From sequence record PV636258.1: 64,000 bases of DNA; one strand, given 5' to 3'. A model generated the notes under the pieces. That model had not been told where the DNA came from and searched no databases. It worked only from the letters and a program-made list of their open reading frames with translations. How positions within the stretch are numbered: the first letter of the stretch is position 1; every line of letters begins with the position of its first letter. Origin of the DNA: a phage. The position numbers were made by a program, and so were the translations under genes. Positions 1 through 64,000 of this stretch are shown in pieces.

Positions 1-54
1 GTCAACAACCCAGAGCCGATAACAGACACCATATGGTTAAAACGCACAAACTGA

Positions 55-393
55 TTAAGGTGCGTTGGTATTGGAGCGGTTGGTAATTATTTCAAAATGC
101 GTCAGTAAACGGTACAGTAATTTCCCACCTATTCTATGGACTATGGTGGTTGACTTTAGGTTAACCACCACACCATCTAGTCTCCCCGTCAACACAAATG
201 TTAAACGAATGCGAAGGATATCACTGCCTTCAGAACGCATTATTTGACAGTCATGGATGTACCCTATTTCTTTCCCTTTGAGGACAAGAGGAACATGTGC
301 GCTTTCCTTTAACAGGGTATCTAAATTTTCAAATAAAGGTTCTTCTTTGTTATTGACGGAATACACCGTCTCTAATATCGGGAATTTATACAT
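55..393 (-). CDS. hypothetical protein (112 aa)
   Basis: ATG at 393..391; abuts upstream ORF stop; no recognisable motif. Confidence 0.45.
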   Translation of the reverse strand: MYKFPILETVYSVNNKEEPLFENLDTLLKESAHVPLVLKGKEIGYIHDCQIMRSEGSDILRIRLTFVLTGRLDGVVVNLKSTTIVHRIGGKLLYRLLTHFEIITNRSNTNAP

Positions 394-394
394 A

Positions 395-856
395 TCATGG
401 CACCAACGTAATCACAATCATGTTGAGTACCGTATCAACCGCGACACCAGAATCTTCTTCATGGATAGTTGATGCACGTAAATGAATGTCAGAAATATAA
501 TTGTCTATATGCATCGATGTCAAATAAGGGCGGTGCTGATACACAGGACGGTTGACCTGAACATATTCACGCAGAATGCTAAATGAAAAGTCTTCACATT
601 GAGTGGTGTCAATGCGCAAAAATCTTTGAGCATGGCAGGTCTTTAACTCGGTCACTTTCCCCAAATAATGGAGGTCTCCGGATGAACCGATACGGAACAT
701 CACGTCTACTTCAGATTTGAAAATTTCGCGTTCAATAAGGGTCGCTGGTGCCCAACAAACTTCTTCCTTGTCTTCTGGGAATAACGTATCGATCACTTCA
801 GGCAATTGGATGTAACCGAAGTTGTGACGAGGGTTGGTCAGTAATTTGTTAGACAT
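395..856 (-). CDS. hypothetical protein (153 aa)
   Basis: ATG at 856 with AGGGG Shine-Dalgarno upstream; start overlaps stop of 849..1091 ORF. Confidence 0.5.
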   Translation of the reverse strand: MSNKLLTNPRHNFGYIQLPEVIDTLFPEDKEEVCWAPATLIEREIFKSEVDVMFRIGSSGDLHYLGKVTELKTCHAQRFLRIDTTQCEDFSFSILREYVQVNRPVYQHRPYLTSMHIDNYISDIHLRASTIHEEDSGVAVDTVLNMIVITLVP

Positions 857-1091
857 TTTGTGCCCCTATTACGTGCTCCGAGGCTTGTTCATAAGCTGTA
901 CGGAGTTCAAGATAAGAATCGGCTAACAGAGGAGATTTTTCATTGCTTCGGTTCATGATTATTTGGTGGTTAACGACAGCACGGCGTAATCTGAGTTCTG
1001 CCACCCAGAATGCTTTTTGTTTGGCGTGTCCTGGACGGGCGCGTAGGTCGTGATAATGCATAGAAGCATGATATATTTCAGAGTTGGTCAT
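849..1091 (-). CDS. hypothetical protein (80 aa), first gene after an early promoter
   Basis: ATG at 1091; sigma70-like promoter and hairpin directly upstream. Confidence 0.5.
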   Translation of the reverse strand: MTNSEIYHASMHYHDLRARPGHAKQKAFWVAELRLRRAVVNHQIIMNRSNEKSPLLADSYLELRTAYEQASEHVIGAQNV

Positions 1092-1141
1092 GATGTAGTA
1101 CCCGCTTTCAATTTGTGGCGTTGGCCAATGAATTACTGGGA

Positions 1142-1170
1142 AGTATAAGCGCAGGATTTATAGAAGTAAA
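1142..1170 (-). promoter_or_regulatory. sigma70-like early promoter TTTACT-N17-TATACT
   Basis: minus strand reads TTTACTtctataaatcctgcgctTATACT immediately after hairpin 1171..1187. Confidence 0.4.
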
Positions 1171-1190
1171 GCCCCTCGATGAGGGGCTGG
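1171..1190 (-). terminator. GC hairpin (gcccctcgatgaggggc), putative terminator
   Basis: perfect stem with 3-4 nt loop downstream of 1196..1582 ORF; short T-run follows on minus strand. Confidence 0.4.
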
Positions 1191-1195
1191 TCGGG

Positions 1196-1582
1196 TTACT
1201 TGATGAAGAGTACCAGAGGCAGGTTTGTGCCCTTGTCTACCACGTACAGAGCGTCATCGCCCTTCTTGAACATCAGCTGGTCGTTCTCGTACATCAGCTG
1301 AGCTTTACGGGCGTCGTTTTGGAAATCTTGGTACAGTTCTGGTTCTTCAGATAACAGTTCCGGGTCGATCAGGTGCACTTCTTTAGATCGCAACTCTTCC
1401 TTGGTCAGCGCCGCCCCGTTACGCAGGGCATCACGCAGGGCACGCAGGATAGAGCGCGGGTATCTCTCCCCGTGGACGTTAAACGCAAAGGGGACTTGTT
1501 TAAGGAACGCTCTGGACTTCGCCAGGCCTTGGATAGGGAAAGAGATGGTGGCTTCTAATACGGCTGGTGTGTTCAGATACAT
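1196..1582 (-). CDS. hypothetical protein (128 aa)
   Basis: ATG at 1582; preceded by promoter-like element. Confidence 0.5.
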   Translation of the reverse strand: MYLNTPAVLEATISFPIQGLAKSRAFLKQVPFAFNVHGERYPRSILRALRDALRNGAALTKEELRSKEVHLIDPELLSEEPELYQDFQNDARKAQLMYENDQLMFKKGDDALYVVDKGTNLPLVLFIK

Positions 1583-1630
1583 GATATAGTCCTTCTGGTC
1601 AAATGTGGCGTTGTTGCCGTGACCTAGAAT

Positions 1631-1658
1631 ACTATAAACCAGGTTTTTGAAAAGTAAA
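1631..1658 (-). promoter_or_regulatory. sigma70-like early promoter TTTACT-N16-TATAGT
   Basis: minus strand TTTACTtttcaaaaacctggttTATAGT after hairpin 1659..1675. Confidence 0.4.
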
Positions 1659-1684
1659 GCCCCTGGGTTAGGGGCTTTGAAAGA

Positions 1685-1909
1685 TCAGCGTTTCAAACTT
1701 GCGGCGAGTCCAGTAACGTCGGTCACGGTTTGGTCAGCCAGAACAATCACGGGCATAGACATGCGTTGCTTACCAGTGATTTTCTGTAATTCTTCCAGCT
1801 TGTAGTCTTTGTCTAGCTTCAGAATTTGGTGTTCAATACCGCGAATGCGACAGATGTTTTCAGCTTGTAAACATTGCGCACAACCTTGTTTGGAATAAAT
1901 CGTAATCAT
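1685..1909 (-). CDS. glutaredoxin/NrdH-like redoxin (74 aa)
   Basis: CAQC active-site motif near N-terminus (KQGCAQC); sits directly downstream of nrdB; AGGTGA SD. Confidence 0.75.
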   Translation of the reverse strand: MITIYSKQGCAQCLQAENICRIRGIEHQILKLDKDYKLEELQKITGKQRMSMPVIVLADQTVTDVTGLAASLKR

Positions 1910-1918
1910 TTCTCACCT

Positions 1919-3022
1919 TTAGGCAAATTTCAGACCGTCGGAGACTGATCCAGTAAGGACACCAGTCAGATAATCAGGGGCTTCCGCTTCCTGTAATGCA
2001 TATTGCATTGTTTTATTATCTAGCCACTCATTTATCCATGGCACCGGATTGTCTTTACGGGCTTGTCCTGGATATGGGTGGCCAATAGCTCCCATACGGT
2101 GTGTTGCCAACCAGTCCACCATTTGATGAAGGATATTTGCATTCAGTCCCAGCATTGAGCCGTCTTTGAACAGATAATTCGCCCATTCTTTTTCTTGGTT
2201 GACAACGTCGACATACACCTGGGTCATTTCGCCGCGCAGTTCTTCTCTAATAATGGCAAAATCAGGGTCCATCAGTGGCAGACGGTTCAGGAAAGTCTGG
2301 GTCAGGATGAGGTGATCTTGCTCATCACGAGCAATCTGGCGGATGATTTTAGCGTTGCCTTCCATTTTGTTGAGGAATTGCATGAAAGCCCAAGAACACG
2401 CGAATGAAACATAGAAACGAACGCCTTCGAGGGAGTTAGCAGCAAACAGAGCACGCCAGAATGCACGCTTGGCGTTCATGATGTCTTCACGGGTGAACGC
2501 GCGTCCAGCCATACGCATCCCGCTGTAACGCACCATGTCGTCGTAGTATACGCTGATCTGTCCGGCGCAATCGACGATCTCCTGAACGTCCAGAACATGG
2601 TCAAAAACGATACCAGGATCATTCACTGTGTTACGAAGGATATGCGTGTAAGATAGTGAGTGGATGGCTTCTTGGCGCGTCCACTCCAGAATAGCAAATT
2701 GCGCTTCTGGTGTTGATGCCCATGGGCCAAACGCTTCGAACGGAGCAGCGCCCTGAATAGAGTCCAGCATGGTTTGGCGTTTCAGGTTGCTGAAGTAGAT
2801 GTGTTGTTCCGCAGCGGATAGAGTGGCAAAGTCCGCTTTGTCTTTGGTGACATCCACTTCTTCCGGACGCCAGAATTGGCTGAGGCCTTTTTCATACCAT
2901 TTTTGAACAAAAGGCCAAGCCACTTTGTCATAACGCTGGATACTTACAGGGTCGCCAAAGAACGGCAAACCTGTATTATCTGAAGATGGGTCAAATACTG
3001 AAAATTGCTTTTGTTCGTTCAT
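1919..3022 (-). CDS. nrdB: ribonucleotide reductase class Ia beta subunit
   Basis: 367 aa; strong resemblance to E. coli NrdB throughout; AGGAAA SD before ATG 3022. Confidence 0.95.
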   Translation of the reverse strand: MNEQKQFSVFDPSSDNTGLPFFGDPVSIQRYDKVAWPFVQKWYEKGLSQFWRPEEVDVTKDKADFATLSAAEQHIYFSNLKRQTMLDSIQGAAPFEAFGPWASTPEAQFAILEWTRQEAIHSLSYTHILRNTVNDPGIVFDHVLDVQEIVDCAGQISVYYDDMVRYSGMRMAGRAFTREDIMNAKRAFWRALFAANSLEGVRFYVSFACSWAFMQFLNKMEGNAKIIRQIARDEQDHLILTQTFLNRLPLMDPDFAIIREELRGEMTQVYVDVVNQEKEWANYLFKDGSMLGLNANILHQMVDWLATHRMGAIGHPYPGQARKDNPVPWINEWLDNKTMQYALQEAEAPDYLTGVLTGSVSDGLKFA

Positions 3023-3092
3023 GTTTATTTCCTGATGAATAAGGGGTGACGAATCACCCCTGATATTAAACGATTGTGTGGTATAGACCTAA

Positions 3093-5369
3093 TCAAACAA
3101 CACAGGTGTCACAAATTTCTTCAACTTGTTTCAGCTCCTCGTCTTCCTTGGAGTCTTTGTTGGTGTTGTAATACAGAGTTTTACCACCCCACATGTAGAA
3201 AGACAGAATATCCTGCATCATAAGAGAGCGCGGGATCTTGCCTTCTGGATATTTCTCTGGGTCATACCATGTGTTGGTGCTGATGGATTGATCTACCCAA
3301 CGTTGTATGACCGCCGCCGTCTTCAGGTATTCAATACAATCCAGATTCCATTTCAGGTCATATAGAGGACCAAGGGTTTCTACATCCGGAACGATCTGTT
3401 TATAGACGCCGTCCTTGCTGCCTTTGATGCTGATGAGACCTTTTGGTGGCTCTATACCGTTCGTTGCGTTCAGCACCTGAGAGGAGCTTTCAGTTGGTGC
3501 TACGGCTAACAACGTGGCGTTACGGATCCCATACTCGGATAGGTTCTGCTTCAGACCTTCCCAGTCAAGACCATAGGCTTGCCCAACAGGCTTTTTGCCA
3601 TTGGGTAGGATGTCCAGCGGGAGAGGCTGAAGGTCGGCTGTTACAAATCCGGAATCATGGATAGTTGACTTCTTACAAGATCCGAAACGCATGGCCAGAC
3701 GGTTGGACGCTTTGACCAAGTAGAAATGAAGATGCGCCATCCACTTGTCTAGAAGTTCTAATCCGATAGGCGATCCATAACCCGTGAAATTCTTGGCCAG
3801 GAAATGTGCGACGTTGACGATACCGATACCCAGAGGACGATATTCTTCTACGGCCAAACGGGCTTGGCGAGCTGGATAGTCCTGATATTCCAACAACATA
3901 TCCAAAGCTGAAACCAGAACGAAAGCAACATCTTCCATTTCTGTTGGATCTTCAAATGCCGTCAGGTTAAATGATGCGAGTGTACATAGGGCAATGCGAC
4001 CATCTTCATCATCATACTGTTGGAACTCACGAGTCGGGAGCGCGATTTCTAAACATAGATTAGAGCTATAAATCGTGTCCAAATTGAACGGACTATACTC
4101 GTTCATGTGATCAACGAATGCGATGTAGATCCGGCCAGTGTCAGAACGCTGGTCTAGTAGCATTTGGAACACTTCTTCAGCTTGCAGCTTTTTGGAACGA
4201 CATAATCCGGCGTCGGCGGCCTTGATCATATTGTCGTACATTTCGCGGAATTTATTGACGTCTGCGAAAAATGCTTCATACATTTCGCGGTTGTCTTTTG
4301 GATCAAACAGGTATAGAGGCTGTTTGTTCACCAGGCGCTCGAACATGACGCGGTTAATCTGAATCCCATAGTCGATACGGCGTTCACGGTTCTCTTCCAA
4401 TCCACGGTTGTTTTTGAGAACAACGACATCATCAAATTGATAATGCCAGATGGGAACATAGCATGTTGCCGATCCACCACGGATACCGCCTTGAGAGCAA
4501 GACTTCAGGGCACCAGTCAAATACTTGATGAATGGAACCAGACCTGTATGGACCATTTCCCCTTTACGGATAGGGCTACCGATGCCACGAATTGCCCCAA
4601 CATCGAATCCGATGCCAGCACGTTTGGAAACATAATCCACGATGCTTTTCGCAGTGGCATTAATTGAGTCCAATGTATCACCAGTTTTGATCAATACACA
4701 AGAGCTGAACTGTCGGGTCGGGGTGCGGACGCCGGACATAATAGGTGTTGGAAGACTGAATTTGCCTGTACTGGCGTATTCATAGAACTTCTTCACCATT
4801 GTCAGTCTGCTTTCTTTATCCCACGCTGAGAATAATGCCATAGCGATTGCCATGTACATGACTTGAGGGGTTTCATAATACACTTTGCTGTCAGAAGAAC
4901 GATCACGCAAAAGATATTTTTGAGTCAGCTGGCCCATTGCTGCCCAAGTGAAATTCTTGTCGCGTTTGTGGTTGATGACTGTGTTAAGTTCTTCGAATTC
5001 TTCTTTAGAGTAAAGTTCGAGGAATTCGCGGTCATAAACACCCAGCTTGGTGTTCTTTGCAAAGATATCCAGCAAATGAGGTGGCTTGTATTGACCATAG
5101 ACAACCTTTCGCAGGTCATACGACTTCAGGCGGGCAGCAACATATTGATAATTGGGTTTATCAACAGAAATTAAGGTGGCCGCAGCTTGGATAATGATAT
5201 CCTGAATGCGTTCGGTTTTCATGTTATCGGTGAATTGAATCTTCGATGCAGCTTCCACCTCAGACACCGATACTCCTTCAAGGCCGTCACATGCTCGTTC
5301 AATAACGGTATGGAGTTTTTCAATGTCAAAGGGGACAGAAGATCCGTCCCGCTTTATGATGTTAATCAT
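3093..5369 (-). CDS. nrdA: ribonucleotide reductase class Ia alpha subunit
   Basis: Near-colinear with E. coli NrdA (ATP cone MINIIKRDGS..., SLPTPIMSGVRTPTRQFSSCVLI, NLCLEIALP); start moved to ATG 5369 with GAGGAT SD rather than track start 5420. Confidence 0.95.
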   Translation of the reverse strand: MINIIKRDGSSVPFDIEKLHTVIERACDGLEGVSVSEVEAASKIQFTDNMKTERIQDIIIQAAATLISVDKPNYQYVAARLKSYDLRKVVYGQYKPPHLLDIFAKNTKLGVYDREFLELYSKEEFEELNTVINHKRDKNFTWAAMGQLTQKYLLRDRSSDSKVYYETPQVMYMAIAMALFSAWDKESRLTMVKKFYEYASTGKFSLPTPIMSGVRTPTRQFSSCVLIKTGDTLDSINATAKSIVDYVSKRAGIGFDVGAIRGIGSPIRKGEMVHTGLVPFIKYLTGALKSCSQGGIRGGSATCYVPIWHYQFDDVVVLKNNRGLEENRERRIDYGIQINRVMFERLVNKQPLYLFDPKDNREMYEAFFADVNKFREMYDNMIKAADAGLCRSKKLQAEEVFQMLLDQRSDTGRIYIAFVDHMNEYSPFNLDTIYSSNLCLEIALPTREFQQYDDEDGRIALCTLASFNLTAFEDPTEMEDVAFVLVSALDMLLEYQDYPARQARLAVEEYRPLGIGIVNVAHFLAKNFTGYGSPIGLELLDKWMAHLHFYLVKASNRLAMRFGSCKKSTIHDSGFVTADLQPLPLDILPNGKKPVGQAYGLDWEGLKQNLSEYGIRNATLLAVAPTESSSQVLNATNGIEPPKGLISIKGSKDGVYKQIVPDVETLGPLYDLKWNLDCIEYLKTAAVIQRWVDQSISTNTWYDPEKYPEGKIPRSLMMQDILSFYMWGGKTLYYNTNKDSKEDEELKQVEEICDTCVV

Positions 5370-5453
5370 AGCGATCCTCGGTTTGTGTTTATGCAGGCTG
5401 TTATTATACACCGCCTCCATGGATTGAAGGCGGCGGGGAAGTTCGTGTGGTAT

Positions 5454-6293
5454 TTAAATGTTGTACAGGTCGTTAATTTCTAACATCAGGCGGGTGAAGT
5501 TGCCGCGACCATTACGATCAGACTTATCGAATTCGATGATGCTGAATGGTTGAACCCACTCTGGATATTCATCTCCGATTTCTACACCGTCAATTTGCAA
5601 GGAACCTGTTTCCAGCTTATTGTTGAAGTCTTTAAAGGAATCCACATACGTCTGTAACGCACTGTCACGCAGTCGCTTGTTAGACTGTTTGATATCTCCA
5701 TTCACGAAGATGTACGAAGAATCTGAAGCACGAGTCAACAAGTTTTTCAGCTGCTCCATATCACATTCCTGTGCTTCTTCAATAATCAGGAAACAATCAT
5801 CGAAAGTCATCCCCTTTACAGTTTCAAGGTCTTGAATTTCTATGATGCGTTTCTCCCACAGATAGTTGAAGAAACCGTCGGAACCCGTATCTGTTTTGAG
5901 AACCTTTTTAAATGTCTGTATGAGCGGCATCAAATAAGGCATCAGCTTTTCATATGTGTCACCAGGCCGGAACCCTGCTGTGGTACCAGTTGGAAGGGGA
6001 GAACGTGTGATGATGATCTTGTTGATTGTTTTGTCTATCAGATGTTTTGCTGCAGCAGATGCACCGCAATAGGATTTGCCTGTACCTGCCGGACCGATTG
6101 CGATAGTGAGGTGTTCGTTTAATGCGGATTGATATGCGAGGTTCTGATTTTCTGAGAGGCCATTGAACGGAGCAATTTTGAAATCACCTTTAGAAAATTT
6201 CATCCAGTCTTCTTCTTTCTGGATGGTGTCTTTCTTACGAGCAGATTTTGTCTTCGCTGGCTTCATGGATACAACTTTAGACGCAGATTGCAT
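5454..6293 (-). CDS. phoH: PhoH-like ATPase
   Basis: Walker A GPAGTGKS, PhoH-like layout; track start is GTG at 6329, ATG 6293 with AGGAAGG SD preferred. Confidence 0.85.
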   Translation of the reverse strand: MQSASKVVSMKPAKTKSARKKDTIQKEEDWMKFSKGDFKIAPFNGLSENQNLAYQSALNEHLTIAIGPAGTGKSYCGASAAAKHLIDKTINKIIITRSPLPTGTTAGFRPGDTYEKLMPYLMPLIQTFKKVLKTDTGSDGFFNYLWEKRIIEIQDLETVKGMTFDDCFLIIEEAQECDMEQLKNLLTRASDSSYIFVNGDIKQSNKRLRDSALQTYVDSFKDFNNKLETGSLQIDGVEIGDEYPEWVQPFSIIEFDKSDRNGRGNFTRLMLEINDLYNI

Positions 6294-6370
6294 GTTGAAC
6301 CTTCCTATATCTACAGGGGTTGTCGACACCTTTAATTAAGCGACACGCCCAGCATACCTGTATATCAGAT

Positions 6371-6395
6371 AAAGAAAAAGGCCGTTTCCGGCCTT
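6371..6395 (-). terminator. rho-independent terminator after endolysin gene
   Basis: hairpin aaggccg/cggcctt followed by TTTTCTTT on the minus strand. Confidence 0.55.
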
Positions 6396-6400
6396 GAGAA

Positions 6401-7195
6401 TTAGCAGAAACTCTTGTATGCTGCCGCCAGTTTAGTATCATACTGGTTTTTCGCATATGCCGGACCATTGTACCGACGAGCAAACTCGGCCCAATTCTTG
6501 TTCTTCAGGGCTTTCCACATATTGGCATCTGCCTTGATGAACTTGACAAATGCCAGAAGGTGAGCGCGTTCACCAGTCAGGAAATCAGTGAACATCTCTT
6601 TGGCATTTGAATAGCCACAGATTTGGCAGTTGAACCCCATGATCTGGAATAGGCCGTAGGAAGCACTCTCGTAAGCGCAGTCCTCGTCAAGGGCGATTGC
6701 ACCCTGAAGGCGTTCCAACTCCGCGTCTCCGCCGATATACCCGCCAGAATTGGGGTTAACCAATGTTGGATAGAGTTGGTACAGAGCATTGGCTCTTGCT
6801 TGCCCGAATTTGGCCGTCACCTTTTTGTACATGATGTGGCGCTCAAACAGAGTTTTGATCTTGCCAGTTTTGGTAAAACCCGTGCCACGGGATTCTACCT
6901 GATTCACAGCTTTCATACTGGCCAGCTCAACACCAAGTTCACGTGCTGCGTCAACCAAGTCCGCTTCGGTCAGATGTTCCTGGTGAGCGTCTCCAGCGTT
7001 TCGGATAGCATAGAAGGTCTTTGGCCCAGCAATACCATCAATAACCAATCCAGCACCTGCCTGAACGGATTTGACAGCATTCTCTGTTGCCTTACCAAAT
7101 ATGCCATCGGCTGTAAGAGAGAAACCGATTTTGTTGAGGCTTTGTTGAAGTGCTTTGACTTCAGAACCTCGGTTGCCAAGTTTTAGAATGGCCAT
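6401..7195 (-). CDS. endolysin: N-terminal peptidoglycan-binding domain plus C-terminal muramidase-like (DUF3380-type) domain
   Basis: N-terminus LKLGNRGSEVKALQQSLNKIGF...DGIFGKATENAV matches PG_binding_1; C-terminal domain resembles phage N-acetylmuramidase family; GGAGGT SD before ATG 7195. Confidence 0.8.
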   Translation of the reverse strand: MAILKLGNRGSEVKALQQSLNKIGFSLTADGIFGKATENAVKSVQAGAGLVIDGIAGPKTFYAIRNAGDAHQEHLTEADLVDAARELGVELASMKAVNQVESRGTGFTKTGKIKTLFERHIMYKKVTAKFGQARANALYQLYPTLVNPNSGGYIGGDAELERLQGAIALDEDCAYESASYGLFQIMGFNCQICGYSNAKEMFTDFLTGERAHLLAFVKFIKADANMWKALKNKNWAEFARRYNGPAYAKNQYDTKLAAAYKSFC

Positions 7196-7262
7196 AAGAA
7201 AATACCTCCGCAATGTATGCGAAGGTATTTAAAGTGAAAGTCGAACTTGAGGAACTGCTGGG

Positions 7263-7598
7263 TCACATCTGAGGCAACAAGGCCGCTATTTTCTCGACCT
7301 TTTGGCGTAGATGGATATACGCTTCTGAAGCCGATATGCCACGTCCTTCTAATGAATCCCGCCCGATGATTTTCACCGACCAGAGTTTCTCATACTGGTG
7401 GTAAGTCATCAAAAAAGATCCACGACACATTTTGATGTCTGCGTCCTCTATGTTTCTGAGTACTTTCCAGTCCGCCTGGCCCAAAGAAATTCTGAGTTCA
7501 TACAGAGCGAGCCTTGACAATTCCAAGTTGCTCTTAGGACTTCCTTCTGGGAAGCCTGACTCGGTTATGACCAAAGCCTCTTGTTTTGTCGGTTTCAT
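7263..7598 (-). CDS. hypothetical protein (111 aa)
   Basis: ATG 7598, ATGA overlap with upstream ORF. Confidence 0.5.
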   Translation of the reverse strand: MKPTKQEALVITESGFPEGSPKSNLELSRLALYELRISLGQADWKVLRNIEDADIKMCRGSFLMTYHQYEKLWSVKIIGRDSLEGRGISASEAYIHLRQKVEKIAALLPQM

Positions 7599-7783
7599 CT
7601 TGATACCACCACTGGCATGATTTCGCTGAAGGACGTACGAACTTCGGTGTCGTACCCGTATTTTTCAAATATTTTCAACATTGCTTGTTCCAGTTCCTCT
7701 TGGAACTGAGGAAAGTGCGCGTTGGGAATTCGGTCGGCAACCCATAGAGCGCCAGGAGAGGCTTGGATAATTGCTCTACTCAT
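7595..7783 (-). CDS. hypothetical protein (62 aa)
   Basis: ATG 7783 with AGGAGA SD. Confidence 0.5.
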   Translation of the reverse strand: MSRAIIQASPGALWVADRIPNAHFPQFQEELEQAMLKIFEKYGYDTEVRTSFSEIMPVVVSR

Positions 7784-7838
7784 GTCTCATTCTCCTACCA
7801 AAACTTTGAAAAAGAGGGGAGAAACCTCCCCCTTGCGG

Positions 7839-8327
7839 TTAAGCCAATTTGTTCACCAGAGTTTCTACTGCGTCGGCGCTCAGTTTACCCATTTTGACAT
7901 ACTGGGATTTCGCTTCACCGCCAGCGGCTTTCACGATATCACTGTTGTCATAACCCTTTTTCGGGAATACCATCACGGAGAATGTTCCGTTGTTCAGCGG
8001 GTTCAGCTGAATACGACCTTTACCGACTACGATGGTGCCGTAAGTTTCGGTATTCGCTTCAACAACGTGGATGTCATGGCCCAGGTCTTTCAGCATGCCA
8101 ACTTTGTCAGCAGTCTTGGCAACTACGGCTTTGTCTACGACAACCTGCTCTACCAGGGTGAAGCCGTTGGTTGCTTTCACTTTGCCGTTCAGCAGATTCA
8201 TGAAGGAAGTTTTGCCACCAGTGAATCCAGCTGCCTGAGCGATGCGGAACATCTCAACTTTTGCAACTTCGGTGTTCAGCTCAAAAGAGATGGTGCCGTT
8301 GGTGATCAGAGTTTTGGTAGTAGCCAT
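7839..8327 (-). CDS. hypothetical protein (162 aa), first gene after early promoter
   Basis: ATG 8327 with GAGGA SD; track start 8363 rejected. Confidence 0.6.
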   Translation of the reverse strand: MATTKTLITNGTISFELNTEVAKVEMFRIAQAAGFTGGKTSFMNLLNGKVKATNGFTLVEQVVVDKAVVAKTADKVGMLKDLGHDIHVVEANTETYGTIVVGKGRIQLNPLNNGTFSVMVFPKKGYDNSDIVKAAGGEAKSQYVKMGKLSADAVETLVNKLA

Positions 8328-8404
8328 GATGTAATTCCTCATAATGTAGTTGGGTCGTTTCACTTTTCATTCGGCGGTGTGTTGTGTACCGCCCTATGTG
8401 AACT

Positions 8405-8433
8405 ATAATAGTGCATCATTATTGAAGAGTAAA
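8405..8433 (-). promoter_or_regulatory. sigma70-like early promoter TTTACTcttcaataa...TATTAT
   Basis: minus strand TTTACTcttcaataatgatgcacTATTAT in AT-rich spacer 8400..8520. Confidence 0.45.
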
Positions 8434-8469
8434 GTCTTTTTCAATAAATTTTTAAATTATTTTTGAAGT

Positions 8470-8500
8470 ATTTTAAAAGGCCTCATAGAACGAGGCCTGA
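8470..8500 (-). terminator. rho-independent terminator
   Basis: hairpin aggcctc/gaggcct followed by TTTTAAAATAC on minus strand, downstream of 8527..8736. Confidence 0.5.
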
Positions 8501-8526
8501 AGGGAAATAATTTGAGTTAAAAAGTT

Positions 8527-8736
8527 TTAGGTCGGCTTCTTTTTCAAATACTGGCGAGCCAAATCCATTTGTTCTTCAGTGATAGGACAACCGCCGAAGT
8601 CCACCATTCCATTCCTCCAACCATGGATGAAACTCTTAGATTCTAAGCCAGATAGGACATATCCTTCACGGGCTTGCATATACCCGCGAAGAATCTCTTC
8701 ATCGTCCATACTATTCAGTTCTTTCAAATCCATCAT
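8527..8736 (-). CDS. hypothetical protein (69 aa)
   Basis: ATG 8736, ATGA overlap with primase stop. Confidence 0.5.
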   Translation of the reverse strand: MMDLKELNSMDDEEILRGYMQAREGYVLSGLESKSFIHGWRNGMVDFGGCPITEEQMDLARQYLKKKPT

Positions 8737-9797
8737 ATCTTCCTCAAGTCAGAAAATCGTAAGGACGCCGACAGTCCCTGATATACGTTCTTGGCCATGA
8801 TCTGAAGCAGATCACGTATCGGGATATTTCCCTTGTCGGGGCGAACCATATCATTGATATCCTTCCACGGTATTTCCGGTGGAAACAGAACGACTTTGAC
8901 TCCGCTGTCTATCATCTTCTGTATACCGTCACAAACTTGTTTGTTCCTGTATTGGTTATCGGGGATATAGATGTCCCCCTTAGCACTTAATAAGTCGGCA
9001 TCGGCAGTCGCAAGACAATTAGGTAGAAACAAGCTATCAATTGGACCTTCTACTACCAACTTTGTTTTGTTCCAAATGATGCGCTCTTCCCCGTAAATCT
9101 TAGTGTCTTCGTTCTTAGGCTTGACAGTGGCATACCGTAATACCCCATCAGGAAGGTTATCGCCGAATGCGCGCCCCTGAACTATCTTCATGCGCCCGTC
9201 TTGGGTCCAGAATGGGATTACCAGCCGCTCATCTTCGGGTATCTTCTTCTGCTTCTCAACATCCGTTTCGAAACTCAGAAGATCTTGACGAAAATTTCTG
9301 CTGTAATATAACAAAGATAACGTGCTCTCCGGCATTCCCCTGCCTTCAACATAACGACGGGCGATATGATCACGGTCAAGAAGATCAAGGCGTATCATAT
9401 TCCCAAGGTGCTCTTCATCCCGTTTGGCGACCCGAGAACCGATACGTGCTGTCTGGGTCAGGCGCTGTAGTGGTTTGAGTTTTTGTAACGGGCGGGAACT
9501 GGTATCCCCCATGATTCTGAATTTTTCAAGGTTGTATTCATTATACAGACGCTCGTCAAACTTCTTCAACCAGAATTCAAACGCCCAACCGCTCATTTCA
9601 TTACAGTTGTGGCACTTGAAACGAAACACATCGTCATCACGATCATAAAAGAAGTGACCACGACGCTTGTTAGCACTCTTCTTAGAATCCCCACATAATG
9701 GGCAACGAAATTTGGCGACAGCGCCAACACGTTCCCAGCTGAATTTATCAAGTCGGGGGGCGAGAAAATTGATGTATTGTTCGTCAAGAAATTTCAT
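8733..9797 (-). CDS. 61: DNA primase (T4 gp61-like)
   Basis: N-terminal zinc ribbon CPLCGDSKKS...CHNC followed by TOPRIM-like region with EGPIDSL acidic motif; size 354 aa as T4 gp61. Confidence 0.85.
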   Translation of the reverse strand: MKFLDEQYINFLAPRLDKFSWERVGAVAKFRCPLCGDSKKSANKRRGHFFYDRDDDVFRFKCHNCNEMSGWAFEFWLKKFDERLYNEYNLEKFRIMGDTSSRPLQKLKPLQRLTQTARIGSRVAKRDEEHLGNMIRLDLLDRDHIARRYVEGRGMPESTLSLLYYSRNFRQDLLSFETDVEKQKKIPEDERLVIPFWTQDGRMKIVQGRAFGDNLPDGVLRYATVKPKNEDTKIYGEERIIWNKTKLVVEGPIDSLFLPNCLATADADLLSAKGDIYIPDNQYRNKQVCDGIQKMIDSGVKVVLFPPEIPWKDINDMVRPDKGNIPIRDLLQIMAKNVYQGLSASLRFSDLRKI

Positions 9798-10069
9798 TTA
9801 CCCCACCCGGTCCGGAAAAGGATAGATTTATATTCTTCTACCATGTTCTGGTCATAATGCGTAAGACGAGAATATGCTTTGGCTTCATAACTGTCAGCCC
9901 CAAGTTCAGTCGCCGCCATGGCCGCTTTCATGTTCAATGTGTTTTCATATCTGGATTCCATACCATGGGTTTCCAAATATTCTTTCGCCTGTACAAATCG
10001 GCGCTCACTCGCAAACAAGAAGTCATAATTTATTTCTGAAAATTCTTTGTTGTATGCTGCTAATGACAT
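9794..10069 (-). CDS. hypothetical protein (91 aa)
   Basis: ATG 10069 with AGAGGTG SD; track start 10114 would overlap upstream gene. Confidence 0.5.
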   Translation of the reverse strand: MSLAAYNKEFSEINYDFLFASERRFVQAKEYLETHGMESRYENTLNMKAAMAATELGADSYEAKAYSRLTHYDQNMVEEYKSILFRTGWGK

Positions 10070-10079
10070 AGTACACCTC

Positions 10080-10697
10080 TTAAATCGCGGGCCTCTGGAA
10101 CACTTCTGACACATTATAATCCACCCCGCGACTTTGAGCTATGCAAAGCTGTCTCCATGCACCATATAGAATATTCTGCTCTGCGACTTGATTGCGTTCA
10201 AAGTGGGCGAATTCTTCCAGCATCTGTTTGTACCCCAATAGATAAGGAGGGATATCTGTAGGTCTTCTTTTGCCCAAAGATTTAGACAAATATGATGCAT
10301 AATGTTCCGGTGAAGACAAAGATGAATATTGCATATTTGGAACGTGAACGGGCTTCAAAGATTTTCTAGGGGTGAAGTACAACAAACCCCACTTGGGAGG
10401 GAGGTCTTCAATTTTAATAACATCTGCTGGGCAAACATAGAAACGATATGCTCCCATGCCTATGGAAGGATTCATGCGATGAGGTTTCTTTTTGTCTGTC
10501 AGGAAGTCGGCGCGGGAGACTTTAACTTCCATTAATATAGAACAACCCCCAGGTCTGAACCCGATGGCGTCAGGGGATTCACGATTATCGAATGAATTTG
10601 GTTCTACGAACACAGCACCACAATTCATTTGTTTGTGTAGAAATTTTGCAGCGATTTGACAACCTTCTGAGTGAGAAGGTATAAAGATTTTGCCCAT
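10080..10697 (-). CDS. PD-(D/E)xK-type nuclease-like protein (205 aa)
   Basis: D...EVK arrangement (DAIGF...ILMEVKV) typical of restriction-endonuclease-fold nucleases; assignment by motif only. Confidence 0.5.
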   Translation of the reverse strand: MGKIFIPSHSEGCQIAAKFLHKQMNCGAVFVEPNSFDNRESPDAIGFRPGGCSILMEVKVSRADFLTDKKKPHRMNPSIGMGAYRFYVCPADVIKIEDLPPKWGLLYFTPRKSLKPVHVPNMQYSSLSSPEHYASYLSKSLGKRRPTDIPPYLLGYKQMLEEFAHFERNQVAEQNILYGAWRQLCIAQSRGVDYNVSEVFQRPAI

Positions 10698-10760
10698 TGT
10701 TATCTGTATCCTATTGATGACGAATGGGCAAAATTATAACCTGACGATGATCCTATTGAG

Positions 10761-11114
10761 TTAGGACAGTTGCTTCAGTTTGTAAATCGTTTGATAGCAC
10801 AGAGTCTTGATTTCGTCAAGCGTATTTTGTAAATGGCTATCACACTGATTGTAGATCCCATTAACGTCGATGATCACGCTGTTGATATACGATATCGGTT
10901 CAGGATTGTACAATTTGATGTTCTCGAATCCTGGAATGTATATACCTCCCGCACCAATATACGCTTCCGTAAAGGTGTCCAGCAAGTCCTCCAGTTCCCC
11001 GTAGAACTCCCCGAGTGCCTTGTGCTTGGCATAGGACGTTGTAACGAAGTGGAGGGCATGAGAGTGGGCTATAGCAAGCAGTCCACGGTTGATGAATATA
11101 CTCGCGTTAACCAT
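10761..11114 (-). CDS. hypothetical protein (117 aa), late-promoter context
   Basis: ATG 11114 with GAGGAA SD; CTAAATAC box 31 nt upstream. Confidence 0.55.
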   Translation of the reverse strand: MVNASIFINRGLLAIAHSHALHFVTTSYAKHKALGEFYGELEDLLDTFTEAYIGAGGIYIPGFENIKLYNPEPISYINSVIIDVNGIYNQCDSHLQNTLDEIKTLCYQTIYKLKQLS

Positions 11115-11128
11115 GATTGTTTCCTCAG

Positions 11129-11158
11129 AAAAAGAAATCCCCCTGTATTTAGGGGGAT
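11129..11158 (-). terminator. hairpin terminator containing CTAAATAC box
   Basis: stem atccccc/gggggat followed by TTCTTTTTCT on minus strand. Confidence 0.5.
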
Positions 11159-11163
11159 TGTCA

Positions 11164-11406
11164 TCAAGGCTTGATCAAAGTCAGCTTGACGGTTTCACCC
11201 GTGCTGGTGTTCGTCAGGGTCATAATGTTCTGTGCGTTCACAGACTTCACTTTCCCCTGATGTTTATCCCCGTTGCGATCATAGTAATCAATCAAATCGC
11301 CTTTGTTAGGGCGGCCAACGTCGGTGATGTCATACATGCCCTGCTGTCCAAGACGGCGATGGTCAACCTTTGCTTCCTTCAAGAGGAAGTCCTGGAATCC
11401 TTTCAT
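11164..11406 (-). CDS. hypothetical protein (80 aa)
   Basis: ATG 11406 with AAGGAGG SD. Confidence 0.55.
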   Translation of the reverse strand: MKGFQDFLLKEAKVDHRRLGQQGMYDITDVGRPNKGDLIDYYDRNGDKHQGKVKSVNAQNIMTLTNTSTGETVKLTLIKP

Positions 11407-11415
11407 ACAACCTCC

Positions 11416-11985
11416 TTAGACAGGTTTAACGCCGATATATTTGGCAATGTCCGCAGCTAGGGTTTTTCCCTTACTGATGTCATGCTGTTTGCCAGCGACT
11501 GTGACAATTACATATGGATCGTCTTCTCCGCCGAAGTCGATTGCGACAGGTTTTCCAATACCAGGAATACCGGAATATTCAAACTCTGTACGACCGCTTT
11601 TACGAGATTTGCCAACGCCCAGCGCTTTACCGATCATCTTATCCATGTTCGCCAATTCTTGGGCATAGGATTCTGTGACCTGACCTTTGCTGGCATCTTT
11701 CCCAAAGAAGAACTCAAAACCGTCATGAACGGCAACCACATCTTTACCGACAGAAACTGCATGAACCTGGTCCGGTGTGAGTTTTACTTTGGTGGTGTTG
11801 CCGTTAGTCAATTCCAGATTATAGATGTCGGCCTGATTATCTGGAGTGATCTGGGTTACGGTGGCACCAGTACACCATTGGGTTCCGTCGGCCTGTTTGG
11901 TGATGGTTACACTTTTGCCTTGTATGCCGCCATGAGTTTGCGGTTGTTGAGCTTGTTCTTTAAAATATTCGATAAACGGTTTCAT
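11416..11985 (-). CDS. hypothetical protein (189 aa), late-promoter context
   Basis: ATG 11985 with AGGAGA SD; CTAAATAC 25 nt upstream. Confidence 0.6.
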   Translation of the reverse strand: MKPFIEYFKEQAQQPQTHGGIQGKSVTITKQADGTQWCTGATVTQITPDNQADIYNLELTNGNTTKVKLTPDQVHAVSVGKDVVAVHDGFEFFFGKDASKGQVTESYAQELANMDKMIGKALGVGKSRKSGRTEFEYSGIPGIGKPVAIDFGGEDDPYVIVTVAGKQHDISKGKTLAADIAKYIGVKPV

Positions 11986-12010
11986 CGTGGATCTCCTAAG
12001 GATTTTGATG

Positions 12011-12017
12011 TATTTAG
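12011..12017 (-). promoter_or_regulatory. late-promoter-like box CTAAATA
   Basis: minus strand gggCTAAATACatc 25 nt upstream of ATG 11985. Confidence 0.4.
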
Positions 12018-12036
12018 CCCCCGAAGGGGCTATGAC

Positions 12037-14766
12037 TTATTTCAGACTAATCTGAAGATTACCACCCAGCGATTGTTCATATTCACTGTATGCACTATCA
12101 CCATTACTCATAGCCCATTCGTCGGATTGGCGAGCGCGTTCAAGGGTCATGAGATTTGGCTCGGTAGGATTATAGCCTTTAGATTTCGCGTCGTTGTATA
12201 CCGTTTGCAGGTATTGGTTGGCACGGTTGATCTGATCCTTGAATTCACGATATGCTCCTTCGGTCGTATTGCGACGGAAAGTGATATCCCAAGCAACATT
12301 CAGAACTGTACCATTACTGGCTGTGTATACCTGCCAATCCAGATCTCGTCCATTAGGAGCGCTGTCACGAATGGATTCGGCATAGGTGGCCAGATCACCT
12401 GCATTCTTACCTCCAGCAGCCTGATCTTTAGCCCGAGCCAGAGCATCAATGACTGCTGTGCGGTTCCTGGACTGCGCCAAATCTTTGTCTTGGAACATAA
12501 TCGCGCCAAATTTACTGACAGTGATGTCATTCAGGAACAGATTGTTAGGGTTATAGTTTGATGAACTGAGGTGGCTCAGTTGCGACGCTGCGTCTTTCAG
12601 GCGTCGAGAAATCTCATCCAATGCATCTTGCACTGATTTGACAGACAACGAAATATCATATCCATTGCTGTCTACTACATTTCGACCATTTTCAGTCAAC
12701 ATGGTGGTGATGTTGGCTTTGTTTCGATCGAAGTCGTAAGTTACGTTGGTAACGAATCTTGCGGCTTGCAACTTGCTGCCAGCAGGGAACTGGAAATCCC
12801 ACGCTACAGAGAAGCCATGAACGGTTTCACCAAAAAATTTAGCATTGCTTGGTACTTTGATGTTTGCAGTGATCACTGCATTTTCACTGGAATTGGTGTT
12901 GATTTCACCAAAGATAGTACGCTCGTCGGAAGATTGAACCAACAGAGTATCTTTTCCACGCCAATCATAGCGGACTTTGAATGTTGTACGAGGAAACTCT
13001 TTCATCAGATCAAGTTTGACCGCCTTGCCCAAGGTAAACCGATTCAGCAGAGCGTCAGCGATCTTCAATGTGAAAGAACCGCAATCAACGTAAGAATATC
13101 CCTGAGAACGGGAAATTTTTTGAATCGGATATGGGGCACCGTTAATAGGAACAACACGGCATTCTACTTCTCCTGCAAATTGAGAATCGGCTGCACGGGA
13201 GATTGCGCCCACTATTTCATAAGCGGCGTTTTTCACGTCTCCTTCCAGCATAAGTTGGTCATGACCAGACAAATCTGATACTACTTCTACAGAAAGTTTT
13301 CCGTTGACAATTCCCCAGAAATAAACCTGAATGTCCAGACCACCCGAAGTACGATATTTGCCCGCACCGATTCGTGTTAGTTTCTCACCTGCATACATAC
13401 CGACCTGTTGTGGAGCATATGTATCAACGATACCCAAGATGCGGGCGATATAACCCTGGTTGCGCAGATCATCCATAGAACCGGTTTTTGGAAGAGTTTT
13501 CATGTCGACGGGAGCAGTAGCCCCTATTCCAAATTCAACATATGCCACAATCTTGCCGCCGGACTTCAGTTCCCACCCCATTCCCTGACGGTCAGAAGCT
13601 GCCATGATTTTGCGATCCACTTCACCGCGACCGACATATTCTTTGTTGAATACGGTCACCTGAGCGATAGATTGGGAGCGGGCAATCTTCGCCATTGCGC
13701 CATCTTTGACCATGATGGCCAGATCATTGGAACTCAGAGTCACATCGTTCGCACCGACTACCTTCACAACAGAACTGAAGATACCGTTGGACTTCGCCAT
13801 GATTGAAATGTTCCAGTCAGGATTGGTAGAATCTGAATTGCTGGTGTCAACATCCACAACAAGTACAACCTGCCCGCCTTTCTTGAACGTGTACTGGTCA
13901 TACAACCCTTTCTTCTGTTTAGACATGTCTGCGCCGATTAAGTCCTGGTTGGTGAAACCGCGCTTCATGCTCCAGGATACTTCTGTGCCATCCAGGTATT
14001 TATCAAAATTGTAGCCATAGAAGGTGGCAACTTCACGGGAACCGCTCACCAGTCGGACGTAGTTTCCGCGGATAGGGTCGCGACCATTCTTCAATTCAAG
14101 GCTAGTGTCGGAAGAGTTATACCAATCACGGTTGACTTCAACCTCTGAACTGTTGTAAGAAGATGAAGTCCCCACATCCAGAGTATCGTTCTGAACCGGA
14201 ACGTCACCGACTTTGTCCGGATCATCCCATGTGACACCTTTCATTTTCGGGCCATCAAATACCTGAGCAGGATCCTTACCTTTACGCACAACCCATACAA
14301 ATGCACGATCAGGGATAGGGGTATACGTCAGGTCCATGACATTGAGCTTCTGCTTCAGGCCGGACTGACGGATGATCTTCGGCAGGAGGGTAACACCACG
14401 TTCCAATGCTTTCTTGGAGAAGTTAATTGCAAAGCCGTCAATGGTTTTACCCAAAGGCGTCGCCATGAATTGCTTTGTTGCTTCAATCATGGATGCGATA
14501 ACGCGCATCGGATTCTTGAAACGACCGATGGCATCGGGATATGTGGAACCACGCTTCTGACCGATAAAGACTTGGCGAACATTCTTGCCTAGACCTTGTG
14601 GGGTATAGAATTGAATACGGAATTCTTTTTCGTCTTCATCAACAAATGTGAAGAAAATGTCGCCAGCGTTCTTCTTGCCGAATGTCAATTCATACGGGGA
14701 TGAGTTAAACGCTTCGTCTAATTGTTTAGACTCTTCAAGAAAGTTCAAGAAAGATGGGATGGCCAT
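12037..14766 (-). CDS. large hypothetical protein (909 aa)
   Basis: long uninterrupted ORF, AGGAGA SD; no motif recognised. Confidence 0.7.
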   Translation of the reverse strand: MAIPSFLNFLEESKQLDEAFNSSPYELTFGKKNAGDIFFTFVDEDEKEFRIQFYTPQGLGKNVRQVFIGQKRGSTYPDAIGRFKNPMRVIASMIEATKQFMATPLGKTIDGFAINFSKKALERGVTLLPKIIRQSGLKQKLNVMDLTYTPIPDRAFVWVVRKGKDPAQVFDGPKMKGVTWDDPDKVGDVPVQNDTLDVGTSSSYNSSEVEVNRDWYNSSDTSLELKNGRDPIRGNYVRLVSGSREVATFYGYNFDKYLDGTEVSWSMKRGFTNQDLIGADMSKQKKGLYDQYTFKKGGQVVLVVDVDTSNSDSTNPDWNISIMAKSNGIFSSVVKVVGANDVTLSSNDLAIMVKDGAMAKIARSQSIAQVTVFNKEYVGRGEVDRKIMAASDRQGMGWELKSGGKIVAYVEFGIGATAPVDMKTLPKTGSMDDLRNQGYIARILGIVDTYAPQQVGMYAGEKLTRIGAGKYRTSGGLDIQVYFWGIVNGKLSVEVVSDLSGHDQLMLEGDVKNAAYEIVGAISRAADSQFAGEVECRVVPINGAPYPIQKISRSQGYSYVDCGSFTLKIADALLNRFTLGKAVKLDLMKEFPRTTFKVRYDWRGKDTLLVQSSDERTIFGEINTNSSENAVITANIKVPSNAKFFGETVHGFSVAWDFQFPAGSKLQAARFVTNVTYDFDRNKANITTMLTENGRNVVDSNGYDISLSVKSVQDALDEISRRLKDAASQLSHLSSSNYNPNNLFLNDITVSKFGAIMFQDKDLAQSRNRTAVIDALARAKDQAAGGKNAGDLATYAESIRDSAPNGRDLDWQVYTASNGTVLNVAWDITFRRNTTEGAYREFKDQINRANQYLQTVYNDAKSKGYNPTEPNLMTLERARQSDEWAMSNGDSAYSEYEQSLGGNLQISLK

Positions 14767-14834
14767 TGTAATTCTCCTGATTATAAAATCGGTGCGGTTT
14801 CCCTTAATTAGCGAAAAGAAAGGGGTGCTTCTTA

Positions 14835-15110
14835 TTAACGACGAAACGGGCGAGACGCGTTTTGGCGATTGTTGTAATTCTTATCAAATTGTGCCAACGC
14901 CGCCGGACTCCATTCGCGTTCCCATTCTTTGTCAACTTCGGTTTGGTTGGCAGGTTCAATCATTTCAGCAGTAGGAAAATCGCGTTTCATAATTTCACGC
15001 AATTGTTCAGAAGGGGCGGTTTGGGCGTGGACTAATTCTTCACCGTCGTAAACTTTGGCCATCAACCATTTGCTGCCGTAACGGATATATGCGTCGAGGA
15101 TGATTTTCAT
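14835..15110 (-). CDS. hypothetical protein (91 aa)
   Basis: ATG 15110 with AGGAA SD; early promoter upstream. Confidence 0.5.
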   Translation of the reverse strand: MKIILDAYIRYGSKWLMAKVYDGEELVHAQTAPSEQLREIMKRDFPTAEMIEPANQTEVDKEWEREWSPAALAQFDKNYNNRQNASRPFRR

Positions 15111-15158
15111 AATGTAGTTCCTGCTTTTCAAGTTGGTGTCGTACTGCTTATGTTTAGA

Positions 15159-15186
15159 ATTATACGTGGGTTATTGAAGAAGTAAA
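15159..15186 (-). promoter_or_regulatory. sigma70-like early promoter TTTACTtcttcaataa...TATAAT
   Basis: minus strand TTTACTtcttcaataacccacgTATAAT immediately after hairpin 15187..15200. Confidence 0.5.
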
Positions 15187-15206
15187 GGGGCTTTTGCCCC
15201 TTTTAT
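15187..15206 (-). terminator. hairpin terminator ggggcttttgcccc
   Basis: perfect 5-bp GC stem with flanking A/T runs downstream of 15215..15853. Confidence 0.5.
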
Positions 15207-15214
15207 TGAATAAT

Positions 15215-15853
15215 TTAAGGTGTTGGGTTGACAACGGGAATATGGAACCTGATCCCAGAGACAATGTCCTTCAACTGTGGCTGCCAACCCGTGACCAAAC
15301 GGGGTAGCGCATTAGAACCAGGATAGACAATAATGATATCGCTTCCGGTTACATTATGTTGAGGGAATTGTGACATGTATTGCTCCATCGTCACCCCTGG
15401 GTCTATCAACACAGGACCGACATCCGAAGATGCATATGTTGCCCCCAAACCGTCGACGCCCCATGCTAATATTCCATAATCAGGAATATTGGCTTCAGAA
15501 GTTATGGTGAATCCGAAGATACGATTCAGCGCAGAAAAATCATACACGCCGTGAGCACTGTCATATGTCAGATAACCCTTTGCCAGCATATCGGCGAATA
15601 TCGCGTCTGTGTCACCAGTTGCCGGAGTCGGTATGGTAAACAATAACTCACCAGCAGGAGGTGATGGATACGTGCCGAGCGCATAAAGGCACCAAGCGTC
15701 AATGCATTTCTTGATGAATGCTTCAGGCGCGACATAATCCGCAAGGCGCATTGTACCGGAATATTCTGAAGTAATGATCCCTTCCTTCGCGCCCTGAATA
15801 GCCAGAAACACCATTATGTGTTCATATCCGGTCTGAGATGGAGTGATATTCAT
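15215..15853 (-). CDS. hypothetical protein (212 aa)
   Basis: ATG 15853 overlapping stop of upstream gene (TAATG). Confidence 0.6.
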   Translation of the reverse strand: MNITPSQTGYEHIMVFLAIQGAKEGIITSEYSGTMRLADYVAPEAFIKKCIDAWCLYALGTYPSPPAGELLFTIPTPATGDTDAIFADMLAKGYLTYDSAHGVYDFSALNRIFGFTITSEANIPDYGILAWGVDGLGATYASSDVGPVLIDPGVTMEQYMSQFPQHNVTGSDIIIVYPGSNALPRLVTGWQPQLKDIVSGIRFHIPVVNPTP

Positions 15854-16470
15854 TATCTGGTCCTCTTGAGTTTCTCAATCGTGCGCTTATTCATGGCGAT
15901 CACTCCTGGGTCGACCTTTGGGTTTATTGCCATGCCTTTGAAAGACACACATCGTTGAAGATATTTAGCCTTCTTCACGACGTCGGCTGCATAAGAATTG
16001 GATTTCTGGTTACGATTGAACCCAGCATTGTAAGAGGAAAGGGATTTGCGGATGTTTTGGTTATGATATTCTAGCCAGAAATTCATTTCATCAAGGGCAG
16101 CATTGGCAGCATATTCTTGATTGACCAGTAATTTGATCGCGACATTGGCGTAACACTTCTGCGTTTTGCATCCCTCCCGTTTCCCGACGGTTTGGACGCG
16201 ATTTTGAAATGCCCCCATATTAGCCGATTTGAGGTTATTCCGCATGGATACAACATCTTCTCCGGCGCGGCTTTCCCTCCATGATATTGCGGCGAGAGTG
16301 AAACCAAGGTCTTGTTGTTTTCCCACGTGATAGGCTGTGGCCATGGTTGAAAGTTGTTGATCAGAAAACTCATAATCACATTGGGTGGTACTTTGGGAAG
16401 CGTGCACACTCCCGCTGGCAATGGTAAAGGTCACGGACAAGGCCATGGCCTTCAACGTTGTCATCGTCAT
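15853..16470 (-). CDS. secreted lytic transglycosylase-like protein (SLT domain) with signal peptide
   Basis: N-terminal signal peptide MTMTTLKAMALSVTFTIASGSVHA; catalytic-type ES motif (WRESRAGED) followed by GAFQ; AAGGAA SD. Confidence 0.6.
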   Translation of the reverse strand: MTMTTLKAMALSVTFTIASGSVHASQSTTQCDYEFSDQQLSTMATAYHVGKQQDLGFTLAAISWRESRAGEDVVSMRNNLKSANMGAFQNRVQTVGKREGCKTQKCYANVAIKLLVNQEYAANAALDEMNFWLEYHNQNIRKSLSSYNAGFNRNQKSNSYAADVVKKAKYLQRCVSFKGMAINPKVDPGVIAMNKRTIEKLKRTR

Positions 16471-16548
16471 GATGGCGTTCCTTATGTGTTTGTCGACTTG
16501 CAGCTCGCTGGAGCCTCCTGACAGGGTTAAAAGATAAAGGGCACGTGA

Positions 16549-16555
16549 TATTTAG
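16549..16555 (-). promoter_or_regulatory. late-promoter-like box CTAAATA in hairpin loop
   Basis: minus strand gggcaCTAAATATCacgtgccc, about 78 nt upstream of SLT gene start. Confidence 0.3.
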
Positions 16556-16566
16556 TGCCCTTCACC

Positions 16567-16851
16567 TTATTCGTAGATCAGATGGTATGATTCCTCGATG
16601 CATTCCAACCAACCGTAGACAAATTCCATAGGATCATCCCAAGCTGTATGGGAAGCAATAGTGAAATCCCCGTCCAAGATTTGCATATCAGTATATTTGT
16701 TGAAACCTAACACGGCATCAACGACTATTAAGCCACCTTGCTCTAGATAACGCTTTGGGGTCAACGTTACCTGATAATGTTTGTTTCGCTGATTCCATAA
16801 CTCGACAGCGATATCACAAGCAATCTGAATTTCATCTTTCTCTTCTGACAT
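16567..16851 (-). CDS. hypothetical protein (94 aa)
   Basis: ATG 16851; overlaps end of upstream ORF. Confidence 0.45.
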   Translation of the reverse strand: MSEEKDEIQIACDIAVELWNQRNKHYQVTLTPKRYLEQGGLIVVDAVLGFNKYTDMQILDGDFTIASHTAWDDPMEFVYGWLECIEESYHLIYE

Positions 16852-17161
16852 ATGTTTGTCTCAAATATTCAGTAAAAGATTTACCCAACTTGCGGAATAG
16901 TTTAATACGACCGATCACTTTGACATAAACATCTCCATGACATGGGCGCGGCTTACACCAGCATCCCAAGGTCTTTCCATCTAATTCAAGGAGTTCATCC
17001 TCGGTGATATCCCCTTCAATCAGGCGCACATACAAATCGTCTTCAAACAACTCAATACAGTTTCCCCGCCCGTGGTCTCTGACCTCGAACGGGTTTCCCC
17101 ATTTACCAGGGCGACCAATGTAGACGTCGTATGGCTCCTTCTTGAAGTGGACGACTTTCAT
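16832..17161 (-). CDS. DUF4326-like protein (109 aa)
   Basis: YDVYIGRPGKWGNPF ... GKTLGCWCKPRPCHGDV arrangement characteristic of DUF4326. Confidence 0.55.
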   Translation of the reverse strand: MKVVHFKKEPYDVYIGRPGKWGNPFEVRDHGRGNCIELFEDDLYVRLIEGDITEDELLELDGKTLGCWCKPRPCHGDVYVKVIGRIKLFRKLGKSFTEYLRQTYVRRER

Positions 17162-17466
17162 TCCAGTTCTTCATTGTCAGAGATTCTTACCAGAAACGCC
17201 TGGTCTCTGTTTGCTTCAAGATCAACGAATCTTCGACTTCCGATAGCTTCAATTTTCCACCAATCGAAAGAACACCAATTCTTGATGATACATTTGATAG
17301 CTTTTTGCTGCATACTACAATGAGCGCGGCGATAGCGTTCCTTGTATTTCTTTGTCCAACCGTGGTTGTCCGCCTTGTGATCATAAATAAACATCAGGCG
17401 AATAGCTTTGTACAGGCGCTTTTCAGCGCCCTTAGATTTCTTCGATACCCTGATCATGATATGCAT
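17158..17466 (-). CDS. hypothetical basic protein (102 aa)
   Basis: ATG 17466; ATGA overlap with downstream gene. Confidence 0.5.
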   Translation of the reverse strand: MHIMIRVSKKSKGAEKRLYKAIRLMFIYDHKADNHGWTKKYKERYRRAHCSMQQKAIKCIIKNWCSFDWWKIEAIGSRRFVDLEANRDQAFLVRISDNEELE

Positions 17467-17469
17467 GCG

Positions 17470-19803
17470 TTAATCCTTCTTAATCACTTCGGTCATGCCA
17501 TTACGCAGACCATAACGAATGTTGTGCTGGAAATATTCTTGGAACTCCTGTTCACGCTGACTGATGACAAACAGATTGTTCCCACCAAATTTATGTTTCA
17601 ACATCTCGACGGATTCTTGAACCCCTCGCTCACTCATGTTTTCGAGTATCTCATCCAACACGAAGAGGTTACATTGTACAGACGCCTTCAGGTTAGCGAC
17701 GTCCCGCAGGGCTAATGTCACCGCCAGATTGAGTCGGCTGCGTTGTCCCGTAGACAGGGAGAATATGCTTTGCCCTTTACGACCTGCAGCGCTCATGGTG
17801 ATTTCAAATGTATCATCAACCGCAATATCCAAGAACATATTGAGTGCTTCAAGATACTCGTTTATTTTACTATTGAGGAAAGGCAAATACAGGCTGATAA
17901 TTCGAGCCTTGGTCTGATCATCTTTTAGGAAGAACAGAAGATGGTTCAGGTCTTGCAATTTCTCATCCAACTCTACGCGCCGCGCATTCAGATCTTCCAT
18001 TAATGCCGTGATGCGAGCGATCTCTCCTTCCAGGGCGTCAGTTGGTGTCGGCTTAACCGCCAATTTACGCTCTAAATCGGCAATGGATGCCTCCAGAGGG
18101 GCACGGCGTGATTTCAGGCTGGTGAGTTTATCAGCCGTGTCGTTGATACTCTTAGAGAGCTGCTCACGGGCTTGGCGAATAGAAGTTGTGATATCTTCAT
18201 AACGGGTGTCTACGGCCTTGAGGACGTCGTTAATTTTGGACTGTTGTTCCCGCTGTAAAGATGTTTTCTCAACAGCAGCGACATCATAGAATCCTTGGAT
18301 GTCGCGTTTTAATGTAGTGATCGCTGATTCCGCTTCTCGGATTTCATTGCGCAAAGCATCCAGTTCTTTGTCAATAACCGAAATTTGAGAAGATAATTCT
18401 GAATCTCTGACATTGTAATTCTCAATCAGGGAATTCACTTCTTCTAGGGCTGTATCAACCTGAAGAATCTTGTCAGTCAGTTCACTGATTTGTGGATAAT
18501 ATTGACTTTCAATGCGTGATTTGGTATCGTCCGACACTAATTGCGTACACGTAGGGCAAGTGCCCATATCGTGGAAACGTTTGATGGCAGATTCATGTCC
18601 TTCCATTTCTGTTACGAATTTGATACGGAAGTTCTCACCCTGCTGACGCCGCGCTAATGCTTTGTTCAGTTCATCCAGGTTAGCATTCCGTTGGCTGACC
18701 AGATCATTTTTACGTTCCGCGACTACCGCCATTCTCTCCCGAATTTCTTGTAATGAACGTTCTCCATCAGACACCTCGATACGCTCATAGTCTTCAGCCT
18801 TGGTATCAGCCTCATCCTGAACCGCTTGGATTTTGGCCGCATACTCTTCATTGATGGCATCGATATCCCCTTTCATTTCGGCATTCAGTCTATTTCGAAC
18901 ATCTGATAATTCTGATTCCAATTTAGAGTCTTGAGCACGGGACTCTGTCAGTTGTTCCTGCACTGCGCCGATATCTGAATTCAGGCTATTCAGACGTTCC
19001 TTCTCTTGGACAAGAATATCCGCAGATTGTTGCTGGATCATCGCATTGGAATTATTGATCTGTTCCAACTGCGCTTGCTGGCCTTTTAGATTCACATCAT
19101 GAAAGGCGTAATCATTGGTGACCGTCGTGAGTTCATTCGTTACTGTCTTGATAGATGCTTTTACATCTTCATTCATCAGACTGAAGAACCCCAAATCCCA
19201 GATTGTCTCTACCATAGCGCGACGGTCGGCAGTGTACATTTCCGTGAATGGGATGAACTTCTCTTTGCCTAGAACCAGGGAGTTCTCAAACATCTTCTGG
19301 TCTACGCCAATCAGGTTCACGATATATTTGTTCATGTCGGCTTTGGCCGCATCATTCACGACCTGCTTCCACTGACCGTCTACCATCTGATAGACTTCTA
19401 CGAAATCAGGTTTGATACCACGACGGACTTTCCATTCACTTCCTCGAGTGGAGAACTCAACTTCACCCACGCATTCCTTTTTGTTTTGAGAGTTAACCAA
19501 TCCGGCTTTCTTTTCTTTCTTACTGTATGTGTCGTTGTACAGAACGAAGAATAACAACCAAACAAGCATGGTAGATTTACCAGCGCCATTGTCATCGGAT
19601 GTAACCAAGGTTGCCGAATTGCGTTGGTAATCAATTTCCATGAATTCATTACCGATGGAACGGAAGTTTTTAGCGCGACCGCGATGGAAAGTCAGTTTGT
19701 GGGTAATTTCCCCACGGATTTCAAATGGTGCTTCAACAGAAACAGGAGTGTCCGCTTCTTTCAACAGCGAACCAAATTTTGATAATAGGTCTACATTGCT
19801 CAT
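17470..19803 (-). CDS. 46: recombination endonuclease subunit, Rad50/SbcC-like (T4 gp46-like)
   Basis: Walker A DDNGAGKST, long coiled-coil, zinc hook CPTC, C-terminal signature and D-loop (LFVLDE); 777 aa. Confidence 0.9.
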   Translation of the reverse strand: MSNVDLLSKFGSLLKEADTPVSVEAPFEIRGEITHKLTFHRGRAKNFRSIGNEFMEIDYQRNSATLVTSDDNGAGKSTMLVWLLFFVLYNDTYSKKEKKAGLVNSQNKKECVGEVEFSTRGSEWKVRRGIKPDFVEVYQMVDGQWKQVVNDAAKADMNKYIVNLIGVDQKMFENSLVLGKEKFIPFTEMYTADRRAMVETIWDLGFFSLMNEDVKASIKTVTNELTTVTNDYAFHDVNLKGQQAQLEQINNSNAMIQQQSADILVQEKERLNSLNSDIGAVQEQLTESRAQDSKLESELSDVRNRLNAEMKGDIDAINEEYAAKIQAVQDEADTKAEDYERIEVSDGERSLQEIRERMAVVAERKNDLVSQRNANLDELNKALARRQQGENFRIKFVTEMEGHESAIKRFHDMGTCPTCTQLVSDDTKSRIESQYYPQISELTDKILQVDTALEEVNSLIENYNVRDSELSSQISVIDKELDALRNEIREAESAITTLKRDIQGFYDVAAVEKTSLQREQQSKINDVLKAVDTRYEDITTSIRQAREQLSKSINDTADKLTSLKSRRAPLEASIADLERKLAVKPTPTDALEGEIARITALMEDLNARRVELDEKLQDLNHLLFFLKDDQTKARIISLYLPFLNSKINEYLEALNMFLDIAVDDTFEITMSAAGRKGQSIFSLSTGQRSRLNLAVTLALRDVANLKASVQCNLFVLDEILENMSERGVQESVEMLKHKFGGNNLFVISQREQEFQEYFQHNIRYGLRNGMTEVIKKD

Positions 19804-19805
19804 TA

Positions 19806-20921
19806 TTATGCATCCAATGTGTTCAGGCGTTGTTGGGCAGCATTATAAAATTGTTCTGCAAGTTTGCAAACATTTTCAGGGCGCTGGATATTGTTGGCTG
19901 CGCGGATATCATTTTTCAAGACTTCCACCGCATCAGTAGCCACCATCTCTTCAGTGACTTCTACCTTCTCGGAAGCAACAGTAATCGTCCGATCGATGAA
20001 GTTGTAATCGATGCATTTACAGCGCTTCAATGCGTCACAGAACTTTTCATAATGCTTGGCATTGTCACGGTTCTGTACAATCACCTTAACGATTTGCCCT
20101 TCAATACCCAAAACATTGTTTAACCAATCGGGGTCGATCCAATTACCTTCAGTATCAGAAGACATTTGTGTGTAGTCGTATTCCACGAACCGGAACAACG
20201 TTTGTTGTTCGTTGTTGGGGATAAACAATTCCCCGCCATTCATGTCGTCTACATAGAATCCTCGGTTCGTCCCGTCTTTGTGGTCTTCCCAGGTAAGGTG
20301 ATAAGGAGTCCCAATATACTGAATGTTACCTTCCATCGAACGGGTATGGAAATGTCCGGTATCCACGCGCTCGAATTTCGAAAGGAGCGCCAAGTCGATC
20401 TGACCTTTATCACATACAGAGGACTGGTACATTTTGAACCCTGCCAACTCCAGATGCGCAAAACAGTACTTGGCGTCTGTATCTTGTATCGCTTTAATGG
20501 ACGCATCATAGTTCTCTTTGTTAATCCACGGCAGTAGGAGGGTCTTGACACCTTCAATCATTACTTCAGTTGGTTCACTGTAATAATGATAAACATCTGG
20601 TGCCAATTCATTAAGATAAGAAGGCCAGTTAATGCGATTGGACTCTTCTAACGTGATATCATGGTTGCCGACGATGCCATTCCATTTAATACCTGCTTTG
20701 CGCAGCGCTGGCGTCAATTCATCTTTCAACCAATCTTTATCGCGACCATACATGAATTTGCGAACATCAAACGTATCACCAAATTGCCACACTTCTTTAA
20801 TATCGGCGTCAACCAATTCTGGAATAAAATAATTGATGAGATAATTCTTTATGAATTCTCGAACGTAACGGGAACCATTACGGCTCCCGATATGTAAATC
20901 ACCAATTTTAGCAATCGCCAT
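19806..20921 (-). CDS. 47: recombination endonuclease subunit, Mre11/SbcD-like (T4 gp47-like)
   Basis: calcineurin-like phosphoesterase motifs (GDLH, GDTFD, GNHD, GHFH) colinear with T4 gp47. Confidence 0.9.
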   Translation of the reverse strand: MAIAKIGDLHIGSRNGSRYVREFIKNYLINYFIPELVDADIKEVWQFGDTFDVRKFMYGRDKDWLKDELTPALRKAGIKWNGIVGNHDITLEESNRINWPSYLNELAPDVYHYYSEPTEVMIEGVKTLLLPWINKENYDASIKAIQDTDAKYCFAHLELAGFKMYQSSVCDKGQIDLALLSKFERVDTGHFHTRSMEGNIQYIGTPYHLTWEDHKDGTNRGFYVDDMNGGELFIPNNEQQTLFRFVEYDYTQMSSDTEGNWIDPDWLNNVLGIEGQIVKVIVQNRDNAKHYEKFCDALKRCKCIDYNFIDRTITVASEKVEVTEEMVATDAVEVLKNDIRAANNIQRPENVCKLAEQFYNAAQQRLNTLDA

Positions 20922-21699
20922 TATTTTGTTGCTCCCGTTCTAATGCTCGTTTCTTTGCTTCTTCCCAATCTGGTTCCATAGAACATATTTCGTCTTCCAG
21001 ATTGAATTGAGTAGAGCCGAAGTCATAGTCTGAATTATCTTCGGCGTCGGCGGTAATGGTATTTTCACTCTTTGTGAGACATTGAAGTATACCGCGTGGA
21101 ATTTTCTTATTCTTTTCCTCTTCTTTGATGGCGATTTGCTTTTGGCGTTCCTTTTCGCGCTGGGCTTCTTTCTTAGTTTCAAAATTTCCGATACGCTCAC
21201 GAAAGTCCATTGTTATACCAGTGCTGTCTACGAACGTCTGTTGCTGGAAGTCTGGGTCATCTGATAATGCAGCGAAACCACCTGCTTCTTCAAATGAACG
21301 CAACTTGATATAATTGTGTTCTTCTTCACTGGTGAGTTTCTTGGCGAATGAACGGTCGGCGCACATCGTTACCCAAGAGAAGAAATTGATTTTTCCTTTC
21401 TTGCCGATATGACTGACGTCAAATGTATGGAGGTAACGAAGAATGTTAACAACGGCCTCACTGACCATGTCTTCGCGGTATGGATAATCACGATAGTTGT
21501 AGCGCATACTCATGTTCTTAATAATCATCTGAACATTCATGGCCACATAATTGGGGATTCTTGGTAGGGGTGTTCCTTCGGCCAAAGCCTTTTTGCGAGC
21601 CGGAATCCAATCTCTCAATATTCCAACAACACGGTCATTATCTTCGTCTGTGAAATATTTGGTGACGTTATCACCCCTGTCTACAAAATTCATACCCAT
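20908..21699 (-). CDS. 55: late-transcription sigma factor gp55-like, with C-terminal acidic extension
   Basis: central region resembles T4 gp55 (LHTFD...FFSWVTMCADRSF); start set at ATG 21699 with GAGGA SD (track start is TTG). Confidence 0.65.
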   Translation of the reverse strand: MGMNFVDRGDNVTKYFTDEDNDRVVGILRDWIPARKKALAEGTPLPRIPNYVAMNVQMIIKNMSMRYNYRDYPYREDMVSEAVVNILRYLHTFDVSHIGKKGKINFFSWVTMCADRSFAKKLTSEEEHNYIKLRSFEEAGGFAALSDDPDFQQQTFVDSTGITMDFRERIGNFETKKEAQREKERQKQIAIKEEEKNKKIPRGILQCLTKSENTITADAEDNSDYDFGSTQFNLEDEICSMEPDWEEAKKRALEREQQNNGDC

Positions 21700-21710
21700 C
21701 GTGATAATCC

Positions 21711-22238
21711 TCAAATACCAATGAATTCATTGAAAGAACCAACGACTTTCTTGACCGAGAAACGGTTATTTTCAAGAACCATTGAACTATCTTCTTTGGC
21801 TCTAACGCTCCACTGATCCGCAATTTCGTTGCCCATCGTTCCTGCATGACCTTTCACCCATTTTAATTCAAGTTCACAAATTGAACAAACTTTGTCATAA
21901 TAATCGAACAACTCGAGCAGAAGTTCTGTGTTCTTAGGCGGCATTCCTTCATATTCCCATTTACGACGCCACTCCAAAACGCTATTGATAACATATTGGC
22001 TGTCGGATATGATGCGGGCTGGGGGAATGCAGCGTTTACCGCAATTAGAGAATTTCCATAGGATCTTCATTGCGTTTATAACCCCGAGTAACTCAGCTAT
22101 ATTGTTCGTTGACGGCGGGGGTAAATACCCATAAAACACTTTCCATTGCTCTCCAGTGATTGGACTGATGGCAAATGCCCAACCAGCGGCTCGTGTCTTC
22201 TGAGGGGACGATGCCCCGTCAGTGTATATTTCAATCAT
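21711..22238 (-). CDS. ribonuclease HI (RnhA-type)
   Basis: IEIYTDGAS, NNIAEL, DSQYV, W.KGHAGTMGNEIAD catalytic motifs; ATG 22238 chosen over TTG 22253. Confidence 0.85.
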   Translation of the reverse strand: MIEIYTDGASSPQKTRAAGWAFAISPITGEQWKVFYGYLPPPSTNNIAELLGVINAMKILWKFSNCGKRCIPPARIISDSQYVINSVLEWRRKWEYEGMPPKNTELLLELFDYYDKVCSICELELKWVKGHAGTMGNEIADQWSVRAKEDSSMVLENNRFSVKKVVGSFNEFIGI

Positions 22239-22280
22239 GTATAAGTATCCCAAACTGGTTTTATCGATGAGGAACGAATC

Positions 22281-23048
22281 ATGTCAGAACGCGCATATCG
22301 TTTCAGTCTGACCGCCCCAGAAATTGAGCGTTTGCTCTTGTCTATAAATGATTCCATACAAAAGCTGGACATCATTTATGACTACACGGCGGGTGGGACT
22401 GAAGGTCAAGTCGCAGCTGCGTCAGCTGTCAAAAACATGTGGCTAAAACTTAATGAGATGGTCACAGGTGAAGGTCTTAAAGACGCAATCAATGCAGCTA
22501 ACGACAGCAACGTATTCACCGATTATTATAAGTCTATTTTAGATCGCGAAACCTGGAAATTTATTGGTTCTCCGGCAGATTTATTAGCAAGGGACGATAT
22601 AGACACTTCCAATTTTGAAGGCGGTGAAGTAATCCTCCTACAAAAGAACGCTTCGGGCAACCCAGAATTCCAATACTGGAAAAGAACTCCTGTGGCAGGA
22701 GGTGATCCAATATTTGGTTGGGGATCTGTTTATGAAGGAAACTCCAACGACTCTTCTATTGATATTCCGGTTGTTGGGACCAGCATACTGAAGACCATCC
22801 CAAAAGCATTGTTTCATATGGTCGAATTCCGAGTACATGCTCGAGAGTCTACCCTCGGTCATTGGCAGGACACTGATGGCAAAATCGGTTATCGTGGTGA
22901 AGATCTGATTTATAGCCTGTATAATCATGTTCAAACCAAACCGATCGCAAATATATCTTTCAGCCAAGATGTGGACAATATGATTATCACGATAACGACA
23001 CTTGAACCAAATATCAAGTGCCATTTATCGTTTATTGCGGGTTATTAA
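22281..23048 (+). CDS. hypothetical protein (255 aa) on opposite strand
   Basis: ATG 22281 with GAGGA SD 8 nt upstream; fills a gap with no convincing minus-strand gene; convergent overlap with helicase stop. Confidence 0.5.
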   Translation: MSERAYRFSLTAPEIERLLLSINDSIQKLDIIYDYTAGGTEGQVAAASAVKNMWLKLNEMVTGEGLKDAINAANDSNVFTDYYKSILDRETWKFIGSPADLLARDDIDTSNFEGGEVILLQKNASGNPEFQYWKRTPVAGGDPIFGWGSVYEGNSNDSSIDIPVVGTSILKTIPKALFHMVEFRVHARESTLGHWQDTDGKIGYRGEDLIYSLYNHVQTKPIANISFSQDVDNMIITITTLEPNIKCHLSFIAGY

Positions 23049-24766
23049 ACCTCAAACACTGCATCGGTGAACCAGGTTGGGAAGAATTCTGGGTTGCGCA
23101 TCATAAGAGATTCAAAGGATGAATCAATGATGTATGTCGCAGCCCAGTCATCAACACCCCTGACCGAACGCCCACACATTTGAACAATGCGCAGTACTGC
23201 ATTGCGGAAATATGCCGACGGATCCACTGAATTGATATGTGCTATCAGTGGATCGCCCAGATAATCATAAGGGACTTTGATCAGTATTTGGAAACGGCTG
23301 TAATCCCCTTTGAAATCATAACCTTCTTCCATAGCCGGACTGGCAATGACGCATGGGGACTTTGTTCTAAAAGCATTTTCCATAATATCCATCAACGCCT
23401 TTCGGGTGCGCGGAACATGGATAAAATTCTGATATTTACTGAATTTTTGTATTGCCAAGGCGCGATCATAACTCACTGTATGGATAATGCCGGACTGACC
23501 TGGGTGGAACGCGATTATTTCATCAATATATTCCGTCAACCTTTTCATTTCATAGTCGCCCATATTGTTAGTCATCTTCACTATGGGCATATAGTTGACT
23601 TTTCTGTTTTCAATTGGGATAGGGTTGCCGATCTGAATGGAATGATAATCCCCCTGTCGAATACCCAATGAACGAGCATAAGAATCTATGCCGCAGATCG
23701 TTGCTGACATATGAACGTGATAATCGGCTTTTCGGAATAACCCGAATTCACTTACATCAGAAGGCATAACAGGTTTAAACCGAATAAAATCTTCCCCCTT
23801 TTCTTGCACAATAAATGTACTTGCTTGGGTTTGTGACATAATACCGCAATAATCACTCAAGTTGTGCAAGACATCTATAATGTCTGCGAGTTTCATCACT
23901 TGGCTTTCACTCAAGCGATCATCTTCGACCAATTCTTCAAGGACTTCCAACAAATTTTCTACTTTGAGATGGAGGTCTTCAAACATTGAATGTAGTTCAC
24001 CAGACAAAGAATATAACTTGCCCAGGACATAGTCCTTGGTACGTTCTACGATATCACCAATGGTAGAGACGATCTCCTTGCCCTCAGGGATAGAACGCAG
24101 CCCCTCCACGGCCTTTGTATTGTATTCCATGATCGTGTGCTCTAGGAGCGTAGAGGGCATTTTATGGCACTCGTCAAGAATCAGCATATCGGAACGGTTT
24201 TCGGGCTTCATGCAGATGGTTGTACACATTTCGATCATCATGGCAGCATTAGTACAACGCAATGATGAAATATCCGTCCACAAATTACGCGCCTGTACAT
24301 AAGGACAGCGGCGTTTGCTACAATGCCCGTCACGGCATGCTATACGGCATTGGACAGCATTGTAATACACATCTGGATGTACGTGGCAACGATAATTCTT
24401 CTTGCCTTTTAGGATATCGATTGATACTGCTTTTTCAGCAGCATACTGATCTTGCAGACCTTTGGTCGGGGTGCTGATAGAAGTGCGAAATTGCCCATAA
24501 GGATCAGCCTGTAAAACTAGATGGCGAATCACTTTATGAATGGTAGTTCCAATCAAAGATTTACCGACGCCTGTCGGAGCTTCAATGATGACATGTTTAA
24601 CCTTTTTGTTGATAAGCGCATCTATGGCTTCGATGATGCATTCCATCTGGCCTGGGTTCGCTTTGTCATATGGGAATTCATCTTTGGCAAGGCGTTGTAT
24701 TTCTTCCATAGGAACCTTACGGCCTATGGCGTCAATCGCCTTTCGGTGTTGATTAAATGCTGTCAC
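23045..24766 (-). CDS. DinG/XPD (Rad3)-family Fe-S helicase-like protein
   Basis: Walker A APTGVGKS, DECH box, four-Cys cluster region CHVHPD...CRIACRDGHC...CPY between them; GTG start 24766 with AAGGAGG SD. Confidence 0.75.
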   Translation of the reverse strand: MTAFNQHRKAIDAIGRKVPMEEIQRLAKDEFPYDKANPGQMECIIEAIDALINKKVKHVIIEAPTGVGKSLIGTTIHKVIRHLVLQADPYGQFRTSISTPTKGLQDQYAAEKAVSIDILKGKKNYRCHVHPDVYYNAVQCRIACRDGHCSKRRCPYVQARNLWTDISSLRCTNAAMMIEMCTTICMKPENRSDMLILDECHKMPSTLLEHTIMEYNTKAVEGLRSIPEGKEIVSTIGDIVERTKDYVLGKLYSLSGELHSMFEDLHLKVENLLEVLEELVEDDRLSESQVMKLADIIDVLHNLSDYCGIMSQTQASTFIVQEKGEDFIRFKPVMPSDVSEFGLFRKADYHVHMSATICGIDSYARSLGIRQGDYHSIQIGNPIPIENRKVNYMPIVKMTNNMGDYEMKRLTEYIDEIIAFHPGQSGIIHTVSYDRALAIQKFSKYQNFIHVPRTRKALMDIMENAFRTKSPCVIASPAMEEGYDFKGDYSRFQILIKVPYDYLGDPLIAHINSVDPSAYFRNAVLRIVQMCGRSVRGVDDWAATYIIDSSFESLMMRNPEFFPTWFTDAVFEV

Positions 24767-24815
24767 GTTGTTCCTCCTTTGGATTCTGTTATAGTTTACC
24801 CGAATCCCAACAACG

Positions 24816-24850
24816 AAAAAGCCGAGGCATTAACCTCGGCTTTCTCTTTT
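24816..24850 (-). terminator. bidirectional rho-independent terminator
   Basis: hairpin gccgagg/cctcggc flanked by A-run and T-run. Confidence 0.6.
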
Positions 24851-24901
24851 AGCCTTGCGCCGCTGCACTGCAGACATGCGCTGGGCCGACGCCTGGTGTG
24901 A

Positions 24902-25180
24902 TTACTGGCCGTTGGCAGCAGCTTTCAGACCTTCACCGACTTTGAATTTAACTACATTTTTCGCTTCGATCTGGATCTGTTGTCCGTTCAGCGGGTTGCG
25001 GCCAGTGCGCGCTTCCTGATGTTTAACTTCGAACGCGCCGAAGCCTACGAATTGGACAGATTGGCCAGCCGCGACTGCAGTTTTCACGCCATTGATAAAA
25101 GATGCAACGATTTTCTCAGCTTCGCCTTTGGTCATACCCTGAGTCTGGGCGATGTGAGCGATAAAATCAGTACGGTTCAT
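24902..25180 (-). CDS. HU/IHF-family DNA-binding protein
   Basis: MNRTDFIAHIA...GFGAFEV...RNPLNGQ typical of HU; ATG 25180 with GGAGT SD. Confidence 0.85.
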   Translation of the reverse strand: MNRTDFIAHIAQTQGMTKGEAEKIVASFINGVKTAVAAGQSVQFVGFGAFEVKHQEARTGRNPLNGQQIQIEAKNVVKFKVGEGLKAAANGQ

Positions 25181-25263
25181 TCGGATTACTCCAGTTGGTT
25201 GTTTACGATGTTTCACTACAAGAGGACTACAGCTTACCTAACAAATATTATTGAATAAAGCGT

Positions 25264-26055
25264 TTATTTGCCGACGTTCAGAATTTTACCTGAGCCGGAT
25301 CCGTCAACGATCAGAGTACATTTCCCGCTGTTGGCGCAAGATTGCAACACCATGTTATATTCGTGTTGTAAATATTCAGATGTCAGAGATGTCGTCAGTT
25401 TCTGATTCGCCTTGGCTTCTTGGTCGCGAATTTCAACGTTCTTTCTTGCTGTATCCAAACGTTTGTCAGCCATGACATTATCACGGATAGATTGCTCAAT
25501 CGAAGGATCTGTCAGCGCCTTTTTCACCAACACGCGTGTGATTGTGAACATGCCAGGCGCAGCAGTTTCCAATTGCTGCTGGGTGCGTTCCTTGATCATC
25601 TTTTCTAACTCAGCCCGTTGGGTGTGAATTGTCATAGAATCCAAAGAAGAAACGGCGTCCATCGTTGAGGATGCTGCGGCGGTTTTAACCAGGTTGAATC
25701 CCACCGCTATCGTGCCGTCACCGAGTTCAGCGCTCTGACCTGCAAATTTGGTATGGAACCAAGGAACCTTCGCGACGTTCGGTGTGTAATAAACGTCCAC
25801 ATCCAGATCTTCCAAGGTCAGGTTGTCTTTGGCCTTTGGCGTCATTTTCGTCAGACTCACGACGGCTTCTTTAGTCGTATAGACATCTACACTTGAAACG
25901 AAACTGGTGTAGATACCTGCGGTTACAGGGTTCATGTCCACTTCACCCCATTGGGTTCGAACACCGACGTTTCCTTCATCGATAACACCGCCGCAGCCTG
26001 AAAGAAGGCTTGTTGCTAGGACCATAATTGCGCCAAATACCAGTTTCTTGAACAT
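25264..26055 (-). CDS. SPFH (band-7/stomatin-prohibitin)-domain lipoprotein
   Basis: lipobox LLSGC after hydrophobic leader; SPFH-like core (EGNVGV...TKEAV...KDNLTLEDLDVDVYYT); AAGGAG SD; ATGA-coupled to upstream small membrane ORF. Confidence 0.65.
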   Translation of the reverse strand: MFKKLVFGAIMVLATSLLSGCGGVIDEGNVGVRTQWGEVDMNPVTAGIYTSFVSSVDVYTTKEAVVSLTKMTPKAKDNLTLEDLDVDVYYTPNVAKVPWFHTKFAGQSAELGDGTIAVGFNLVKTAAASSTMDAVSSLDSMTIHTQRAELEKMIKERTQQQLETAAPGMFTITRVLVKKALTDPSIEQSIRDNVMADKRLDTARKNVEIRDQEAKANQKLTTSLTSEYLQHEYNMVLQSCANSGKCTLIVDGSGSGKILNVGK

Positions 26056-26264
26056 CAATGTACTCCTTCAAAAATGTAAATATAAGCACCCAATGTGAGT
26101 GCAGTTATTGTAACCGAAGAAATCAGCAGTAGGAAAGTTACTCTCACCCGTTTGCGCCAACGTTTACTTCGGTAGATTTTAGTCTCTTTCAAGTATTTGA
26201 AAAAGAAAAATAAAATGAATGTTGAAATTACGAATATGAACAGATAACGGATTAACCCGATCAT
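26055..26264 (-). CDS. small two-helix membrane protein (69 aa)
   Basis: two hydrophobic segments separated by a basic loop (RSKRWRKRVR); translationally coupled to SPFH gene. Confidence 0.5.
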   Translation of the reverse strand: MIGLIRYLFIFVISTFILFFFFKYLKETKIYRSKRWRKRVRVTFLLLISSVTITALTLGAYIYIFEGVH

Positions 26265-26581
26265 ATTTCCCACCCTGTGCTACGCAGATGATCAAAATAA
26301 TCGTTGAGTTCGTCAATATCTTCGATATCAACCCAACGATCATCCAGTCCCATATCATTTAGATCTTCTTCAGTCAGATCATGTTGATAAATCTGAATGC
26401 CCGAAGCATTACAATAATCCGGCTTGATATTGTTGTTGAACTGGAACAAATCATAATCAGCCAGAGTATTCTTCAGGCGCTGCGCTTCTTCAAATGTTGG
26501 AACCTCAACATGAAAAGCGATCCCAGGAACCTGGGGAATATGCCAAACACGAAATTTAAGTTCAAATGGTTTATTCGACAT
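26261..26581 (-). CDS. hypothetical acidic protein (106 aa)
   Basis: ATG 26581. Confidence 0.5.
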   Translation of the reverse strand: MSNKPFELKFRVWHIPQVPGIAFHVEVPTFEEAQRLKNTLADYDLFQFNNNIKPDYCNASGIQIYQHDLTEEDLNDMGLDDRWVDIEDIDELNDYFDHLRSTGWEI

Positions 26582-26858
26582 GTTGTTCTTCCTGCGCCAA
26601 TATTACTTTCATTTGCTCACGAGTAATGATGGTTTCAACAAGATTCTCGTCAATCATCATTTCGTTTAACAGTTCACAACCCAGCACGTGTGGTCGCGCC
26701 ATATACGGTATGGCGTTGAGTTTTTCTTCTATGTCAAGAACGCGCTTGACAGTCAGACCCATAGAAGAAAAGGGAACAGGATAAAAGAATGAAATGATCT
26801 GATTATCCATCCCGTTTGAAAATCTTACCAACAATACATCACACCATACGCCGGACAT
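26571..26858 (-). CDS. hypothetical protein (95 aa)
   Basis: ATG 26858 with GGAGGTG SD. Confidence 0.45.
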   Translation of the reverse strand: MSGVWCDVLLVRFSNGMDNQIISFFYPVPFSSMGLTVKRVLDIEEKLNAIPYMARPHVLGCELLNEMMIDENLVETIITREQMKVILAQEEQHVE

Positions 26859-26859
26859 A

Positions 26860-27528
26860 TTACACCTCCAGACGGTTACAATGAGAAAGCGCGTTATCAA
26901 TCTGTTCCCGAGACAGATATTCCAACGGGTTGCGAGAATACGCGTCTAACAGCAGCAGTTGGAGCACAGCGCGATTACGAGTTTCACTCTCCATCATGAT
27001 ACCGTTCATATGTGGTGAACGGGCTGTCCATACAACATACTGACCTAAATCGTCGTTGGCAGTCAGGCTAATGCGAAACTGATTACACAATTTGTCGATT
27101 AACGCATAATCATATGTGAACGTCCCTTCAGTTTTCCAGCTTGATTTCTTCACCTGAAGAGCTTCACCACGAGTTCTGAATTCTAACGTCACTCCATGAG
27201 TTTCATTGTCGAAATGAACAACTCTCTGAGTTTCATTTTTCAGAGTCCGGTTCATATTATATGCGAAGAAACGGGCGTCGATCTCCCTATTGCTCATGGA
27301 ATTAAAATCGATCGGCCAAAAACGAGCGCGCATAATCGCGCCTTCTGGCAATACAATTAGTCCATTTTCACGGGAGACATAGCAAAGACGTTTAACTGCA
27401 GGGTCAGGATGTTCCACACAATAAACGGAAATTCCAGTGGGAAGGATAGCGTGGGCGACAACACCAGATCTTTCAAAATATAAATTACCCTGGTCAGCCC
27501 CGATGATAATACGGCTCTTGTTGTTCAT
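26860..27528 (-). CDS. hypothetical protein (222 aa)
   Basis: ATG 27528; preceded by hairpin+ATTTGAGA element. Confidence 0.6.
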   Translation of the reverse strand: MNNKSRIIIGADQGNLYFERSGVVAHAILPTGISVYCVEHPDPAVKRLCYVSRENGLIVLPEGAIMRARFWPIDFNSMSNREIDARFFAYNMNRTLKNETQRVVHFDNETHGVTLEFRTRGEALQVKKSSWKTEGTFTYDYALIDKLCNQFRISLTANDDLGQYVVWTARSPHMNGIMMESETRNRAVLQLLLLDAYSRNPLEYLSREQIDNALSHCNRLEV

Positions 27529-27584
27529 AATATAGATCTCTCAAATAAAGGCGGTTTAATAATAACCGCCCTTGTATTATAGAA

Positions 27585-28376
27585 TTATTTTATATCACCG
27601 ACATACATGTTCAAACTTTCATCCCATTCTAAACGAACGCGGATGGTTCCGGAATCGTTAGGGAAAGACAACTTACTAGACATATGTTTGTTGGCATACG
27701 TTCCGCTCTTGTTTACAGGATAATCTTTACCTTCACCGATTGCGAATCGTTTGAAGTTCCGACTCACCATCATATTAATGTTAGGCCACTGCAATTGTTC
27801 CCGTAGGGTTTTGCACAATATAATCTTCCCATTAGACCGGAAAGACACGAATAAATCATTTGGTGAAGAAAATCGCCTTTCTTGCGGGCATAATTGCCTG
27901 ATTGAAATAAACTCAGATTCTTCTTTATTCTCAACTGGAGACTTCACGGGTTCTTCTTTTCGTTTTTCTGCATATTGCTCAACAGCCTTTTGGCTGATAG
28001 GCGGCAGATCAATAGAAGGGGAGATGACTGCGGGCTTAACGACTGGTGAAGTACGAGCGACTCGAAGTTTTTCCTGAGCCTCTAAAATCCTTTCTTGGCG
28101 GGTTTTGGGTTTAGTTTCAACCTTAGAGCTGAAATCGCAGACTGTAACCCAATCACCCTGATCATTGCGCTTGGCAACCAGAGTCAATTTATAGATGATG
28201 CCCTGCAGCTTGCTTTCGCGCATAGTATCTGCGAACCAGAAAGCGCAACCCTGCTCGAACTTTTCAGCGAAGATGACGCGCCCATCTTCGTGAATCAGAA
28301 TGACCTTTGCTTTGTTGGGTGCGAACATCTTATTCTTTTCAATGATCGATTCGGCGATCTTTTTGGTAATAATCAT
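27585..28376 (-). CDS. hypothetical protein (263 aa)
   Basis: ATG 28376. Confidence 0.6.
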   Translation of the reverse strand: MIITKKIAESIIEKNKMFAPNKAKVILIHEDGRVIFAEKFEQGCAFWFADTMRESKLQGIIYKLTLVAKRNDQGDWVTVCDFSSKVETKPKTRQERILEAQEKLRVARTSPVVKPAVISPSIDLPPISQKAVEQYAEKRKEEPVKSPVENKEESEFISIRQLCPQERRFSSPNDLFVSFRSNGKIILCKTLREQLQWPNINMMVSRNFKRFAIGEGKDYPVNKSGTYANKHMSSKLSFPNDSGTIRVRLEWDESLNMYVGDIK

Positions 28377-28426
28377 CACGAAGTATTTCCTTTCAGTTCA
28401 ATGGAAGTTAAATTTTAACCTGAAAA

Positions 28427-28747
28427 TTATCTTTGATTTCCAACGAAATTAGTTGCAATTTCACGGCACATAGTCAGATCTTTAATAGTCTGTTTGCTGT
28501 TGTCTGCGGCAGATTCCATCATAGATAAATCAAGCGCATTCTCTATCTGGTCCACACTATAGAGATCAAGGCGTTTCAATTCACCTTCATAATCAGATAA
28601 AAGAATTGATGTATCCTTATCATCCGGATGGAATTGTTGATATGTAGACAACCAAGCAGCACAAATATTCAACTTACTGGCCGGAGCTGCCAATACTTGG
28701 GAAGACATGAAAGTGCACAGGAATAACAATAAGATTTTGATTTTCAT
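28427..28747 (-). CDS. secreted protein with signal peptide (106 aa)
   Basis: MKIKILLLFLCTFMSSQVLAAP signal peptide; AAGGAG SD. Confidence 0.55.
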   Translation of the reverse strand: MKIKILLLFLCTFMSSQVLAAPASKLNICAAWLSTYQQFHPDDKDTSILLSDYEGELKRLDLYSVDQIENALDLSMMESAADNSKQTIKDLTMCREIATNFVGNQR

Positions 28748-29433
28748 CTTTCGTTCTCCTTCATCATATTATCACAGTCAATTCTTGTTTGCTTGAGTTC
28801 ACGGGAAAGCCTTGGATCATCAAGATTGACAGACAAATTAGTGGAAAGATCTTTCAAACCATTCTGAACACGGTCTTCATAATAATGATCATTTTCCACC
28901 AGCCATGCTCTCAGGCCAAGGGCGCGAGTCCGCCATTCCTTTTTCAAACGTCGATCAGATTCTTGATCAGCACTGTATTCAAATACTCGGATACATTGGT
29001 TGCCATCATTGATGAGATCCAGCTGACGTCGGCCAACCTGCACACCTTTTTGTAATGCTGGAGAAGGAAGAGAACGGCACTGTCTTACGGTCATTCGTCC
29101 TTGTGTGACCATACGACCAGTCATGATGAGATCGCCAGCCTCCATGCCTCCTCGGTTAAATTCTTCGTCGTTCATATATCCTTTCAGGTTGAATGCGCCT
29201 TGCTTATATCGATTAAACTCGATACCAGCATTTACAACGGCATCTGTGACATTACCTGTGGCCCAGAGTTCAGCAAAGTTCTCTATGGAACCAGTTTTGT
29301 CTATAGCCACGGCTTGGGAGAACCCAGCACAGTAGGAAAGATCAGACCACAGTTTTTCACCTGTGGAATTCAGCTTGGCTGTGGCAGGAAGTGCCAGACC
29401 AGCCAGCACAACCGCGATGATTAAACGTTTCAT
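28744..29433 (-). CDS. secreted/periplasmic protein with signal peptide (229 aa)
   Basis: MKRLIIAVVLAGLALPATA signal peptide from ATG 29433 with AAGGAG SD; early-type promoter upstream. Confidence 0.55.
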   Translation of the reverse strand: MKRLIIAVVLAGLALPATAKLNSTGEKLWSDLSYCAGFSQAVAIDKTGSIENFAELWATGNVTDAVVNAGIEFNRYKQGAFNLKGYMNDEEFNRGGMEAGDLIMTGRMVTQGRMTVRQCRSLPSPALQKGVQVGRRQLDLINDGNQCIRVFEYSADQESDRRLKKEWRTRALGLRAWLVENDHYYEDRVQNGLKDLSTNLSVNLDDPRLSRELKQTRIDCDNMMKENER

Positions 29434-29461
29434 GGTGATTCTCCTTATTTCATTGGATAAA

Positions 29462-29490
29462 ATGATAGGGCTGTCACCATGTTGAGTAAA
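29462..29490 (-). promoter_or_regulatory. sigma70-like early promoter TTTACT-N17-TATCAT
   Basis: minus strand TTTACTcaacatggtgacagcccTATCAT upstream of 29433. Confidence 0.35.
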
Positions 29491-29517
29491 GGGTTTCAAT
29501 AAACTATCGTATTCAGA

Positions 29518-29967
29518 TCAGTATCGACTATCACTGACCGTTCTGTATCGCACACCCTGAAACTGTTTAGCGAGTTTAACAAATTCCATCGCTGGCAAAT
29601 CAACTTTGTAGACCTTCATGCGCTGTTTGCCGTCCATGTTCAACGCAGCGACAAATCGGTGAGAACCGTCAACAACGTAATTGTCAGAAGACACCCAAAC
29701 TCGACCCATGGGCTTCTTATTTCTGATCTGCTTCATAATCTTCCAGACCTTCATTTTATTGATTTCGTTCTGGGTAAGACGAAGCATTTTGATAGGCACT
29801 TGCGCAGCATCTATAGACACGCCGTTGTCTTCAAGATATTTGTGAAAATCTTCTTGTTTGTCGGCATCGATTTGCGGCATCGAAGAACGAGAAAGCCCGA
29901 GGTTCCCAACAGGAATCCTCAGGCCATTTATGATATTCATCCAGTCAATAAAGGATGTAAGGAACAT
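29518..29967 (-). CDS. ParB/sulfiredoxin-like nuclease-domain protein
   Basis: YVVDGSHRFVAAL motif resembling ParB N-terminal DGHHR box. Confidence 0.5.
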   Translation of the reverse strand: MFLTSFIDWMNIINGLRIPVGNLGLSRSSMPQIDADKQEDFHKYLEDNGVSIDAAQVPIKMLRLTQNEINKMKVWKIMKQIRNKKPMGRVWVSSDNYVVDGSHRFVAALNMDGKQRMKVYKVDLPAMEFVKLAKQFQGVRYRTVSDSRY

Positions 29968-30004
29968 GACACACCTCGGGATATAGGGTTATCCCTTAGT
30001 TAGT

Positions 30005-30283
30005 TCATTCGGACTTAAACAGCAATTCGCGAACAGAAGTCCCAACGATATTCTGGGTGTTCAACAAACGAGTTAAATCATCCATGTCATATGCTGAATT
30101 GGTGATATGACGCAAGATAATCGCCAACATTCCCTCCAGCGCTCTCCGATTGTTATTCTCTTCAATGTCAAACTTAATTTCAACAAATCGAGATAGCATT
30201 CTGGATTGAGCATTTGTTTCGTTGGTTTTGCTCTGTATAATATCTTTGATTTCCGAACGAGCAATACTTCTTTGATCTGTCAT
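30005..30283 (-). CDS. hypothetical protein (92 aa)
   Basis: ATG 30283; hairpin+ATTTGAAA element directly upstream. Confidence 0.5.
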   Translation of the reverse strand: MTDQRSIARSEIKDIIQSKTNETNAQSRMLSRFVEIKFDIEENNNRRALEGMLAIILRHITNSAYDMDDLTRLLNTQNIVGTSVRELLFKSE

Positions 30284-30335
30284 GATATAGTTCCTTCATT
30301 TCAAATGGGCGGGGCAAAGATACCCCGCCGTGGGT

Positions 30336-30842
30336 TTATAGGGTAATAAGTGATACGGTAAAAACCATCGTCCCATCTGTTGCCATTTTTCTTGAAACTG
30401 GGAAGACGCGAGGCTGGCAGAATATCCATTCTTTCTCCATGGACGCCAAGTCCAGCATATCCATTTCTGATTCATCGTCTTTGTTCACAAATTTTTCTAG
30501 AGAACCAAAGACATTAAGCCCCTCTGGGAGTCCGTTTCGATGTTTGTAACAAATGCGAGCAACAGCTCTGGTTCCATACGATTTAGAAAATTGTTTGGCC
30601 ACATGCTTCAATTCACTGAAGCTGAGACAAGAATCCCATGTCTGGAACATGTCGCCTCGTTCAAACATCATCTCTAAACGCACAACGTCCTCTTTAGGCA
30701 ACCCACGATAAAGTGTGGTCATCTGCGGTTCGCGAAATTCTTGCACCAGATCACGGACGACAGGAGAAACAGTGCCAGGGCGCATAATATGGGACTTATC
30801 ATGGACGAGGTAAAATAAATCTTGAATTTGTTGATCGGTCAT
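30336..30842 (-). CDS. hypothetical protein (168 aa)
   Basis: ATG 30842 with AGGAA SD; hairpin+ATTTGAAA element upstream. Confidence 0.55.
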   Translation of the reverse strand: MTDQQIQDLFYLVHDKSHIMRPGTVSPVVRDLVQEFREPQMTTLYRGLPKEDVVRLEMMFERGDMFQTWDSCLSFSELKHVAKQFSKSYGTRAVARICYKHRNGLPEGLNVFGSLEKFVNKDDESEMDMLDLASMEKEWIFCQPRVFPVSRKMATDGTMVFTVSLITL

Positions 30843-30901
30843 GGTGTAGTTCCTGCATTTCAAATCGACGGGGTAATCATACCCCGCCCTAAGTTATAGA
30901 A

Positions 30902-31141
30902 TTAACTGACGTGCTTCAGAAGAGCGAAGAGGATCACGGCCTTGGCTTTCACCTTGCCGACGATGCCTGTCTCAACATCGACTTCTTCCGCAACCCACTC
31001 TTTACCCTTCTTGCTAATGATGACGTCGCGGCGCTGGACGTATACCTCTTTCGTCGCATACACACGACGGAACCCTTTAGCGCGGAGCAAGCCCCAATTA
31101 CGGTCAATCTCCACTGAAGTTTCTACCATTTTGTTCTTCAT
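30902..31141 (-). CDS. hypothetical protein (79 aa)
   Basis: ATG 31141; early promoter upstream. Confidence 0.5.
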   Translation of the reverse strand: MKNKMVETSVEIDRNWGLLRAKGFRRVYATKEVYVQRRDVIISKKGKEWVAEEVDVETGIVGKVKAKAVILFALLKHVS

Positions 31142-31192
31142 GATATAATCTTACCTTTCAACCTGGTGAACCCATCGTTCGCCAGTTATTGA

Positions 31193-31221
31193 ATAATACG
31201 CATTTGCCTTATAGAAGTAAA
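31193..31221 (-). promoter_or_regulatory. sigma70-like early promoter TTTACT-N17-TATTAT
   Basis: minus strand TTTACTtctataaggcaaatgcgTATTAT after hairpin 31237..31258. Confidence 0.4.
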
Positions 31222-31264
31222 CCCCTAAAAGTAAAAATCCCCAACGTTTGTTGGGGATCTTCAG

Positions 31265-31582
31265 TTACTTGCGCAGGGCAACGACGAGTTCAGCTAACTC
31301 TCCGAGGGTAGGATCATCTCCATGTTTACCCACCCACTCGTCACTAATTTCTACATCGTACTCTTCTTCGATTTCCATGACCAGCTCAATCATGTCAAGA
31401 TCGTCACCGCCGAGATCATTCTTAACCCGTAACGGCGCTAAAGCATCGATATTATCATCAATGTTATCAAACTTGTCCTTGTGATCCCCGTTGCGCCAAG
31501 TTTCCATGTTCAGGTTGTCACAAGCGTACTGAGCCAGAACACGCATTACTTCAACATAAGTTGGTTTGTTTGACATAAGCAT
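31265..31582 (-). CDS. acyl-carrier-protein-like protein with Asp in place of the phosphopantetheine-attachment Ser
   Basis: DLGGDDLDMIELVMEIEEEYDVEISDE aligns with ACP helix II ([27 protein letters not shown]); codons GAC GAT CTT GAC verified on the DNA. Confidence 0.7.
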   Translation of the reverse strand: MLMSNKPTYVEVMRVLAQYACDNLNMETWRNGDHKDKFDNIDDNIDALAPLRVKNDLGGDDLDMIELVMEIEEEYDVEISDEWVGKHGDDPTLGELAELVVALRK

Positions 31583-31619
31583 ATCTCAAAATGAAGGCGG
31601 GTTTCCCCGCCAGTTGAAT

Positions 31620-33836
31620 TTAGATTTTGACTTCTTTTTCAGCCAGTTCGGCAGTGACGGTGTATTTCACCCCATCAACTTCCACATCCATAGTGGATTC
31701 TTCCAAATCCAGGTCGGTAAACCAACCATGGCCTGCAACAATCCCATAAACTACCTTGGACAGCGTTTTGTTCAGGGCGCGGACTTCGTTGATAGCTGCT
31801 TTTGCTGCGTCTCCGATCCAACTTTCGATCAGCTTTTTCTGAGTCTCTTCCGGTACGCTGGTGATCATCGGTGATTTAACGAATGCATTGTATTCAGCCA
31901 GGGCATTAGCGATCAGCTGATCAGCGACATTCAGTTTTTTACCGTCCGTCTGTTTTTTGATAACAGACGCGATGCTCGGCAGTGAAGATGCGCCTTTGAT
32001 TTTCACATTCAATTCACGACTCATATAGACATCGGTTGATTCTACAGAAGAAGTCTTCGGTGAAAATCCATAGTCGCGAATGCCGTTTGCTGACAGGAAA
32101 TCAGCCGCTTCTTTGCCATATTTTGAAGCCAGACCAGTAGCGTTGCCTTTGCCAACCAGTTCATCACGGTAGAATTTCAGAACTTTCTGTTTTGCCTTCA
32201 ATGCTTCACGGCGCACATTGTCTGCAAAGAATTCAGCAGCACTGATATTCTTTGTCATGGCGCGGTTAACCATTGGGACACTTTCCAGATTTACAATGAA
32301 GACTTCCGGCCCACCAAACACATGAACACCCATGGCAGTCAAATCCTGTGCCACCTTAGCCCGAACAATCGGAGAATCTGCAGTGATAGGCATTGTTTTC
32401 AGGTTGATGATACCATCCTTGACAATAGTGTAATTACGATAACGCCAGGTTCCCAGCTCTTCAGGAAGTTCATATTTCTTCTGTACAAACTCAGGCACAA
32501 CAACCGTTCCGTGTTGAACTGTCTGCACACTGATGTTAGGACGTTCTGAATTATAGACCAAATTGCTGATCGGGACAATCCCTTTATCATCTGCTGGATT
32601 GAATTCGGGGGTCCAATCTTCGTGCTCGGCCAGTTTGAGCGCCAGGGCTTTACGCTCTTCTTTAGAAGTCGCATTCGCAATCTCTTCGGCCAACTTGTCT
32701 TCGGTGTCATCAACTTTCTGTACAGTACCGCGCCCAATGCTCTTGTAAGAGAATAGCGGATGCTTGGTGACGATAGAGACATCTGCTTCAGCCAGATACG
32801 TCAGAACATCAACAATGGTGGTGGCGTCTTCAGCCGGAACCATATTATAATCGATGCCATCAACTCCTCGCAGAGATTCGTCTACGATAGCCTGAGTCAG
32901 ATCGACTTTGATGTTGGAATAGTCCTGCTTGGTGAAACAGTTGCTGTATTGTTTGATGAAGCGGACGTCACCCGTCTTCTTCAGCGCGGCCCAGACCAAA
33001 TCGGCGTCCATGGTGTACACGCCATAGAATGCCAGCACGTATGCCGCCTGGGTGTCTGCCAGATTATCCAGCTGGTCGATCATGTTGGGGTTTACAACCC
33101 ACAGCTGAGAAACGCTTTCAGGGATGCTGACGTGGCCAATAGGGTGCTCTTCATCAGGATGCACGGCTAAAACAGTCGCCACACCATTTTCAACATAAAT
33201 GGCATGGGTGTAAACCAGGGGAACATCGACCACCACTTTCGGTGAAGAAGTTTTCAGCACGTTTTCCAATTCGGTCTGATATTCATTCTGGCCTTCGGCG
33301 AATACGTGGGTCGCACCAGAACGTTCTGCCATTAGCCCCAGCAGTTCGCGATTACAATACCAACCGTATTCGATGAAGGTAATGTTATCAAACGCTTTGG
33401 GCAGTACTTCAGCGGCATCCAGGATTTCATTAGAACGCCAGCAGTTGTCATATCCGTCGGTCATGAATGCCAGGTTATTAACATAACCAGGTTTATTCAG
33501 GCTAATGGCAGTTTCCGCAGCCAATTTCAGCGGCTCAACAAAACCAGTACAACCAGAAGGCTTCAGGAAACGGTCAATTAGATTATTGATCTCACTGAGA
33601 TCAGTTGCACTGTTAATCTGACGTCCGGCAAATACCGTTCCGAAATCACCGCGAGATGAAAAGTAAAGGATGCTCACAGTATCTTCCGGTTTCACCAGGG
33701 AAGGCAGGTTCTCCTTCAGATGCTTACGGACTTCTGGAAGTGAACGATACATGGAACCGGAGATATCCACAACGATTACATGGTTAGACGGCGCGACGGT
33801 CGCAACCGCATTCTTAAATGTTAATGATTCAATCAT
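31620..33836 (-). CDS. von Willebrand factor A-domain protein (738 aa)
   Basis: N-terminal vWA with MIDAS DISGS (VIVVDISGSM); long C-terminal region unassigned; ATG 33836 preferred to track start 33974 (TTG). Confidence 0.75.
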   Translation of the reverse strand: MIESLTFKNAVATVAPSNHVIVVDISGSMYRSLPEVRKHLKENLPSLVKPEDTVSILYFSSRGDFGTVFAGRQINSATDLSEINNLIDRFLKPSGCTGFVEPLKLAAETAISLNKPGYVNNLAFMTDGYDNCWRSNEILDAAEVLPKAFDNITFIEYGWYCNRELLGLMAERSGATHVFAEGQNEYQTELENVLKTSSPKVVVDVPLVYTHAIYVENGVATVLAVHPDEEHPIGHVSIPESVSQLWVVNPNMIDQLDNLADTQAAYVLAFYGVYTMDADLVWAALKKTGDVRFIKQYSNCFTKQDYSNIKVDLTQAIVDESLRGVDGIDYNMVPAEDATTIVDVLTYLAEADVSIVTKHPLFSYKSIGRGTVQKVDDTEDKLAEEIANATSKEERKALALKLAEHEDWTPEFNPADDKGIVPISNLVYNSERPNISVQTVQHGTVVVPEFVQKKYELPEELGTWRYRNYTIVKDGIINLKTMPITADSPIVRAKVAQDLTAMGVHVFGGPEVFIVNLESVPMVNRAMTKNISAAEFFADNVRREALKAKQKVLKFYRDELVGKGNATGLASKYGKEAADFLSANGIRDYGFSPKTSSVESTDVYMSRELNVKIKGASSLPSIASVIKKQTDGKKLNVADQLIANALAEYNAFVKSPMITSVPEETQKKLIESWIGDAAKAAINEVRALNKTLSKVVYGIVAGHGWFTDLDLEESTMDVEVDGVKYTVTAELAEKEVKI

Positions 33837-34005
33837 CGTTTTGACCTTTTTGGGCTTTGGAGTGTTTGGAGTTCGCGTCGGCGTTCTCCAGCATAGTTTC
33901 AATGAAATCCCGGTTGTTTTCCATTTGGGCGACCAGAACATCACTGGGACGGAATGAATTGTCAAGACAATCAAGTCCGGCGCGTTTTAATTTGTTGTCG
34001 GTCAT
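33829..34005 (-). CDS. small hypothetical protein (58 aa)
   Basis: ATG 34005 downstream of promoter-like TTGGCA...TATAAT; stop 2 nt before vWA ATG. Confidence 0.35.
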   Translation of the reverse strand: MTDNKLKRAGLDCLDNSFRPSDVLVAQMENNRDFIETMLENADANSKHSKAQKGQNDD

Positions 34006-34155
34006 CAGGCTCTCGTGAGTTATATTTCCCAACTATTTCAACATGGGACTATTATATTACGACAGGCGGTATTGATGCCAATTAATATAATAAAAATGCC
34101 CGATTGAATATAACCGGGCATTATATTATTGACAGGTTGAAATATTATTCAGAGC

Positions 34156-35028
34156 TTATTTAAAGGAGTCTACAATGGATTTGAAAATATAATCTTTGGA
34201 GCGTTGTTGTACCGGGAGTTCTCCATACGGAACCATGCAAGGGTGTTGCTTGGTCTGAGGGTCTTTGACTGGGCCATACACCCATCCCTCAGCCTCCTTC
34301 TCCGCCATCCAGCTCTCATGCGATTCGCTGGGCTTACGATCACCAGTGAGATGGAAGATAACACCTTTGCAAGCGCTCTCACGCTGCCAGGCCGGAGATT
34401 GTTCCCAAGGCAGTTGAGAGTCGTCACCAACAGACTTGCAGTATGCGCGGTTGGCTTCATGACAAATCTTGGCGATGCGCAGAACCAATGGCGAATAAGT
34501 GAGATTGAGTTTGGAGTTGGCGCGCAGGAAATCACTAACAGCCTTACGAGATTTGGCGTTGTGAGAGTCAACAACAAGTTCCATGTCATCCGGCCCACAA
34601 ACGAAAGACGCCAAGAAGCGCTCGCCATTTTCCGCTCTGAACATCACGTCCTGAATCATCACATTGAAGCCGAGGTGATAGGCCGGGCAGAGGGCGCTAC
34701 GTTCAACAGCGTATTGATCGATCCGGATCTCTGCCGTTTCCGTGGCTTTGGCCAACAGATCTTGTTCAACAAGCGCCCGGTACGCCTCCAGCTGCCACAG
34801 CTGGTCGAAGGTGTTATTGTAGGAAATCTCTTTGCCCAGGGCTTCATCGAAGTTGGCCGGGTCTATGGATGTGCTGGGCTTGGTGCCGTGAACGACGAAG
34901 CCGTTATCCATCTTGAAATGACAAGTGATAGCCCGGTGACCGCCGACTTCGCGGTCTTCGTAAATCACCTCAGCGATATGTGACTTCAGGACTTCAGGAG
35001 TGAGTTTGATGCCAGTACGAGTTGTCAT
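34156..35028 (-). CDS. RyR-domain protein (290 aa)
   Basis: C-terminal HESWMAEKEAEGWVYGPVKDPQTKQHPCMVPYGELP matches ryanodine-receptor (RyR) domain signature; AGGAT SD. Confidence 0.65.
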   Translation of the reverse strand: MTTRTGIKLTPEVLKSHIAEVIYEDREVGGHRAITCHFKMDNGFVVHGTKPSTSIDPANFDEALGKEISYNNTFDQLWQLEAYRALVEQDLLAKATETAEIRIDQYAVERSALCPAYHLGFNVMIQDVMFRAENGERFLASFVCGPDDMELVVDSHNAKSRKAVSDFLRANSKLNLTYSPLVLRIAKICHEANRAYCKSVGDDSQLPWEQSPAWQRESACKGVIFHLTGDRKPSESHESWMAEKEAEGWVYGPVKDPQTKQHPCMVPYGELPVQQRSKDYIFKSIVDSFK

Positions 35029-35036
35029 GTGTTATC

Positions 35037-35411
35037 CTATGATATTTGTTTACAGACCTCCACTACTTTACGGCACATGACGATATCGAACAAGCCGATA
35101 TGGCAATCGCGCTTCTTGATCCCCAGATTATGAGCCAGCCAGCTGTAAGCATCACTCCTGCTCCTCTGCCCACTTTTCCAGATAGGGTCAAACGACCTAT
35201 GAGCTTCCTGCTTAGCAGCACGGAGAGCGGCATTCGCCATCCTTCCCAGAGGTTGTCTACCATCCCCATGGGTATGGCAACCCACACGAGCGTCGCATGG
35301 CGAGCATCCCCAGAACTTCAGTTTGTGTAGATCTGGGCGATGAGGGTAGAGTACATCACCACTGACGTATTTGGCAGGAAGACCGCAATAATCACAAATA
35401 ACTTGTTTCAT
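35037..35411 (-). CDS. Cys-rich zinc-ribbon protein (124 aa)
   Basis: CDYCG...CSPCDARVGCHTH cysteine cluster. Confidence 0.55.
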   Translation of the reverse strand: MKQVICDYCGLPAKYVSGDVLYPHRPDLHKLKFWGCSPCDARVGCHTHGDGRQPLGRMANAALRAAKQEAHRSFDPIWKSGQRSRSDAYSWLAHNLGIKKRDCHIGLFDIVMCRKVVEVCKQIS

Positions 35412-35422
35412 ATTCTTTACCT

Positions 35423-35447
35423 AAAAGAAACCCCGCACACGGCGGGG
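35423..35447 (-). terminator. rho-independent terminator
   Basis: hairpin ccccgc/gcgggg followed by TTTCTTTT on minus strand. Confidence 0.55.
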
Positions 35448-35470
35448 TTGCTCAGGCCGGAGCCGACAGA

Positions 35471-35842
35471 TTATTTCAGGAGTTTTTCCAGTTCTTCAAC
35501 AGAGAGACCTTCCAGTTCCTGCTGTTTCTTACGCTGGATCAGTTCCATGATCGCCTGGTTATTCGCTTTACGTTCGGCGGCGGTTGCGCTTTCGTCACGT
35601 TCTTTCAGTTTAACACCGATGATCGCTTTCACGATATCGAAACGCAGTTGTAACTGAGAGTCGACTGCGCTTTTCACGCCGATGAAATCTTCTTCATCGC
35701 TGGCGGCTTCCTTCACCTGACGGCTGAGGTCTTTCGCCAGTTCGTTTAGGGCATTCAGGTTCAGATCCCAAACCTGCTCAACAGACAGCAGACCTTTGTT
35801 AGAGTTGAAACGCAGTTTTAAACGGGTTGCTTGATCAAACAT
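35471..35842 (-). CDS. hypothetical coiled-coil protein (123 aa)
   Basis: ATG 35842 with AAGGAA SD. Confidence 0.55.
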   Translation of the reverse strand: MFDQATRLKLRFNSNKGLLSVEQVWDLNLNALNELAKDLSRQVKEAASDEEDFIGVKSAVDSQLQLRFDIVKAIIGVKLKERDESATAAERKANNQAIMELIQRKKQQELEGLSVEELEKLLK

Positions 35843-35880
35843 TTCTTTGTTCCTTATTACGAATTTGTGGTCAAAATCAA

Positions 35881-37899
35881 TTAGAAAATGACTTTTACAG
35901 TACGGTTAAACGCGCCGGACACTTTGACGAACACGTGGTTGCGTTGCGTCGTTGAGAATCCCAGACCGGACAGTTGGTTTTCATTCGGCTGGACTTTCAT
36001 TTTACTACCCAACATTTCAAAAACCTTACGATGTTTATCCAGTTCTGGCTTCAGATATTCGTTGTAGAAACCACGAGTACCTTCAGGATTAGCACAGCCT
36101 TCAAGAATGAAGAACACGTGCTTGTTACCAGTTTGCTCCCCATCCCAATGGTTTGGTGAATTCAGGACCAGCTGTACTTTCTGGAAGGTCGCAGTCTTGA
36201 TACCCCAAACTTCTTTAGACTTATCAACATTAGCCAGTTCGGACTTAATGCCAACAACTTGTTTGTCTTTAACAGTCAGGATGACTGCAGTGATACGCCC
36301 CTGATCTTTCAGGCCAGGATGGCTGAAACGATGCGTTGCGCCTTTGTATTCTACTTCGACTTCAAACCCTTCGTCGATTTTTTCACGTTGATTGTAGTTG
36401 TGGATTTCGAAACGGTATTCACCATCGCGCAGCTTGCTTTCATCTGTAAAGATGATATTTTCCACCGGAGCGCGGTTTGGATCAATACCATCCATACCGT
36501 TCATATCGATATCCAGATGGGCACCTGTCATAGAGCGGCGATCGCGGAAGTAAACGTGCTCCATGTTGTTGAACATATGCAGATCGAGGTCGTCGTTATT
36601 GTGCCACGCCAAGGAAACGCGCAGATACCCGTCAACTTTACCACCAGCAGCCTTTACACGTTCTTTAATGGAATCGGTCACTTCACCGTTGTAAGACCAG
36701 GAGAAACCGTTGTTCCACTTGAACAGGTTAGGCGCATCTGGGTTCGCCGGAGCAACCAGGGACATCAGGTTGCTAGTGTGAGAATTCTCTACAAGCACTT
36801 CCATTGAATGCGCTTTTGGCAGAACATTGCTCAGGAAATCATCAACGCTGATCTCTTCAACTTTTTCCAGGGACTTGGTCGGAGTTTTCACTTCGGCGGC
36901 CAGCTGAGCAAACGGATCCATCGCTTTCTGAGCAGCCAGGTCGGCAAACAGAACGTTGTTGATGGTCAGATCATCGTAAACCGCATAACGACGCGCCAGT
37001 GAGTCTTCCAAACCCAGAGCAATAACTTCTTTCTGAGCGTTTTCGATCATGGATTTTGAAACCAGCGCTGTCGGACGTTTGTAGTTCGCCGGAGCAACTT
37101 TGGATTCAAACGATTTAACAGCCTTTTCCAGTTCCACGCCTTCGCTGATATCTGTCAGCAGAGTGCCGATAACTGTGTTACGGATGCCGTGTGGAACATG
37201 ATTGTTTGAACGGTATCCAGTATGCCATGCCCAAAGAGAACGGGCTGATTCGGGGACTTGTTCATATGCCTTTTTGGTTTCAACAAATCCCTTCACTGCT
37301 GCTTTGTGTTCTGCGCCGCGATACAGAGAATTCTGGTCAATCAGTTCCAGAACGATTTCAGCTGATTCCAGAGTAATTTCACGCAGACCGCGTTCAAACA
37401 ATTCAATAGCCTGGCGGATTTCACCTTTTTTCGAAGCGATTGCGTCCGGACGCAGAACATAGCTACCAAGTAATTGGGTATGGAAATGATTGTAAGTACG
37501 GATTTTGCCATCTTCACCAGATTCGTGATTGTGAGACAGGCCGACTTTGGCAGAATCGTTAAAATAAACATCGACGATTGCGTGTTGTTTGACATAAGCG
37601 GAAAGAGCCGCAGCCACCACGTCATATTCATTACCCAGATCAATGTTGTCCCAGATGGAAATCACGTTCAGCTCTGAATCGATGGTGACAACACCGCCGA
37701 TGTTACGGATGAATTGTTTACAGCAGGTGCAATCGTGTTCAGTACGTTCGCGGTACAGCGGGTTAGTACCAGCAGGGAAAGATGCCAGATACAGATCCCA
37801 AAGAGCATCTTTATCGATATTGGTCATGAACAGACCAGTTGCGGACATCGCCAGCACGTTGTTATTAACTGCCGTTGCGAAGGGTTTGAATTCTGCCAT
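35881..37899 (-). CDS. large hypothetical protein (672 aa)
   Basis: ATG 37899 with AGGAAG SD; no family-B polymerase, P-loop or other recognisable motif. Confidence 0.7.
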   Translation of the reverse strand: MAEFKPFATAVNNNVLAMSATGLFMTNIDKDALWDLYLASFPAGTNPLYRERTEHDCTCCKQFIRNIGGVVTIDSELNVISIWDNIDLGNEYDVVAAALSAYVKQHAIVDVYFNDSAKVGLSHNHESGEDGKIRTYNHFHTQLLGSYVLRPDAIASKKGEIRQAIELFERGLREITLESAEIVLELIDQNSLYRGAEHKAAVKGFVETKKAYEQVPESARSLWAWHTGYRSNNHVPHGIRNTVIGTLLTDISEGVELEKAVKSFESKVAPANYKRPTALVSKSMIENAQKEVIALGLEDSLARRYAVYDDLTINNVLFADLAAQKAMDPFAQLAAEVKTPTKSLEKVEEISVDDFLSNVLPKAHSMEVLVENSHTSNLMSLVAPANPDAPNLFKWNNGFSWSYNGEVTDSIKERVKAAGGKVDGYLRVSLAWHNNDDLDLHMFNNMEHVYFRDRRSMTGAHLDIDMNGMDGIDPNRAPVENIIFTDESKLRDGEYRFEIHNYNQREKIDEGFEVEVEYKGATHRFSHPGLKDQGRITAVILTVKDKQVVGIKSELANVDKSKEVWGIKTATFQKVQLVLNSPNHWDGEQTGNKHVFFILEGCANPEGTRGFYNEYLKPELDKHRKVFEMLGSKMKVQPNENQLSGLGFSTTQRNHVFVKVSGAFNRTVKVIF

Positions 37900-38018
37900 G
37901 GTATAGTCTTCCTGTTTCAGTTCAAATGTGCGCCCCGTTTGCCAGGGCGCTTCGTTTAAGTGAGGTCAATAATACGTTGAAAAGAGTTATTGAAGAATGA
38001 AGTAAAGGGAATCTTTAT

Positions 38019-38243
38019 TCAGACGATCTTACCGCCGTCACAAGGCCGAGTATCACCGGAGTTGTATGCCAGCATCCCCTGCTTCATCAAACGTCTCGGC
38101 CCAGAAACTGATTTCTGTTTCCTCAGCGTGTTGCAAAACCGAGTATTGCCTGGGTAAGGAGTGTACACGAGACGTCCTTCCATACGGGCTTTCAGAAGAA
38201 ACTCATCAGTCGCTTTACACAGTTTGAACAATTTCCAGCTCAT
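38019..38243 (-). CDS. hypothetical protein (74 aa)
   Basis: ATG 38243, ATGA overlap with HNH gene stop. Confidence 0.4.
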   Translation of the reverse strand: MSWKLFKLCKATDEFLLKARMEGRLVYTPYPGNTRFCNTLRKQKSVSGPRRLMKQGMLAYNSGDTRPCDGGKIV

Positions 38244-39169
38244 TTTTCACCCTTGTATCTTTTTAACCATTTTACGCATTTTAATGGTTCCCAGCCTTTA
38301 TTGAAACGTTCGATTATCCCACTGGTGGCATTAAACGCCTTCAGATCTTTTGTTCCATACACGAACAAGAGGGCTTCTGAACGTTTCATCGTATTCAGGG
38401 CTTCAAGGAATTGATCAGCTTTCTCCCAATATACGTCATTGTCGGGGTTCCATTTACCCTTCTCCCAAGGCATCTTAGCCAACATGCCTTTCTGAGCGTT
38501 TTCTTTCTGTTTGGCGCGTTGCTCTGGTGTGAATGAGTTGGTTAAGTCCTTCCCATAATTGGGATTGAGTTCCCCAAGTTTAGCTTTCCTGGCACGTTCA
38601 GAAAATTGTTCTAAATCCATGTTGGCGCGGCGTTTCTCTAAAACCCGCCTTTTATATTCAGGATCAGAAGCCATCCTTTCATGGATTTTCATCAATCCTT
38701 TGGTAATTTTCTTGACTTGCTCTGGAGTTCTCTTATACCCATATTGGGGATTATTCTTTCCTCTTCTCCCATACATTGGGTTGTTTGCCCCGACGCATTT
38801 AGAGACACCCTTTGTGAGTTTGGATATTCTTTGTCCAAATTCTTTCCTTAACTTTTCGTAAAGGTGAGAATTAAATTTTATGCCCGTTGGTGTATACCTA
38901 CCCCCACGGCTCATCAAAAGAACAGCATATACCATATCAGAATTCGGGAAAGCCAAGGCCAAACACACATGGGCAAGATAATGTTGCCTGCCAGTAAGTC
39001 TTGCCAAATTGATCTTGTCTTTGGAATATTCAGGGAACATGCTCTTGGGAAGGATGTGGTGTAATTCGGTGTAGTCACCATCAGGATATTTGAAAGATTG
39101 AATCATCCTCAAATACTTCTTGATAAAATGCGGTTTACCGCCTTTAGAAATCAATAATTCGTAAAACAT
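38240..39169 (-). CDS. HNH homing endonuclease with NUMOD-like repeats (free-standing)
   Basis: ELHHILPK...HYLAH His-Me finger motif; repeated NPMYG/NPQYG/NPNYG motifs; GGAG SD. Confidence 0.7.
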   Translation of the reverse strand: MFYELLISKGGKPHFIKKYLRMIQSFKYPDGDYTELHHILPKSMFPEYSKDKINLARLTGRQHYLAHVCLALAFPNSDMVYAVLLMSRGGRYTPTGIKFNSHLYEKLRKEFGQRISKLTKGVSKCVGANNPMYGRRGKNNPQYGYKRTPEQVKKITKGLMKIHERMASDPEYKRRVLEKRRANMDLEQFSERARKAKLGELNPNYGKDLTNSFTPEQRAKQKENAQKGMLAKMPWEKGKWNPDNDVYWEKADQFLEALNTMKRSEALLFVYGTKDLKAFNATSGIIERFNKGWEPLKCVKWLKRYKGEK

Positions 39170-39228
39170 AACAGGAACTCCAAATGAAAGTTCCTGTTAT
39201 AATATACTTTCTTAACTCACAAAGTAAG

Positions 39229-40431
39229 TTACTTTTTAAATAAATTTAGTAGGTTTTTAGAACCAGATGTCGTCGCTTTAGGTTGTCCTTCCCCATCGTA
39301 TCCAACCTTCCCGCGCGGTTTTTTACCTTGCTGTAAAGCCTCTACACAACGGGTGTATTTCTGAAGTTCACAAAACATATTTTCTCCTGCCATTATATTT
39401 AAATGGTGATCCCAAGGCTCTTCCGCAGACCAAAATTCTTCCCTGTTATACCCAAGAGGACCATAAACTGCGTCCTGATTATCCCGTAGCCAGAATATGC
39501 ATTCTTCATGAGTCATGCCGTCCTTATCCAGGAACATCAGGTCAATACCCGCACGGCAACCTGGACCAGCGATAGTGAAATGATTCTCACTGAATGGATA
39601 CTCAGGGATGTATGTGAAGTCCACCCAGATCTGATATGCCAGGAATGGCCCAAGCCCCTCAATGTCGTCATACATCGCCTGGTAAACAGAGTCGGGACGG
39701 CTAAATTCCCTGAGGCGATCAAAGTAATGAGGGTGTTTGTTGACGAATGCCTTCAAAGAGCGGATGACTCGCATTGGCATGTACGGCTCCCAACCCTCAA
39801 TCGTGTACTCCCCAGGATTCTCTTCAACCAGCTTCTTGGCGACCTTGTAATCCAATTCATCCACGACACCCTGGCCAACACGGTGTACCTTAACCATCAT
39901 GCCACCGAAGCGCTGCTCCTTGTGGTTGACAACCAGCTCAGGAAAAGCCAGGCATTGCTTCAGACCGCCCGTGTTGAAGGCATTGGTGAATACCTTACCA
40001 CCGTCGGCCTCGAACTTCTGAAGACGGGCGCGGGTCTCGTCCAGGTTGATTTTAGCAAAGTCTGAAATCGTCATAGCGCCCTCGAGCGCCACCTTGATCG
40101 GATCCCAGAGATTGAACATGCGGAACAGAACACAGTTGAACATTTTGTCGGCCATGCTCAGAGCGTCGTTCTTGACGATGTTGTTGATCAGGTTGAGGGA
40201 CTGCCTGTCGTGCTCTCTCCGGACGTTACAGAACTTGACCTGCCGTAGTATAGGATTATTCGTCCAAGGAGCAGGAAGACGCTGGACGTCCTTCTTGACG
40301 TGGATCTGGTAACGATCGTGCATCCATTCGTAAGACCACTTTACAATCTGCTGGTCCAGGACGGGTTTGGCAGATTTAATTTTAGCTTCCCGAACACCGC
40401 AATAAGGAATGTCACACGGTTTATCTTTCAT
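39229..40431 (-). CDS. hypothetical protein (400 aa)
   Basis: ATG 40431 with GAGGAT SD; own terminator upstream; no motif recognised. Confidence 0.65.
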   Translation of the reverse strand: MKDKPCDIPYCGVREAKIKSAKPVLDQQIVKWSYEWMHDRYQIHVKKDVQRLPAPWTNNPILRQVKFCNVRREHDRQSLNLINNIVKNDALSMADKMFNCVLFRMFNLWDPIKVALEGAMTISDFAKINLDETRARLQKFEADGGKVFTNAFNTGGLKQCLAFPELVVNHKEQRFGGMMVKVHRVGQGVVDELDYKVAKKLVEENPGEYTIEGWEPYMPMRVIRSLKAFVNKHPHYFDRLREFSRPDSVYQAMYDDIEGLGPFLAYQIWVDFTYIPEYPFSENHFTIAGPGCRAGIDLMFLDKDGMTHEECIFWLRDNQDAVYGPLGYNREEFWSAEEPWDHHLNIMAGENMFCELQKYTRCVEALQQGKKPRGKVGYDGEGQPKATTSGSKNLLNLFKK

Positions 40432-40448
40432 GGTATCCTCTCTAGAAT

Positions 40449-40477
40449 ACAAAAACAGAGGCCATTATAGCCTCTGT
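40449..40477 (-). terminator. rho-independent terminator
   Basis: hairpin cagagg/cctctg followed by TTTTTG on minus strand. Confidence 0.55.
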
Positions 40478-40500
40478 TGTTTAGTGAATAACGGATTATA

Positions 40501-41370
40501 TTAATCGAAGCGAGAGAGGTGTGTCACAGTGTTTTGAACAGGTGCGCACGCGTATACGCGAACATTAGCACCCCACACCCCACACAGCTTAGGCATATTG
40601 GTATCGTTAATGATATACGCTGGCACATAACTTTCAATTTGGCCGTTAACATCTACGGGTCGAGAAGATTTTTCAACTGCCATAGAAAGAATTACTTCCA
40701 ACGTTTTTGGAGATACCAATGCCACGCCGTTCAGATCATCAACAAATACCTGTCCTTCTTCAATTGCCATGCTGACAACGATGTCATTGATCTGACGGGA
40801 AGGGGTATTCGTCAGCATATCAGAGAAATCAGGCTCTTTGAACACAGCCATGTTTTTCAGGAATTTTCCTTTCGGATATTCTTTGCCATTCCACATCACA
40901 GTCTCATTCACTTTGATGCATGCCTGAGGGAATTCACCTTCAACGCGTAACTGGCCAACTGGGAAACCGCGTGAATAATAATATTCCAGTGCCGGACCGA
41001 CTTCATCTTCAGAGCGAATAAATTTGCTCATGTTGGAGGCATAAACACGCTGCAAGCACTCATCGCCGTTGAAACCAGCAATGTGTGCCACGCCGTCATT
41101 GACTGTTGTGATGTCGCCCTGAGCGTCCAAAATCTGGCGCATAATGTCTTTGATGTCGACAACAGCAGGTTCTTTCAGGACTCGCGGAGATGCAGTGAAC
41201 TCAATTTTCACCTCGTGGTCGAAATAAGCCGCTTCCAGTAATTCGCGGGTCTCTTCCAGAACCAGTTTGGCCTGATTGCGAATTTTACCGAAGTCAGGGG
41301 CTGTAATATCTCCAGCCGCATTACCAAAAGCCAAATTCAATCTCACGTTTTTATTAAATGTAGTTGTCAT
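40501..41370 (-). CDS. hypothetical protein (289 aa)
   Basis: ATG 41370 with TGGAG SD; follows regA. Confidence 0.6.
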   Translation of the reverse strand: MTTTFNKNVRLNLAFGNAAGDITAPDFGKIRNQAKLVLEETRELLEAAYFDHEVKIEFTASPRVLKEPAVVDIKDIMRQILDAQGDITTVNDGVAHIAGFNGDECLQRVYASNMSKFIRSEDEVGPALEYYYSRGFPVGQLRVEGEFPQACIKVNETVMWNGKEYPKGKFLKNMAVFKEPDFSDMLTNTPSRQINDIVVSMAIEEGQVFVDDLNGVALVSPKTLEVILSMAVEKSSRPVDVNGQIESYVPAYIINDTNMPKLCGVWGANVRVYACAPVQNTVTHLSRFD

Positions 41371-41386
41371 AATATAGCGACTCCAG

Positions 41387-41782
41387 TTATTCGCTTTTTG
41401 CCCGACTTGGGCGAATAGTGTATTTTGGAACCAATTTCCACTCAGAAACTTGGTCATGTTTTACAACTTTGATCCGAGACATGTCAGCCACTTCGGTTAT
41501 TTGTTCCGGATGCAAGATCTTAACCATATTCCATTGCTCCAGAAGCCGTATAATCCGATTCATACGCAGGACATCTTCACGCGTAAAGCCGTTGTAGTGC
41601 CCATCTAGCATGAACAAATGCTTGAAATGCACGATGTGATATCTGCCAAATTTATGCAGAATATGGCACGTTTGATACAAGGTGTTAGGCTCTTGACGAG
41701 TGTTAACCCCTATCCGACTCAGCGTTTCCTTGATACCCAGGAAAATCCCTGGTTTGTCTTGGTTCAATTGAACTTCAACCAT
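41387..41782 (-). CDS. regA: translational repressor RegA
   Basis: LYQTCHILHKFG...HFKH...EWKLVPKYTI closely parallels T4 RegA; start at internal ATG 41782. Confidence 0.8.
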   Translation of the reverse strand: MVEVQLNQDKPGIFLGIKETLSRIGVNTRQEPNTLYQTCHILHKFGRYHIVHFKHLFMLDGHYNGFTREDVLRMNRIIRLLEQWNMVKILHPEQITEVADMSRIKVVKHDQVSEWKLVPKYTIRPSRAKSE

Positions 41783-41880
41783 ACAGTCAACAATGCTGGC
41801 CTCATCGTTGACAGCTGAAAGTTTTAAGATGTCCAGCGTATTACGCGCCATGACTCATACCCCTTTAACAATTATTTGAA

Positions 41881-42303
41881 TTACTTAGCCTTGCGCGGTT
41901 TGGCTTTTTCGTTGCTGTTGGAACGTTCGACCTTCGCCTTGATTTCAGCCAGGACTTCTTTCGGCAGGAATCGAACATATTCTGAAGCCTTTTCAGGACT
42001 GATGTAATAATACTCAGAAATCAATTTTACATCAGGATCCATAGCTCCCTTCTTAGACCACTTGTCATAGCGACGTTTTGCCGGAATGCTATGAAACGCC
42101 AGGTTCCATTGCATCCAAGGAGTAATGGCATGGAAGCGGTTCATTTGTTCAGCAACCACAAGCGTGTCTTTACTCTGAGCAAGGCCGCGCCGAGTCATGA
42201 AAGGATCAAATGCCTTTCTGATTTCGGGGTCTTCGGTCATCAACAGATTCTCTTTGGTGCTATTCAACGCACCGAGGTAATCGAACAGTGACGGAGCGGC
42301 CAT
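41881..42303 (-). CDS. 62: clamp-loader small subunit (gp62-like)
   Basis: position between 44 and regA; IPAKRRYDKWSKK resembles T4 gp62 VPRGKRYGKWAK. Confidence 0.65.
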   Translation of the reverse strand: MAAPSLFDYLGALNSTKENLLMTEDPEIRKAFDPFMTRRGLAQSKDTLVVAEQMNRFHAITPWMQWNLAFHSIPAKRRYDKWSKKGAMDPDVKLISEYYYISPEKASEYVRFLPKEVLAEIKAKVERSNSNEKAKPRKAK

Positions 42304-42307
42304 AATA

Positions 42308-43297
42308 TTACTTCCATTTGATGTTGAGCATGACGTTAGTCAAGAAGTAAACGCCGTGTAACCAGACGTCGCCGACGGAACGATGTTCAATCTGAGACTG
42401 ACCACAGACACATACCAGATCAGGGATTGACTCTTTTTGAATCAAAGGAGCCTTTTCCTTGTTCTGGGGAACGCAGAAATGGAAGAAACGGGAATAAAAA
42501 TCTTCAGTGATGTAGTTTTGGTTGTCGGTCACCCACTGCTTCATCCCAGCCCAATCATTGGTTTTCAGGAAATCAACCAACGCTTGGAATTCCCCTGCTT
42601 TAACCTGTGCCAGAGCGCGTTCATCGATTTTACCAAACGTGGTGGCATTATCCTGAAGAGTTCCCATAATTTTGCGATTATCTGGGAAATATGATTTCAC
42701 AATGGAAGCAATTACACCAGCTTCATACGGAATACCTTCCTCTGTCAGGATAGTTGCGCAACGACGCATGAATTGGAGTTTAACTTCATCTGCTTCCTTT
42801 TCGGACCAGATAAAATCAATTTCACGACAGCGGGAACGCAGAGGTTCGTTAACGCGCTGTTTCGCATTAGTCGTCAGGATGAAGGAGCAGTTTTTGGAGA
42901 CTTTCTCTACGATGCCTTTCAGGGATTCCTGCGCCGCCATGGAAAGTCGCTCAACTTCATCGAGGATAACGACTTTGCGGCCACCGAAAACACTGACGCC
43001 AGTTGCGTATTGAATAACACGGTCACGGATGACATCAATGCTGTTATCCAGTGACGCATTGATCATCAACGGTTTGATGCAACCGATTTCGTTACACACA
43101 GCCAGAGCAGAAGTAGTCTTGCCCGTACCAGGCTGAGGGGAATAGAACAGCATTGAGGGGATGTTTCCATTGCCTGATGTAACATAGCCATGGATTTTTG
43201 CACGGACGTCTGAAGGGAGGACGATCTCATCCAGATTGTCAGGGCGATATTTGTTTTCCCACGCGTATTGATCTGTGACGATAGTGATGTTAGACAT
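42308..43297 (-). CDS. 44: clamp-loader large subunit, AAA+ ATPase (gp44-like)
   Basis: Walker A PQPGTGKTT, Walker B ILDEVE, SRC-like motif SRC (PLRSRCREI). Confidence 0.9.
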   Translation of the reverse strand: MSNITIVTDQYAWENKYRPDNLDEIVLPSDVRAKIHGYVTSGNGNIPSMLFYSPQPGTGKTTSALAVCNEIGCIKPLMINASLDNSIDVIRDRVIQYATGVSVFGGRKVVILDEVERLSMAAQESLKGIVEKVSKNCSFILTTNAKQRVNEPLRSRCREIDFIWSEKEADEVKLQFMRRCATILTEEGIPYEAGVIASIVKSYFPDNRKIMGTLQDNATTFGKIDERALAQVKAGEFQALVDFLKTNDWAGMKQWVTDNQNYITEDFYSRFFHFCVPQNKEKAPLIQKESIPDLVCVCGQSQIEHRSVGDVWLHGVYFLTNVMLNIKWK

Positions 43298-43375
43298 TGC
43301 AGCCTCTTTAGATAAAACGTTTCAAAGGGCGGGGAAACCCCCGCCACCGATAATAAAGCGCCGAATCGTTATTGA

Positions 43376-44044
43376 TTAATCCAGCTGCATGCCGACGTAA
43401 TAGTTGATGGTGCCGTCTGCGGATTGGAAGTTAACCAGTTGCATTTCGGCACAGGCGCGGATCACGTAGTTGCCTTCGATCATTTTCAGGTTGACCACAT
43501 CAACAGGCATAGCAAAATCACCCAGAGTTGTTTCACCCAACTCAACAGTGTAATCGTTGGAATTGTCGATAGTAGTGGTCGTGCCCACCAGACGAGTTTT
43601 ACCGCCGCTGGCAACCAGACGTACAGTTTTGTGACCCAGAGTAGAACAGGCGCGAGTCAGCTCTTTCATTTTTTCAGGAGTGACCGTTGCTTCAAATTCT
43701 ACAGACGGAAGATCGATGCTGTCTGCCGGAACGACAGTCAGTTCTTTAGCGGAACGCCAGAATTGCAGTTGGGAGTTTTCACCTTTCAGCAAAATGTGGT
43801 CTTCTGACATTTCAATTTTACCGCCTTTAAAACTCGGCAGACGCTGGATTGCCAGCAATTTGGTCAGATCCAGAATCGGGAATTCGAACGGGAAGTCTTC
43901 GTCGATGTCGGCAATAGCGATAACTGTACTGGAATCGTTAACAGTGCGCAACTTTTTACCAGGTGCCAGAACGATAGAGGGGCAGATGGTTTCAAAGTTA
44001 GCCAGCAGTTGTAAAGTGCGTTCGGAGAGAGTGATCTCTTGCAT
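43376..44044 (-). CDS. 45: sliding clamp (gp45-like)
   Basis: 222 aa; N-terminus LSERTLQLLANFETI parallels T4 gp45 LSKDTTALLKNFATI; GAGGA SD before ATG 44044. Confidence 0.8.
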   Translation of the reverse strand: MQEITLSERTLQLLANFETICPSIVLAPGKKLRTVNDSSTVIAIADIDEDFPFEFPILDLTKLLAIQRLPSFKGGKIEMSEDHILLKGENSQLQFWRSAKELTVVPADSIDLPSVEFEATVTPEKMKELTRACSTLGHKTVRLVASGGKTRLVGTTTTIDNSNDYTVELGETTLGDFAMPVDVVNLKMIEGNYVIRACAEMQLVNFQSADGTINYYVGMQLD

Positions 44045-44382
44045 TAGTTGTATCCTCAAAATATAGTGGGGTTCAAGTCATATTTGACGCAAATTAGTAT
44101 CGCGTGTTTGTAGTTATAGAACAAGTAATAAATTGCCCTACGCGCGATAAATAAATGCCTGACGGCATTTATAATATTCTGTTTTAATAAAACCTTTCTT
44201 TATCAGTCTACTCGCTTCGCTCGTGATAATACTCGTTGCTCGCAAAGCTCACAACTCGTATATTACGCACGGATTGTTCAACAAGAAAGCGATTTTTATT
44301 CAACAATTAAAATATTTTATTTGGTCTAAACAGAGCATGACATTATTATGTAGCCAAGTTTGCTAACACGCGAGAAATACAT

Positions 44383-44748
44383 ATGAAGCAATTTGTTGGT
44401 TTATACGCAGTAGGGGAAGACCAAGAAGCAATTCTTTCCATATCAGAACAACGTTCGTCATTAAAAGGCGTTTATTTACAAAGCCTTTTCTGTACATCGG
44501 GGTTTGTTGTGACACCGATGATGGTGATACCATTACTCCCAAATAACAAAGGTCTGTATGTTGGTATTATTCAACAAGGCCAGGCGCGGGAAGTGAAAGT
44601 TGTTCCATTGCTGGCATCTAATGAAGAATTGTTTTCTCAGATTCTTGAGCCGAAAGTGCTACAACAATGTATTGGCACGATCGACTGTTTATTTGGTTCC
44701 AACAAAGAAGGCGAGGCAACCCCCGCCTATGTGAACCAAGATCTTTGA
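44383..44748 (+). CDS. hypothetical protein (121 aa) on opposite strand
   Basis: only long ORF in the AT-rich divergent region; weak SD. Confidence 0.3.
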   Translation: MKQFVGLYAVGEDQEAILSISEQRSSLKGVYLQSLFCTSGFVVTPMMVIPLLPNNKGLYVGIIQQGQAREVKVVPLLASNEELFSQILEPKVLQQCIGTIDCLFGSNKEGEATPAYVNQDL

Positions 44749-44753
44749 AATAG

Positions 44754-46253
44754 TTAGAGCGCCACTTTTTTCATTTTAACAGGGTGGCGCTCCATAAGAT
44801 AAAATTTATATCTCTCATGAGAATGCCTGAGAGCATGGTTGTAGGAACCGTTGTAGCGCAGGTTGTCTACCAGGTCCCAGATTCGCGCAACATCCTTAGA
44901 GGAATGCTGACGCATCAAACGCCCCAATGTCTGTATAACACGGATATAAGATTTGCTGGGATGGGCCAATATCAGATGATGGAGTTTTTTGATAGATACG
45001 CCCTGTTGCATAGTACCATATGATGCTAACAGTGTTATATCTTCCCCTTCTTCCATAGCAGCCTGAATCTGTTTACGAACTTCTGTCTTGACTTCCCCGT
45101 TGATGACGAATACGTTTTTCTTGACTGCCGATAGCATTTCATAAACCAACATCATGTGTGCATCGATACGTTCGAACATTACTGCGACGTTCCCTTTCAA
45201 AGATAGAGCCATTCGGGCTATCAATTCATTGCGGCGTTCGTTAGCAATGAGGAATTCTATTTCCTTTTGATACTCAGCACCGTGCATTTCAATACAGTCT
45301 GCCATAGGATGTATGACTTCAATCATATTAACATTGATGTCCGCCGCATATCCTAGATCGATTAAATCGCGCGCTGTAATAATTTTATGATATGCACCAA
45401 AGTGAGCAACGACTTGTAACCCTGCGACCTTTGTATTCGCCAGGGTTCCGGTTACTCCCAAACGTTGATCAGCGTTAATACAGTTGTTCAAGATGTAAGA
45501 CAATTTATCTGATTTTGATGTATGTACTTCGTCGACGACGATATCTCCAAATTGATGGAACCACTCTTTGGGTTGGTTCTGGATACCTTGCCAAGTTGAA
45601 ATAACTATGGGTTTGAAAATCTCTTTCGTTGCCCCTTCGTATATTGTCTGGACGTTCATCAATGGCTTCCATTCTGTCCCGTGGCTATATTCTTCGAAGT
45701 TGTCATACAACTGAGTCACCAAATGAATGGATGGTACAACGATTAACGTTCTCAGATTACTTTCGAGGGCATCTCTGCGTTGCCTGTAGTAACGAGCCAT
45801 GATGTACAAAATAAAGGATTTGCCGGCACTCGTGGCAGCTTCGAGGACACATCTGCTTTGGCGTATTGCTGTGGAAACAGAATCAAATTGATAATCGCGG
45901 ACAATCGCTTTTTGATATTGTTTGTTTTCGTCTCGGTACACCGCATTCAATGTATCGATGAACGCATGAATTTCTTCATCCGGAATATCTTGAATATATT
46001 TTAAGGCCGGATCTAATTTGATGGTGTAACCGTTCATCTTACAGAATTTGAACACCTCAAATAACAGGCCGATGTCGATAAGCCCAGAACTCTTTGTGAA
46101 CAGCCGCACTACGCCGTCCCATTTACTGAACGGATTCGGTTGGAAATTAGGATCTTCAAATTTGAAGTAATCGTTGAGTTCTTCACGGATATAATCCTCG
46201 GCGAGGATCCGCATTCTAACTTCGTTCACTTTGACTATTTGGATCTCAGACAT
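44754..46253 (-). CDS. uvsW: UvsW-like DNA/RNA helicase
   Basis: colinear with T4 UvsW (TSAGKS, DEVH, SGEV..E.R, LHHLILAH, QTLGR); CTAAATAC box 26 nt upstream of ATG 46253. Confidence 0.9.
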   Translation of the reverse strand: MSEIQIVKVNEVRMRILAEDYIREELNDYFKFEDPNFQPNPFSKWDGVVRLFTKSSGLIDIGLLFEVFKFCKMNGYTIKLDPALKYIQDIPDEEIHAFIDTLNAVYRDENKQYQKAIVRDYQFDSVSTAIRQSRCVLEAATSAGKSFILYIMARYYRQRRDALESNLRTLIVVPSIHLVTQLYDNFEEYSHGTEWKPLMNVQTIYEGATKEIFKPIVISTWQGIQNQPKEWFHQFGDIVVDEVHTSKSDKLSYILNNCINADQRLGVTGTLANTKVAGLQVVAHFGAYHKIITARDLIDLGYAADINVNMIEVIHPMADCIEMHGAEYQKEIEFLIANERRNELIARMALSLKGNVAVMFERIDAHMMLVYEMLSAVKKNVFVINGEVKTEVRKQIQAAMEEGEDITLLASYGTMQQGVSIKKLHHLILAHPSKSYIRVIQTLGRLMRQHSSKDVARIWDLVDNLRYNGSYNHALRHSHERYKFYLMERHPVKMKKVAL

Positions 46254-46279
46254 CACTAATTTCCCCCAATATTATGGAG

Positions 46280-46286
46280 TATTTAG
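46280..46286 (-). promoter_or_regulatory. late-promoter-like box CTAAATA upstream of uvsW
   Basis: minus strand cgCTAAATACtcc overlapping stop of upstream gene. Confidence 0.45.
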
Positions 46287-47029
46287 CGATCCGCCCAGAT
46301 TCCTTTCTGTTCTTTATCCATTTTGTGATACAGACGGACACGGTCAAACATTTTAGAAATAACGTCTTTGCGATCGAATTCGATTATGGTGGGAACAAGG
46401 GCATTTTCGTTGGATATAATATTGATTAAACGCTCTATCTTGACATTAAACATTTGTTGAAACATGACTGAGTATAGACACAATTGAATACTATAATCTT
46501 CTATCATGCTTCGAGTTTTTAGGGTGTTAGATGTTTTGAAATCGATTATGCTTGGAATTCCTTCGTAAACCCCGATGAGGTCAACACGACCAGCAAGACC
46601 CAGGACTTCGCTATATAATGGAATCTCTTGTGCATATATCTTGCTCATTTTGTTAAGGTAGGGGAAAACCTGTTTGAACATAAACACGTATTCCCCTGCA
46701 GCTTCCAGAACTTCCTTCATTGGTCTGTTTTTGAGATACAACTCACAAGCCAAATGAAGTTTTTCCCCACGGTCTGCGCAACGATGTGTTTCTATATCAG
46801 CAGCTTCATGCCCCAACTTGTCCCGCCAGGCTTCTAACCATGTATGGTCACCAGTACGCCCTAACATGGTCGTCACTGAAGTTAGTTTGACTCCAGTGGG
46901 AGAAACATAGTGACGACCATTTTCGGTAGTTACGCAAGTCAGTTCCTTAAACGGCAAGGAATATTGCTGAAATGTATGATGACGATTTTCAAAGTCATTA
47001 AGTTTGCGCAAAGCCTGTAGAGAAACCAT
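46283..47029 (-). CDS. RecB-family PD-(D/E)xK nuclease-like protein
   Basis: GRVDLIGVYEG...IIDFKTS matches D / E.K-type RecB nuclease motifs; TAATG coupling with upstream gene. Confidence 0.55.
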   Translation of the reverse strand: MVSLQALRKLNDFENRHHTFQQYSLPFKELTCVTTENGRHYVSPTGVKLTSVTTMLGRTGDHTWLEAWRDKLGHEAADIETHRCADRGEKLHLACELYLKNRPMKEVLEAAGEYVFMFKQVFPYLNKMSKIYAQEIPLYSEVLGLAGRVDLIGVYEGIPSIIDFKTSNTLKTRSMIEDYSIQLCLYSVMFQQMFNVKIERLINIISNENALVPTIIEFDRKDVISKMFDRVRLYHKMDKEQKGIWADR

Positions 47030-47484
47030 TACATCCCATCCAAATATTTTCGCCAATCAATAGCATTCTTCACTTCATATCCGAGTTTGTTCAAACGATC
47101 TAAGCAACTTTCGATGAACTTGACTTTGGCTTTCTGCTCTTGAAGCATGCTAGACAATTCGATATAATCATCATCTGCTTTTACCCATACGTCTATATCA
47201 GATTTCAGGGGTCGAACTTTTAATGGGCGTTCAACATAAACGTTGGGCGGCAATTCCCCTGCATAAAATCGGCGTAAATAGAGATCTATTTGGCGGAATT
47301 TGCCAGTTAGATACTCCAGATATCTTCCTTCACGAATATAATGGCGTTGCACAGTCATCCACGAACGACCAATTTTCAATGACATTTGGTCTAAGTTCAT
47401 GTCTTCAGGATTTACCGAAATAAGAGGTTCCAATTCTACCATTATATCTTCGGTTTTCATCGTTTCAAGTTTTGTTTCGCTCAT
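47029..47484 (-). CDS. possible UvsY-like recombination mediator (151 aa)
   Basis: weak resemblance to T4 UvsY (LRRFYAGE vs LDYYSG) and proximity to uvsW; AGGGAA SD. Confidence 0.4.
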   Translation of the reverse strand: MSETKLETMKTEDIMVELEPLISVNPEDMNLDQMSLKIGRSWMTVQRHYIREGRYLEYLTGKFRQIDLYLRRFYAGELPPNVYVERPLKVRPLKSDIDVWVKADDDYIELSSMLQEQKAKVKFIESCLDRLNKLGYEVKNAIDWRKYLDGM

Positions 47485-47522
47485 GATTTATTCCCTGCTG
47501 TTTCAACTCTCTGTATTATAAC

Positions 47523-48020
47523 TTATTGTTTATCAATTTCGCGGGTGACGCGAGTCGGAGTCAGTTTCAAATATTTGAACGTGACAGTCGTGACCAGTTG
47601 GGGAACCGCAGCATCCACATCCACCAATACGTTATCCAAAGCTGTGGGACGGGCTTCTTCCAACAACAATTGTAGACCAACAGGTCGATTCATGTTATCA
47701 AGAAGGTCGATGGTGATGTCGCGGCTGACAGCTAAATCAGATCCAGCATTAGACGCAATCCAATTGTAAATCTGTTCCCAGTTGTACCAACTCTCATCGA
47801 TAACGAACGTAAATACGATGGGGTCATACGTGAGACGTTCTGAAGGTATGGAGTTGAGCACATCGCCAGGGGATGGTCCCTCGATACCTTCAGAATACAC
47901 TCCAGGAATACTGAAGTCATGTATTGAACGAGTAAGCAATATCAGGTCTCCGATAGTTAAGCGCCATTTATCGGAAGCCGCGAAATTAGGATTTTCGTTT
48001 TTGAATTGTACACCTGTCAT
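47523..48020 (-). CDS. tail-tube-family protein (gp19 paralogue; possibly tail tube terminator)
   Basis: pattern shared with the window's gp19 (DKWRLT vs QHRWRVT; PIVFTFV vs LPVTFINV; DLLDN vs ELLDAN). Confidence 0.45.
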   Translation of the reverse strand: MTGVQFKNENPNFAASDKWRLTIGDLILLTRSIHDFSIPGVYSEGIEGPSPGDVLNSIPSERLTYDPIVFTFVIDESWYNWEQIYNWIASNAGSDLAVSRDITIDLLDNMNRPVGLQLLLEEARPTALDNVLVDVDAAVPQLVTTVTFKYLKLTPTRVTREIDKQ

Positions 48021-48083
48021 GTTAGCACCTTTGCTGTGGAGAACGTTTTAGTGTTCCTGATACGCGGATTCAGAAAATGGATC

Positions 48084-48704
48084 ATGACGATGATAATGGT
48101 GCTTGCACTCACAAGTTGCCGTATCTTTGTCACGTCCGTCATTTCTGTAACCGACCTCTGGGATCCTGAAATCAGAACCATACCTGTTAACATCTCAGCC
48201 GACATTGATAAATGCAATAAAAATATTCTGAATCAAGTAGTATCTGATTTTCAGAACTTCCAGACTCTTCAAGCTGTTGGTTGTTTTGATGATAACAACC
48301 AGTCACTGAGACCATACTGGAAAACCACGATTCCCCTATTGAGGAAAGGTGACGAAGGAAAGATCCCATATCTATCCGCAAGTATTTATTACTCTCAGAA
48401 TAATAGCATCATAGCGACTTTCAATCCTTCTTTCTTTGACAAACTTAGAAGGAATACTCAAGCAAGGGACGTAGAAATCACCAGAGACGTTGCAATATCA
48501 TTTCAGATAGTTAATAACACCAAATCTCCGATCCGAATTGCCACTCAGGGTGTTTTCGTTAATGGATCTGCTGTGGGTAATGAAATGAACATCTATGAAA
48601 TAAGACCAGGCGGTAAAGTATGGATTCGAATGAGTGATGTTGGGGTGAACTCCCTGGTGATGGAAGGTATCGAACCAGTGGGAGTTCTCCCCGCTAGACA
48701 TTGA
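48084..48704 (+). CDS. putative lipoprotein (206 aa) on opposite strand
   Basis: MTMIMVLALTSC lipobox-type signal peptide; divergent from 47523..48020; abuts stop of 48705..49433. Confidence 0.4.
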   Translation: MTMIMVLALTSCRIFVTSVISVTDLWDPEIRTIPVNISADIDKCNKNILNQVVSDFQNFQTLQAVGCFDDNNQSLRPYWKTTIPLLRKGDEGKIPYLSASIYYSQNNSIIATFNPSFFDKLRRNTQARDVEITRDVAISFQIVNNTKSPIRIATQGVFVNGSAVGNEMNIYEIRPGGKVWIRMSDVGVNSLVMEGIEPVGVLPARH

Positions 48705-49433
48705 TTATTTCAGGGACTCTTTTAATTCTGGAGTCCCTATTTTATCAATAACGCCTCCAGCACAGAGATCTTTGGCCCATTCTCCAAGAACATTCGCAAA
48801 AGAGAAGTTTAGACATTCTTTGATCATACTTTCAATATGAGCAAGTTCTGCAGCTATCCCATCGGTGATATCGTTTATAACTCCATTGACGGCGGTTATT
48901 GCCTCATTGATATGTCCTGTTACTTCAGCAGCCAATTGCTGTAGTTTTGCCATACCTTCTGAGGCACCTTCCATAATCATGTCATACAATTCCGATATCT
49001 TGTTAGTCACAGTCTGGAGAGCGCCTTCCATAGCGTTTAACCATTGGCGGCCTAGATCCTGAACAACACCGAATGCTTTGTTGATCAGGTCACAATTGTT
49101 TGGTTCCCGTGATATACTTTTCAAACCTGATTTATATGAAACGGAAGTCCCAATTCTTGAATACGCTTCATTTATGCTCTGGTCGCCATATGTGTTCAGT
49201 GTCGTTATCCCCGTGTTGGCAGAGCTATACATGTTTGTGGCTGCTGTAAGTTTATCTGGTGTTAATCCACCTGCTGACATAGCCAACTGCATTTCCGGAG
49301 TCGCGTTGGCAGTTATCAATGGTATATTGGTACTACCACTGGTGATTAAATCCTGTGAGGGACCGGAGAGGGACGGAAGCGGGTTGCTAAATGCGTTACC
49401 AGAGGAAAGGACATCGTAGATTTGTGCGTTCAT
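48705..49433 (-). CDS. hypothetical protein (242 aa), late gene
   Basis: ATG 49433 preceded by TATAAATACCCCC embedded in 26-nt palindrome. Confidence 0.6.
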   Translation of the reverse strand: MNAQIYDVLSSGNAFSNPLPSLSGPSQDLITSGSTNIPLITANATPEMQLAMSAGGLTPDKLTAATNMYSSANTGITTLNTYGDQSINEAYSRIGTSVSYKSGLKSISREPNNCDLINKAFGVVQDLGRQWLNAMEGALQTVTNKISELYDMIMEGASEGMAKLQQLAAEVTGHINEAITAVNGVINDITDGIAAELAHIESMIKECLNFSFANVLGEWAKDLCAGGVIDKIGTPELKESLK

Positions 49434-49455
49434 AAAATACCCCCAATTTTGGGGG

Positions 49456-49463
49456 TATTTATA
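49456..49463 (-). promoter_or_regulatory. T4-type late promoter box TATAAATA within perfect palindrome 49435..49460
   Basis: minus strand TATAAATACCCCCAAAATTGGGGGTATTT, 22 nt upstream of ATG 49433. Confidence 0.5.
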
Positions 49464-49464
49464 A

Positions 49465-49635
49465 TCATGGAAGATGATAGATAAAATTCTCGCAGAACTT
49501 TTTGGTGTATTTCTTTAGAAATATAAATTTAGGTTCGCGTGGTGTATTTTTCAGATCATTTAGTGTGATATAACTGATTCGCGCCAGAAAGTACATGGTA
49601 AAAGCGACGCAAAGAATCAAAATTAATTGCAGCAT
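49465..49635 (-). CDS. small membrane protein (56 aa)
   Basis: hydrophobic helix LILILCVAFTMYFLA; GGAG SD; TATAAATA box at 49667..49674. Confidence 0.45.
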   Translation of the reverse strand: MLQLILILCVAFTMYFLARISYITLNDLKNTPREPKFIFLKKYTKKFCENFIYHLP

Positions 49636-49666
49636 AGCTAACTCCATATGGGTGTGAAGGCAAACA

Positions 49667-49674
49667 TATTTATA
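49667..49674 (-). promoter_or_regulatory. late promoter box TATAAATA
   Basis: exact T4 late consensus on minus strand upstream of small membrane ORF. Confidence 0.45.
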
Positions 49675-50092
49675 ACAATCGTTTGGTTTTGGGTTTGCCC
49701 ATGAGAGTGATATTGACATTGACTCCTGCTTTTTTCATGCGGGTAATCATGTCTTGCGTCCCAGTAGACGAACCATCCCATAACGCAATTCCAAAGACCT
49801 CAAGACCTTTTTGTTTGGCCAGGGTTGTAGCTTTGTCTAACATATCTTTGTTACGTTGGTTTCCTGCGCCTTTCCCATATATCGTGTGATAATCCTTAGG
49901 GATCCCCATTGGCGTAACATGGACATAATTGATTTCACACCAATCACGAGATATCAAGTCCACACCAACCGCTTCACCTTCTATAAAAGTTTCGATCTCG
50001 TGGGGATCTAACAGTTCATCCAGTTTGGCGAAGATTTTATCCCGCTCGGTTATTGAGCGGGAACCTGTAATGAGCACGACATATTTCTTCAT
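49670..50092 (-). CDS. SLOG/DprA-like (DUF2493-type) protein
   Basis: YVVLITGSR and WDGSSTGT motifs. Confidence 0.45.
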   Translation of the reverse strand: MKKYVVLITGSRSITERDKIFAKLDELLDPHEIETFIEGEAVGVDLISRDWCEINYVHVTPMGIPKDYHTIYGKGAGNQRNKDMLDKATTLAKQKGLEVFGIALWDGSSTGTQDMITRMKKAGVNVNITLMGKPKTKRLL

Positions 50093-50097
50093 AGAAC

Positions 50098-50415
50098 TCA
50101 CAGCGCCCCAAGATTGCCGATGACATAAAGGGAGCACAGGGGAGTCCCTGACGAGCGGGGTTCGATTGTCATCCCACTCAGGCGGATCAGTTCCAGCAAG
50201 CCGTCGGTGGTCTGATACGCACGAGTCGAACCGTTTGGACGATATAGCTCCAACTCGGTTCGCCCTTCCTTTAATGCGTTACGGATGCGTGTGAATACGC
50301 TGTGGGCTTGATATTTTTGACGTAGAATATCTAAACGGGTGATGAGATTTCGACTGCGGCTGCGACGCCCCTTTGAAGAAACAACTAATTTCATTTCTGG
50401 TGTTTTACAAGCCAT
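50098..50415 (-). CDS. hypothetical basic protein (105 aa)
   Basis: ATG 50415. Confidence 0.5.
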   Translation of the reverse strand: MACKTPEMKLVVSSKGRRSRSRNLITRLDILRQKYQAHSVFTRIRNALKEGRTELELYRPNGSTRAYQTTDGLLELIRLSGMTIEPRSSGTPLCSLYVIGNLGAL

Positions 50416-50483
50416 GTTATAGTCCTCTATTTGTAGGGGTTGGGTATGATTTTAACATACCCGTTCAAATGGTTTAGAACAAA

Positions 50484-50948
50484 TTACAGATCTTGGCACT
50501 GATCGCAATATTCGTCGTATGTGAATGTCTCATCACACAGGCCATCACGCATCATATCGGCCTTGGCTTCGCCAAACATTTTCAGGGTGATAACGTTGCC
50601 GTCTAAATCTTTACGAAGTTCGTTCGGCTTGGTTTCTATGAAGTCGAACACCACAAAGAACCCTTCGGTGACATATTTGATGGTTTTGTTGCTCAGCTTA
50701 CGGATGCCACCATTCTTTTTGAAGATAGAGGTGCGGAGGTTTTCGAATTCAGCCAGATTGTCATCGTGATTCTTGATGGCGTTCAGCATTGCGTCAAGGT
50801 CGATTTCAGGACGAAGCATTTTGACCTGATCTTCGCGGTCATAAGAAGTGAAAGATTCTATGTTGGTGATGCCCAGAGCGTTTTTAACAAACGCGTCAAA
50901 TTTGGTGAAATTGTTGAATGCCCAGACGGAGATTTTTACGGTTGTCAT
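50484..50948 (-). CDS. hypothetical protein (154 aa)
   Basis: ATG 50948 downstream of early promoter. Confidence 0.55.
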   Translation of the reverse strand: MTTVKISVWAFNNFTKFDAFVKNALGITNIESFTSYDREDQVKMLRPEIDLDAMLNAIKNHDDNLAEFENLRTSIFKKNGGIRKLSNKTIKYVTEGFFVVFDFIETKPNELRKDLDGNVITLKMFGEAKADMMRDGLCDETFTYDEYCDQCQDL

Positions 50949-50997
50949 GATGTAGATCCTTCATTTCAGAGTCAGTGTTGTGCTGCTTATGGAATGA

Positions 50998-51025
50998 AGT
51001 ATACGGGGTTTATTGAAGAAGTAAA
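50998..51025 (-). promoter_or_regulatory. sigma70-like early promoter TTTACTtcttcaataa...TATACT
   Basis: minus strand TTTACTtcttcaataaaccccgTATACT overlapping hairpin 51004..51030. Confidence 0.5.
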
Positions 51026-51051
51026 CCCCGTTTATTGAATAAATTTTAAAT

Positions 51052-51306
51052 TTATTTGAAGCGATCAGGAAGAGTGTCGTGAACCTCAGCGCTCAGCACC
51101 AGGAACTTGCCGTCTTTAGTAGGGAAGCAGTAGTCTTTCTTGATGTGGCGCATGTGTTCAGCCGTAGCCGCTACACAGTCGTTAGTCACGTCGGTCTTCT
51201 CACCTACCCACATACTGGTTTTGGTATTCAATGTACCTTGGAAGATAGTGCCCGTCAACGGGCTTGCTCCAATCTTTTTGATTCTCATAATTTCTCCCAA
51301 GTCCAT
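51052..51306 (-). CDS. hypothetical protein (84 aa)
   Basis: ATG 51306 with AAGG SD. Confidence 0.45.
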   Translation of the reverse strand: MDLGEIMRIKKIGASPLTGTIFQGTLNTKTSMWVGEKTDVTNDCVAATAEHMRHIKKDYCFPTKDGKFLVLSAEVHDTLPDRFK

Positions 51307-51659
51307 GTTTGCGCCTTGGCTTTTCCGACTACTGGAACGTTACGGTGCATGTTTCTGAAGCTGCCTGTCTGATAAAAACAGATCCTGATGCGTTCATTTT
51401 CGGTATGCTGTGCCCAAACATGATGACCGTCTGGGTATGGGTCGTGACCAGCGCTACCTCCTTGTAGAGCTGTTTTGGTAACGACATAATGCCCTTGCAT
51501 GTAACCGAAGAATCCCTCAGGGGTGATATAACCAGAGTCCGTTTGCCAATCTCCCTTGCAATTAGAATACAAGAAATGCTTAGGCACCTGAGTTTCAATG
51601 GTCATTTCTTCTGTGAGAACGAACACATCGCCGACTTGAAGCAGTGGTAAATTGCTCAT
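51285..51659 (-). CDS. hypothetical protein (124 aa)
   Basis: ATG 51659 with GAGAG SD. Confidence 0.5.
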   Translation of the reverse strand: MSNLPLLQVGDVFVLTEEMTIETQVPKHFLYSNCKGDWQTDSGYITPEGFFGYMQGHYVVTKTALQGGSAGHDPYPDGHHVWAQHTENERIRICFYQTGSFRNMHRNVPVVGKAKAQTWTWEKL

Positions 51660-51670
51660 ATATTAATCTC

Positions 51671-52117
51671 TCACATGTTGCTGATTTTAAATAAAGTCGG
51701 AACATAGCACGGGTGTTGTTCACAGGACATGAAGGTATCAAAACGGGAACCTTTAACCAAGCCAGGCAGTTCGCCTTTCTTCAGGAGATCACGCACTAAC
51801 TCTTGCGTGTCATACCAACTTTTTGCCGGATTGGATTGGACTTCTGAAACTCGGATTTTCAACTCCCCAGTCGAATAATATTTACCGCTTTCCTTCATAT
51901 AATAAAGGTTGACGGTCAGATATTGAGGAGAATCTATTTCTTCCCAACCGTTATCAACCAAGTCTTGGCGGTCATTGTCGTGACTTTGATAATCAATGCC
52001 ACCGCTGGCCAATTTATAGCATTTGAAAATGCGAAAACCTTCGATAGGTGTATCGATGTCGCTACGAAAAAACTGGGAACGTCCTGGACTAATAAAGATA
52101 TAATTTTGTTTAGACAT
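51671..52117 (-). CDS. hypothetical protein (148 aa)
   Basis: ATG 52117 with GAGAG SD. Confidence 0.55.
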   Translation of the reverse strand: MSKQNYIFISPGRSQFFRSDIDTPIEGFRIFKCYKLASGGIDYQSHDNDRQDLVDNGWEEIDSPQYLTVNLYYMKESGKYYSTGELKIRVSEVQSNPAKSWYDTQELVRDLLKKGELPGLVKGSRFDTFMSCEQHPCYVPTLFKISNM

Positions 52118-52132
52118 GATGTAGTTCTCTCT

Positions 52133-52366
52133 TCAAAGTGATAAATGGTTGCATGAGTCTTCTTGACTTGCCAACTCCCAACGAATGATCGTGCCGTCCA
52201 TTTGGGTTATGTCGCAATTCAAATTACTTCCTGGGAGATAAAGGTCTGGCTTCAGATAATATCTCGTTTCACCGTCTTCAAATATTTTTTGAGCCGTGAA
52301 AACTTCGATTTTAGATTCCAAATAGTTCTTATCCAGATATATCTTACGGATTAGAGTCGGCATCAT
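52133..52366 (-). CDS. hypothetical protein (about 77 aa)
   Basis: ATG pair at 52366/52363; N-terminal part of track ORF overlaps neighbouring gene. Confidence 0.4.
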   Translation of the reverse strand: MMPTLIRKIYLDKNYLESKIEVFTAQKIFEDGETRYYLKPDLYLPGSNLNCDITQMDGTIIRWELASQEDSCNHLSL

Positions 52367-52538
52367 CCCACCCCCATTCGTCTTCCCAAGCCTGACGTGG
52401 AGTTTTGCCAGATTCATAATCTTCACGCCAAGCATCTGCATCAGCGGCAGAACCATGTTGAGAACGGGCAACGCGCTCTAATTCGGTATGCCATTCTGCA
52501 AAGTTGGAGTTTTCATTGTTAAGAGTTTCTTTTGCCAT
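52344..52538 (-). CDS. small acidic Trp-rich protein (64 aa)
   Basis: ATG 52538 with AGGAAT SD. Confidence 0.4.
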   Translation of the reverse strand: MAKETLNNENSNFAEWHTELERVARSQHGSAADADAWREDYESGKTPRQAWEDEWGWDDADSNP

Positions 52539-52599
52539 GAGTTGTATTCCTATTGTGAAAGTTGGGTAATGATGGTTCATTACCCATTTATTGAAAATA

Positions 52600-52914
52600 T
52601 TAACAATTATCTTTAGACTCGTTTTCACAATTTGGGTGATAAAACGTTCCCAGTTTAGTATGGATGACGTCCATGTGGGCATTGATTCTATCGATGATAT
52701 CGTCCTGCTCTCCTTGTATGTTAAGGATAGCACCAACAAGACCTGGATTGTGTGTTGATTTTTCTTCAGAATCAGATTCGGGAAATTCACCATCTAATTG
52801 TCGACGAATATTGATCACATTAGTAAGGATGTCAAAAAGACGTTCTTTTTGGGTGCGGGAATTAATGAGGATTTGTGACACGGATTGTTCAGAGGTAATA
52901 TTTCGGGTTGTCAT
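52600..52914 (-). CDS. hypothetical protein (104 aa)
   Basis: ATG 52914 with AGGAG SD. Confidence 0.5.
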   Translation of the reverse strand: MTTRNITSEQSVSQILINSRTQKERLFDILTNVINIRRQLDGEFPESDSEEKSTHNPGLVGAILNIQGEQDDIIDRINAHMDVIHTKLGTFYHPNCENESKDNC

Positions 52915-53001
52915 GACTGATACTCCTGTTGTAAGAAAGTTATATCGTACAACAGGAATTGTTATTGAACTATTCGCGTATTAAATCGTTACGATAAACA
53001 A

Positions 53002-53238
53002 TCACGTATTTTGAGAAACATATTTCAGATATGCGTATTTGTAACCTTCCTCGGTGAGTACACACAGATGTGTATCTCGACCTTTTGGTACGTTTTTAAC
53101 ATCAACTCGTTTACAAAACCCCAGGGATGCCAATTCGGCTTCTCCAGATTTAGCAGGTATTTCCCCAGCTTCACGAGGTCCAAACCAGAAAAGAACGAAT
53201 AGAGTATCGATGGCACCGCCGGATAATTGATGAGACAT
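53002..53238 (-). CDS. hypothetical protein (78 aa)
   Basis: ATG 53238 with AAGGAGG SD, just downstream of gp23 terminator. Confidence 0.5.
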   Translation of the reverse strand: MSHQLSGGAIDTLFVLFWFGPREAGEIPAKSGEAELASLGFCKRVDVKNVPKGRDTHLCVLTEEGYKYAYLKYVSQNT

Positions 53239-53284
53239 TTTAACCTCCTTTGATAAATGAGGCTTTATTATCTTACATATCCCT

Positions 53285-53311
53285 ATAAAGAAAAACCCCG
53301 CCGAAGCGGGG
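53285..53311 (-). terminator. rho-independent terminator after major capsid gene
   Basis: hairpin ccccgc-cgaa-gcgggg followed by TTTTTCTTT on minus strand; identical hairpin recurs at 59652..59667. Confidence 0.65.
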
Positions 53312-53332
53312 TTTGTTATCAAAACCTGTCGA

Positions 53333-54655
53333 TTAGAACAGAGATTTGATCAGACCTTTGCGGAAATACGGGTTGCTGTCTTGAGCAATACCGTCAGCAG
53401 TCACGTAAACCTGCGGGTCTTGGTTCGCCGGAATCTGTACGAACGGGTTAGCACAGATGCCGTAACGGGTTTTGAACGCCATACGCGGAGCGAAGGTGGT
53501 TTCACCCTGGGTGCGGTACATTTCCAGCGGCACATACGGCGCGAAGAAGATACCAGCATCCAGCGCAGTTGCGCCTTTGTATGCCAGAGTGATATATTCT
53601 GCTACAGCATACGGGTCAACATAGACGCGCATACCGTTGGACAGAACACCAGCGAAGGTCTGGCCAGTCGGGTCAACAGCCAGTTTAGTGTTTTCCTGCA
53701 GAACCGGAGCATAGTCCAGCATGCCAGACATCGCCAGAGCGGATGCCACGTTCGGAGAACACAGAACACGGTTGCCTTTACCACGACGGGTGTCAACACC
53801 GATACCGTTCGCTTCAACTTCCAGCATGAAAGTCAGGAACTTCCATTTTTCCAGCGCCCAACGACCGGAGATGTCCTGCGCGATATCAACAACACCGTTG
53901 GTACCGAATTTTTTGAAGCGAACAGCACTGAAGTTCATGGTACGGATGAATTCACGGTTCATTTCCGCCTGAATTTCAGTTACCATCACGTCAGACAGGA
54001 TATTATCCACGTCTTCGCCGTGAATCGCCATCATGTCCTGACGCAGTTCGTGGCTGTAATCAGCGTACAGGCCGCGAGACTTGGCAGTAACGGTCGCTTT
54101 CTGAACAGTGATACCAACACGCGCCCAAGGGTTGGTGGTAGTACCCAGCAGTTCAGCGTCACTTGACGGCATACCTTTACCGATAGTGGTCACGCCAGAG
54201 CCAGAACCTTCGATTTCAGCCTGACTAAAGCCAGACGGGTCGCCAGCCTGTACAGTACCATCACCGGAATAGCCGGAATCGGCTTCCTGCATGAACAGTT
54301 CTTTACGAGACTGTGCGGTGTTGGAACTGTCGCCAACGCCCTGGCGAGCGCGCAGTGCAAAGATCTGACCGTCAGGACCAGACAGCGGCTGAACACCGAA
54401 GAAGTCCATCGCGATGTTGATCGGCGCCAGACGTTTTGCCATGTCGATCAGAACTGGCTGCCATTTACCGACAGTGCTGTTCACAGAACCAGGTGCGTCA
54501 GATTCGCCCAGGTTTTTTGCGTTCCATTCAGCCTGGTTCTGCATCAGACGGATGGTTACGTTTTCGACAGACAGAGGTTGAATAGCTTCAGATTCTTTTT
54601 GGAGAACTGGCAGCCACTGTTTGCGCATTTCTTCGGTTACAAGTTTCTTAGTCAT
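53333..54655 (-). CDS. 23: major capsid protein (gp23-like)
   Basis: FFGVQPLSGPDGQIFALRAR and KTRYGICANPF blocks parallel T4 gp23; AAGGAA SD. Confidence 0.92.
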   Translation of the reverse strand: MTKKLVTEEMRKQWLPVLQKESEAIQPLSVENVTIRLMQNQAEWNAKNLGESDAPGSVNSTVGKWQPVLIDMAKRLAPINIAMDFFGVQPLSGPDGQIFALRARQGVGDSSNTAQSRKELFMQEADSGYSGDGTVQAGDPSGFSQAEIEGSGSGVTTIGKGMPSSDAELLGTTTNPWARVGITVQKATVTAKSRGLYADYSHELRQDMMAIHGEDVDNILSDVMVTEIQAEMNREFIRTMNFSAVRFKKFGTNGVVDIAQDISGRWALEKWKFLTFMLEVEANGIGVDTRRGKGNRVLCSPNVASALAMSGMLDYAPVLQENTKLAVDPTGQTFAGVLSNGMRVYVDPYAVAEYITLAYKGATALDAGIFFAPYVPLEMYRTQGETTFAPRMAFKTRYGICANPFVQIPANQDPQVYVTADGIAQDSNPYFRKGLIKSLF

Positions 54656-54746
54656 GATGCTCGTTCCTTACATTGATATTCAGTTAAGTTGAAATTACTT
54701 AGTAGTTCAAAATCAAGCCCCCTTTCGAGGGCTGTGGCTGCTAAAA

Positions 54747-55586
54747 TTAGCCGTTCAGCAAAGCACTGATCTGGCGACGGACGGCTTCGTTGACTTCTTT
54801 GCCAACTTCGTCTTTGTCATCATCGTCATCGTCATCATCGTCGGCTTCACCTTCTTTCTTCGGTTTTTTACCTTCTTTGATGTCTTTTTCAGACTTGTCG
54901 CCATCCGGCTTGCCTTTTTCATTGTCTTTGCCGACTTTATCAGAGAAGTCATCTTTGCCTTCTACCAGGTTACGGAAGGTGCGCACACGGGATTCAAATT
55001 CAGACTCGGTCTGGAATTCAATACCTTCCAGCAGGTTGACAACAGTGTCTTTCTTGGTGTCAACCATACCTTCACAAATACGATCAATGACATCATTGCG
55101 CTGGCGTTTGGTTTCACTTTCTTTGAGCTGAGCCAATTCAGTATTGGCAATGCTGGCGCGTTTCTCTGCTTCAGCCAGGCGGTTGGTGAGAGCTGCAATC
55201 TGACCGTCTGGGTCAGTGGCGAAACTAACACCTGCTTCTTTCAGAACATTAGAGAAACCAGTGAGGAAGCGTTCAGCAGCTTCGGTTTTGATCTGAGCGT
55301 CAATAGCTGGGGCATTTTTGTTAGCCCATTCTTCAACAACCGCGTTGAGGAACGAATCAACTTTTTCCGCCAACTGAAGAGTGAAATTTTCTTTAAGGTC
55401 TGCGACTTCTTTCTGGTGAGCTTCTACCAGAGTCAGGCGCTCAACGTTACCAGCCGCTTCAGTTTCTTGAATAGCTTGCAGACGGGCGGCTTCAACTTTA
55501 GATTCCAGCAGACCAGATACTTTGTCCAAGAAATCGGTGCTGAGGCCATTAACGCCTTCAAACAGTTTTTGCAATTCAGGTTTCAT
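54747..55586 (-). CDS. 22: prohead scaffold protein (gp22-like)
   Basis: alpha-helical, acidic C-terminal poly-Asp run; position between gp21 and gp23; CTAAATAC box 28 nt upstream. Confidence 0.8.
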   Translation of the reverse strand: MKPELQKLFEGVNGLSTDFLDKVSGLLESKVEAARLQAIQETEAAGNVERLTLVEAHQKEVADLKENFTLQLAEKVDSFLNAVVEEWANKNAPAIDAQIKTEAAERFLTGFSNVLKEAGVSFATDPDGQIAALTNRLAEAEKRASIANTELAQLKESETKRQRNDVIDRICEGMVDTKKDTVVNLLEGIEFQTESEFESRVRTFRNLVEGKDDFSDKVGKDNEKGKPDGDKSEKDIKEGKKPKKEGEADDDDDDDDDKDEVGKEVNEAVRRQISALLNG

Positions 55587-55614
55587 GATAGTTTCCTTCT
55601 GAACGATTTTTCAG

Positions 55615-55621
55615 TATTTAG
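55615..55621 (-). promoter_or_regulatory. late-promoter-like box CTAAATA upstream of gp22
   Basis: minus strand cactaaatactg, 28 nt before ATG 55586. Confidence 0.45.
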
Positions 55622-55632
55622 TGAGCTGAATT

Positions 55633-56301
55633 TCAGCCCAGATGATTCAATGCTGCATCAAGGCGGCGCAGGAAGTCGTCTTCTACTTGAATATTGGCTT
55701 TCACCAACTGATCAACAACGTTTCCTTTAACATCCCGAGGCATCCAAATACCAGAAGCCTCATCAAGCTGCCATTCAACAGATTCACTCACAGCCTTAAC
55801 ATAACAAACTTGTCCAGAAGGACGGTCGACTGCATCAACAGCGGTGAGCATAAAGCCAGGCTGAACGTCATCATAACCGTTTACTGACTTGGTCTCACCC
55901 AGGCCACGTGTAGACACGGCCAGATTGAAGTCTGCTTCAGCCAATGCACGTATGATTTGGCCTTTTGGTGTATTTAAAATTCGCGCCCGACCGATGGCAT
56001 TAGTGCCTTCCCAGCGAAGGGATTCGGTTTTGAGCGCTGCTTCCACCAGATTAGGGAAAGGATAGTCAGGATGTGTGACTTCACCGATTGCGCGACGATC
56101 TTGGATATACTCTTTGTCGTATGCTTCGACAGCAGGAATACCCACTTTCTGCAGATCATAGTTACGCCCGTTACGGTTGACTTGGTTACACATCACAAAC
56201 GGACCTTCGATGAACATGGCCTTCCCACCAGTTGAGGTTGTGGCCTCACCGATTTGAAGATCCTTCCCTATCGCTGTGATCTCACGCAACAGTTTCATCA
56301 T
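55633..56301 (-). CDS. 21: prohead protease (gp21-like)
   Basis: size and position as T4 gp21; GEVTHPDYP and catalytic-type Ser/His regions; AAGGAG SD. Confidence 0.85.
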   Translation of the reverse strand: MMKLLREITAIGKDLQIGEATTSTGGKAMFIEGPFVMCNQVNRNGRNYDLQKVGIPAVEAYDKEYIQDRRAIGEVTHPDYPFPNLVEAALKTESLRWEGTNAIGRARILNTPKGQIIRALAEADFNLAVSTRGLGETKSVNGYDDVQPGFMLTAVDAVDRPSGQVCYVKAVSESVEWQLDEASGIWMPRDVKGNVVDQLVKANIQVEDDFLRRLDAALNHLG

Positions 56302-56308
56302 AAACTCC

Positions 56309-56626
56309 TTACTTGTTCTTACTCAGTCCCATCATTTTGCGGAACTTCATAGCCTTTTTCTTACGACGCTCGATTTTACGTTGATAGCCCATTCCCATAC
56401 GCTTTTTAGAGCGGAGGGCTTTGCGGTTGCCGATCTTGCGAACACGACGTTCGCTGGCATCCATGACTTCACAACGTGAACCATCAGCCGACAATTTGAA
56501 CCCAGGGGCACATTTCAGACGGCGGCGGCGTTTACCACGAGCGTTCACTTTATCGATGACTCGCTGCTCGTCCATACGAGAGGCCAGGAAATCAGCGAAC
56601 GTGGCGATCTCTGTGATTTCCATCAT
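56309..56626 (-). CDS. prohead core protein-like (very basic C-terminus)
   Basis: position between portal and protease as T4 gp67/gp68; Arg/Lys-rich tail; AAGGAG SD. Confidence 0.45.
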   Translation of the reverse strand: MMEITEIATFADFLASRMDEQRVIDKVNARGKRRRRLKCAPGFKLSADGSRCEVMDASERRVRKIGNRKALRSKKRMGMGYQRKIERRKKKAMKFRKMMGLSKNK

Positions 56627-56634
56627 GCATCTCC

Positions 56635-56805
56635 TTACTGGCCGTTGTTGTTTGAATTCATATCAGCTGCGATAGAATCCAGAACATATGCTGTGCCTTG
56701 GTTTAATAGTTCTTGACTACGTGCATCAAGTTCCATGTTGCATTCTGCAACAGCAGTTTCAGTGTCACCGTCAATTACTGCACGAACGATATCAATTGCG
56801 CTCAT
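56635..56805 (-). CDS. small acidic protein (56 aa), possible prohead core component
   Basis: ORF below track cutoff found by hand: ATG 56805 with GGAGAT SD and CTAAATAT box 27 nt upstream. Confidence 0.35.
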   Translation of the reverse strand: MSAIDIVRAVIDGDTETAVAECNMELDARSQELLNQGTAYVLDSIAADMNSNNNGQ

Positions 56806-56832
56806 GATTTTGATCTCCGAATTAATTTTCTA

Positions 56833-56839
56833 TATTTAG
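56833..56839 (-). promoter_or_regulatory. late-promoter-like box CTAAATA
   Basis: minus strand aactaaatatag immediately after portal stop. Confidence 0.4.
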
Positions 56840-56846
56840 TTGAACT

Positions 56847-58529
56847 TTAAATACTATCGTCTGTTGAACCGGAGAATGGGATAGTCTCAGGTTTAAACTT
56901 CAACGGACTAACATCTGAACCGCTATAATTGCCAGTTTCATCTGCTTGAACCTTCGGATAGAGACCTTTCTTCTTCTCTTCCGCGATCTTCGTTTGTTGT
57001 TCTTTAACTTCTTCATCAGACATACGCAATACATTTCTCATGACGTAGTCTATGGAGAAAATGGAACCAACGAATGGCTCAACAGTGTTCAATGAAGCCA
57101 GACGATCATTCAAGATAGCGTTTTCTTGTTGTTCACGAATGTAACTATCTGATGTGAATTCAAACTTTATAAACGGTTTGATCTTCTCATTCCAATCCTT
57201 TTCATCCGTAACGCCTTTCAAAATTAACTGGCGGCGCAAGAATTCCATAAAGAAATGGGAGTAACGGCGTCGTAACCCAGCACAGAACTTGCTGAAGCGC
57301 AGCTCTTCCTGTGTAATCTCCGCAAGGTTAGAACCCCCAATGTTAATGGAACCTTCTTCCTGAAGACGGCTCTTGGGGATCATCAGTGCATCATAGAGTT
57401 TTTCACGGAAATAATTCACATGGTCCATTTCACCCAATTGATTCCCACCACCAACAGTTGCAATTTCTGTGGCGTTTTGGCCTTCACGACGAGGCAACCA
57501 ATAATCTTCTGCAATCCCCATGAGGTGGGCGTTGCCTGTAATTTTACCAGTGGTCCTGTCGTATGCATTACGGTTTTTGAATTTACCCATCATCATAGTC
57601 ATGTATTCTTCAGCAGATTTCTTGCCGAGAGTACCGACGTCGAGATAGAATGCGCGTTTCTCGGGGGCACGAGTGATGGCATAAATTACTGTTGCGTCTT
57701 CAGTCGTAACCAAGTTGTTCAACGGACGGATTGCAGGATTTAAAAGCCCTGGGACAATACCGTTAGCCAATGGTTCTTCACCACTATCGATATAAACGAT
57801 ACTTTCATCATCAAACACGAGTTCTTGTTGTGAAGGTTGGAAGTTTTGAGAAGTACCTGATTGACCAGTGAATTGATTCCGGTTGTAATTCGGATTGTAA
57901 TAGTATTTCAGCGTTACAGATTCGATCGCTTCTATACCACCTTCACGCATTGCCTTTTCAACGATGTACACAGGACGAATACAACGAGAATCCAGCATGA
58001 CCAATTTCTTGATCCCACCCTTCTTATTCGTTGGGTCAACAATCACATGATACGCTTGTCGACCATCTACATACCATTTCCGAATTTTTTGATACGCCGT
58101 ATTTTCAAAATCCATCAAATGAATCACTTCTTTGAAACATTCGGTGATAGATTCTTTGACTGATTCAGAAATACCATCAACTTTGTCAAGATTGACTGTC
58201 ACCGGAGTTTCGTCTTCCTCACATGTGACAACGTCATTAACAATGATGTCCACAGCTTTGCGTATTTCTGGCTGCTGGGCCATGGACTGATATTCTTCCA
58301 CAACTGTTTTAACGCTGAGAAGTTCACTCTCAACGCCAACATAGTTGTAGGTGTTTGCACCGCCCTGAAGGATTATAGAACCGTCTTGAGCATCGTCCAG
58401 AGCAACAACTGTCGCCTTGGTGAGCAACAATTCATCTTGTTTTTGGGCTAACTTATCGGTGTCGACTTTGGCATTGACTAAACCGCCGCCACCAAACAAA
58501 CCGAAGAACCCTCTGCCGTATCCAGCCAT
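56847..58529 (-). CDS. 20: portal vertex protein (gp20-like)
   Basis: 560 aa; position upstream of prohead core/protease/scaffold/capsid; GAGGAC SD. Confidence 0.88.
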   Translation of the reverse strand: MAGYGRGFFGLFGGGGLVNAKVDTDKLAQKQDELLLTKATVVALDDAQDGSIILQGGANTYNYVGVESELLSVKTVVEEYQSMAQQPEIRKAVDIIVNDVVTCEEDETPVTVNLDKVDGISESVKESITECFKEVIHLMDFENTAYQKIRKWYVDGRQAYHVIVDPTNKKGGIKKLVMLDSRCIRPVYIVEKAMREGGIEAIESVTLKYYYNPNYNRNQFTGQSGTSQNFQPSQQELVFDDESIVYIDSGEEPLANGIVPGLLNPAIRPLNNLVTTEDATVIYAITRAPEKRAFYLDVGTLGKKSAEEYMTMMMGKFKNRNAYDRTTGKITGNAHLMGIAEDYWLPRREGQNATEIATVGGGNQLGEMDHVNYFREKLYDALMIPKSRLQEEGSINIGGSNLAEITQEELRFSKFCAGLRRRYSHFFMEFLRRQLILKGVTDEKDWNEKIKPFIKFEFTSDSYIREQQENAILNDRLASLNTVEPFVGSIFSIDYVMRNVLRMSDEEVKEQQTKIAEEKKKGLYPKVQADETGNYSGSDVSPLKFKPETIPFSGSTDDSI

Positions 58530-58596
58530 GATCTAAGTCCTCAACATTTTCTTGTAATTAGTGAGGGGGAATAACATTCCCCCAGCACCGAGGACA

Positions 58597-59130
58597 TTAC
58601 AATGACTTGTCAGAAACGGCTTGGAAATAACGCAAGTCGACAGTGAACTGTGTGTAAGAGTCCATTGCCGACATATCGAGTTCCAGTTGGCCGAGGTTTT
58701 GAGGCCAGCCGCCCTGTAAAGTCCATGTCTTAGTCACGTTGTCATTCGCGTCCAGAAGTTCCATGATGATATCACGGAAATAATCATCTGGATTCGCGCT
58801 GGCGCGGTTGTTTTCACTACCGTTGATGAATTGCTGCCACACTTCAAAAGCATTGTATGGAGCGTTGTTCACCACGTTAATGAACGTCACAGGAAGCGCT
58901 TCGAAACGACGATCCCCTGGGAACGGAAGTTCACGACCACCCCAGGGCACCAGAATTTCGCCCAGCTGACCTGTTGGGGTGTTGGTGGTTACAGCCAGCA
59001 AGGACACGTCACGAATTGTGTCGGAACCAGCAACAAAAGAAGGAAAGTTTACAGTCACACGCCAGCGGTGTTGGCGTTGTACGCCGCCCCCTCGTGACAT
59101 GGCTGCGCGAAACTCATTGACTGTCGCCAT
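58597..59130 (-). CDS. 19: tail tube protein (gp19-like)
   Basis: 177 aa immediately downstream of sheath gene region; GGAGAT SD. Confidence 0.8.
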   Translation of the reverse strand: MATVNEFRAAMSRGGGVQRQHRWRVTVNFPSFVAGSDTIRDVSLLAVTTNTPTGQLGEILVPWGGRELPFPGDRRFEALPVTFINVVNNAPYNAFEVWQQFINGSENNRASANPDDYFRDIIMELLDANDNVTKTWTLQGGWPQNLGQLELDMSAMDSYTQFTVDLRYFQAVSDKSL

Positions 59131-59160
59131 TTTTATATCTCCAAATAAGAGTACACAATT

Positions 59161-59619
59161 CTAATTAGTCGTCAATCTTTTAATCTTCATGGAAGAAAAA
59201 TCAAATCCGTGGTCAACATTGCTTAAAACGGGTTCGATTTCACACAATTCCCAACGGGGATCTATGAGAGAAACAAGACCAATGTGTTCACCTGTGGATG
59301 TCAATTTTGCTGCAGTTTTACCCAGCATATGACTTCCATCATTACCGCCTTTATTCATGTTGTAACCCATCTCATAAGAATTATATTGAGCGATGAGTTG
59401 CTTCTCTAATTCCCATTTATGGACTTCATCGGTCTGAGCAATTACAACGAAAGTAAATCCAGATGTTCCATACTTACGCATAGCATCATACAATTCACTT
59501 TGGACTCCATGATGAAAAGCATTCGCAAAATGCTGATCATATCTTCGTTGTGGGTGATTGGTCACACCGATGTAGACCTTTCCATTAGTTATCGTTTCAA
59601 TTTTGTATGCGTATATCAT
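59161..59619 (-). CDS. GIY-YIG homing endonuclease (free-standing, between genes 18 and 19)
   Basis: N-terminal IYAYKIETITNGKVYIGVT...RRYDQH GIY-YIG motif. Confidence 0.8.
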   Translation of the reverse strand: MIYAYKIETITNGKVYIGVTNHPQRRYDQHFANAFHHGVQSELYDAMRKYGTSGFTFVVIAQTDEVHKWELEKQLIAQYNSYEMGYNMNKGGNDGSHMLGKTAAKLTSTGEHIGLVSLIDPRWELCEIEPVLSNVDHGFDFSSMKIKRLTTN

Positions 59620-59640
59620 TCAATAACTCAAATCAATAAG

Positions 59641-59667
59641 ACAAAGGAAAACCCCGCCGAAGCGGGG
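59641..59667 (-). terminator. rho-independent terminator after tail sheath gene
   Basis: hairpin ccccgc-cgaa-gcgggg followed by TTTTCCTTTG on minus strand. Confidence 0.65.
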
Positions 59668-59675
59668 TTGGTCAT

Positions 59676-61571
59676 TTATGAAGCAGCAACGATGCCGCCA
59701 CCGGATTCGATTTCCGAGAATTCCATGTCCGGACGAACGGCAGCAAAGTCAAGATACACCCAATTTATGCTGTATTCCGGTTTCAACCAAATGCCTGCAA
59801 CCATTTGGTTTGCCGCAATGACATCAGCAGTGTTGTTGTCTTCATCACATTTGACTTTACCATCGTAAATCGCGCCCATATTTGCCAGCTGGCGAATATA
59901 TGGACGAACCGCATTGCTGAACAGACCACGTGTAAACGCGTCATTGTTCTCACCAAGATAGTATTTGGCGATTGCGGCGATGTTCTGCTCAGCCATGATG
60001 AACAGACCACGAACGTTGATGCGGTCAAACGCCGACGGGCGGGTCAAGCCAGTTTTGTCACCATACAGGACGATGCCTTCATTGGAGAAGGTTACGATGC
60101 TGTTGATCTGATTGCGGTACAACACAGCACGTTCATCAGAAGACGCGGACCACGCCATTCGATTATAGTTGTTGTATTTACCACGGTTGTGGAACGCCGG
60201 AGATTTGTAGATACCCGCGATTTCAATGCTTCGCGCCCAAACACCTGCGGTGCCACCACAAGCCGGAATCCAACGCATTTTGTCGTTGTACTTGTCGTAC
60301 ACGTATGCCCAGTTATCATCCATGAAGAAATAAGAAGAGTCGCGAACAAGGCTTTCACGCCAAGCAACGACATCATCCATTTCACGACCACGGTTGCCAA
60401 CAACCGTATCACGGAGCGGGGATACGAAAGATACGGTATCTTTTCGCTCAGTAGATAAGTCGATCAATGCTTGTTGCTCAATCAGTTCTTCACAGTACGC
60501 AAATACTGGCTTCGCATCATATGCTTCAGCGTTGTTCAAGACTTGGATAGCTGCCACGCGGTTGATGTTATAATCGTCTACGCCGCCTTCTAATTCAACG
60601 ACACCTGCTACCAGTTCACTCGCGAAGGTATACACCCAATTTGAAGTATCGTTGATCACGTCTTTGAAGTACGCATTCGCACCATCGGATTTTTTAGAAC
60701 CCTGGGTATTCTGCATCAGTTCGTATTTTTCAATGATGGAACCAGAAGCGCCAACAGTAGTGATTACGGCTGTTGCAGTCAGTCCTTTATCATCAGGAAC
60801 GATAGCTGTAACGGCCTGAGGACCGATAGCTTTATGGGTCACGATGACAGTGTTGGACTTCACGACAACAGAAGAATAAACACTTGTCAGGGAAGTCAGC
60901 GCTGTACCGATTTTGGTTGCCAAAGTGGCTGGAGTATCAGTATCCAGATATGCGATATCTTCACCCGCCACACTGATGGTGCCAGCAGCAGTAGCCGTAC
61001 CAGAAACGGAGATACGGTCAACCTGACCGACCGCGCCAGCAGAGTCGGTAATGCGACCAACTTTGTCTACGACAACTACATGGAATTCACCAGACTGAGG
61101 TGCGTATGCAAAGTTATTACGGAATTCCCAAGTCGAGAACCCAGCAGCATCACAAACATTGATAGCAATATCATTGCCCAGGGAACCTGGATAACGACCA
61201 GTCCAAGTGATGGACGCCGAAGGACTTGCTGTTTCAAAATCCAGTTTGTTTTTGATCGCAATCGCTGTCTGACCTTTGGTAACAGAGTTCTTGGCTAGAG
61301 GACCAACAACACGGGTCACCCATGCCATAGAGCTGTAAGACAAAAAGTCCGCGATTACGAGAAAATCGGTCGCAGTACTGTCGTTGGGTTTGAAGAATTT
61401 CTTCACCAAACCTGTCTCACCACCAGTCACCAGCACTGGAAGTTCAACTTCACCCCATTGAAATTTGCCGACGGTCGCGCCCTGAACAACAACGGACGGA
61501 GACGTCTGAAGCGTGGCATCACGCTCAGTCCACTGAACGGACGGCGCAACGCTGAAGCTTTGAGTTGCCAT
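59676..61571 (-). CDS. 18: tail sheath protein (gp18-like)
   Basis: 631 aa; ATG 61571 with GAAGGAA SD; track start is non-ATG; CTAAATAT box upstream. Confidence 0.9.
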   Translation of the reverse strand: MATQSFSVAPSVQWTERDATLQTSPSVVVQGATVGKFQWGEVELPVLVTGGETGLVKKFFKPNDSTATDFLVIADFLSYSSMAWVTRVVGPLAKNSVTKGQTAIAIKNKLDFETASPSASITWTGRYPGSLGNDIAINVCDAAGFSTWEFRNNFAYAPQSGEFHVVVVDKVGRITDSAGAVGQVDRISVSGTATAAGTISVAGEDIAYLDTDTPATLATKIGTALTSLTSVYSSVVVKSNTVIVTHKAIGPQAVTAIVPDDKGLTATAVITTVGASGSIIEKYELMQNTQGSKKSDGANAYFKDVINDTSNWVYTFASELVAGVVELEGGVDDYNINRVAAIQVLNNAEAYDAKPVFAYCEELIEQQALIDLSTERKDTVSFVSPLRDTVVGNRGREMDDVVAWRESLVRDSSYFFMDDNWAYVYDKYNDKMRWIPACGGTAGVWARSIEIAGIYKSPAFHNRGKYNNYNRMAWSASSDERAVLYRNQINSIVTFSNEGIVLYGDKTGLTRPSAFDRINVRGLFIMAEQNIAAIAKYYLGENNDAFTRGLFSNAVRPYIRQLANMGAIYDGKVKCDEDNNTADVIAANQMVAGIWLKPEYSINWVYLDFAAVRPDMEFSEIESGGGIVAAS

Positions 61572-61613
61572 AATATCATTCCTTCTCGGTAGAGTTTCGC
61601 TCAATTTGAAAGA

Positions 61614-61620
61614 TATTTAG
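61614..61620 (-). promoter_or_regulatory. late-promoter-like box CTAAATA upstream of gp18
   Basis: minus strand cactaaatatc between terminase stop and sheath start. Confidence 0.45.
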
Positions 61621-61623
61621 TGA

Positions 61624-63834
61624 TCAATTCTTAAACCACTCATCCATGGTCATCCCTGACATTTCGTTGAAAACTTGAATACCCCCGAAACCAGGCAAAT
61701 GCTCAGTTTCGGATGGGGTGTCTCCAACGACTAAACCGCCAAATGGGAATACCTGCTGAGATTCAGTTGAAGACATTCGGTTTCTCATGTCCTGAGAAAT
61801 ACTTGTAGACGTCAAGTCACTGAACCATTCTTGTTTTACCGCCCATGAATATAAGACCAACGGCATGACACAGTCATCGTGACAACCGTCATCGGCTTCA
61901 TACCGAGCGCCTTTGAACACAAATGTACTGAGTTCATCTATCGTGTCCTGGTCTTCTATCACCAACATTTCTTTCTCAATGAGCGCTTTCAAGTTAGCAC
62001 AACCGATAGATCGGACTTTTCTGTTGGTATTGATACCAGGTTCCGGTTTACGCCCACCAATCCGTTTCCCCGTCCCTTTGTTATCTGTTGATGTGAATAT
62101 GATTTCTGGATATTCTATCTCTTGATAAAGAATTGTAATAACCTGACCGCCGACGTCGTTGTTTGTTTCAACAAGGACAGGACATTCCCCGTATTCGGTG
62201 CACATATCAGCTATCGTGTATGCATACATCATAGGAGGTATCGTATTATTCCTGTACTTGGCTGCTATGACATGCGGATATTCAGTTATATCCAGAATTG
62301 TTAAGACGGAATAATCTCCTTCCACTCCCTTCCCAGTGTCCGCAATCCCAAAGTAGAGACGTTGTGGGTCGTATTCCTTATAAATCTTGGTGAATTCATT
62401 AGGTTCCCGATACAACTTGGACGTCATTTTATCTAAGCATTTGGCCGGAATCAATGAACCCACGGAACCACGGAACTTAATGCCAAATTCTTGATCGAAA
62501 CGAGCATCCCCCAGACGGGCACGTTGTTTGGTTTCCCAATCTGGATCTTTGGTATATGCCGGAACCTTATACCATGGGACTTCAGTTAGGTGGAAGTCGT
62601 TGTATTGTGGATGGCGTGGATCTGCTTTGGTGACAATATCATAGAACAACCCTCGCTGGCCTTTCGGAGTACTTGTCAAAATACAGCGTGATGTATCGGC
62701 AGATGCAATGGCTGGGAAAGTTGATTCCCAAAATTCAAAGTCGTTTTCGATAAACGCGACTTCGTCAACATACAAGAGCGATACAGAACGACCACGGATG
62801 GAGTCCGAAGACGTGGCATAAGCGTATATCTTAGAACCATTCTCAAACTCTATCAGGGTAGAACCAAACTTCTCACAACCCTGCTGAAGGAAGAATGGAA
62901 GGTCTTGGTATGCCTTTCTGATACGATCAAGAATTTCTATCGCTTGTTTCTCTTTGTTTGCCAGTACTGCGATTTCCTTATCAGAATGGAACATCGCGTA
63001 CCAAAGAAGAAACGCCGCCACCACGGTCGTGTTATGACTGAGAAAGCCATTCGTGTAATAACGTTGATCACTAGATTTGACCTGCAGATCGTACATATGG
63101 TGATATTCACCAGTCTGCCAAATCTCACGGATTTCTTCTGGACCTTCTGTCGTCATGATGTATGACCCAGCATTCAGGTCTTTGGCAAATATCTCCTTCA
63201 TGTCCGAAGTGAAGAACATATGTTCATCGGCCACGTTAATTCGCCTTCCGGTAACGGTGACAATAACGAATTCCGCATATTTCTTCGTCTTATGCGCTGC
63301 GATAACCGGAACCCAGCCACTATCGGATTGTACAAAGTAACGTTTGCCGAAGCGGCTGTCCACGAACTTGTCATGGTTGCCAATGGTATTCAGCGGCACA
63401 GCGTGGTTGACGTCCTCGAAGCGGCTGTGAAGCTCCCCTATGGTCAGGAGCAACTCCTCTTGGCTGAGAGTATCGTAAACTGTGACAAGCGTGTCGCCTT
63501 TTACACATTTTCCAGACTGACGAGCCTGGACGACCGCATTAAATCGATAGTCCTGAAAGTCATGGAACAACTGTTTCTGATAATCATGCATATCGAAAAG
63601 GATAAAGCCTTTATCGATCGTGGTTATCTTGTAATAGTTGGCGGCGAAGTAGTGTGCATCCATAGAACATTCAACGAATTCGTCTTCTTGTTCATCTGTC
63701 AGCATTAACTCGACTCGAGGAGCACGCACAGAAGGTTTGCGCATAAACGTTTGGTCCATACGCAATTTCACATCGTCTATTTTGAACCCCGTTTTAATTG
63801 GGGCATATTCTATATCACGCTTCTGATACGCCAT
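61624..63834 (-). CDS. 17: terminase large subunit (gp17-like) interrupted by an in-frame mini-intein
   Basis: 736 aa; Walker A region VVQARQSGK / TT split by insertion; C-terminal nuclease region colinear with T4-type terminases. Confidence 0.9.
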   Translation of the reverse strand: MAYQKRDIEYAPIKTGFKIDDVKLRMDQTFMRKPSVRAPRVELMLTDEQEDEFVECSMDAHYFAANYYKITTIDKGFILFDMHDYQKQLFHDFQDYRFNAVVQARQSGKCVKGDTLVTVYDTLSQEELLLTIGELHSRFEDVNHAVPLNTIGNHDKFVDSRFGKRYFVQSDSGWVPVIAAHKTKKYAEFVIVTVTGRRINVADEHMFFTSDMKEIFAKDLNAGSYIMTTEGPEEIREIWQTGEYHHMYDLQVKSSDQRYYTNGFLSHNTTVVAAFLLWYAMFHSDKEIAVLANKEKQAIEILDRIRKAYQDLPFFLQQGCEKFGSTLIEFENGSKIYAYATSSDSIRGRSVSLLYVDEVAFIENDFEFWESTFPAIASADTSRCILTSTPKGQRGLFYDIVTKADPRHPQYNDFHLTEVPWYKVPAYTKDPDWETKQRARLGDARFDQEFGIKFRGSVGSLIPAKCLDKMTSKLYREPNEFTKIYKEYDPQRLYFGIADTGKGVEGDYSVLTILDITEYPHVIAAKYRNNTIPPMMYAYTIADMCTEYGECPVLVETNNDVGGQVITILYQEIEYPEIIFTSTDNKGTGKRIGGRKPEPGINTNRKVRSIGCANLKALIEKEMLVIEDQDTIDELSTFVFKGARYEADDGCHDDCVMPLVLYSWAVKQEWFSDLTSTSISQDMRNRMSSTESQQVFPFGGLVVGDTPSETEHLPGFGGIQVFNEMSGMTMDEWFKN
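63031..63507 (-). mobile_element. mini-intein (about 159 aa) inserted in terminase P-loop
   Basis: insertion begins CVKGDTLV (Cys1) and ends FLSHN followed by Thr +1; interrupts GK|T of Walker A. Confidence 0.75.
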
Positions 63835-64000
63835 CGTCTTCTTCCTTCACATCAACTGTTTCACCATCAATGATTTCATCTTCTGGTTGTTGTGCGGCCT
63901 TTGCTTGTGCTCTTTCTTCAGCGCGACGACGGGCATCTTCAATCGTCTTCAATAAATCGCGAGAAGATCGCGCCTTTTTCCCAACCGATACTGTTGTTGT
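63815..64000 (-). CDS. partial CDS, probable terminase small subunit C-terminus
   Basis: open frame running off window end; stop TGA at 63817..63815 overlaps gp17 start as in T4 gene 16/17. Confidence 0.4.
   Translation of the reverse strand, partial: TTTVSVGKKARSSRDLLKTIEDARRRAEERAQAKAAQQPEDEIIDGETVDVKEEDDGVSEA

Follow-up and report, generated by a model that had tools for sequence, protein, structure and literature searches.

A probable dual sponge in a Kuttervirus: an Acb4-family domain and a predicted cADPR-binding RyR domain in one phage protein

In the phage sequence record PV636258.1, of which a 64,000-nucleotide stretch was analysed (the window), a gene on the minus strand (34156..35028, stop codon 34156-34158 included) encodes a 290-residue protein composed of three parts: an Acb4-family domain, a middle domain and an RyR/R12 domain. 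From its sequence and by analogy with characterised fusions, we propose that this protein is probably a dual sponge, in which the Acb4 and RyR domains are joined by a lineage-specific middle domain, the product of the adjacent DUF3268 gene being a mere neighbour. If so, a single Kuttervirus gene would disarm Thoeris and CBASS, two of the commonest nucleotide-signalling defences. Kuttervirus phages are in use for biocontrol of Salmonella and E. coli O157. The Acb4-RyR protein would also join the short list of sponge-sponge fusions and strengthen the case for finding new anti-defence domains through their fusion to known sponges.

The gene pair and its flanking signals

The gene pair sits in a Kuttervirus genome (Ackermannviridae), with 100% identity to Salmonella phage PM10. 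Both ORFs are real, lie on the minus strand and match exactly the span 34156-35411 given in an earlier note on this DNA. The second gene (35037..35411, minus strand) encodes a 124-residue DUF3268 zinc-ribbon protein (PF11672, phrog_1934) and is separated from the first by a gap of 8 nt. The 290-residue protein belongs to phrog_4435, and its gene is already labelled 'RyR domain-containing protein' in GenBank OM681507.

A consensus scan combined with reading of the sequence places a terminator-like hairpin on each side of the pair. A GC-rich hairpin with an 8 bp stem followed by TCTTTT (35429..35449, minus strand) lies between the DUF3268 start codon and the stop of the preceding gene at 35471, and a second hairpin, with an 11 bp stem and a T-run (34095..34122, minus strand), lies 34 nt past the stop codon of the 290-residue gene. 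These hairpins, which are consensus matches only, are compatible with the two genes forming one unit, in which the DUF3268 gene is probably co-transcribed with its neighbour. Neither an Rfam scan of the entire window, with gathering thresholds, nor one of positions 33900-35900 at E<=10 gave a credible match or showed a DUF3268 RNA motif ahead of the zinc-ribbon gene. PADLOC and NCBIfam scans gave no match for either protein and, for three neighbour proteins, only weak matches below cut-off (e.g. a VWA domain).

Three domains in one reading frame

PF13876 and PF02026 both match within the single uninterrupted ORF, and an AF2 monomer model of the protein reaches a pLDDT of 93.5 and a pTM of 0.81. 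The RyR/R12-like domain (of the kind found in RyDEP and RyR Tad) occupies residues 179-290 (34159..34494, minus strand). The RyR signature that the earlier note had read in the C-terminal half is borne out by the Pfam search it called for, in which PF02026 matches residues 235-279 with 41.3 bits and E 1.9e-10 (gathering cut-off, 27.4 bits), and by homology to solved structures. Sequence comparison with the PDB gives E 4e-11 for the phage RyDEP structure 35TM (35tm_A), 1e-13 to 1e-19 for the R12 repeats of solved ryanodine receptors RyR1-3, and 5.6e-9 for Bacteroides 3NRT (3nrt_A); as sequence matches, these are far beyond chance. The predicted helices (180-199, 213-227, 233-246 and 273-289; AF2) form a four-helix R12-like fold.

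The view that RyR domains have no known function outside eukaryotic receptors, also expressed in the earlier note, is outdated. [quoted passage not shown] In close homologues, the RyR domain dimerises via its first and last helices, and its cADPR pocket uses a Trp to stack on the adenine and a His to contact the phosphates, while the terminal ribose is contacted by an Asp and a further His. RyR Tad, also called H7, has an affinity of about 43 nM for 3'cADPR and inhibits type I Thoeris in vivo. Six of the eight RyDEP homologues tested bound cADPR, the individual binders being identified in a figure and not in the text (PMC13232231).

The residues predicted to contact the ligand are all present in the Kuttervirus protein: H237 (34318-34320), W240 (34309-34311), K255 (34264-34266), H262 (34243-34245), K278 (34195-34197) and D279 (34192-34194), on the minus strand. 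The first two belong to helix 3, K255 and H262 to the loop, and the last two to helix 4. In our alignments H237, W240, H262 and D279 correspond to RyDEP H75, W78, H100 and D117, whose importance is known from structure or mutagenesis, and the full set of six corresponds to H129, W132, K147, H154, K170 and D171 of RyR Tad, where all six were validated by mutagenesis. The domain would hold 2'cADPR or 3'cADPR in the predicted pocket formed by W240, H262, H237 and D279, and would thereby withhold the Thoeris signal from the Thoeris effector.

The N-terminal domain comprises residues 1-97 (34738..35028, minus strand). Residues 9-84 match Phage_gp49_66 (PF13876, anti-CBASS 4) with 45.1 bits and E 1.5e-11, the gathering cut-off being 27 bits. 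That this half of the protein is a recognised domain had been overlooked by the earlier reader. In the Acb4 paper, PF13876 is equated with the Acb4 family, whose members form tetramers with inter-subunit pockets that sequester CBASS cyclic dinucleotides, e.g. 3'3'-cGAMP, a ligand bound by all eight diverse homologues tested. A profile of homologues searched against the PDB recovers the Acb4 structure of Bacillus phage SPO1, 9e4w, with E 3e-8; such a profile was required, a single-sequence phmmer search of the PDB with the N-terminal 105 residues not finding Acb4. The domain has the Acb4 fold, a dsRBD-like three-stranded sheet with flanking helices, and from its family it is predicted to sequester CBASS cyclic dinucleotides.

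The ligand contacts of SPO1 Acb4 are K36, F48, E49, V56, Y57, F62, N63, I66, T70 and K81 (Acb4 paper). In the HMM alignment about four of these ten are conserved or similar in the Kuttervirus protein (R32, F44, F60, L64); V45, S54, I55, D61, I68 and Q79 differ, and the replacements of E49, Y57, T70 and K81 by V45, I55, I68 and Q79 are dissimilar. Since only about four of ten contacts are kept, the specificity of the Acb4 half, and even its binding, is unproven.

The two sponge-like halves are connected by a middle domain of four beta-strands and a long helix (AF2), residues 98-178 (34495..34737, minus strand), which in our searches is restricted to Ackermannviridae. It has no sequence match in the PDB, and by profile comparison it does not resemble the Acb4 domain (hhalign probability 5.8%). 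Among 1.84 billion representatives, phmmer returned only its own cluster and one weak match (E 5e-5), to a 1092-residue protein aligned in six stretches, and BFVD yielded Ackermannviridae orthologues only, with no functional lead. Even in sister Kuttervirus variants its identity is only 13-22 of 85 residues.

Partners of the RyR domain and competing explanations

Viral loci related to this RyR domain were sought with a four-sequence alignment as query, and the neighbourhoods of 80 diverse loci were surveyed over flanks of up to 10 kb. At 18 of these loci RyR is fused to Acb4; the fusions represent at least 11 distinct architectures, and two of these place RyR before Acb4. Eight further loci have a separate Acb4 gene no more than 10 kb away. 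A search of 5.8 billion proteins retrieved many that combine PF13876 and PF02026, and in some proteins RyR is joined instead to an Acb2/Tad1 hairpin sponge domain. What recurs as the partner of the RyR domain is thus Acb4, carried here in the very same ORF and not recognised by the earlier reader.

Within Ackermannviridae, most orthologues have the full Acb4 domain but, of RyR, only the helices, the ligand core being deleted, and Dickeya phages retain the Acb4 domain alone; the Acb4 part is therefore the conserved core of the protein. About 76 phage records have an intact RyR pocket versus about 170 in which the pocket is cleanly deleted, and the deleted forms retain the predicted dimerisation helices. 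Such variation in the predicted Thoeris-binding pocket between closely related phages could aid host-range prediction and engineering.

The neighbouring protein is, as the earlier note had described it, a Cys-rich zinc ribbon: it matches DUF3268 ('zinc-finger-containing domain') with E 1.3e-36 and has the CxxC...CxxC pattern, with C6, C9, C36 and C39 invariant across homologues as part of a fixed Cys/His pattern. These homologues, 79-173 residues long, all consist of this single domain and so give no fusion clues, and a DUF3268 profile searched against the PDB finds only a weak, generic zinc-ribbon match (MasE, E 6e-4). The note had further suggested that the two genes may form a functional module. 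In such a module the zinc protein might, for example, act as a regulator of the RyR protein, join it in a complex or direct it to a target. The short spacing on a shared strand and the hairpins on both sides are in keeping with this proposal, as is adjacency at five of five Ackermannviridae loci, including an Erwinia phage whose DUF3268 protein is only 54% identical. However, these five are the only loci of the 80 with DUF3268 adjacent to RyR. At three others, on related contigs, it is encoded at a distance of 5-7 kb and on the opposite strand, and at 72 it is absent within the surveyed flank; none stands beside RyR in the Hollowayvirus, Schitoviridae and P22-like prophage loci examined, and 36 kb separates the two genes in Erwinia phage Rexella. 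There are 682 phage records with DUF3268 and 298 with this RyR domain; the host groups largely differ, and many of the DUF3268 records are from phages of Vibrio, Enterococcus and Xanthomonas, none of which is among the RyR hosts listed. In the sister phage CRW-SP2, moreover, DUF3268 stays adjacent to an orthologue from which the RyR ligand core is gone, and in homologues the RyR domain alone is sufficient to inhibit Thoeris. The two genes are thus not co-conserved across phages, which the earlier note had itself named as grounds for abandoning the idea, and we regard a two-gene module as very unlikely. These comparisons give no sign of joint function; the best reading of the adjacency is that Ackermannviridae have conserved this gene order, and on present evidence the DUF3268 protein stands outside the sponge mechanism; the 8-nt spacing and flanking hairpins may leave room for some relation.

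The dual-sponge proposal must also be weighed against other roles for the 290-residue protein itself. The RyR domain might be an enzyme like DyoEdafos RyDEP, an inverting glycosidase that converts 2'cADPR and 3'cADPR to linear ADPR, its catalytic dyad H75 and D117 being present as H237 and D279 together with W240 and H262 of the pocket. Nevertheless, PMC13232231 reports cADPR cleavage by none of the tested homologues except DyoEdafos RyDEP, despite conserved residues, and the panel included a construct identical to the RyR domain studied here; nor was a NARP1 NAD-salvage operon, present around the DyoEdafos gene, identified among the annotated neighbours. The domain is more likely a sponge than a glycosidase, and catalysis seems highly improbable. 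A working sponge in one half only, with Acb4 serving as a tetramerisation scaffold or with an H6-type RyR domain that does not bind beside an active Acb4, would accommodate the four dissimilar replacements among the SPO1 contacts, the two of eight RyR homologues that failed to bind (not named in the text of PMC13232231), and the many orthologues that lack the RyR core or consist of Acb4 only. We consider it rather unlikely: all the Acb4 homologues assayed bound 3'3'-cGAMP despite their divergence, no RyR ligand residue has been lost, and identity of the RyR domain to the clade of the binders is 54-66%. H3 is probably among the two homologues that failed, its listed cloned sequence lacking the RyR core (PMC13232231). 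Finally, the protein could amount to more than two summed sponges, with the middle domain as a third module, for ligand binding or regulation, in a rigid assembly of the three domains, the pocket split reflecting counter-selection by hosts (e.g. by Panoptes-type guards that fire on signal removal), and DUF3268 acting as an Ackermannviridae-specific regulator or helper; we judge this combination quite unlikely. A dual sponge with DUF3268 as a bystander remains our preferred reading.

Comparison with known anti-defence proteins

RyDEP homologue H6 (UniProt A0A0C5PQF8, Salmonella phage; Lopez Rivera et al., bioRxiv 2026, PMC13232231) shares 288 of 290 residues with the Kuttervirus protein, R169C and N175D being the sole differences. 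The H6 construct assayed is the R12-like domain, to which residues 179-290 are 100% identical; this isolated C-terminal domain was the only form assayed in the preprint, which makes no mention of the N-terminal Acb4 and middle domains. DyoEdafos RyDEP (gp78, PDB 35TM), a cADPR glycosidase of the same Pfam family, is 42% identical over 76 aligned residues. It is a single-domain, 138-residue enzyme encoded within a NARP1 operon, whereas the Kuttervirus protein has three parts and an RyR domain that, as the identical H6 construct, is reported to be non-catalytic in PMC13232231.

RyR Tad (Pectobacterium phage CB1 gp68; bioRxiv 10.64898/2026.06.04.730250), a gcADPR sponge, is 54.5% identical over 132 residues and likewise carries its RyR domain at the C-terminus, in a two-domain protein. 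The N-terminal domain of gp68 is of another fold, a five-stranded beta-sheet that matches nothing in Pfam and for which no activity was detected; the Kuttervirus protein, in contrast, begins with an Acb4 domain followed by the extra middle domain. SPO1 Acb4, the CBASS cyclic-dinucleotide sponge that represents PF13876 in the PDB, is 18% identical to this N-terminal domain and stands alone as a 96-residue protein, whereas here the Acb4 domain is joined to two more.

In the literature searched we found no mention of Acb4 combined with RyR/R12, and Table S3 of the Acb4 paper contains no intact Acb4-RyR fusion, only variants from Kuttervirus whose RyR core is deleted. The overall design nonetheless has counterparts in Acb4-Tad2 (Pasteurella phage Pm86) and Acb4-Sequestin (Pseudomonas phages YH6 and Ab09, gp59), which likewise unite Acb4 and an anti-Thoeris sponge in one polypeptide and which, when tested, inhibited CBASS as well as Thoeris. 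The gp59 protein of Ab09 forms a tetramer, and its Sequestin part by itself forms a dimer. By analogy with these fusions, a single early or middle phage protein could blunt Thoeris and CBASS together. The Kuttervirus protein differs from them in its anti-Thoeris partner, which is RyR/R12 rather than Tad2 or Sequestin, and in the orphan 80-residue domain that lies between its two predicted sponge halves.

Domain composition of the 290-residue protein

The two genes, at 34156..35028 (−) and 35037..35411 (−), encode proteins of 290 and 124 residues and lie exactly where the earlier note had placed them. Its RyR assignment is confirmed by the Pfam RyR profile (PF02026), which matches residues 235-279 of the larger protein with E 1.9e-10 and 41.3 bits, against a cut-off of 27.4. 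Among solved structures, the same region matches the repeat domains of RyR1-3 (E 1e-13 to 1e-19), the Bacteroides RyR-like protein 3NRT and 35TM (E 4e-11), a phage "RyR domain-containing protein", which is also the annotation that the 290-aa gene already carries in one GenBank record. An AlphaFold2 model (91 homologues; pLDDT 93.5, pTM 0.81) shows three parts: a beta-sheet with a long helix (residues 1-97), a second beta-sheet with a helix (98-178) and a C-terminal domain of four helices (179-290). The N-terminal part contains a second Pfam domain that the earlier note had missed, Phage_gp49_66 (PF13876; residues 9-84, E 1.5e-11), the family containing Acb4 according to Chang et al. (bioRxiv 2024.12.30.630793). 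About 4 of the 10 contact residues of SPO1 Acb4 are conserved in it. The middle domain has no detectable relatives outside Ackermannviridae in the PDB, BFVD and the 1.84 billion representatives searched.

The statement that RyR domains have no known function outside eukaryotic receptors has been overtaken by the 2026 preprints on RyDEP and RyR Tad. DyoEdafos RyDEP (35TM), a cADPR glycosidase, uses H75 and D117 as its catalytic dyad, with W78 stacking the adenine and H100 contacting the phosphates (PMC13232231). Eight other phage homologues were assayed as isolated R12-like domains; in the part of the preprint available, six of them bound cADPR and none cleaved it (PMC13232231). Two of the eight, H4 and H7, act as sponges of nanomolar affinity and block Thoeris in vivo (PMC13232231). 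H7 is Pectobacterium phage CB1 gp68, named "RyR Tad" in an independent study, which describes a sponge that forms dimers and binds 1''-3' gcADPR with a Kd of ~43 nM, and validates H129/W132, K147/H154 and K170/D171 by mutagenesis (bioRxiv 10.64898/2026.06.04.730250). The window protein keeps all of these ligand residues of RyDEP and RyR Tad; its counterparts are H237, W240, K255, H262, K278 and D279. H6 (UniProt A0A0C5PQF8, from a Salmonella phage; supplementary table of PMC13232231) differs from the window protein at only two positions, R169C and N175D, and its cloned construct, residues 179-290, is 100% identical to the window RyR domain. In the same table, the cloned H4 sequence ends in a tail identical to that of H1, and the cloned H3 sequence starts with MLLVDFSD and is devoid of the His/Trp and GW.YG core of the domain; because this core is absent, H3 may be one of the two non-binders.

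Gene order, transcription and the zinc-ribbon neighbour

The pair sits within a long block of minus-strand genes, with a VWA-domain protein on one side (738 aa, phrog_2426; 31620..33836, −) and, on the other, uncharacterised genes leading to RegA, the clamp loader, UvsW and UvsY. The VWA-domain gene and the second flanking gene, for a 672-aa protein without Pfam match (phrog_1735; 35881..37899, −), are both conserved in Ackermannviridae. Across the 2 kb around the pair, identity to Salmonella phages PM10, Chennai and SM5 (the last classified as Ackermannviridae; Cvivirinae; Kuttervirus) is 100%, and matches to this region occur in 210 phage records. The genes plausibly form one two-gene transcription unit, since only 8 nt separate them and the pair is bracketed by hairpins that are consensus matches only: a GC-rich hairpin followed by TCTTTT before it (35429..35449, −) and a terminator-like hairpin with a T-run after it (34122-34095, −). 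The first of these lies 17 nt upstream of the start codon of the 124-aa gene and therefore leaves no space for a promoter between the two; transcription of the pair must either pass through this hairpin or begin at a predicted promoter-like site at 35499-35470, within the upstream gene.

The 124-aa protein matches DUF3268 (PF11672; E 1.3e-36), and the zinc ribbon noticed earlier is borne out by C6, C9, C36 and C39, invariant in 28 homologues. Beyond this CxxC...CxxC ribbon, H71, H104 and C113 are also invariant and C45 and H46 nearly so, a pattern of conservation that suggests a second metal site or an active site.

Variation among Ackermannviridae

Orthologues of the 290-aa gene occur in at least three forms in this family. 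Dickeya phage Ds9CZ (Limestonevirus) encodes a 114-aa Acb4-only protein (BFVD A0A7L4YGI5) with 70% identity to the window Acb4 domain; this stand-alone orthologue suggests an ancestral Acb4 gene that gained the middle and RyR domains within Ackermannviridae. The RyR domain is intact in the window, PM10 and Erwinia phage phiEa2809 (H8). In Vi01, ISTP3, allotria, CRW-SP2 and Klebsiella phage RCIP0012, proteins of 241-264 aa combine Acb4, a divergent middle domain and RyR helices 1, 2 and 4, with a clean deletion of 33-34/40 residues carrying H237, W240 and H262. Such a deletion is found in most Ackermannviridae orthologues, including the proteins P0022, P0031, P0036 and P0048 of our large protein search. 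By tblastn of phage records, the Acb4 domain (≥60% identity) is present in 247 and the intact RyR domain (≥80%) in ~76. The cADPR pocket is naturally present or absent among otherwise near-identical biocontrol phages. The helices kept in the deleted forms include the dimer-interface helices of RyDEP and RyR Tad, and for this reason the RyR remnant may survive as a dimerisation element. Between allotria (P0022) and the window protein, identity drops from 82/90 in the Acb4 domain to 18/85 in the middle domain, which points to a recombination junction where the two domains meet within the gene, near window position 34740 (residues 90-100).

The recurrent partner of the RyR domain and a predicted dual sponge

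The earlier note had proposed that the RyR and zinc-ribbon proteins form a functional module. An IMG/VR pattern scan yielded 80 diverse viral loci encoding RyR-domain relatives, each with flanks of up to 10 kb; a DUF3268 homologue falls inside the flanks of eight. In five of these, all Ackermannviridae, it is adjacent, upstream and on the same strand; the other three are closely related contigs in which it lies 5-7 kb off on the opposite strand. Pseudomonas phage Epa33, Pectobacterium phage Nepra, a Kluyvera P22-like prophage and a metagenomic podovirus do not have DUF3268 beside RyR, and in Erwinia phage Rexella 36 kb separate DUF3268, which lies among early genes, from RyR, which lies close to the gene for the virion RNA polymerase. 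DUF3268 is always among the early genes in N4-like, F116-like and VvAW1 phages, and in Ea9-2, phiC725A and VvAW1, where it has this early position, the ~7-kb stretches around it contain no RyR match. The phage database contains 682 records with DUF3268 and 298 with this RyR domain, and the host distributions of the two sets largely differ. In CRW-SP2, DUF3268 still adjoins the RyR-deleted form (locus tags 00199, 00200), which argues that the adjacency reflects conserved gene order rather than an RyR-specific partnership. The earlier reading is right on the reality of both domains, overtaken by the 2026 work on the function of RyR, and wrong on the choice of partner.

Rather than the zinc ribbon, the functional partner that recurs with the RyR domain is a further sponge domain. 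An Acb4 domain shares the ORF in 18 of the 80 viral RyR ORFs, in at least 11 architectures, and a stand-alone Acb4 gene lies within 10 kb in eight further loci, directly adjacent in three. Two of the fused loci, L042 (7847-8578) and L073 (9830-10870), have the reversed order, RyR N-terminal and Acb4 C-terminal, which shows more than one independent origin of the fusion. A further fusion joins RyR to PF24729, the Acb2/Tad1 hairpin sponge domain, in search proteins P0061, P0085, P0092, P0097, P0103 and P0119 and in locus L008 (6001-6549).

Based on the above data, the 290-aa gene is best described as a predicted Acb4-RyR dual-sponge fusion of the RyDEP/RyR Tad type. In closely related homologues, the RyR domain holds 2'/3'cADPR in a pocket of His, Trp, His, Asp and Lys residues and keeps the signal from reaching Thoeris effectors (PMC13232231; bioRxiv 10.64898/2026.06.04.730250). 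Acb4-family tetramers sequester CBASS cyclic dinucleotides, 3'3'-cGAMP and related signals; cGAMP was bound by all eight members assayed, and some members carry "additional extensions" (Chang et al., bioRxiv 2024.12.30.630793). A single polypeptide would carry both activities. Its RyR domain would be a sponge rather than a glycosidase, since catalysis has been found only in DyoEdafos RyDEP (PMC13232231).

The literature searched contains no mention of the Acb4-RyR or RyR-Acb2/Tad1 combination. The words "Acb4", "fused" and "full-length" do not occur in the available part of the RyDEP preprint (PMC13232231), nor does an intact Acb4-RyR fusion in that of the Acb4 paper's family table, and RyR is not mentioned in the fusion-mining paper on Acb4-Tad2 and Acb4-Sequestin. 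That paper makes sponge-sponge fusions an established class: in phage Pm86 an Acb4-Tad2 fusion blocks CBASS as well as type I Thoeris, and fusions of Acb4 to Sequestin are common. Ab09 gp59 (Acb4-Sequestin) is a tetramer and its Sequestin half alone a dimer (bioRxiv 10.64898/2026.06.04.730250); likewise, the Acb4 core of the window protein would tetramerise, with the RyR domains paired as dimers. The window protein would join this known class of fused anti-signalling sponges, with an RyR half that has already been cloned and assayed as H6.

Follow-up and report, generated by a model that had tools for sequence, protein, structure and literature searches.

What occupies the place behind regA where phage T4 has its DNA polymerase gene 43, and do the genes found there belong together? 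The question is raised by positions 35,881 to 41,370 of a 64,000-nucleotide stretch of phage DNA (hereafter the window), in which an earlier note had described, downstream of regA, three large ORFs of 289, 400 and 672 codons together with a free-standing HNH endonuclease gene. That note considered the three products to be of no recognisable family and guessed that they were enzymes of nucleotide or DNA-base modification standing in for the polymerase gene. Our analyses indicate that the interval is very probably made up of three unrelated units: the 289-aa and 400-aa modification genes, an insertion consisting of the HNH gene and a 74-aa ORF, and a cassette formed by a DUF8224 gene and a 123-aa gene. 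Identities, folds, orthology, synteny and co-occurrence are demonstrated in what follows, and all catalytic activities are those that we infer.

Gene order behind regA and the polymerase gene

The phage is a Kuttervirus (Ackermannviridae, ViI-like). Salmonella phage vB-SalM-PM10 is 99.8% identical here over 6.5 kb, 281 phage records are related, and gene order is common to the window, PM10 and ViI. All genes of the locus are encoded on the minus strand (gp45, gp44, gp62 and regA, then the 289-aa, 400-aa, HNH and 672-aa ORFs), and its features are as follows.

43376-44059, minus strand: gp45, first gene of the 45-44-62-regA order
42308-43297, minus strand: gp44, after gp45
41881-42303, minus strand: gp62, after gp44
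41387-41851, minus strand: regA (Pfam Translat_reg, 4e-35)
40501-41370, minus strand: 289-aa NTP pyrophosphohydrolase superfamily protein, with a ViI ortholog
40454-40478, minus strand: terminator-like hairpin between the 289-aa and 400-aa genes (11-bp stem, U-run)
39229-40431, minus strand: 400-aa HMUDK_hel / aGPT-Pplase clade 1 protein, ortholog of ViI gp160
38032-39239, minus strand: ~1.2-kb insertion relative to phage ViI, from pairwise alignment with ViI
39170-39198, minus strand: 12-bp hairpin within the insertion, directly upstream of the HNH start codon (-18.5 kcal/mol, z -4.08)
38240-39169, minus strand: 309-aa free-standing HNH homing endonuclease with a NUMOD3 motif
38019-38243, minus strand: 74-aa ORF (BI092_gp070), part of the insertion, overlapping the HNH stop codon
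37930-37950, minus strand: GC-rich hairpin upstream of the 672-aa gene, with a stem conserved in ViI and a different loop
35881-37899, minus strand: 672-aa DUF8224 protein (PF26675, precomputed in homologs)
35471-35842, minus strand: 123-aa helical DUF8224 partner (phrog_2018), conserved neighbour of the 672-aa gene
35429-35449, minus strand: intrinsic-terminator-like hairpin closing the DUF8224/123-aa unit

The ORFs and gene order described previously are real, with confirmed coordinates, and the four intergenic structures listed above bear out the observation that the genes have terminators or hairpins of their own. The 74-aa ORF and the 123-aa ORF, the latter lying beyond the interval, had been overlooked.

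The family-B polymerase motifs of T4 gp43 (DxxSLYPS and YGDTDS type) are, as had been stated, without a match in all six frames of the whole 64-kb window. The idea that the gene set replaces gene 43 is nevertheless not supported, as the polymerase is intact elsewhere (annotated in PM10 at 110416-113412, ~60 kb from the locus) and the arrangement is the standard one of the family, as in ViI and phage 15599. In phage 15599 the transferase gene itself sits after regA, and the post-regA slot therefore does collect modification genes in this family.

The 289-aa and 400-aa proteins

Neither protein is without a recognisable family. The 289-aa ORF matches phrog_2144 ('MazG-like pyrophosphatase', 3.5e-135) and phrog_671 ('nucleotide pyrophosphohydrolase', 9e-19), and its ViI ortholog, Vi01_131c (orf00161), is 83% identical. 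Direct comparison with PF03819, PF01503 and PF12643 gave no match even at E 10, and no direct PDB sequence match was found. A profile search recovered 340 relatives, and 18 of the 44 that were scanned carry PRA-PH (12), MazG (4) or MazG-like (2) domains, a transitive link to the MazG/PRA-PH superfamily; one further relative is a thymidylate kinase fusion. An all-alpha N-terminal domain of this superfamily (residues ~1-190) is followed by ~100 Ackermannviridae-specific residues, and the acidic E40, E43, D82 and D86 are invariant, as are K169 and K172. Between this gene and the 400-aa gene lies a 69-nt segment with a folding energy of -21 kcal/mol (z -4.08).

Judged by sequence, the 289-aa protein belongs to the all-alpha NTP pyrophosphohydrolase superfamily, that is, to nucleotide metabolism. 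It would hydrolyse dTTP and/or dUTP and thereby let 5-hmdUTP enter the DNA, a role for which the pathway-linked dTTPase/dUTPase of phage 15599 is a precedent (PMC13458397). The genome contains two other all-alpha pyrophosphohydrolase candidates, which counts against fixing the substrate of the 289-aa protein.

The 400-aa protein matches PF18723 over profile positions 2-279 of 281 (3.4e-80; 269.9 bits against a curated cut-off of 25 bits). It is orthologous to ViI gp160 (Vi01_130c, orf00160), with 78% identity over the full length, synteny and the same neighbours; the correspondence of ViI orf and gp numbers was checked on gp67 (YP_004327432, orf00067; Table 1 of PMC8989533). ViI gp160 is listed as aG/PT-PPlase1 and is among the five proteins or lysates that reconstitute 5-NeOmdU (PMC5889632). 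The comparators suggested previously, 5-hmdU DNA kinases and aGPT-Pplases, were thus the right families, the 400-aa protein matching aGPT-Pplase clade 1. One GenBank record already labels a protein of this type Pplase1. The gene set was already known, and its two thymidine-hypermodification genes were already catalogued.

Both genes probably belong to the thymidine-hypermodification apparatus of the family, which leads from 5-hmdU to 5-NeOmdU, and the modification guess is upheld for them. Genes of the 400-aa type adjoin kinase 2 and the transferase gene in relatives, the kinase gene in PaMx11, and the dUMP hydroxymethylase and dTTPase genes in phage 15599. The remaining parts (a dUMP hydroxymethylase, two 5-hmdU DNA kinases and a serine:DNA transferase) are encoded outside the window, as is the PLP decarboxylase that the ViI literature adds. 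Outside the window, the near-identical PM10 genome does contain a 5-hmdU DNA kinase and a dUMP hydroxymethylase: HMUDK_HMUD1 (3e-114), HMUD2 (1e-149), ADDT and a ThyA-like gene are found there.

The 400-aa protein has a helix-hairpin-helix, DNA-glycosylase-like fold resembling that of the 5-PmdU glycinyltransferase PUGT, with a GPGC hairpin at 289-292 and the stretch E350-N-M-F-C354-E355. The best hhalign segment places E350 and C354 on PUGT E243 and C247 at E 0.14, and the Glu-x-x-x-Cys-Glu motif is kept in 64 of the 67 members of the protein's family. The PF18724 HMM, which matches PM10 gp188 and PaMx11 gp46, does not match it. The protein would be an enzyme of the base-flipping type and a paralog of the amino-acid:DNA transferases; PF18723-type and transferase proteins have been called a paralogous pair in the literature. 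Since its Glu/Cys pair appears to match that of the transferases, the protein would, by analogy, most likely attack C6 of phosphorylated 5-hmdU in DNA.

A second group transferase, passing another nucleophile onto 5-PmdU as a minor modification or acting redundantly with ViI gp247, would fit the fold class, the apparently matching catalytic residues and the described paralogy. We consider it improbable: a single extra nucleoside has been reported in ViI DNA (PMC5889632), PF18724 is not matched, and gp247 is necessary in lysate drop-outs, so that gp160 is no substitute for it.

Alternatively, gp160-type proteins might be non-catalytic partners of the 5-hmdU DNA kinases, serving as DNA-binding, base-flipping or site-selecting subunits, a role implied by the Pfam name 'kinase helical domain'. 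In SP10 gp186 the domain and the kinase form one fused protein (Table 3 of PMC5889632), the gene directly follows the kinase gene in PaMx11, and the M6 kinase alone phosphorylates only ~23% of sites. The protein is also dispensable for the chemistry in vitro: ViI gp247, kinase and gp226 suffice, and a need for gp160 was not shown (PMC8989533). This dispensability counts against our main reading too, as does the finding that genes of phage 15599 without a HMUDK_hel homolog installed the modification in E. coli. In Kuttervirus, however, the 400-aa gene is next to neither kinase, the SP10 kinase domain is active without the HMUDK_hel domain, and a transferase-like catalytic motif kept so widely is hard to square with a pure binding subunit. 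We hold a kinase partner to be unlikely.

Our preferred guess is that gp160-type enzymes would return non-aminoacylated 5-PmdU sites to thymine. A transferase-like attack of the cysteine on C6 would give an exocyclic-methylene intermediate, to be trapped by a hydride donor with no amino acid involved; such chemistry is plausible: M6 gp51, given 5-PmdU DNA but no glycine, yields dT with borohydride (PMC8989533). No activity has been assigned in the searched literature to any PF18723 (HMUDK_hel) member, ViI gp160 included, nor did we find, in the literature that could be searched, any enzyme named for the thymidine branch. That the HMUDK_hel/aGPT-Pplase1 family, with ViI gp160 and the 400-aa protein, supplies the missing enzyme from phosphorylated 5-hmdU in DNA to thymine is nonetheless a speculative proposal, to which we give a low probability. 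If true, it would explain why all characterised hypermodifying phages have a member of the family alongside the kinase, why the hypermodified base forms without a gp160-type protein, and why canonical thymidine stands at the unmodified ~60% of ViI T positions, in a phage family apparently set up for dTTP depletion.

The homing-endonuclease insertion and the DUF8224 cassette

A mobile homing-endonuclease insertion, made up of the HNH gene together with the 74-aa ORF, has taken the place of the final codons of the gp160-type gene; at the corresponding place ViI has a gap of only 112 bp. The HNH ORF matches phrog_655 ('homing endonuclease', 8e-64), phrog_12434 (HNH, 1e-17) and Pfam NUMOD3 (22.9 bits; cut-off 20.4), and is annotated as a homing endonuclease in PM10 and other phages. 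Nuclease and DNA-binding motifs are thus accompanied by presence/absence polymorphism, the gene occurring at this site in some kutterviruses only and being absent from ViI and most relatives. No family was found for the 74-aa ORF.

The 672-aa ORF does have a named family, the domain-of-unknown-function family DUF8224 (PF26675): the domain is precomputed in 119 of 120 listed homologs, one of them 97% identical. The N-terminal region is alpha/beta and helical with an invariant C57-x-x-C60, residues ~420-560 form a TerD-like Ca-type beta-sandwich, and the C-terminal domain is beta-rich. The fold match covers one of ~4 domains and is to a generic Ca-binding sandwich, and when the domain was excised from 19 members, none was matched by the TerD HMM (PF02342) at E 10. 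A Ca-binding enzyme or a ligand-binding protein for a universal substrate is our best guess.

The 38-nt gap to the 123-aa gene is free of hairpins or other structure. Of 81 viral loci, 75 have this partner on the DUF8224 strand, and in 55 of these it lies 13-103 bp downstream; among 28 genome contigs it follows DUF8224 directly in 24-25. DUF8224 occurs in 559 phage records, which are spread over many unrelated families, with 42-52% identity between phages of different bacterial phyla, and the pair is also found in Actinoplanes chromosomes, between ordinary genes and in contexts that differ by species. Outside the Ackermannviridae it travels only with the 123-aa partner and was not found with modification genes, and we know of no DUF8224-bearing phage there that hypermodifies thymidine. 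Both genes are absent from the thymidine-modifying Ackermannviridae phage 15599. DUF8224 and its partner are an autonomous two-gene cassette moving among unrelated phages and some actinobacterial chromosomes, very widespread and so far undescribed, and are not part of the modification pathway.

The modification guess consequently does not extend to the 672-aa protein. A single base-modification module in place of gene 43 can draw on the two of three large ORFs that are linked to modification and on the genes gathered in the post-regA slot, but the breadth of DUF8224, its exclusive partnership outside the Ackermannviridae, its absence from phage 15599, the hairpins and mobile insertion between the units and the intact polymerase leave it with very little probability.

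TerD-family proteins belong to ter loci, which are associated with phage resistance. This link, the compact and mobile two-gene build and the varied chromosomal settings in Actinoplanes would suit a conflict system, such as one that counters defences when carried by a phage and provides defence, or acts like a toxin-antitoxin pair, when carried by a bacterium. We judge it improbable as well, given that there is no PADLOC match, that an experimental lead is lacking and that identity across phages of different bacterial phyla is unusually high, unlike that of fast-evolving conflict genes.

Comparison with known systems

The locus is mostly ordinary, being a mosaic of catalogued modification genes, a mobile endonuclease and a widely travelling, unrelated cassette. 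It keeps the 45-44-62-regA order of the T4 cluster 45-44-62-regA-43, but gene 43 is not adjacent and the post-regA slot holds thymidine-modification genes in this family. With T4-like free-standing HNH homing endonucleases the predicted endonuclease shares HNH and NUMOD3, an intergenic position and polymorphism among close relatives, and differs in carrying the extra 74-aa ORF. The DUF8224 sandwich resembles TerD (PDB 2QZ7, 2KXT), the tellurite-resistance Ca-binding beta-sandwich, but it has no Pfam TerD match, its similarities to DUF2135 and to subtilase jelly-rolls are no more than weak, and the other parts of the protein match nothing.

The 289-aa protein shares the acidic E-x-x-E ... D-x-x-x-D signature with MazG/HisE-type enzymes and phage 15599 gp18 (dTTPase/dUTPase). 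Its remote homologs bear the PRA-PH/MazG domains of the former, from which it differs by its Ackermannviridae-limited extension and lack of a direct Pfam match. Like gp18 it is encoded in a thymidine-hypermodifying phage, but it is not an ortholog, its best relative in 15599 being a different gene (E 2.8e-7).

The 400-aa protein is like ViI gp160 in identity, length class, Pfam family and place between the MazG-like and DUF8224 genes, and differs in its C-terminal tail because the HNH insertion begins at the gene end. With PaMx11 gp46/PUGT (PDB 8Z2M), M6 gp51 and ViI gp247 (PF18724, aGPT-Pplase2) it is ~10% identical, and the profile alignment is not significant; compared with these amino-acid:DNA transferases it carries an additional beta-containing insert of ~60 residues (150-215) and is of a type dispensable for hypermodification in vitro, yet it has the same fold class, and its E350 and C354 fall on the PUGT pair in the best hhalign segment.

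Identity of the locus downstream of regA

As a genome feature the locus is ordinary, the window being a near-copy of published Kuttervirus genomes. The 6.5 kb around it are 99.8% identical to Salmonella phage vB-SalM-PM10 (PM10), and 281 phage records match, nearly all from Ackermannviridae. Gene order and strand are the same in the annotations of PM10, in which the equivalent of the window lies at ~12.7-76.7 kb, and of phage ViI (Vi01). The locus as a whole is also already known, and experimental work has dissected this family's thymidine-hypermodification system: ~40% of the thymidines in the ViI-like family become 5-(2-aminoethoxy)methyl-dU (5-NeOmdU), formed post-replicatively from 5-hmdU (PMC5889632; PMC8989533). 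Following regA, itself a solid Pfam match, the ORFs are present as the earlier note described them, and are listed here with the 123-aa ORF that lies beyond its coordinates:

40501-41370, minus strand, 289-aa protein
39229-40431, minus strand, 400-aa protein (PF18723, HMUDK_hel)
38240-39169, minus strand, HNH endonuclease
35881-37899, minus strand, 672-aa protein (DUF8224, PF26675)
35471-35842, minus strand, 123-aa ORF

That note had placed them where T4 carries its DNA polymerase gene, with no family-B polymerase motif among them; indeed, none occurs in any frame of the whole 64-kb window, and DNA polymerase is annotated at PM10 110416-113412, adjoining the second kinase and transferase genes. 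A 909-aa ORF (12037-14766; PM10 gp037), the largest unassigned gene of the window, was considered as the polymerase and rejected, as it has no Pfam match and the polymerase is annotated elsewhere. Hairpins or terminator-like structures follow the 289-aa, 400-aa and 123-aa genes, and another precedes the 672-aa gene; the gap between the 672-aa and 123-aa genes has none. The description of the three larger ORFs as belonging to no recognisable family fails for the 400-aa ORF (PF18723, 3.4e-80) and holds for the 289-aa and 672-aa ORFs only as regards direct Pfam matches. Nothing significant was found in PDB, either by direct sequence searches with the 289-, 400- and 672-aa proteins or by profile searches (A1, A2, A3, A4); NCBIfam gave no match for the four ORFs, and PADLOC none for any protein in the region.

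The DUF8224 cassette and neighbouring elements

The suggestion that these genes serve nucleotide or DNA-base modification, which the note offered as one possibility, is borne out for the 400-aa and 289-aa proteins and unsupported for the 672-aa protein. The DUF8224 family has >7,500 tagged homologs. Its 559 phage records span unrelated groups, among them Ackermannviridae, the Cronobacter CR3 group, Caulobacter phiCbK, Bacillus BC01, Stenotrophomonas Pokken and Microcystis LMM01. The label there is hypothetical protein, bar a few of RNA polymerase, a reading rejected here as no family or fold match backs it. Copies from phages that infect Proteobacteria, Firmicutes and other bacteria share 42-52% identity, against 37% for a cyanophage. 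The 123-aa ORF, a helical protein, has a same-strand homolog beside DUF8224 in 75 of 81 viral loci and in 24-25 of 28 genome contigs, mostly immediately downstream (window 35471-37899; fetched loci L006-L086 and L152-L179). Among the loci compared, no modification genes co-occur with DUF8224 outside Ackermannviridae, and Acinetobacter phage SH-Ab 15599 (phage 15599), itself a member of Ackermannviridae, is devoid of DUF8224. About a dozen Actinoplanes/Micromonospora genomes carry an orphan pair. Its setting in Paractinoplanes pyxinae is one of unremarkable chromosomal genes, with a GDSL lipase on one side, a LacI regulator on the other, and ABC sugar-transport genes, an MFS transporter and a member of the beta-lactamase family close by; the surroundings differ in most other Actinoplanes species. 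Partner linkage, the lack of modification genes outside Ackermannviridae and the varied chromosomal settings together mark DUF8224 and the 123-aa ORF as an autonomous two-gene cassette, and DUF8224 is not evidence for base modification. Few uncharacterised gene pairs of phages are as widespread, and this one is one of two loose ends of this locus deserving specialist attention.

The TerD-like beta-sandwich of DUF8224 (residues ~420-560), once excised, gave no match to Pfam TerD and a weak one to DUF2135 only. A link with the neighbouring 784-aa vWA protein, by analogy with TerY/TerD, was considered and discarded, as the two co-occur only within Ackermannviridae, bar one weak match. This protein is one of four genes downstream of the cassette (window 31620-35411) that are kept together only within Ackermannviridae:

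near 31620-35411, 784-aa vWA-domain protein
31265-31582, acyl-carrier-protein-like 105-aa ORF
near 31620-35411, 290-aa protein with N4 gp49/Sf6 gp66 and RyR domains
near 31620-35411, DUF3268 zinc-finger protein

Some observations concern the records themselves. In that of ViI (L003 20301-22320) the DUF8224 gene is split into Vi01_128c and Vi01_129c, both noted as orf00158, and phage 38 shows the same split; the single 672-aa ORF of the window and most relatives suggests a frameshift or sequencing error. OR844942.1, 'Enterococcus phage Efm 3-10' (111 kb), contains Kuttervirus-type genes, including a DUF8224 97.9% identical to that of the window, and is probably mislabelled or contaminated. Upstream of the DUF8224 gene, the GCGCCC/GGGCGC stem of a hairpin at 37930-37950 is kept in ViI while its loop differs in sequence and length, which suggests selection on the structure, as a terminator or processing site.

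Alignment with ViI delimited a ~1.2-kb insertion at ~38032-39239 that encodes the HNH/NUMOD3 endonuclease; it opens in the last codons of the gp160-type (400-aa) gene and closes where a 74-aa ORF terminates, at its stop codon. Close copies were present in only two related loci among those fetched (100% and 85% identity) and absent from ViI, and the unit is typical of free-standing homing endonucleases. A second mobile element, a GIY-YIG homing endonuclease (~58781-59239; PM10 gp102) flanked by the genes for tail tube and tail sheath, is shared with ViI.

The 289-aa protein

The close family of the 289-aa protein comprises 204 members, all in Ackermannviridae-type contigs and none with a Pfam tag. 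Searching 1.8 billion representatives with its profile retrieved 340 relatives, mostly of 150-260 aa and matching residues 1-190; among 44 scanned, PRA-PH was recognised in 12, MazG in four, a MazG-like domain in two and thymidylate kinase in one. These relatives, together with acidic residues invariant over the wider set (E40, E43, D82 and D86), identify it as a predicted all-alpha NTP pyrophosphohydrolase with a lineage-specific C-terminal domain. A role as dTTPase/dUTPase would fit the precedent of phage 15599. But PM10 encodes two further candidates for it, a dUTPase_2 protein adjoining a ThyA-like gene and another annotated as MazG-like, neither of which matched the 289-aa family in hhalign.

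The 400-aa protein and its proposed reaction

The comparators proposed in the earlier note, namely the 5-hmdU DNA kinases and the aGPT-Pplase families, were the correct ones. The 400-aa protein is 78% identical to ViI orf00160 and orthologous to it; having checked the orf-to-gp numbering of Lee et al. (gp67 = YP_004327432 = orf00067), we equate it with ViI gp160. One GenBank record names the ortholog Pplase1. MN871475.1, 'Pseudomonas phage Pa-sanjiao' (158 kb), also contains Kuttervirus-type genes including HMUDK_hel, and is probably mislabelled or contaminated.

Gene neighbourhoods in relatives place the 400-aa gene with those for thymidine modification. More distant Ackermannviridae-like contigs present the order kinase 2, transferase, HMUDK_hel, with kinase 1 and a ThyA-like gene a few kb further on in three of four (L112-L114). 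In phage 15599, whose diaminopropane-thymine pathway has been defined experimentally (PMC13458397), a transferase gene directly follows regA (L180 3922-5251 and 8961-12326 inspected), and the uncharacterised HMUDK_hel homolog AXF41385.1 adjoins a dUMP hydroxymethylase and the characterised dTTPase/dUTPase. The set of genes expressed together in E. coli (PMC13458397) did not include AXF41385.1, and we found no mention of it in that 2026 paper. The slot after regA is thus a habitual home of thymidine-modification genes in Ackermannviridae. The records of PM10, ViI and PaMx11 label the 5-hmdU DNA kinases 'terminase small subunit', and that of PM10 labels the second kinase 'guanylate kinase' (L004 1041-1703; L002 18204-18866; L087 19218-19787; L005 6809-7714); with Pfam matches to HMUDK_HMUD1 (3e-114) and HMUD2 (1e-149), these labels look like propagated misannotations.

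ViI gp160 was listed as aG/PT-PPlase1 and formed part of the five-lysate reconstitution of 5-NeOmdU (PMC5889632); later work found a kinase, gp247 and gp226 sufficient and gave gp160 no role (PMC8989533). One rival reading of the 400-aa protein is that of an accessory to the kinases which selects their sites. A second transferase activity is another. In the transferase PUGT (PaMx11 gp46) the catalytic residues are E243, T244 and C247 (PMC11472151). The catalytic segment of PUGT reads V-E-T-I-L-C-K-W; the 400-aa protein has G-E-N-M-F-C-E-L and PaMx11 gp50, also of PF18723, V-E-H-T-L-C-E-F. In hhalign of the 400-aa family profile against PUGT only this segment aligned, with the motifs superimposed, at a non-significant E of 0.14; PM10 gp188 (ADDT) gave no match. 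Of 67 family ORFs drawn from viral contigs, PaMx11 and phage 15599, 64 keep the Glu/Cys motif.

Fold, conserved Glu/Cys and context speak for a catalytic role, in which the enzyme would flip out a 5-substituted uracil of the DNA and attack it at C6. Given such an attack, the trapping by borohydride of the methylene intermediate of M6 gp51 as dT (PMC8989533), and a thymidine branch for which we found no enzyme assigned in the searchable literature, the reaction we favour, while considering it rather unlikely, is regeneration of thymine from phosphorylated 5-hmdU (5-PmdU). Every thymidine-hypermodifying phage that has been characterised keeps a gp160-type protein, with a transferase-like Glu/Cys pair, yet the family has no assigned reaction, which constitutes the other loose end for specialists. 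[quoted passage not shown]

What the first reader, a model, noticed from the sequence alone, without database searches (positions are those of the whole stretch)
48084..48704. Opposite-strand putative lipoprotein inside the late gene block
The plus-strand ORF begins with a lipobox-type signal (MTMIMVLALTSC) and is divergent from a tail-tube-family gene. Phage lipoproteins are classically superinfection-exclusion or receptor-blocking factors (Llp/Cor-type). Its stop abuts the stop of the converging late gene with no terminator.
Basis: partly seen in the sequence, partly recalled or inferred. Interest (0 to 1): 0.5.

Follow-up and report, generated by a model that had tools for sequence, protein, structure and literature searches.

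The report
Conserved Ackermannviridae lipoprotein gene (DUF7424)
This is a real, family-wide conserved gene of a Kuttervirus (Ackermannviridae) phage that almost certainly encodes a lipid-anchored periplasmic protein made in the infected cell and absent from the virus particle; what it does there, possibly keeping other phages out, is untested.

Summary
The window is a Kuttervirus genome, 99.5% identical to Salmonella phage SJ3. The plus-strand ORF is a genuine gene of Pfam family DUF7424 (E 1.4e-60). Some GenBank records already call it "putative lipoprotein".

Its true start is GTG 48051, not ATG 48084. GTG and a GGAG ribosome site are invariant in six genera. This start gives a textbook SPII signal: MFLIRGFRKWIMTMIMVLALTS|C.

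The lipobox Cys is invariant in 75 homologues down to about 17% identity. Two further near-invariant Cys suggest a periplasmic disulfide.

The position, opposite-strand between the gp3-like tail-completion gene and a DUF7217 virion gene, is kept from Salmonella to Vibrio phages. Two virion proteomes detect both neighbours but not this protein.

A pLDDT 93 model has no meaningful match in the PDB. The protein is not related to Llp, Cor, Bor or spanins.

Distant homologues sit in temperate phages at cargo positions, notably CI repressor → DUF7424 → integrase. That is circumstantial support for an exclusion or defence role. Against a strict Llp analogy, it is a core gene, it does not adjoin a receptor-binding gene, and in Vibrio relatives it carries the family's late-promoter motif.

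Verdict: the lipoprotein call is solid; the exclusion function is plausible but unproven; interest is modest.

The parts
48051..48704 (+). DUF7424 prolipoprotein gene. It encodes 217 aa, starts at GTG and ends at TGA.
   Evidence: Pfam PF24199 E 1.4e-60 and phrog_3832. RefSeq SJ3 annotates the same start. GTG is invariant in six genera. There are 349 phage records with a tblastn match.
48039..48043 (+). Shine-Dalgarno GGAGA, 7 nt upstream of the GTG start.
   Evidence: TGGAGA is invariant in the six-genus alignment A2. No comparable site precedes ATG 48084 (read).
48051..48119 (+). SPII-type signal peptide. The n-region is MFLIRGFRK, the h-region is WIMTMIMVLA and the lipobox is LTSC. The lipidated Cys23 codon is at 48117-48119, and the +2 residue is Arg.
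   Evidence: The PROSITE-type rule is met only with the GTG start. Cys is invariant in 75 of 75 homologues, and position -1 is S, G or A in 75 of 75.
48213..48284 (+). Codons of Cys55 (48213-48215) and Cys78 (48282-48284), a probable periplasmic disulfide pair.
   Evidence: Cys55 is present in 69 of 75 and Cys78 in 68 of 75 family members. Both are invariant among Ackermannviridae. That they form a disulfide is inferred.
48021..48050 (.). A 30-nt divergent intergenic spacer. It holds both ribosome-binding sites back to back and leaves no room for a promoter.
   Evidence: TAGCACCTTTGCTGTGGAGA is conserved. The reverse complement gives AAGGTG 6 nt before the minus-strand ATG (read).
47523..48020 (-). 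Divergent neighbour: the gp3-like tail completion and sheath stabilizer gene, which matches the 'tail tube' PHROG.
   Evidence: phrog_45 E 2e-33. Annotations. It is a confirmed virion protein in LIMEstone1 and Sajous1 gp168.
48705..49433 (-). Convergent neighbour: the DUF7217 virion protein gene, whose stop abuts the stop of the lipoprotein gene.
   Evidence: PF23854 E 2e-102. It is a 'confirmed structural protein' in LIMEstone1 (ORF129) and is Sajous1 gp166, detected by mass spectrometry.
48712..48746 (+). Terminator-like hairpin for the plus-strand transcript: a 9-bp stem, a 9-nt loop and the tail AUUUUAUC. It is embedded in the 3' end of the convergent gene.
   Evidence: RNA fold of 48660-48780 gives -35.4 kcal/mol, z = -2.36. 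The hairpin is not conserved in other genera. Serratia 3M has its own intergenic terminator.
47809..47816 (+). Candidate late-type promoter element GTAAATAC for the lipoprotein gene, about 240 nt upstream, embedded antisense in the tail-completion gene. This is weak evidence.
   Evidence: It is invariant in six genera. Five of the 10 nucleotide-invariant synonymous codons of that gene cluster in this 8-codon block, against a background of 12%. TAAATA occurs only 10 times on the + strand, and 3 of those sites lie 160-240 nt upstream of the three real + strand genes.
49456..49463 (-). T4-type late promoter motif TATAAATA, 23 nt upstream of the DUF7217 gene. A transcript from it would run antisense through the lipoprotein gene towards the tail-completion gene.
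   Evidence: Its context includes a cccccaaaattggggg hairpin. LIMEstone1 annotates a late promoter at the equivalent place. The antisense read-through is inferred.

Best explanation
The gene encodes a prolipoprotein of the DUF7424 family.

Shown from sequence and comparison:
- Translation starts at GTG 48051 behind a conserved GGAG site.
- The first 23 residues form a Sec/SPII signal ending in the lipobox L-T-S-C.
- The mature protein of about 195 aa has a compact fold that is confidently predicted. It consists of an alpha/beta half followed by a beta-sandwich half and starts directly after the Cys.
- It carries two further conserved cysteines.
- It is not part of the virion.

Inferred from the established lipoprotein pathway (Lgt, LspA, Lnt, Lol):
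- Cys23 is diacylglycerol-modified, the signal is cut by signal peptidase II, and the new N-terminus is acylated.
- With Arg rather than Asp at +2, the protein is passed by Lol to the inner leaflet of the outer membrane and faces the periplasm.
- There Cys55 and Cys78 form a disulfide.

Inferred from context: it is made in the infected cell, probably from a late-type promoter. It acts on the envelope to protect the infected cell or the progeny from further phage attack. The candidate mechanisms are blocking a conserved envelope component or entry step, or neutralising receptor-bearing debris. Its distant relatives, carried as cargo next to the repressor gene of temperate phages, would do the same for lysogens.
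For: Real gene, correct start and signal.

Lipobox conservation: Cys 75 of 75, position -1 S/G/A 75 of 75, n-region K/R 74 of 75 across 14-71% identity. It is also kept in Serratia 3M (LIGGC) and in Vibrio phages (ISSC or LSSC).

Conserved Cys55 and Cys78.

Fold: pLDDT 93.2, pTM 0.87.

Not in the virion: LIMEstone1 marks ORF127 and ORF129 as confirmed structural proteins but ORF128 only as 'putative signal peptide present'. Sajous1 CsCl-purified virions gave gp166 and gp168 but not gp167.

Core status and synteny: the gene is found from Kuttervirus to Vibrio Ackermannviridae at 22-24% identity.

Cargo position in temperate phages:
- CI repressor -> DUF7424 -> integrase in 186/P2-like prophages of Enterobacteriaceae.
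- In E. coli the same slot carries other small proteins, DUF2511 or YebY family.
- Another member sits on the side opposite to cro in a lambdoid early region.
- Another sits beside siphovirus tail-tip genes.

Late-type promoter: CTAAATA or TTAAATA lies about 35 nt upstream of the gene in three Vibrio phages. In one of them (K476) the same motif also lies upstream of the major head gene.

Some GenBank records independently call the protein 'putative lipoprotein'.
Against: - No experiment bears on the function.
- There is no homology or fold similarity to Llp, Cor, Bor, TraT, T4 Sp/Imm or any PADLOC defence protein.
- A strictly conserved, syntenic core gene across hosts as different as Vibrio and Salmonella is unusual for a receptor-specific exclusion factor.
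- Late expression, if real, is unlike the early genes llp, imm and sp.
- Some family members are plain chromosomal genes, for example in Photorhabdus between tctCBA and a two-component system. The family function may therefore be a general envelope one.
- 13 of 75 members have Asp at +2, so outer-membrane location is not a family constant.
- The fold begins immediately after the Cys with no flexible tether, which may impair Lol sorting (own knowledge of work on disordered linkers in lipoprotein sorting).
- In this window no promoter for the plus strand was identified with confidence.
Confidence: 0.4

Rival explanations
1. Lysis-related envelope factor. A late-made outer-membrane lipoprotein would help to disrupt or time the disruption of the outer membrane at the end of infection. 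It would be a spanin-like or spanin-accessory role carried out by a non-canonical protein.
For: - It is a core gene of the family.
- Vibrio relatives carry a late-promoter motif in front of it.
- It has a lipobox like o-spanins.
- The only spanin-annotated gene in the window (28427-28747, phrog_3843 'Rz-like spanin') and its upstream partner (28744-29499) have ordinary signal peptides without a lipobox. The family's spanin equipment is therefore not settled.
Against: - The mature protein is about 195 aa with a confident compact fold. Typical o-spanins are short and largely unstructured (PMC6139136).
- There is no adjacent, overlapping or embedded i-spanin gene. Both neighbours are virion proteins.
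- There is no C-terminal membrane helix, so it is not a unimolecular spanin (read).
- Homologues sit in the lysogeny operon of P2/186-like prophages. P2-type phages have their own LysB/LysC spanins (named in PMC6139136).
- Homologues also sit in bacterial chromosomes.
Confidence: 0.2
2. General periplasmic binding or protective lipoprotein borrowed from bacteria. It could, for example, inhibit a peptidoglycan hydrolase or bind an envelope glycan or lipid. The phage would use it to stabilise the envelope of the infected cell until lysis. It would not be directed against other phages.
For: - The family is widespread in bacteria as single chromosomal genes, sometimes next to envelope genes (BON/LysM; Photorhabdus).
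- N155 is invariant and S195 nearly so, within the conserved N-D-T and L-S-D/N-V motifs, which could form a ligand site.
Against: - There is no operon partner that would suggest a pathway.
- Many non-Ackermannviridae members are on prophages or mobile islands.
Confidence: 0.2
3. Virion or assembly component belonging to the tail module in which the gene is embedded.
For: The gene lies between two virion protein genes, and this position is conserved across the family.
Against: - It has a conserved SPII signal and conserved periplasmic cysteines.
- It is on the opposite strand.
- It was not detected in two virion proteomes that did detect both neighbours.
- Its homologues sit in non-structural regions of temperate phages and in bacterial chromosomes.
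Confidence: 0.04

Closest known systems
Pfam DUF7424 (PF24199) / PHROG 3832
   Same: The protein is a full-length member: E 1.4e-60, profile positions 2-195 of 196. It is 100% identical to database proteins named 'DUF7424 domain-containing protein' or 'hypothetical protein', and 96-99% identical to proteins named 'putative lipoprotein' in phages pertopsoe, heyday and barely.
   Different: Nothing differs; this is the family. The family has no described function, no solved structure and no paper in the searchable library.
Phage T5 Llp, the lipoprotein that inactivates the FhuA receptor
   Same: Both are encoded by a lytic phage, are lipid-anchored facing the periplasm, and are not virion components. 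Both genes sit on the opposite strand next to a tail gene (the T5 arrangement is from my own knowledge). Llp is cited as a superinfection-preventing lipoprotein in PMC9409062.
   Different: - There is no sequence or fold relationship.
- The mature protein is about 195 aa against about 60 aa.
- The neighbour is a tail-completion gene, not the receptor-binding protein gene.
- It is a core gene across hosts with unrelated receptors.
- It has a candidate late promoter rather than an early one.
- The target is unknown.
Cor (phi80, N15, T1) and lambda Bor: lipoproteins or outer-membrane proteins expressed from prophages as cargo genes
   Same: Distant DUF7424 members occupy cargo positions in temperate phages: next to the repressor gene, or beside tail-tip genes. 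The cargo ('moron') concept is reviewed in PMC3594210.
   Different: - Pfam reports no match other than DUF7424.
- The window copy is in a strictly lytic phage.
- No phenotype is known.
o-spanins (lambda Rz1, T4 PseT.2) and unimolecular spanins (T1 gp11)
   Same: It has an outer-membrane-type lipobox, probably late expression, and conserved periplasmic cysteines.
   Different: - There is no partner i-spanin gene beside or within it.
- It is globular and much larger.
- It has no C-terminal membrane helix.
- Its homologues sit in lysogeny modules and chromosomes.
T4 Sp (spackle) and Imm: exclusion proteins of a lytic phage acting in the periplasm or inner membrane
   Same: It could act on a step common to all relatives, such as the tail lysozyme or DNA transfer. 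That would fit a gene conserved across the whole family.
   Different: There is no homology. Sp and Imm are early proteins and are not lipoproteins (own knowledge). This comparison is purely analogical.

Membership tests
Bacterial lipoprotein (SPII substrate) | Lipobox [LVI][ASTVI][GAS]C with the Cys at residues 15-35, a preceding uncharged hydrophobic stretch, and K/R near the N-terminus (PROSITE-type rule) | tested here: met
With the GTG 48051 start the Cys is residue 23, the lipobox is LTSC and the n-region has R5, R8 and K9. SignalP and LipoP were not available.
Bacterial lipoprotein (SPII substrate) | The lipobox cysteine is conserved in homologues | tested here: met
   Cys in 75 of 75, position -1 S/G/A in 75 of 75, position -3 L/I/V in 67 of 75. 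This holds in Serratia and Vibrio phage homologues too.
Bacterial lipoprotein (SPII substrate) | Actual lipid modification and LspA cleavage | not testable with these tools
   This needs palmitate labelling, globomycin treatment or mass spectrometry.
Pfam DUF7424 | Score above the Pfam gathering threshold over the full domain | tested here: met
   204.8 bits against a cutoff of 27, profile positions 2-195 of 196.
T5 Llp-type receptor-blocking lipoprotein | Sequence or structural homology to Llp | tested here: not met
T5 Llp-type receptor-blocking lipoprotein | Gene adjacent to the receptor-binding protein gene and co-varying with receptor specificity | tested here: not met
   The neighbours are a tail-completion gene and a DUF7217 gene. 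The gene is conserved across phages of Salmonella, Klebsiella, Dickeya, Serratia and Vibrio. A second paralogue in Vibrio phage 1.244.A does lie next to a tailspike gene.
T5 Llp-type receptor-blocking lipoprotein | Early expression | tested here: inconclusive
   No transcript data were found. No sigma-70-like promoter lies upstream on the + strand. A late-type motif precedes the gene in Vibrio relatives, and only a weak candidate exists in this window.
T5 Llp-type receptor-blocking lipoprotein | Blocks adsorption or infection when expressed | not testable with these tools
   This needs an expression and plating or adsorption assay.
Two-component spanin, o-spanin subunit | Lipoprotein gene embedded in, overlapping or adjacent to an i-spanin gene (type II membrane protein with coiled coils) | tested here: not met
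   Both neighbours are on the other strand and encode virion proteins.
Two-component spanin, o-spanin subunit | Short mature protein with little secondary structure | tested here: not met
   The mature protein is about 195 aa with a confident alpha/beta plus beta-sandwich fold, pLDDT 93. Family features are taken from PMC6139136.
Unimolecular spanin (T1 gp11 type) | N-terminal lipobox plus a C-terminal transmembrane helix | tested here: not met
   The C-terminus is ...EGIEPVGVLPARH, with no hydrophobic helix.
Known anti-phage defence systems (PADLOC-DB) | Match to a defence protein model | tested here: not met
   No match for the window protein or for four homologues, apart from one chance-level hit.

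The most novel reading that the evidence does not exclude
DUF7424 would be a large, unrecognised family of phage-borne envelope lipoproteins with a fold not seen in solved structures. It would be carried both as a core late gene by lytic Ackermannviridae and as repressor-linked cargo by P2/186-like and lambdoid prophages. It would exclude incoming phages by acting on a conserved periplasmic or outer-membrane step rather than on one specific receptor.
Probability: 0.25. Interest if true: 0.6.

Novelty: new member of a known kind. Interest (0 to 1): 0.35.

Why it matters
Ackermannviridae (Kuttervirus, Limestonevirus and others) are widely used for biocontrol and phage therapy. A family-wide envelope protein that changes how infected cells or lysogens respond to other phages would affect cocktail design and resistance.

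The family link found here runs between a core gene of lytic phages, repressor-adjacent cargo genes of temperate phages, and bacterial chromosomal lipoproteins. It gives a cheap, direct test: express the gene and plate phages. That could assign a function to a domain of unknown function with no structural relatives. If the test is negative, the gene remains an ordinary conserved hypothetical.

Tried and rejected
- PADLOC and NCBIfam gave no hits.
- Literature. No paper mentions DUF7424. No transcriptome of an Ackermannviridae phage was found. The review PMC11721090 does not mention lipoproteins, spanins, promoters or superinfection.
- Apparent counter-evidence, rejected. The Sajous1 paper reports a 'tail completion protein gp214' followed by hypothetical proteins gp215-217, all found in virions. 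I checked whether gp215 was this gene. It is not: that locus is elsewhere, and the homologue here is gp167, which was not detected.
- Spanin alternative. The spanin supplementary tables held no entries for these phages. The spanin-annotated genes in the window look non-canonical. 'The phage already has spanins' therefore could not be used as an argument.
- A minus-strand AATAAATAC inside the gene (48383-48391, coding SIYYS) looked like an embedded late promoter for the tail-completion gene. Runs of nucleotide-invariant codons of that length occur elsewhere in the gene, so I do not count it.
- The 89-codon plus-strand ORF 47782-48051, whose TAG overlaps the GTG start, is antisense to the tail-completion gene and is not conserved. 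I treat it as spurious.
- A scan of genome contigs with a distant-member alignment failed for lack of conserved stretches. Contexts were obtained by exact look-ups instead.
- Base composition shows no sign of recent acquisition.

Full report
**What the window is**

Bases 46000-50500 are 99.5% identical to Salmonella phage vB_SalM_SJ3. They match 264 phage records in all, mostly Kuttervirus and other Ackermannviridae. Almost all genes in the window are on the minus strand. The finding concerns one of very few plus-strand genes.

**Is the ORF real, and where does it start?**

The open frame 48006-48704 hits Pfam DUF7424 (E 1.4e-60, full length) and phrog_3832 (E 4e-113). A database search gave 53 clusters of 51-100% identity, all carrying the same Pfam domain. 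Almost all of those with a source name or a long contig are Ackermannviridae phage genomes of about 150-160 kb. A tblastn search found the gene in 349 phage records from Salmonella, Vibrio, Klebsiella, Escherichia, Dickeya, Serratia, Erwinia, Aeromonas and other hosts.

Records disagree on the start: RefSeq SJ3 uses the codon equal to window 48051, while SPTD1 uses an ATG equal to 48090. An alignment of the divergent region from six genera settles it. GTG at 48051 and TGGAGA a few bases upstream are invariant, whereas the downstream ATGs are not.

From GTG the product begins MFLIRGFRKWIMTMIMVLALTSC. It has a positively charged n-region, an 11-residue hydrophobic core, the lipobox L-T-S-C with Cys at residue 23, and Arg at +2. 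A PROSITE-type rule applied to all 2018 start/ORF combinations of the window picks out only this protein and an SPFH/band-7 lipoprotein (25264-26055) as credible.

**Is it a lipoprotein?**

The test is conservation.

- All full-length Ackermannviridae homologues keep the Cys.
- So do Serratia phage 3M (35% identity, LIGGC) and Vibrio phages at 22-24% identity (ISSC, LSSC).
- A profile search of 1.84 billion representative proteins found 81 relatives of about 190-230 aa, nearly all starting with a classical lipoprotein signal. All ten that were tested are DUF7424 by Pfam.
- In a 75-sequence alignment (14-71% identity to the window protein) the Cys is present in 75 of 75. Position -1 is S, G or A in 75 of 75, position -3 is L, I or V in 67 of 75, and 74 of 75 have K/R in the n-region.
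- Cys55 and Cys78 are present in 69 and 68 of 75, N155 in 75 of 75 and S195 in 70 of 75.

I therefore regard export and lipidation as very likely. A Cys55-Cys78 disulfide in the periplasm is a reasonable inference. Arg at +2 predicts Lol-dependent transfer to the outer membrane under the enterobacterial +2 rule (own knowledge). However, 13 of 75 family members have Asp there, and the fold starts right after the Cys with no tether. The membrane assignment is therefore less certain.

**Structure**

With 23 close homologues the model was mediocre (pLDDT 70). With 75 diverse ones it became confident (pLDDT 93.2, pTM 0.87): an alpha/beta half followed by a beta-sandwich half.

- A profile search of PDB sequences gave nothing.
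- In the viral structure library only DUF7424 proteins of Ackermannviridae match.

The fold gives no functional lead and has no close solved relative.

**Context in the phage**

The order uvsW - exonuclease - uvsY - tail completion (minus strand), then DUF7424 (plus strand), then a minus-strand gene, is found throughout the family. The genomes checked are Kuttervirus, Taipeivirus-like Klebsiella phages, Limestonevirus, Agtrevirus, Miltonvirus, Campanilevirus and unclassified Vibrio phages.

- In the enterobacterial genera the divergent spacer is only about 30 nt. It contains both ribosome-binding sites back to back, so neither gene can have its promoter there.
- The convergent stops abut with no spacer in five phages examined.
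A 9-bp hairpin with a U-rich tail starts 8 nt past the stop, inside the end of the convergent gene. The scan missed it because its loop is 9 nt. It is specific to Kuttervirus, and Serratia 3M has a classical terminator in a 29-nt spacer.

**Not a virion protein**

The LIMEstone1 record marks the two flanking products (ORF127 and ORF129) as confirmed structural proteins. It marks the homologue of this gene (ORF128) only as having a putative signal peptide (methods in PMC3296691).

In CsCl-purified Sajous1 virions, gp166 (DUF7217) and gp168 (tail completion) were detected. gp167, which I mapped as the homologue, was not (PMC10892097). A possible confusion with that paper's 'gp214-217 operon' was checked and dismissed.

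**Timing**

The motif CTAAATA occurs eight times in the window, all on the minus strand, mostly 22-50 nt upstream of start codons. One of these sites, upstream of uvsW, lies within a few bases of the spot that the SPTD1 record labels 'Kuttervirus late gene promoter'. TATAAATA precedes the DUF7217 gene.

No such motif and no sigma-70-like site lies just upstream of the lipoprotein gene. In Vibrio relatives the spacer is longer, and CTAAATA(C/T) or TTAAATAT sits about 35 nt upstream of the gene on its own strand in three of four phages examined. In K476 the same motif precedes the major head gene.

In the enterobacterial genera the nearest candidate is GTAAATAC, 240 nt upstream.

- It is invariant in six genera.
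- It sits in a block holding five of the only ten nucleotide-invariant synonymous codons of the tail-completion gene.
- TAAATA is rare on the plus strand (10 sites), and three of these sites lie 160-240 nt upstream of the three real plus-strand genes.

I take this as moderate evidence for late transcription in the family and weak evidence for the specific element in this window. If the minus-strand late transcript from 49456 continues to the tail-completion gene, it runs antisense through the whole lipoprotein gene. That is inference only.

**Relatives outside the family**

Exact look-ups of distant members gave these contexts.

- A Photorhabdus chromosomal gene between tctCBA and a two-component system.
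- Four Enterobacteriaceae prophages of the 186/P2 type with the order CI repressor -> DUF7424 -> integrase on one strand, opposite apl/cII/fil/dhr and the replication genes. The repressor was confirmed by Pfam.
- A lambdoid early region, where the gene is the second gene on the side opposite to a cro-like gene. The first gene there could not be identified.
- A contig where the gene lies beside siphovirus tail-tip genes.
- A mobile island with an S24 peptidase fragment, umuC and a restriction-modification system.
- The edge of a Mu-like prophage.
- Two uninformative contexts.

In E. coli genomes the CI-integrase slot of related prophages carries other small proteins (DUF2511, YebY family) instead, so the slot is a cargo position. 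Genes there are co-oriented with the repressor and are expected to be expressed in lysogens. The concept is reviewed in PMC3594210 and PMC7067206. This is the best, though indirect, support for a host-envelope function that benefits the carrier, of which superinfection exclusion is the classical example.

**Comparison with known systems**

The protein works like a phage envelope lipoprotein, but it is not a member of the Llp, Cor, Bor or TraT families or of any spanin family.

- There is no sequence or fold match.
- The size and architecture are wrong for o-spanins or unimolecular spanins.
- There is no partner i-spanin gene.
- It differs from Llp in being a syntenic core gene, in its neighbour, and probably in its timing.

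It is a bona fide member of DUF7424, an uncharacterised family. The product is already named 'putative lipoprotein' in a few GenBank records.

**Verdict**

| Claim | My estimate |
|---|---|
| The product is a lipoprotein | about 0.9 |
| It acts in envelope protection or exclusion (leading hypothesis) | about 0.4 |
| Lysis-related role | about 0.2 |
| General periplasmic binding or protective role | about 0.2 |

Interest is modest: it is a known unknown, with a clear and cheap experimental path.

Noticed in passing
window 25264-26055 (-): There is a second phage-encoded lipoprotein in the window. It starts MFKKLVFGAIMVLATSLLSGC and has an SPFH/band-7 domain (Pfam Band_7; phrog_200 'lipoprotein'). 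The Sajous1 homologue was seen at low counts in virion mass spectrometry.
   Followed up: partly
window 28427-28747 (-) and 28744-29499 (-): This is a pair of overlapping genes. A related record annotates the upstream, 251-aa one as putative i-spanin. The 106-aa one matches phrog_3843 'Rz-like spanin'. Both products have ordinary cleavable-looking signal peptides, with no lipobox and no clear membrane anchor. The spanin assignment for Kuttervirus therefore looks doubtful.
   Followed up: partly
window, whole; sites 11146, 12011, 15962, 16549, 46280, 55615, 56833, 61614 (-): All eight CTAAATA motifs are on the minus strand, mostly 22-50 nt upstream of start codons, as expected for the family's late promoter. 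TAAATA is rarer than base composition predicts: 10 sites on the + strand and 21 on the - strand, against roughly 28 expected per strand.
   Followed up: partly
window 22281-23048 (+), 44383-44748 (+): These are two other plus-strand 'island' genes (phrog_3833 and phrog_4255, both of unknown function). Each has a plus-strand TAAATA 160-240 nt upstream (22122 and 44148). The second gene converges on uvsW with a 5-nt gap, an arrangement like the one in the finding.
   Followed up: no
window 38240-39169 (-): A homing/HNH endonuclease gene (phrog_655) is present here. It appears to be absent at the equivalent place in phage FrontPhageNews, judging from the gene order of that record.
   Followed up: no
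window 49433-49480 (-): TATAAATA followed by cccccaaaattggggg lies just upstream of the DUF7217 gene. This is a late-promoter motif next to a hairpin. Similar G/C-run hairpins flank the CTAAATA sites at 11146 and 12011.
   Followed up: no
L015 4001-4630 (Vibrio phage 1.244.A, record 88455-89084): Some Vibrio Ackermannviridae carry a second DUF7424 lipoprotein paralogue (MKKILVTLAAVAALSGC...). It lies at the end of a run of small genes, immediately upstream of a pectin-lyase-fold tailspike gene. This position is more Llp-like than that of the core copy.
   Followed up: partly
L010-L014 and E. coli hits H94-H105: The slot between the CI repressor gene and the integrase gene of 186/P2-like prophages is a variable cargo position. 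It holds DUF7424 in Enterobacter/Atlantibacter-type prophages. In E. coli it holds DUF2511 or YebY-family proteins.
   Followed up: partly
window 48383-48391 (-): AATAAATAC lies on the minus strand inside the lipoprotein gene, where it encodes the invariant SIYYS motif. It is invariant in five genera. It could be an embedded late promoter for the tail-completion gene, but codon-level conservation of this length also occurs elsewhere in the gene.
   Followed up: yes
window 11416-14766 (-): From gene order and size, I infer that this stretch corresponds to the Sajous1 gp214-gp215 part of the 'ferrojan horse operon' proposed in PMC10892097. That paper calls gp214 a tail completion protein, whereas the GenBank record lists it as a 795-aa hypothetical protein.
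   Followed up: no
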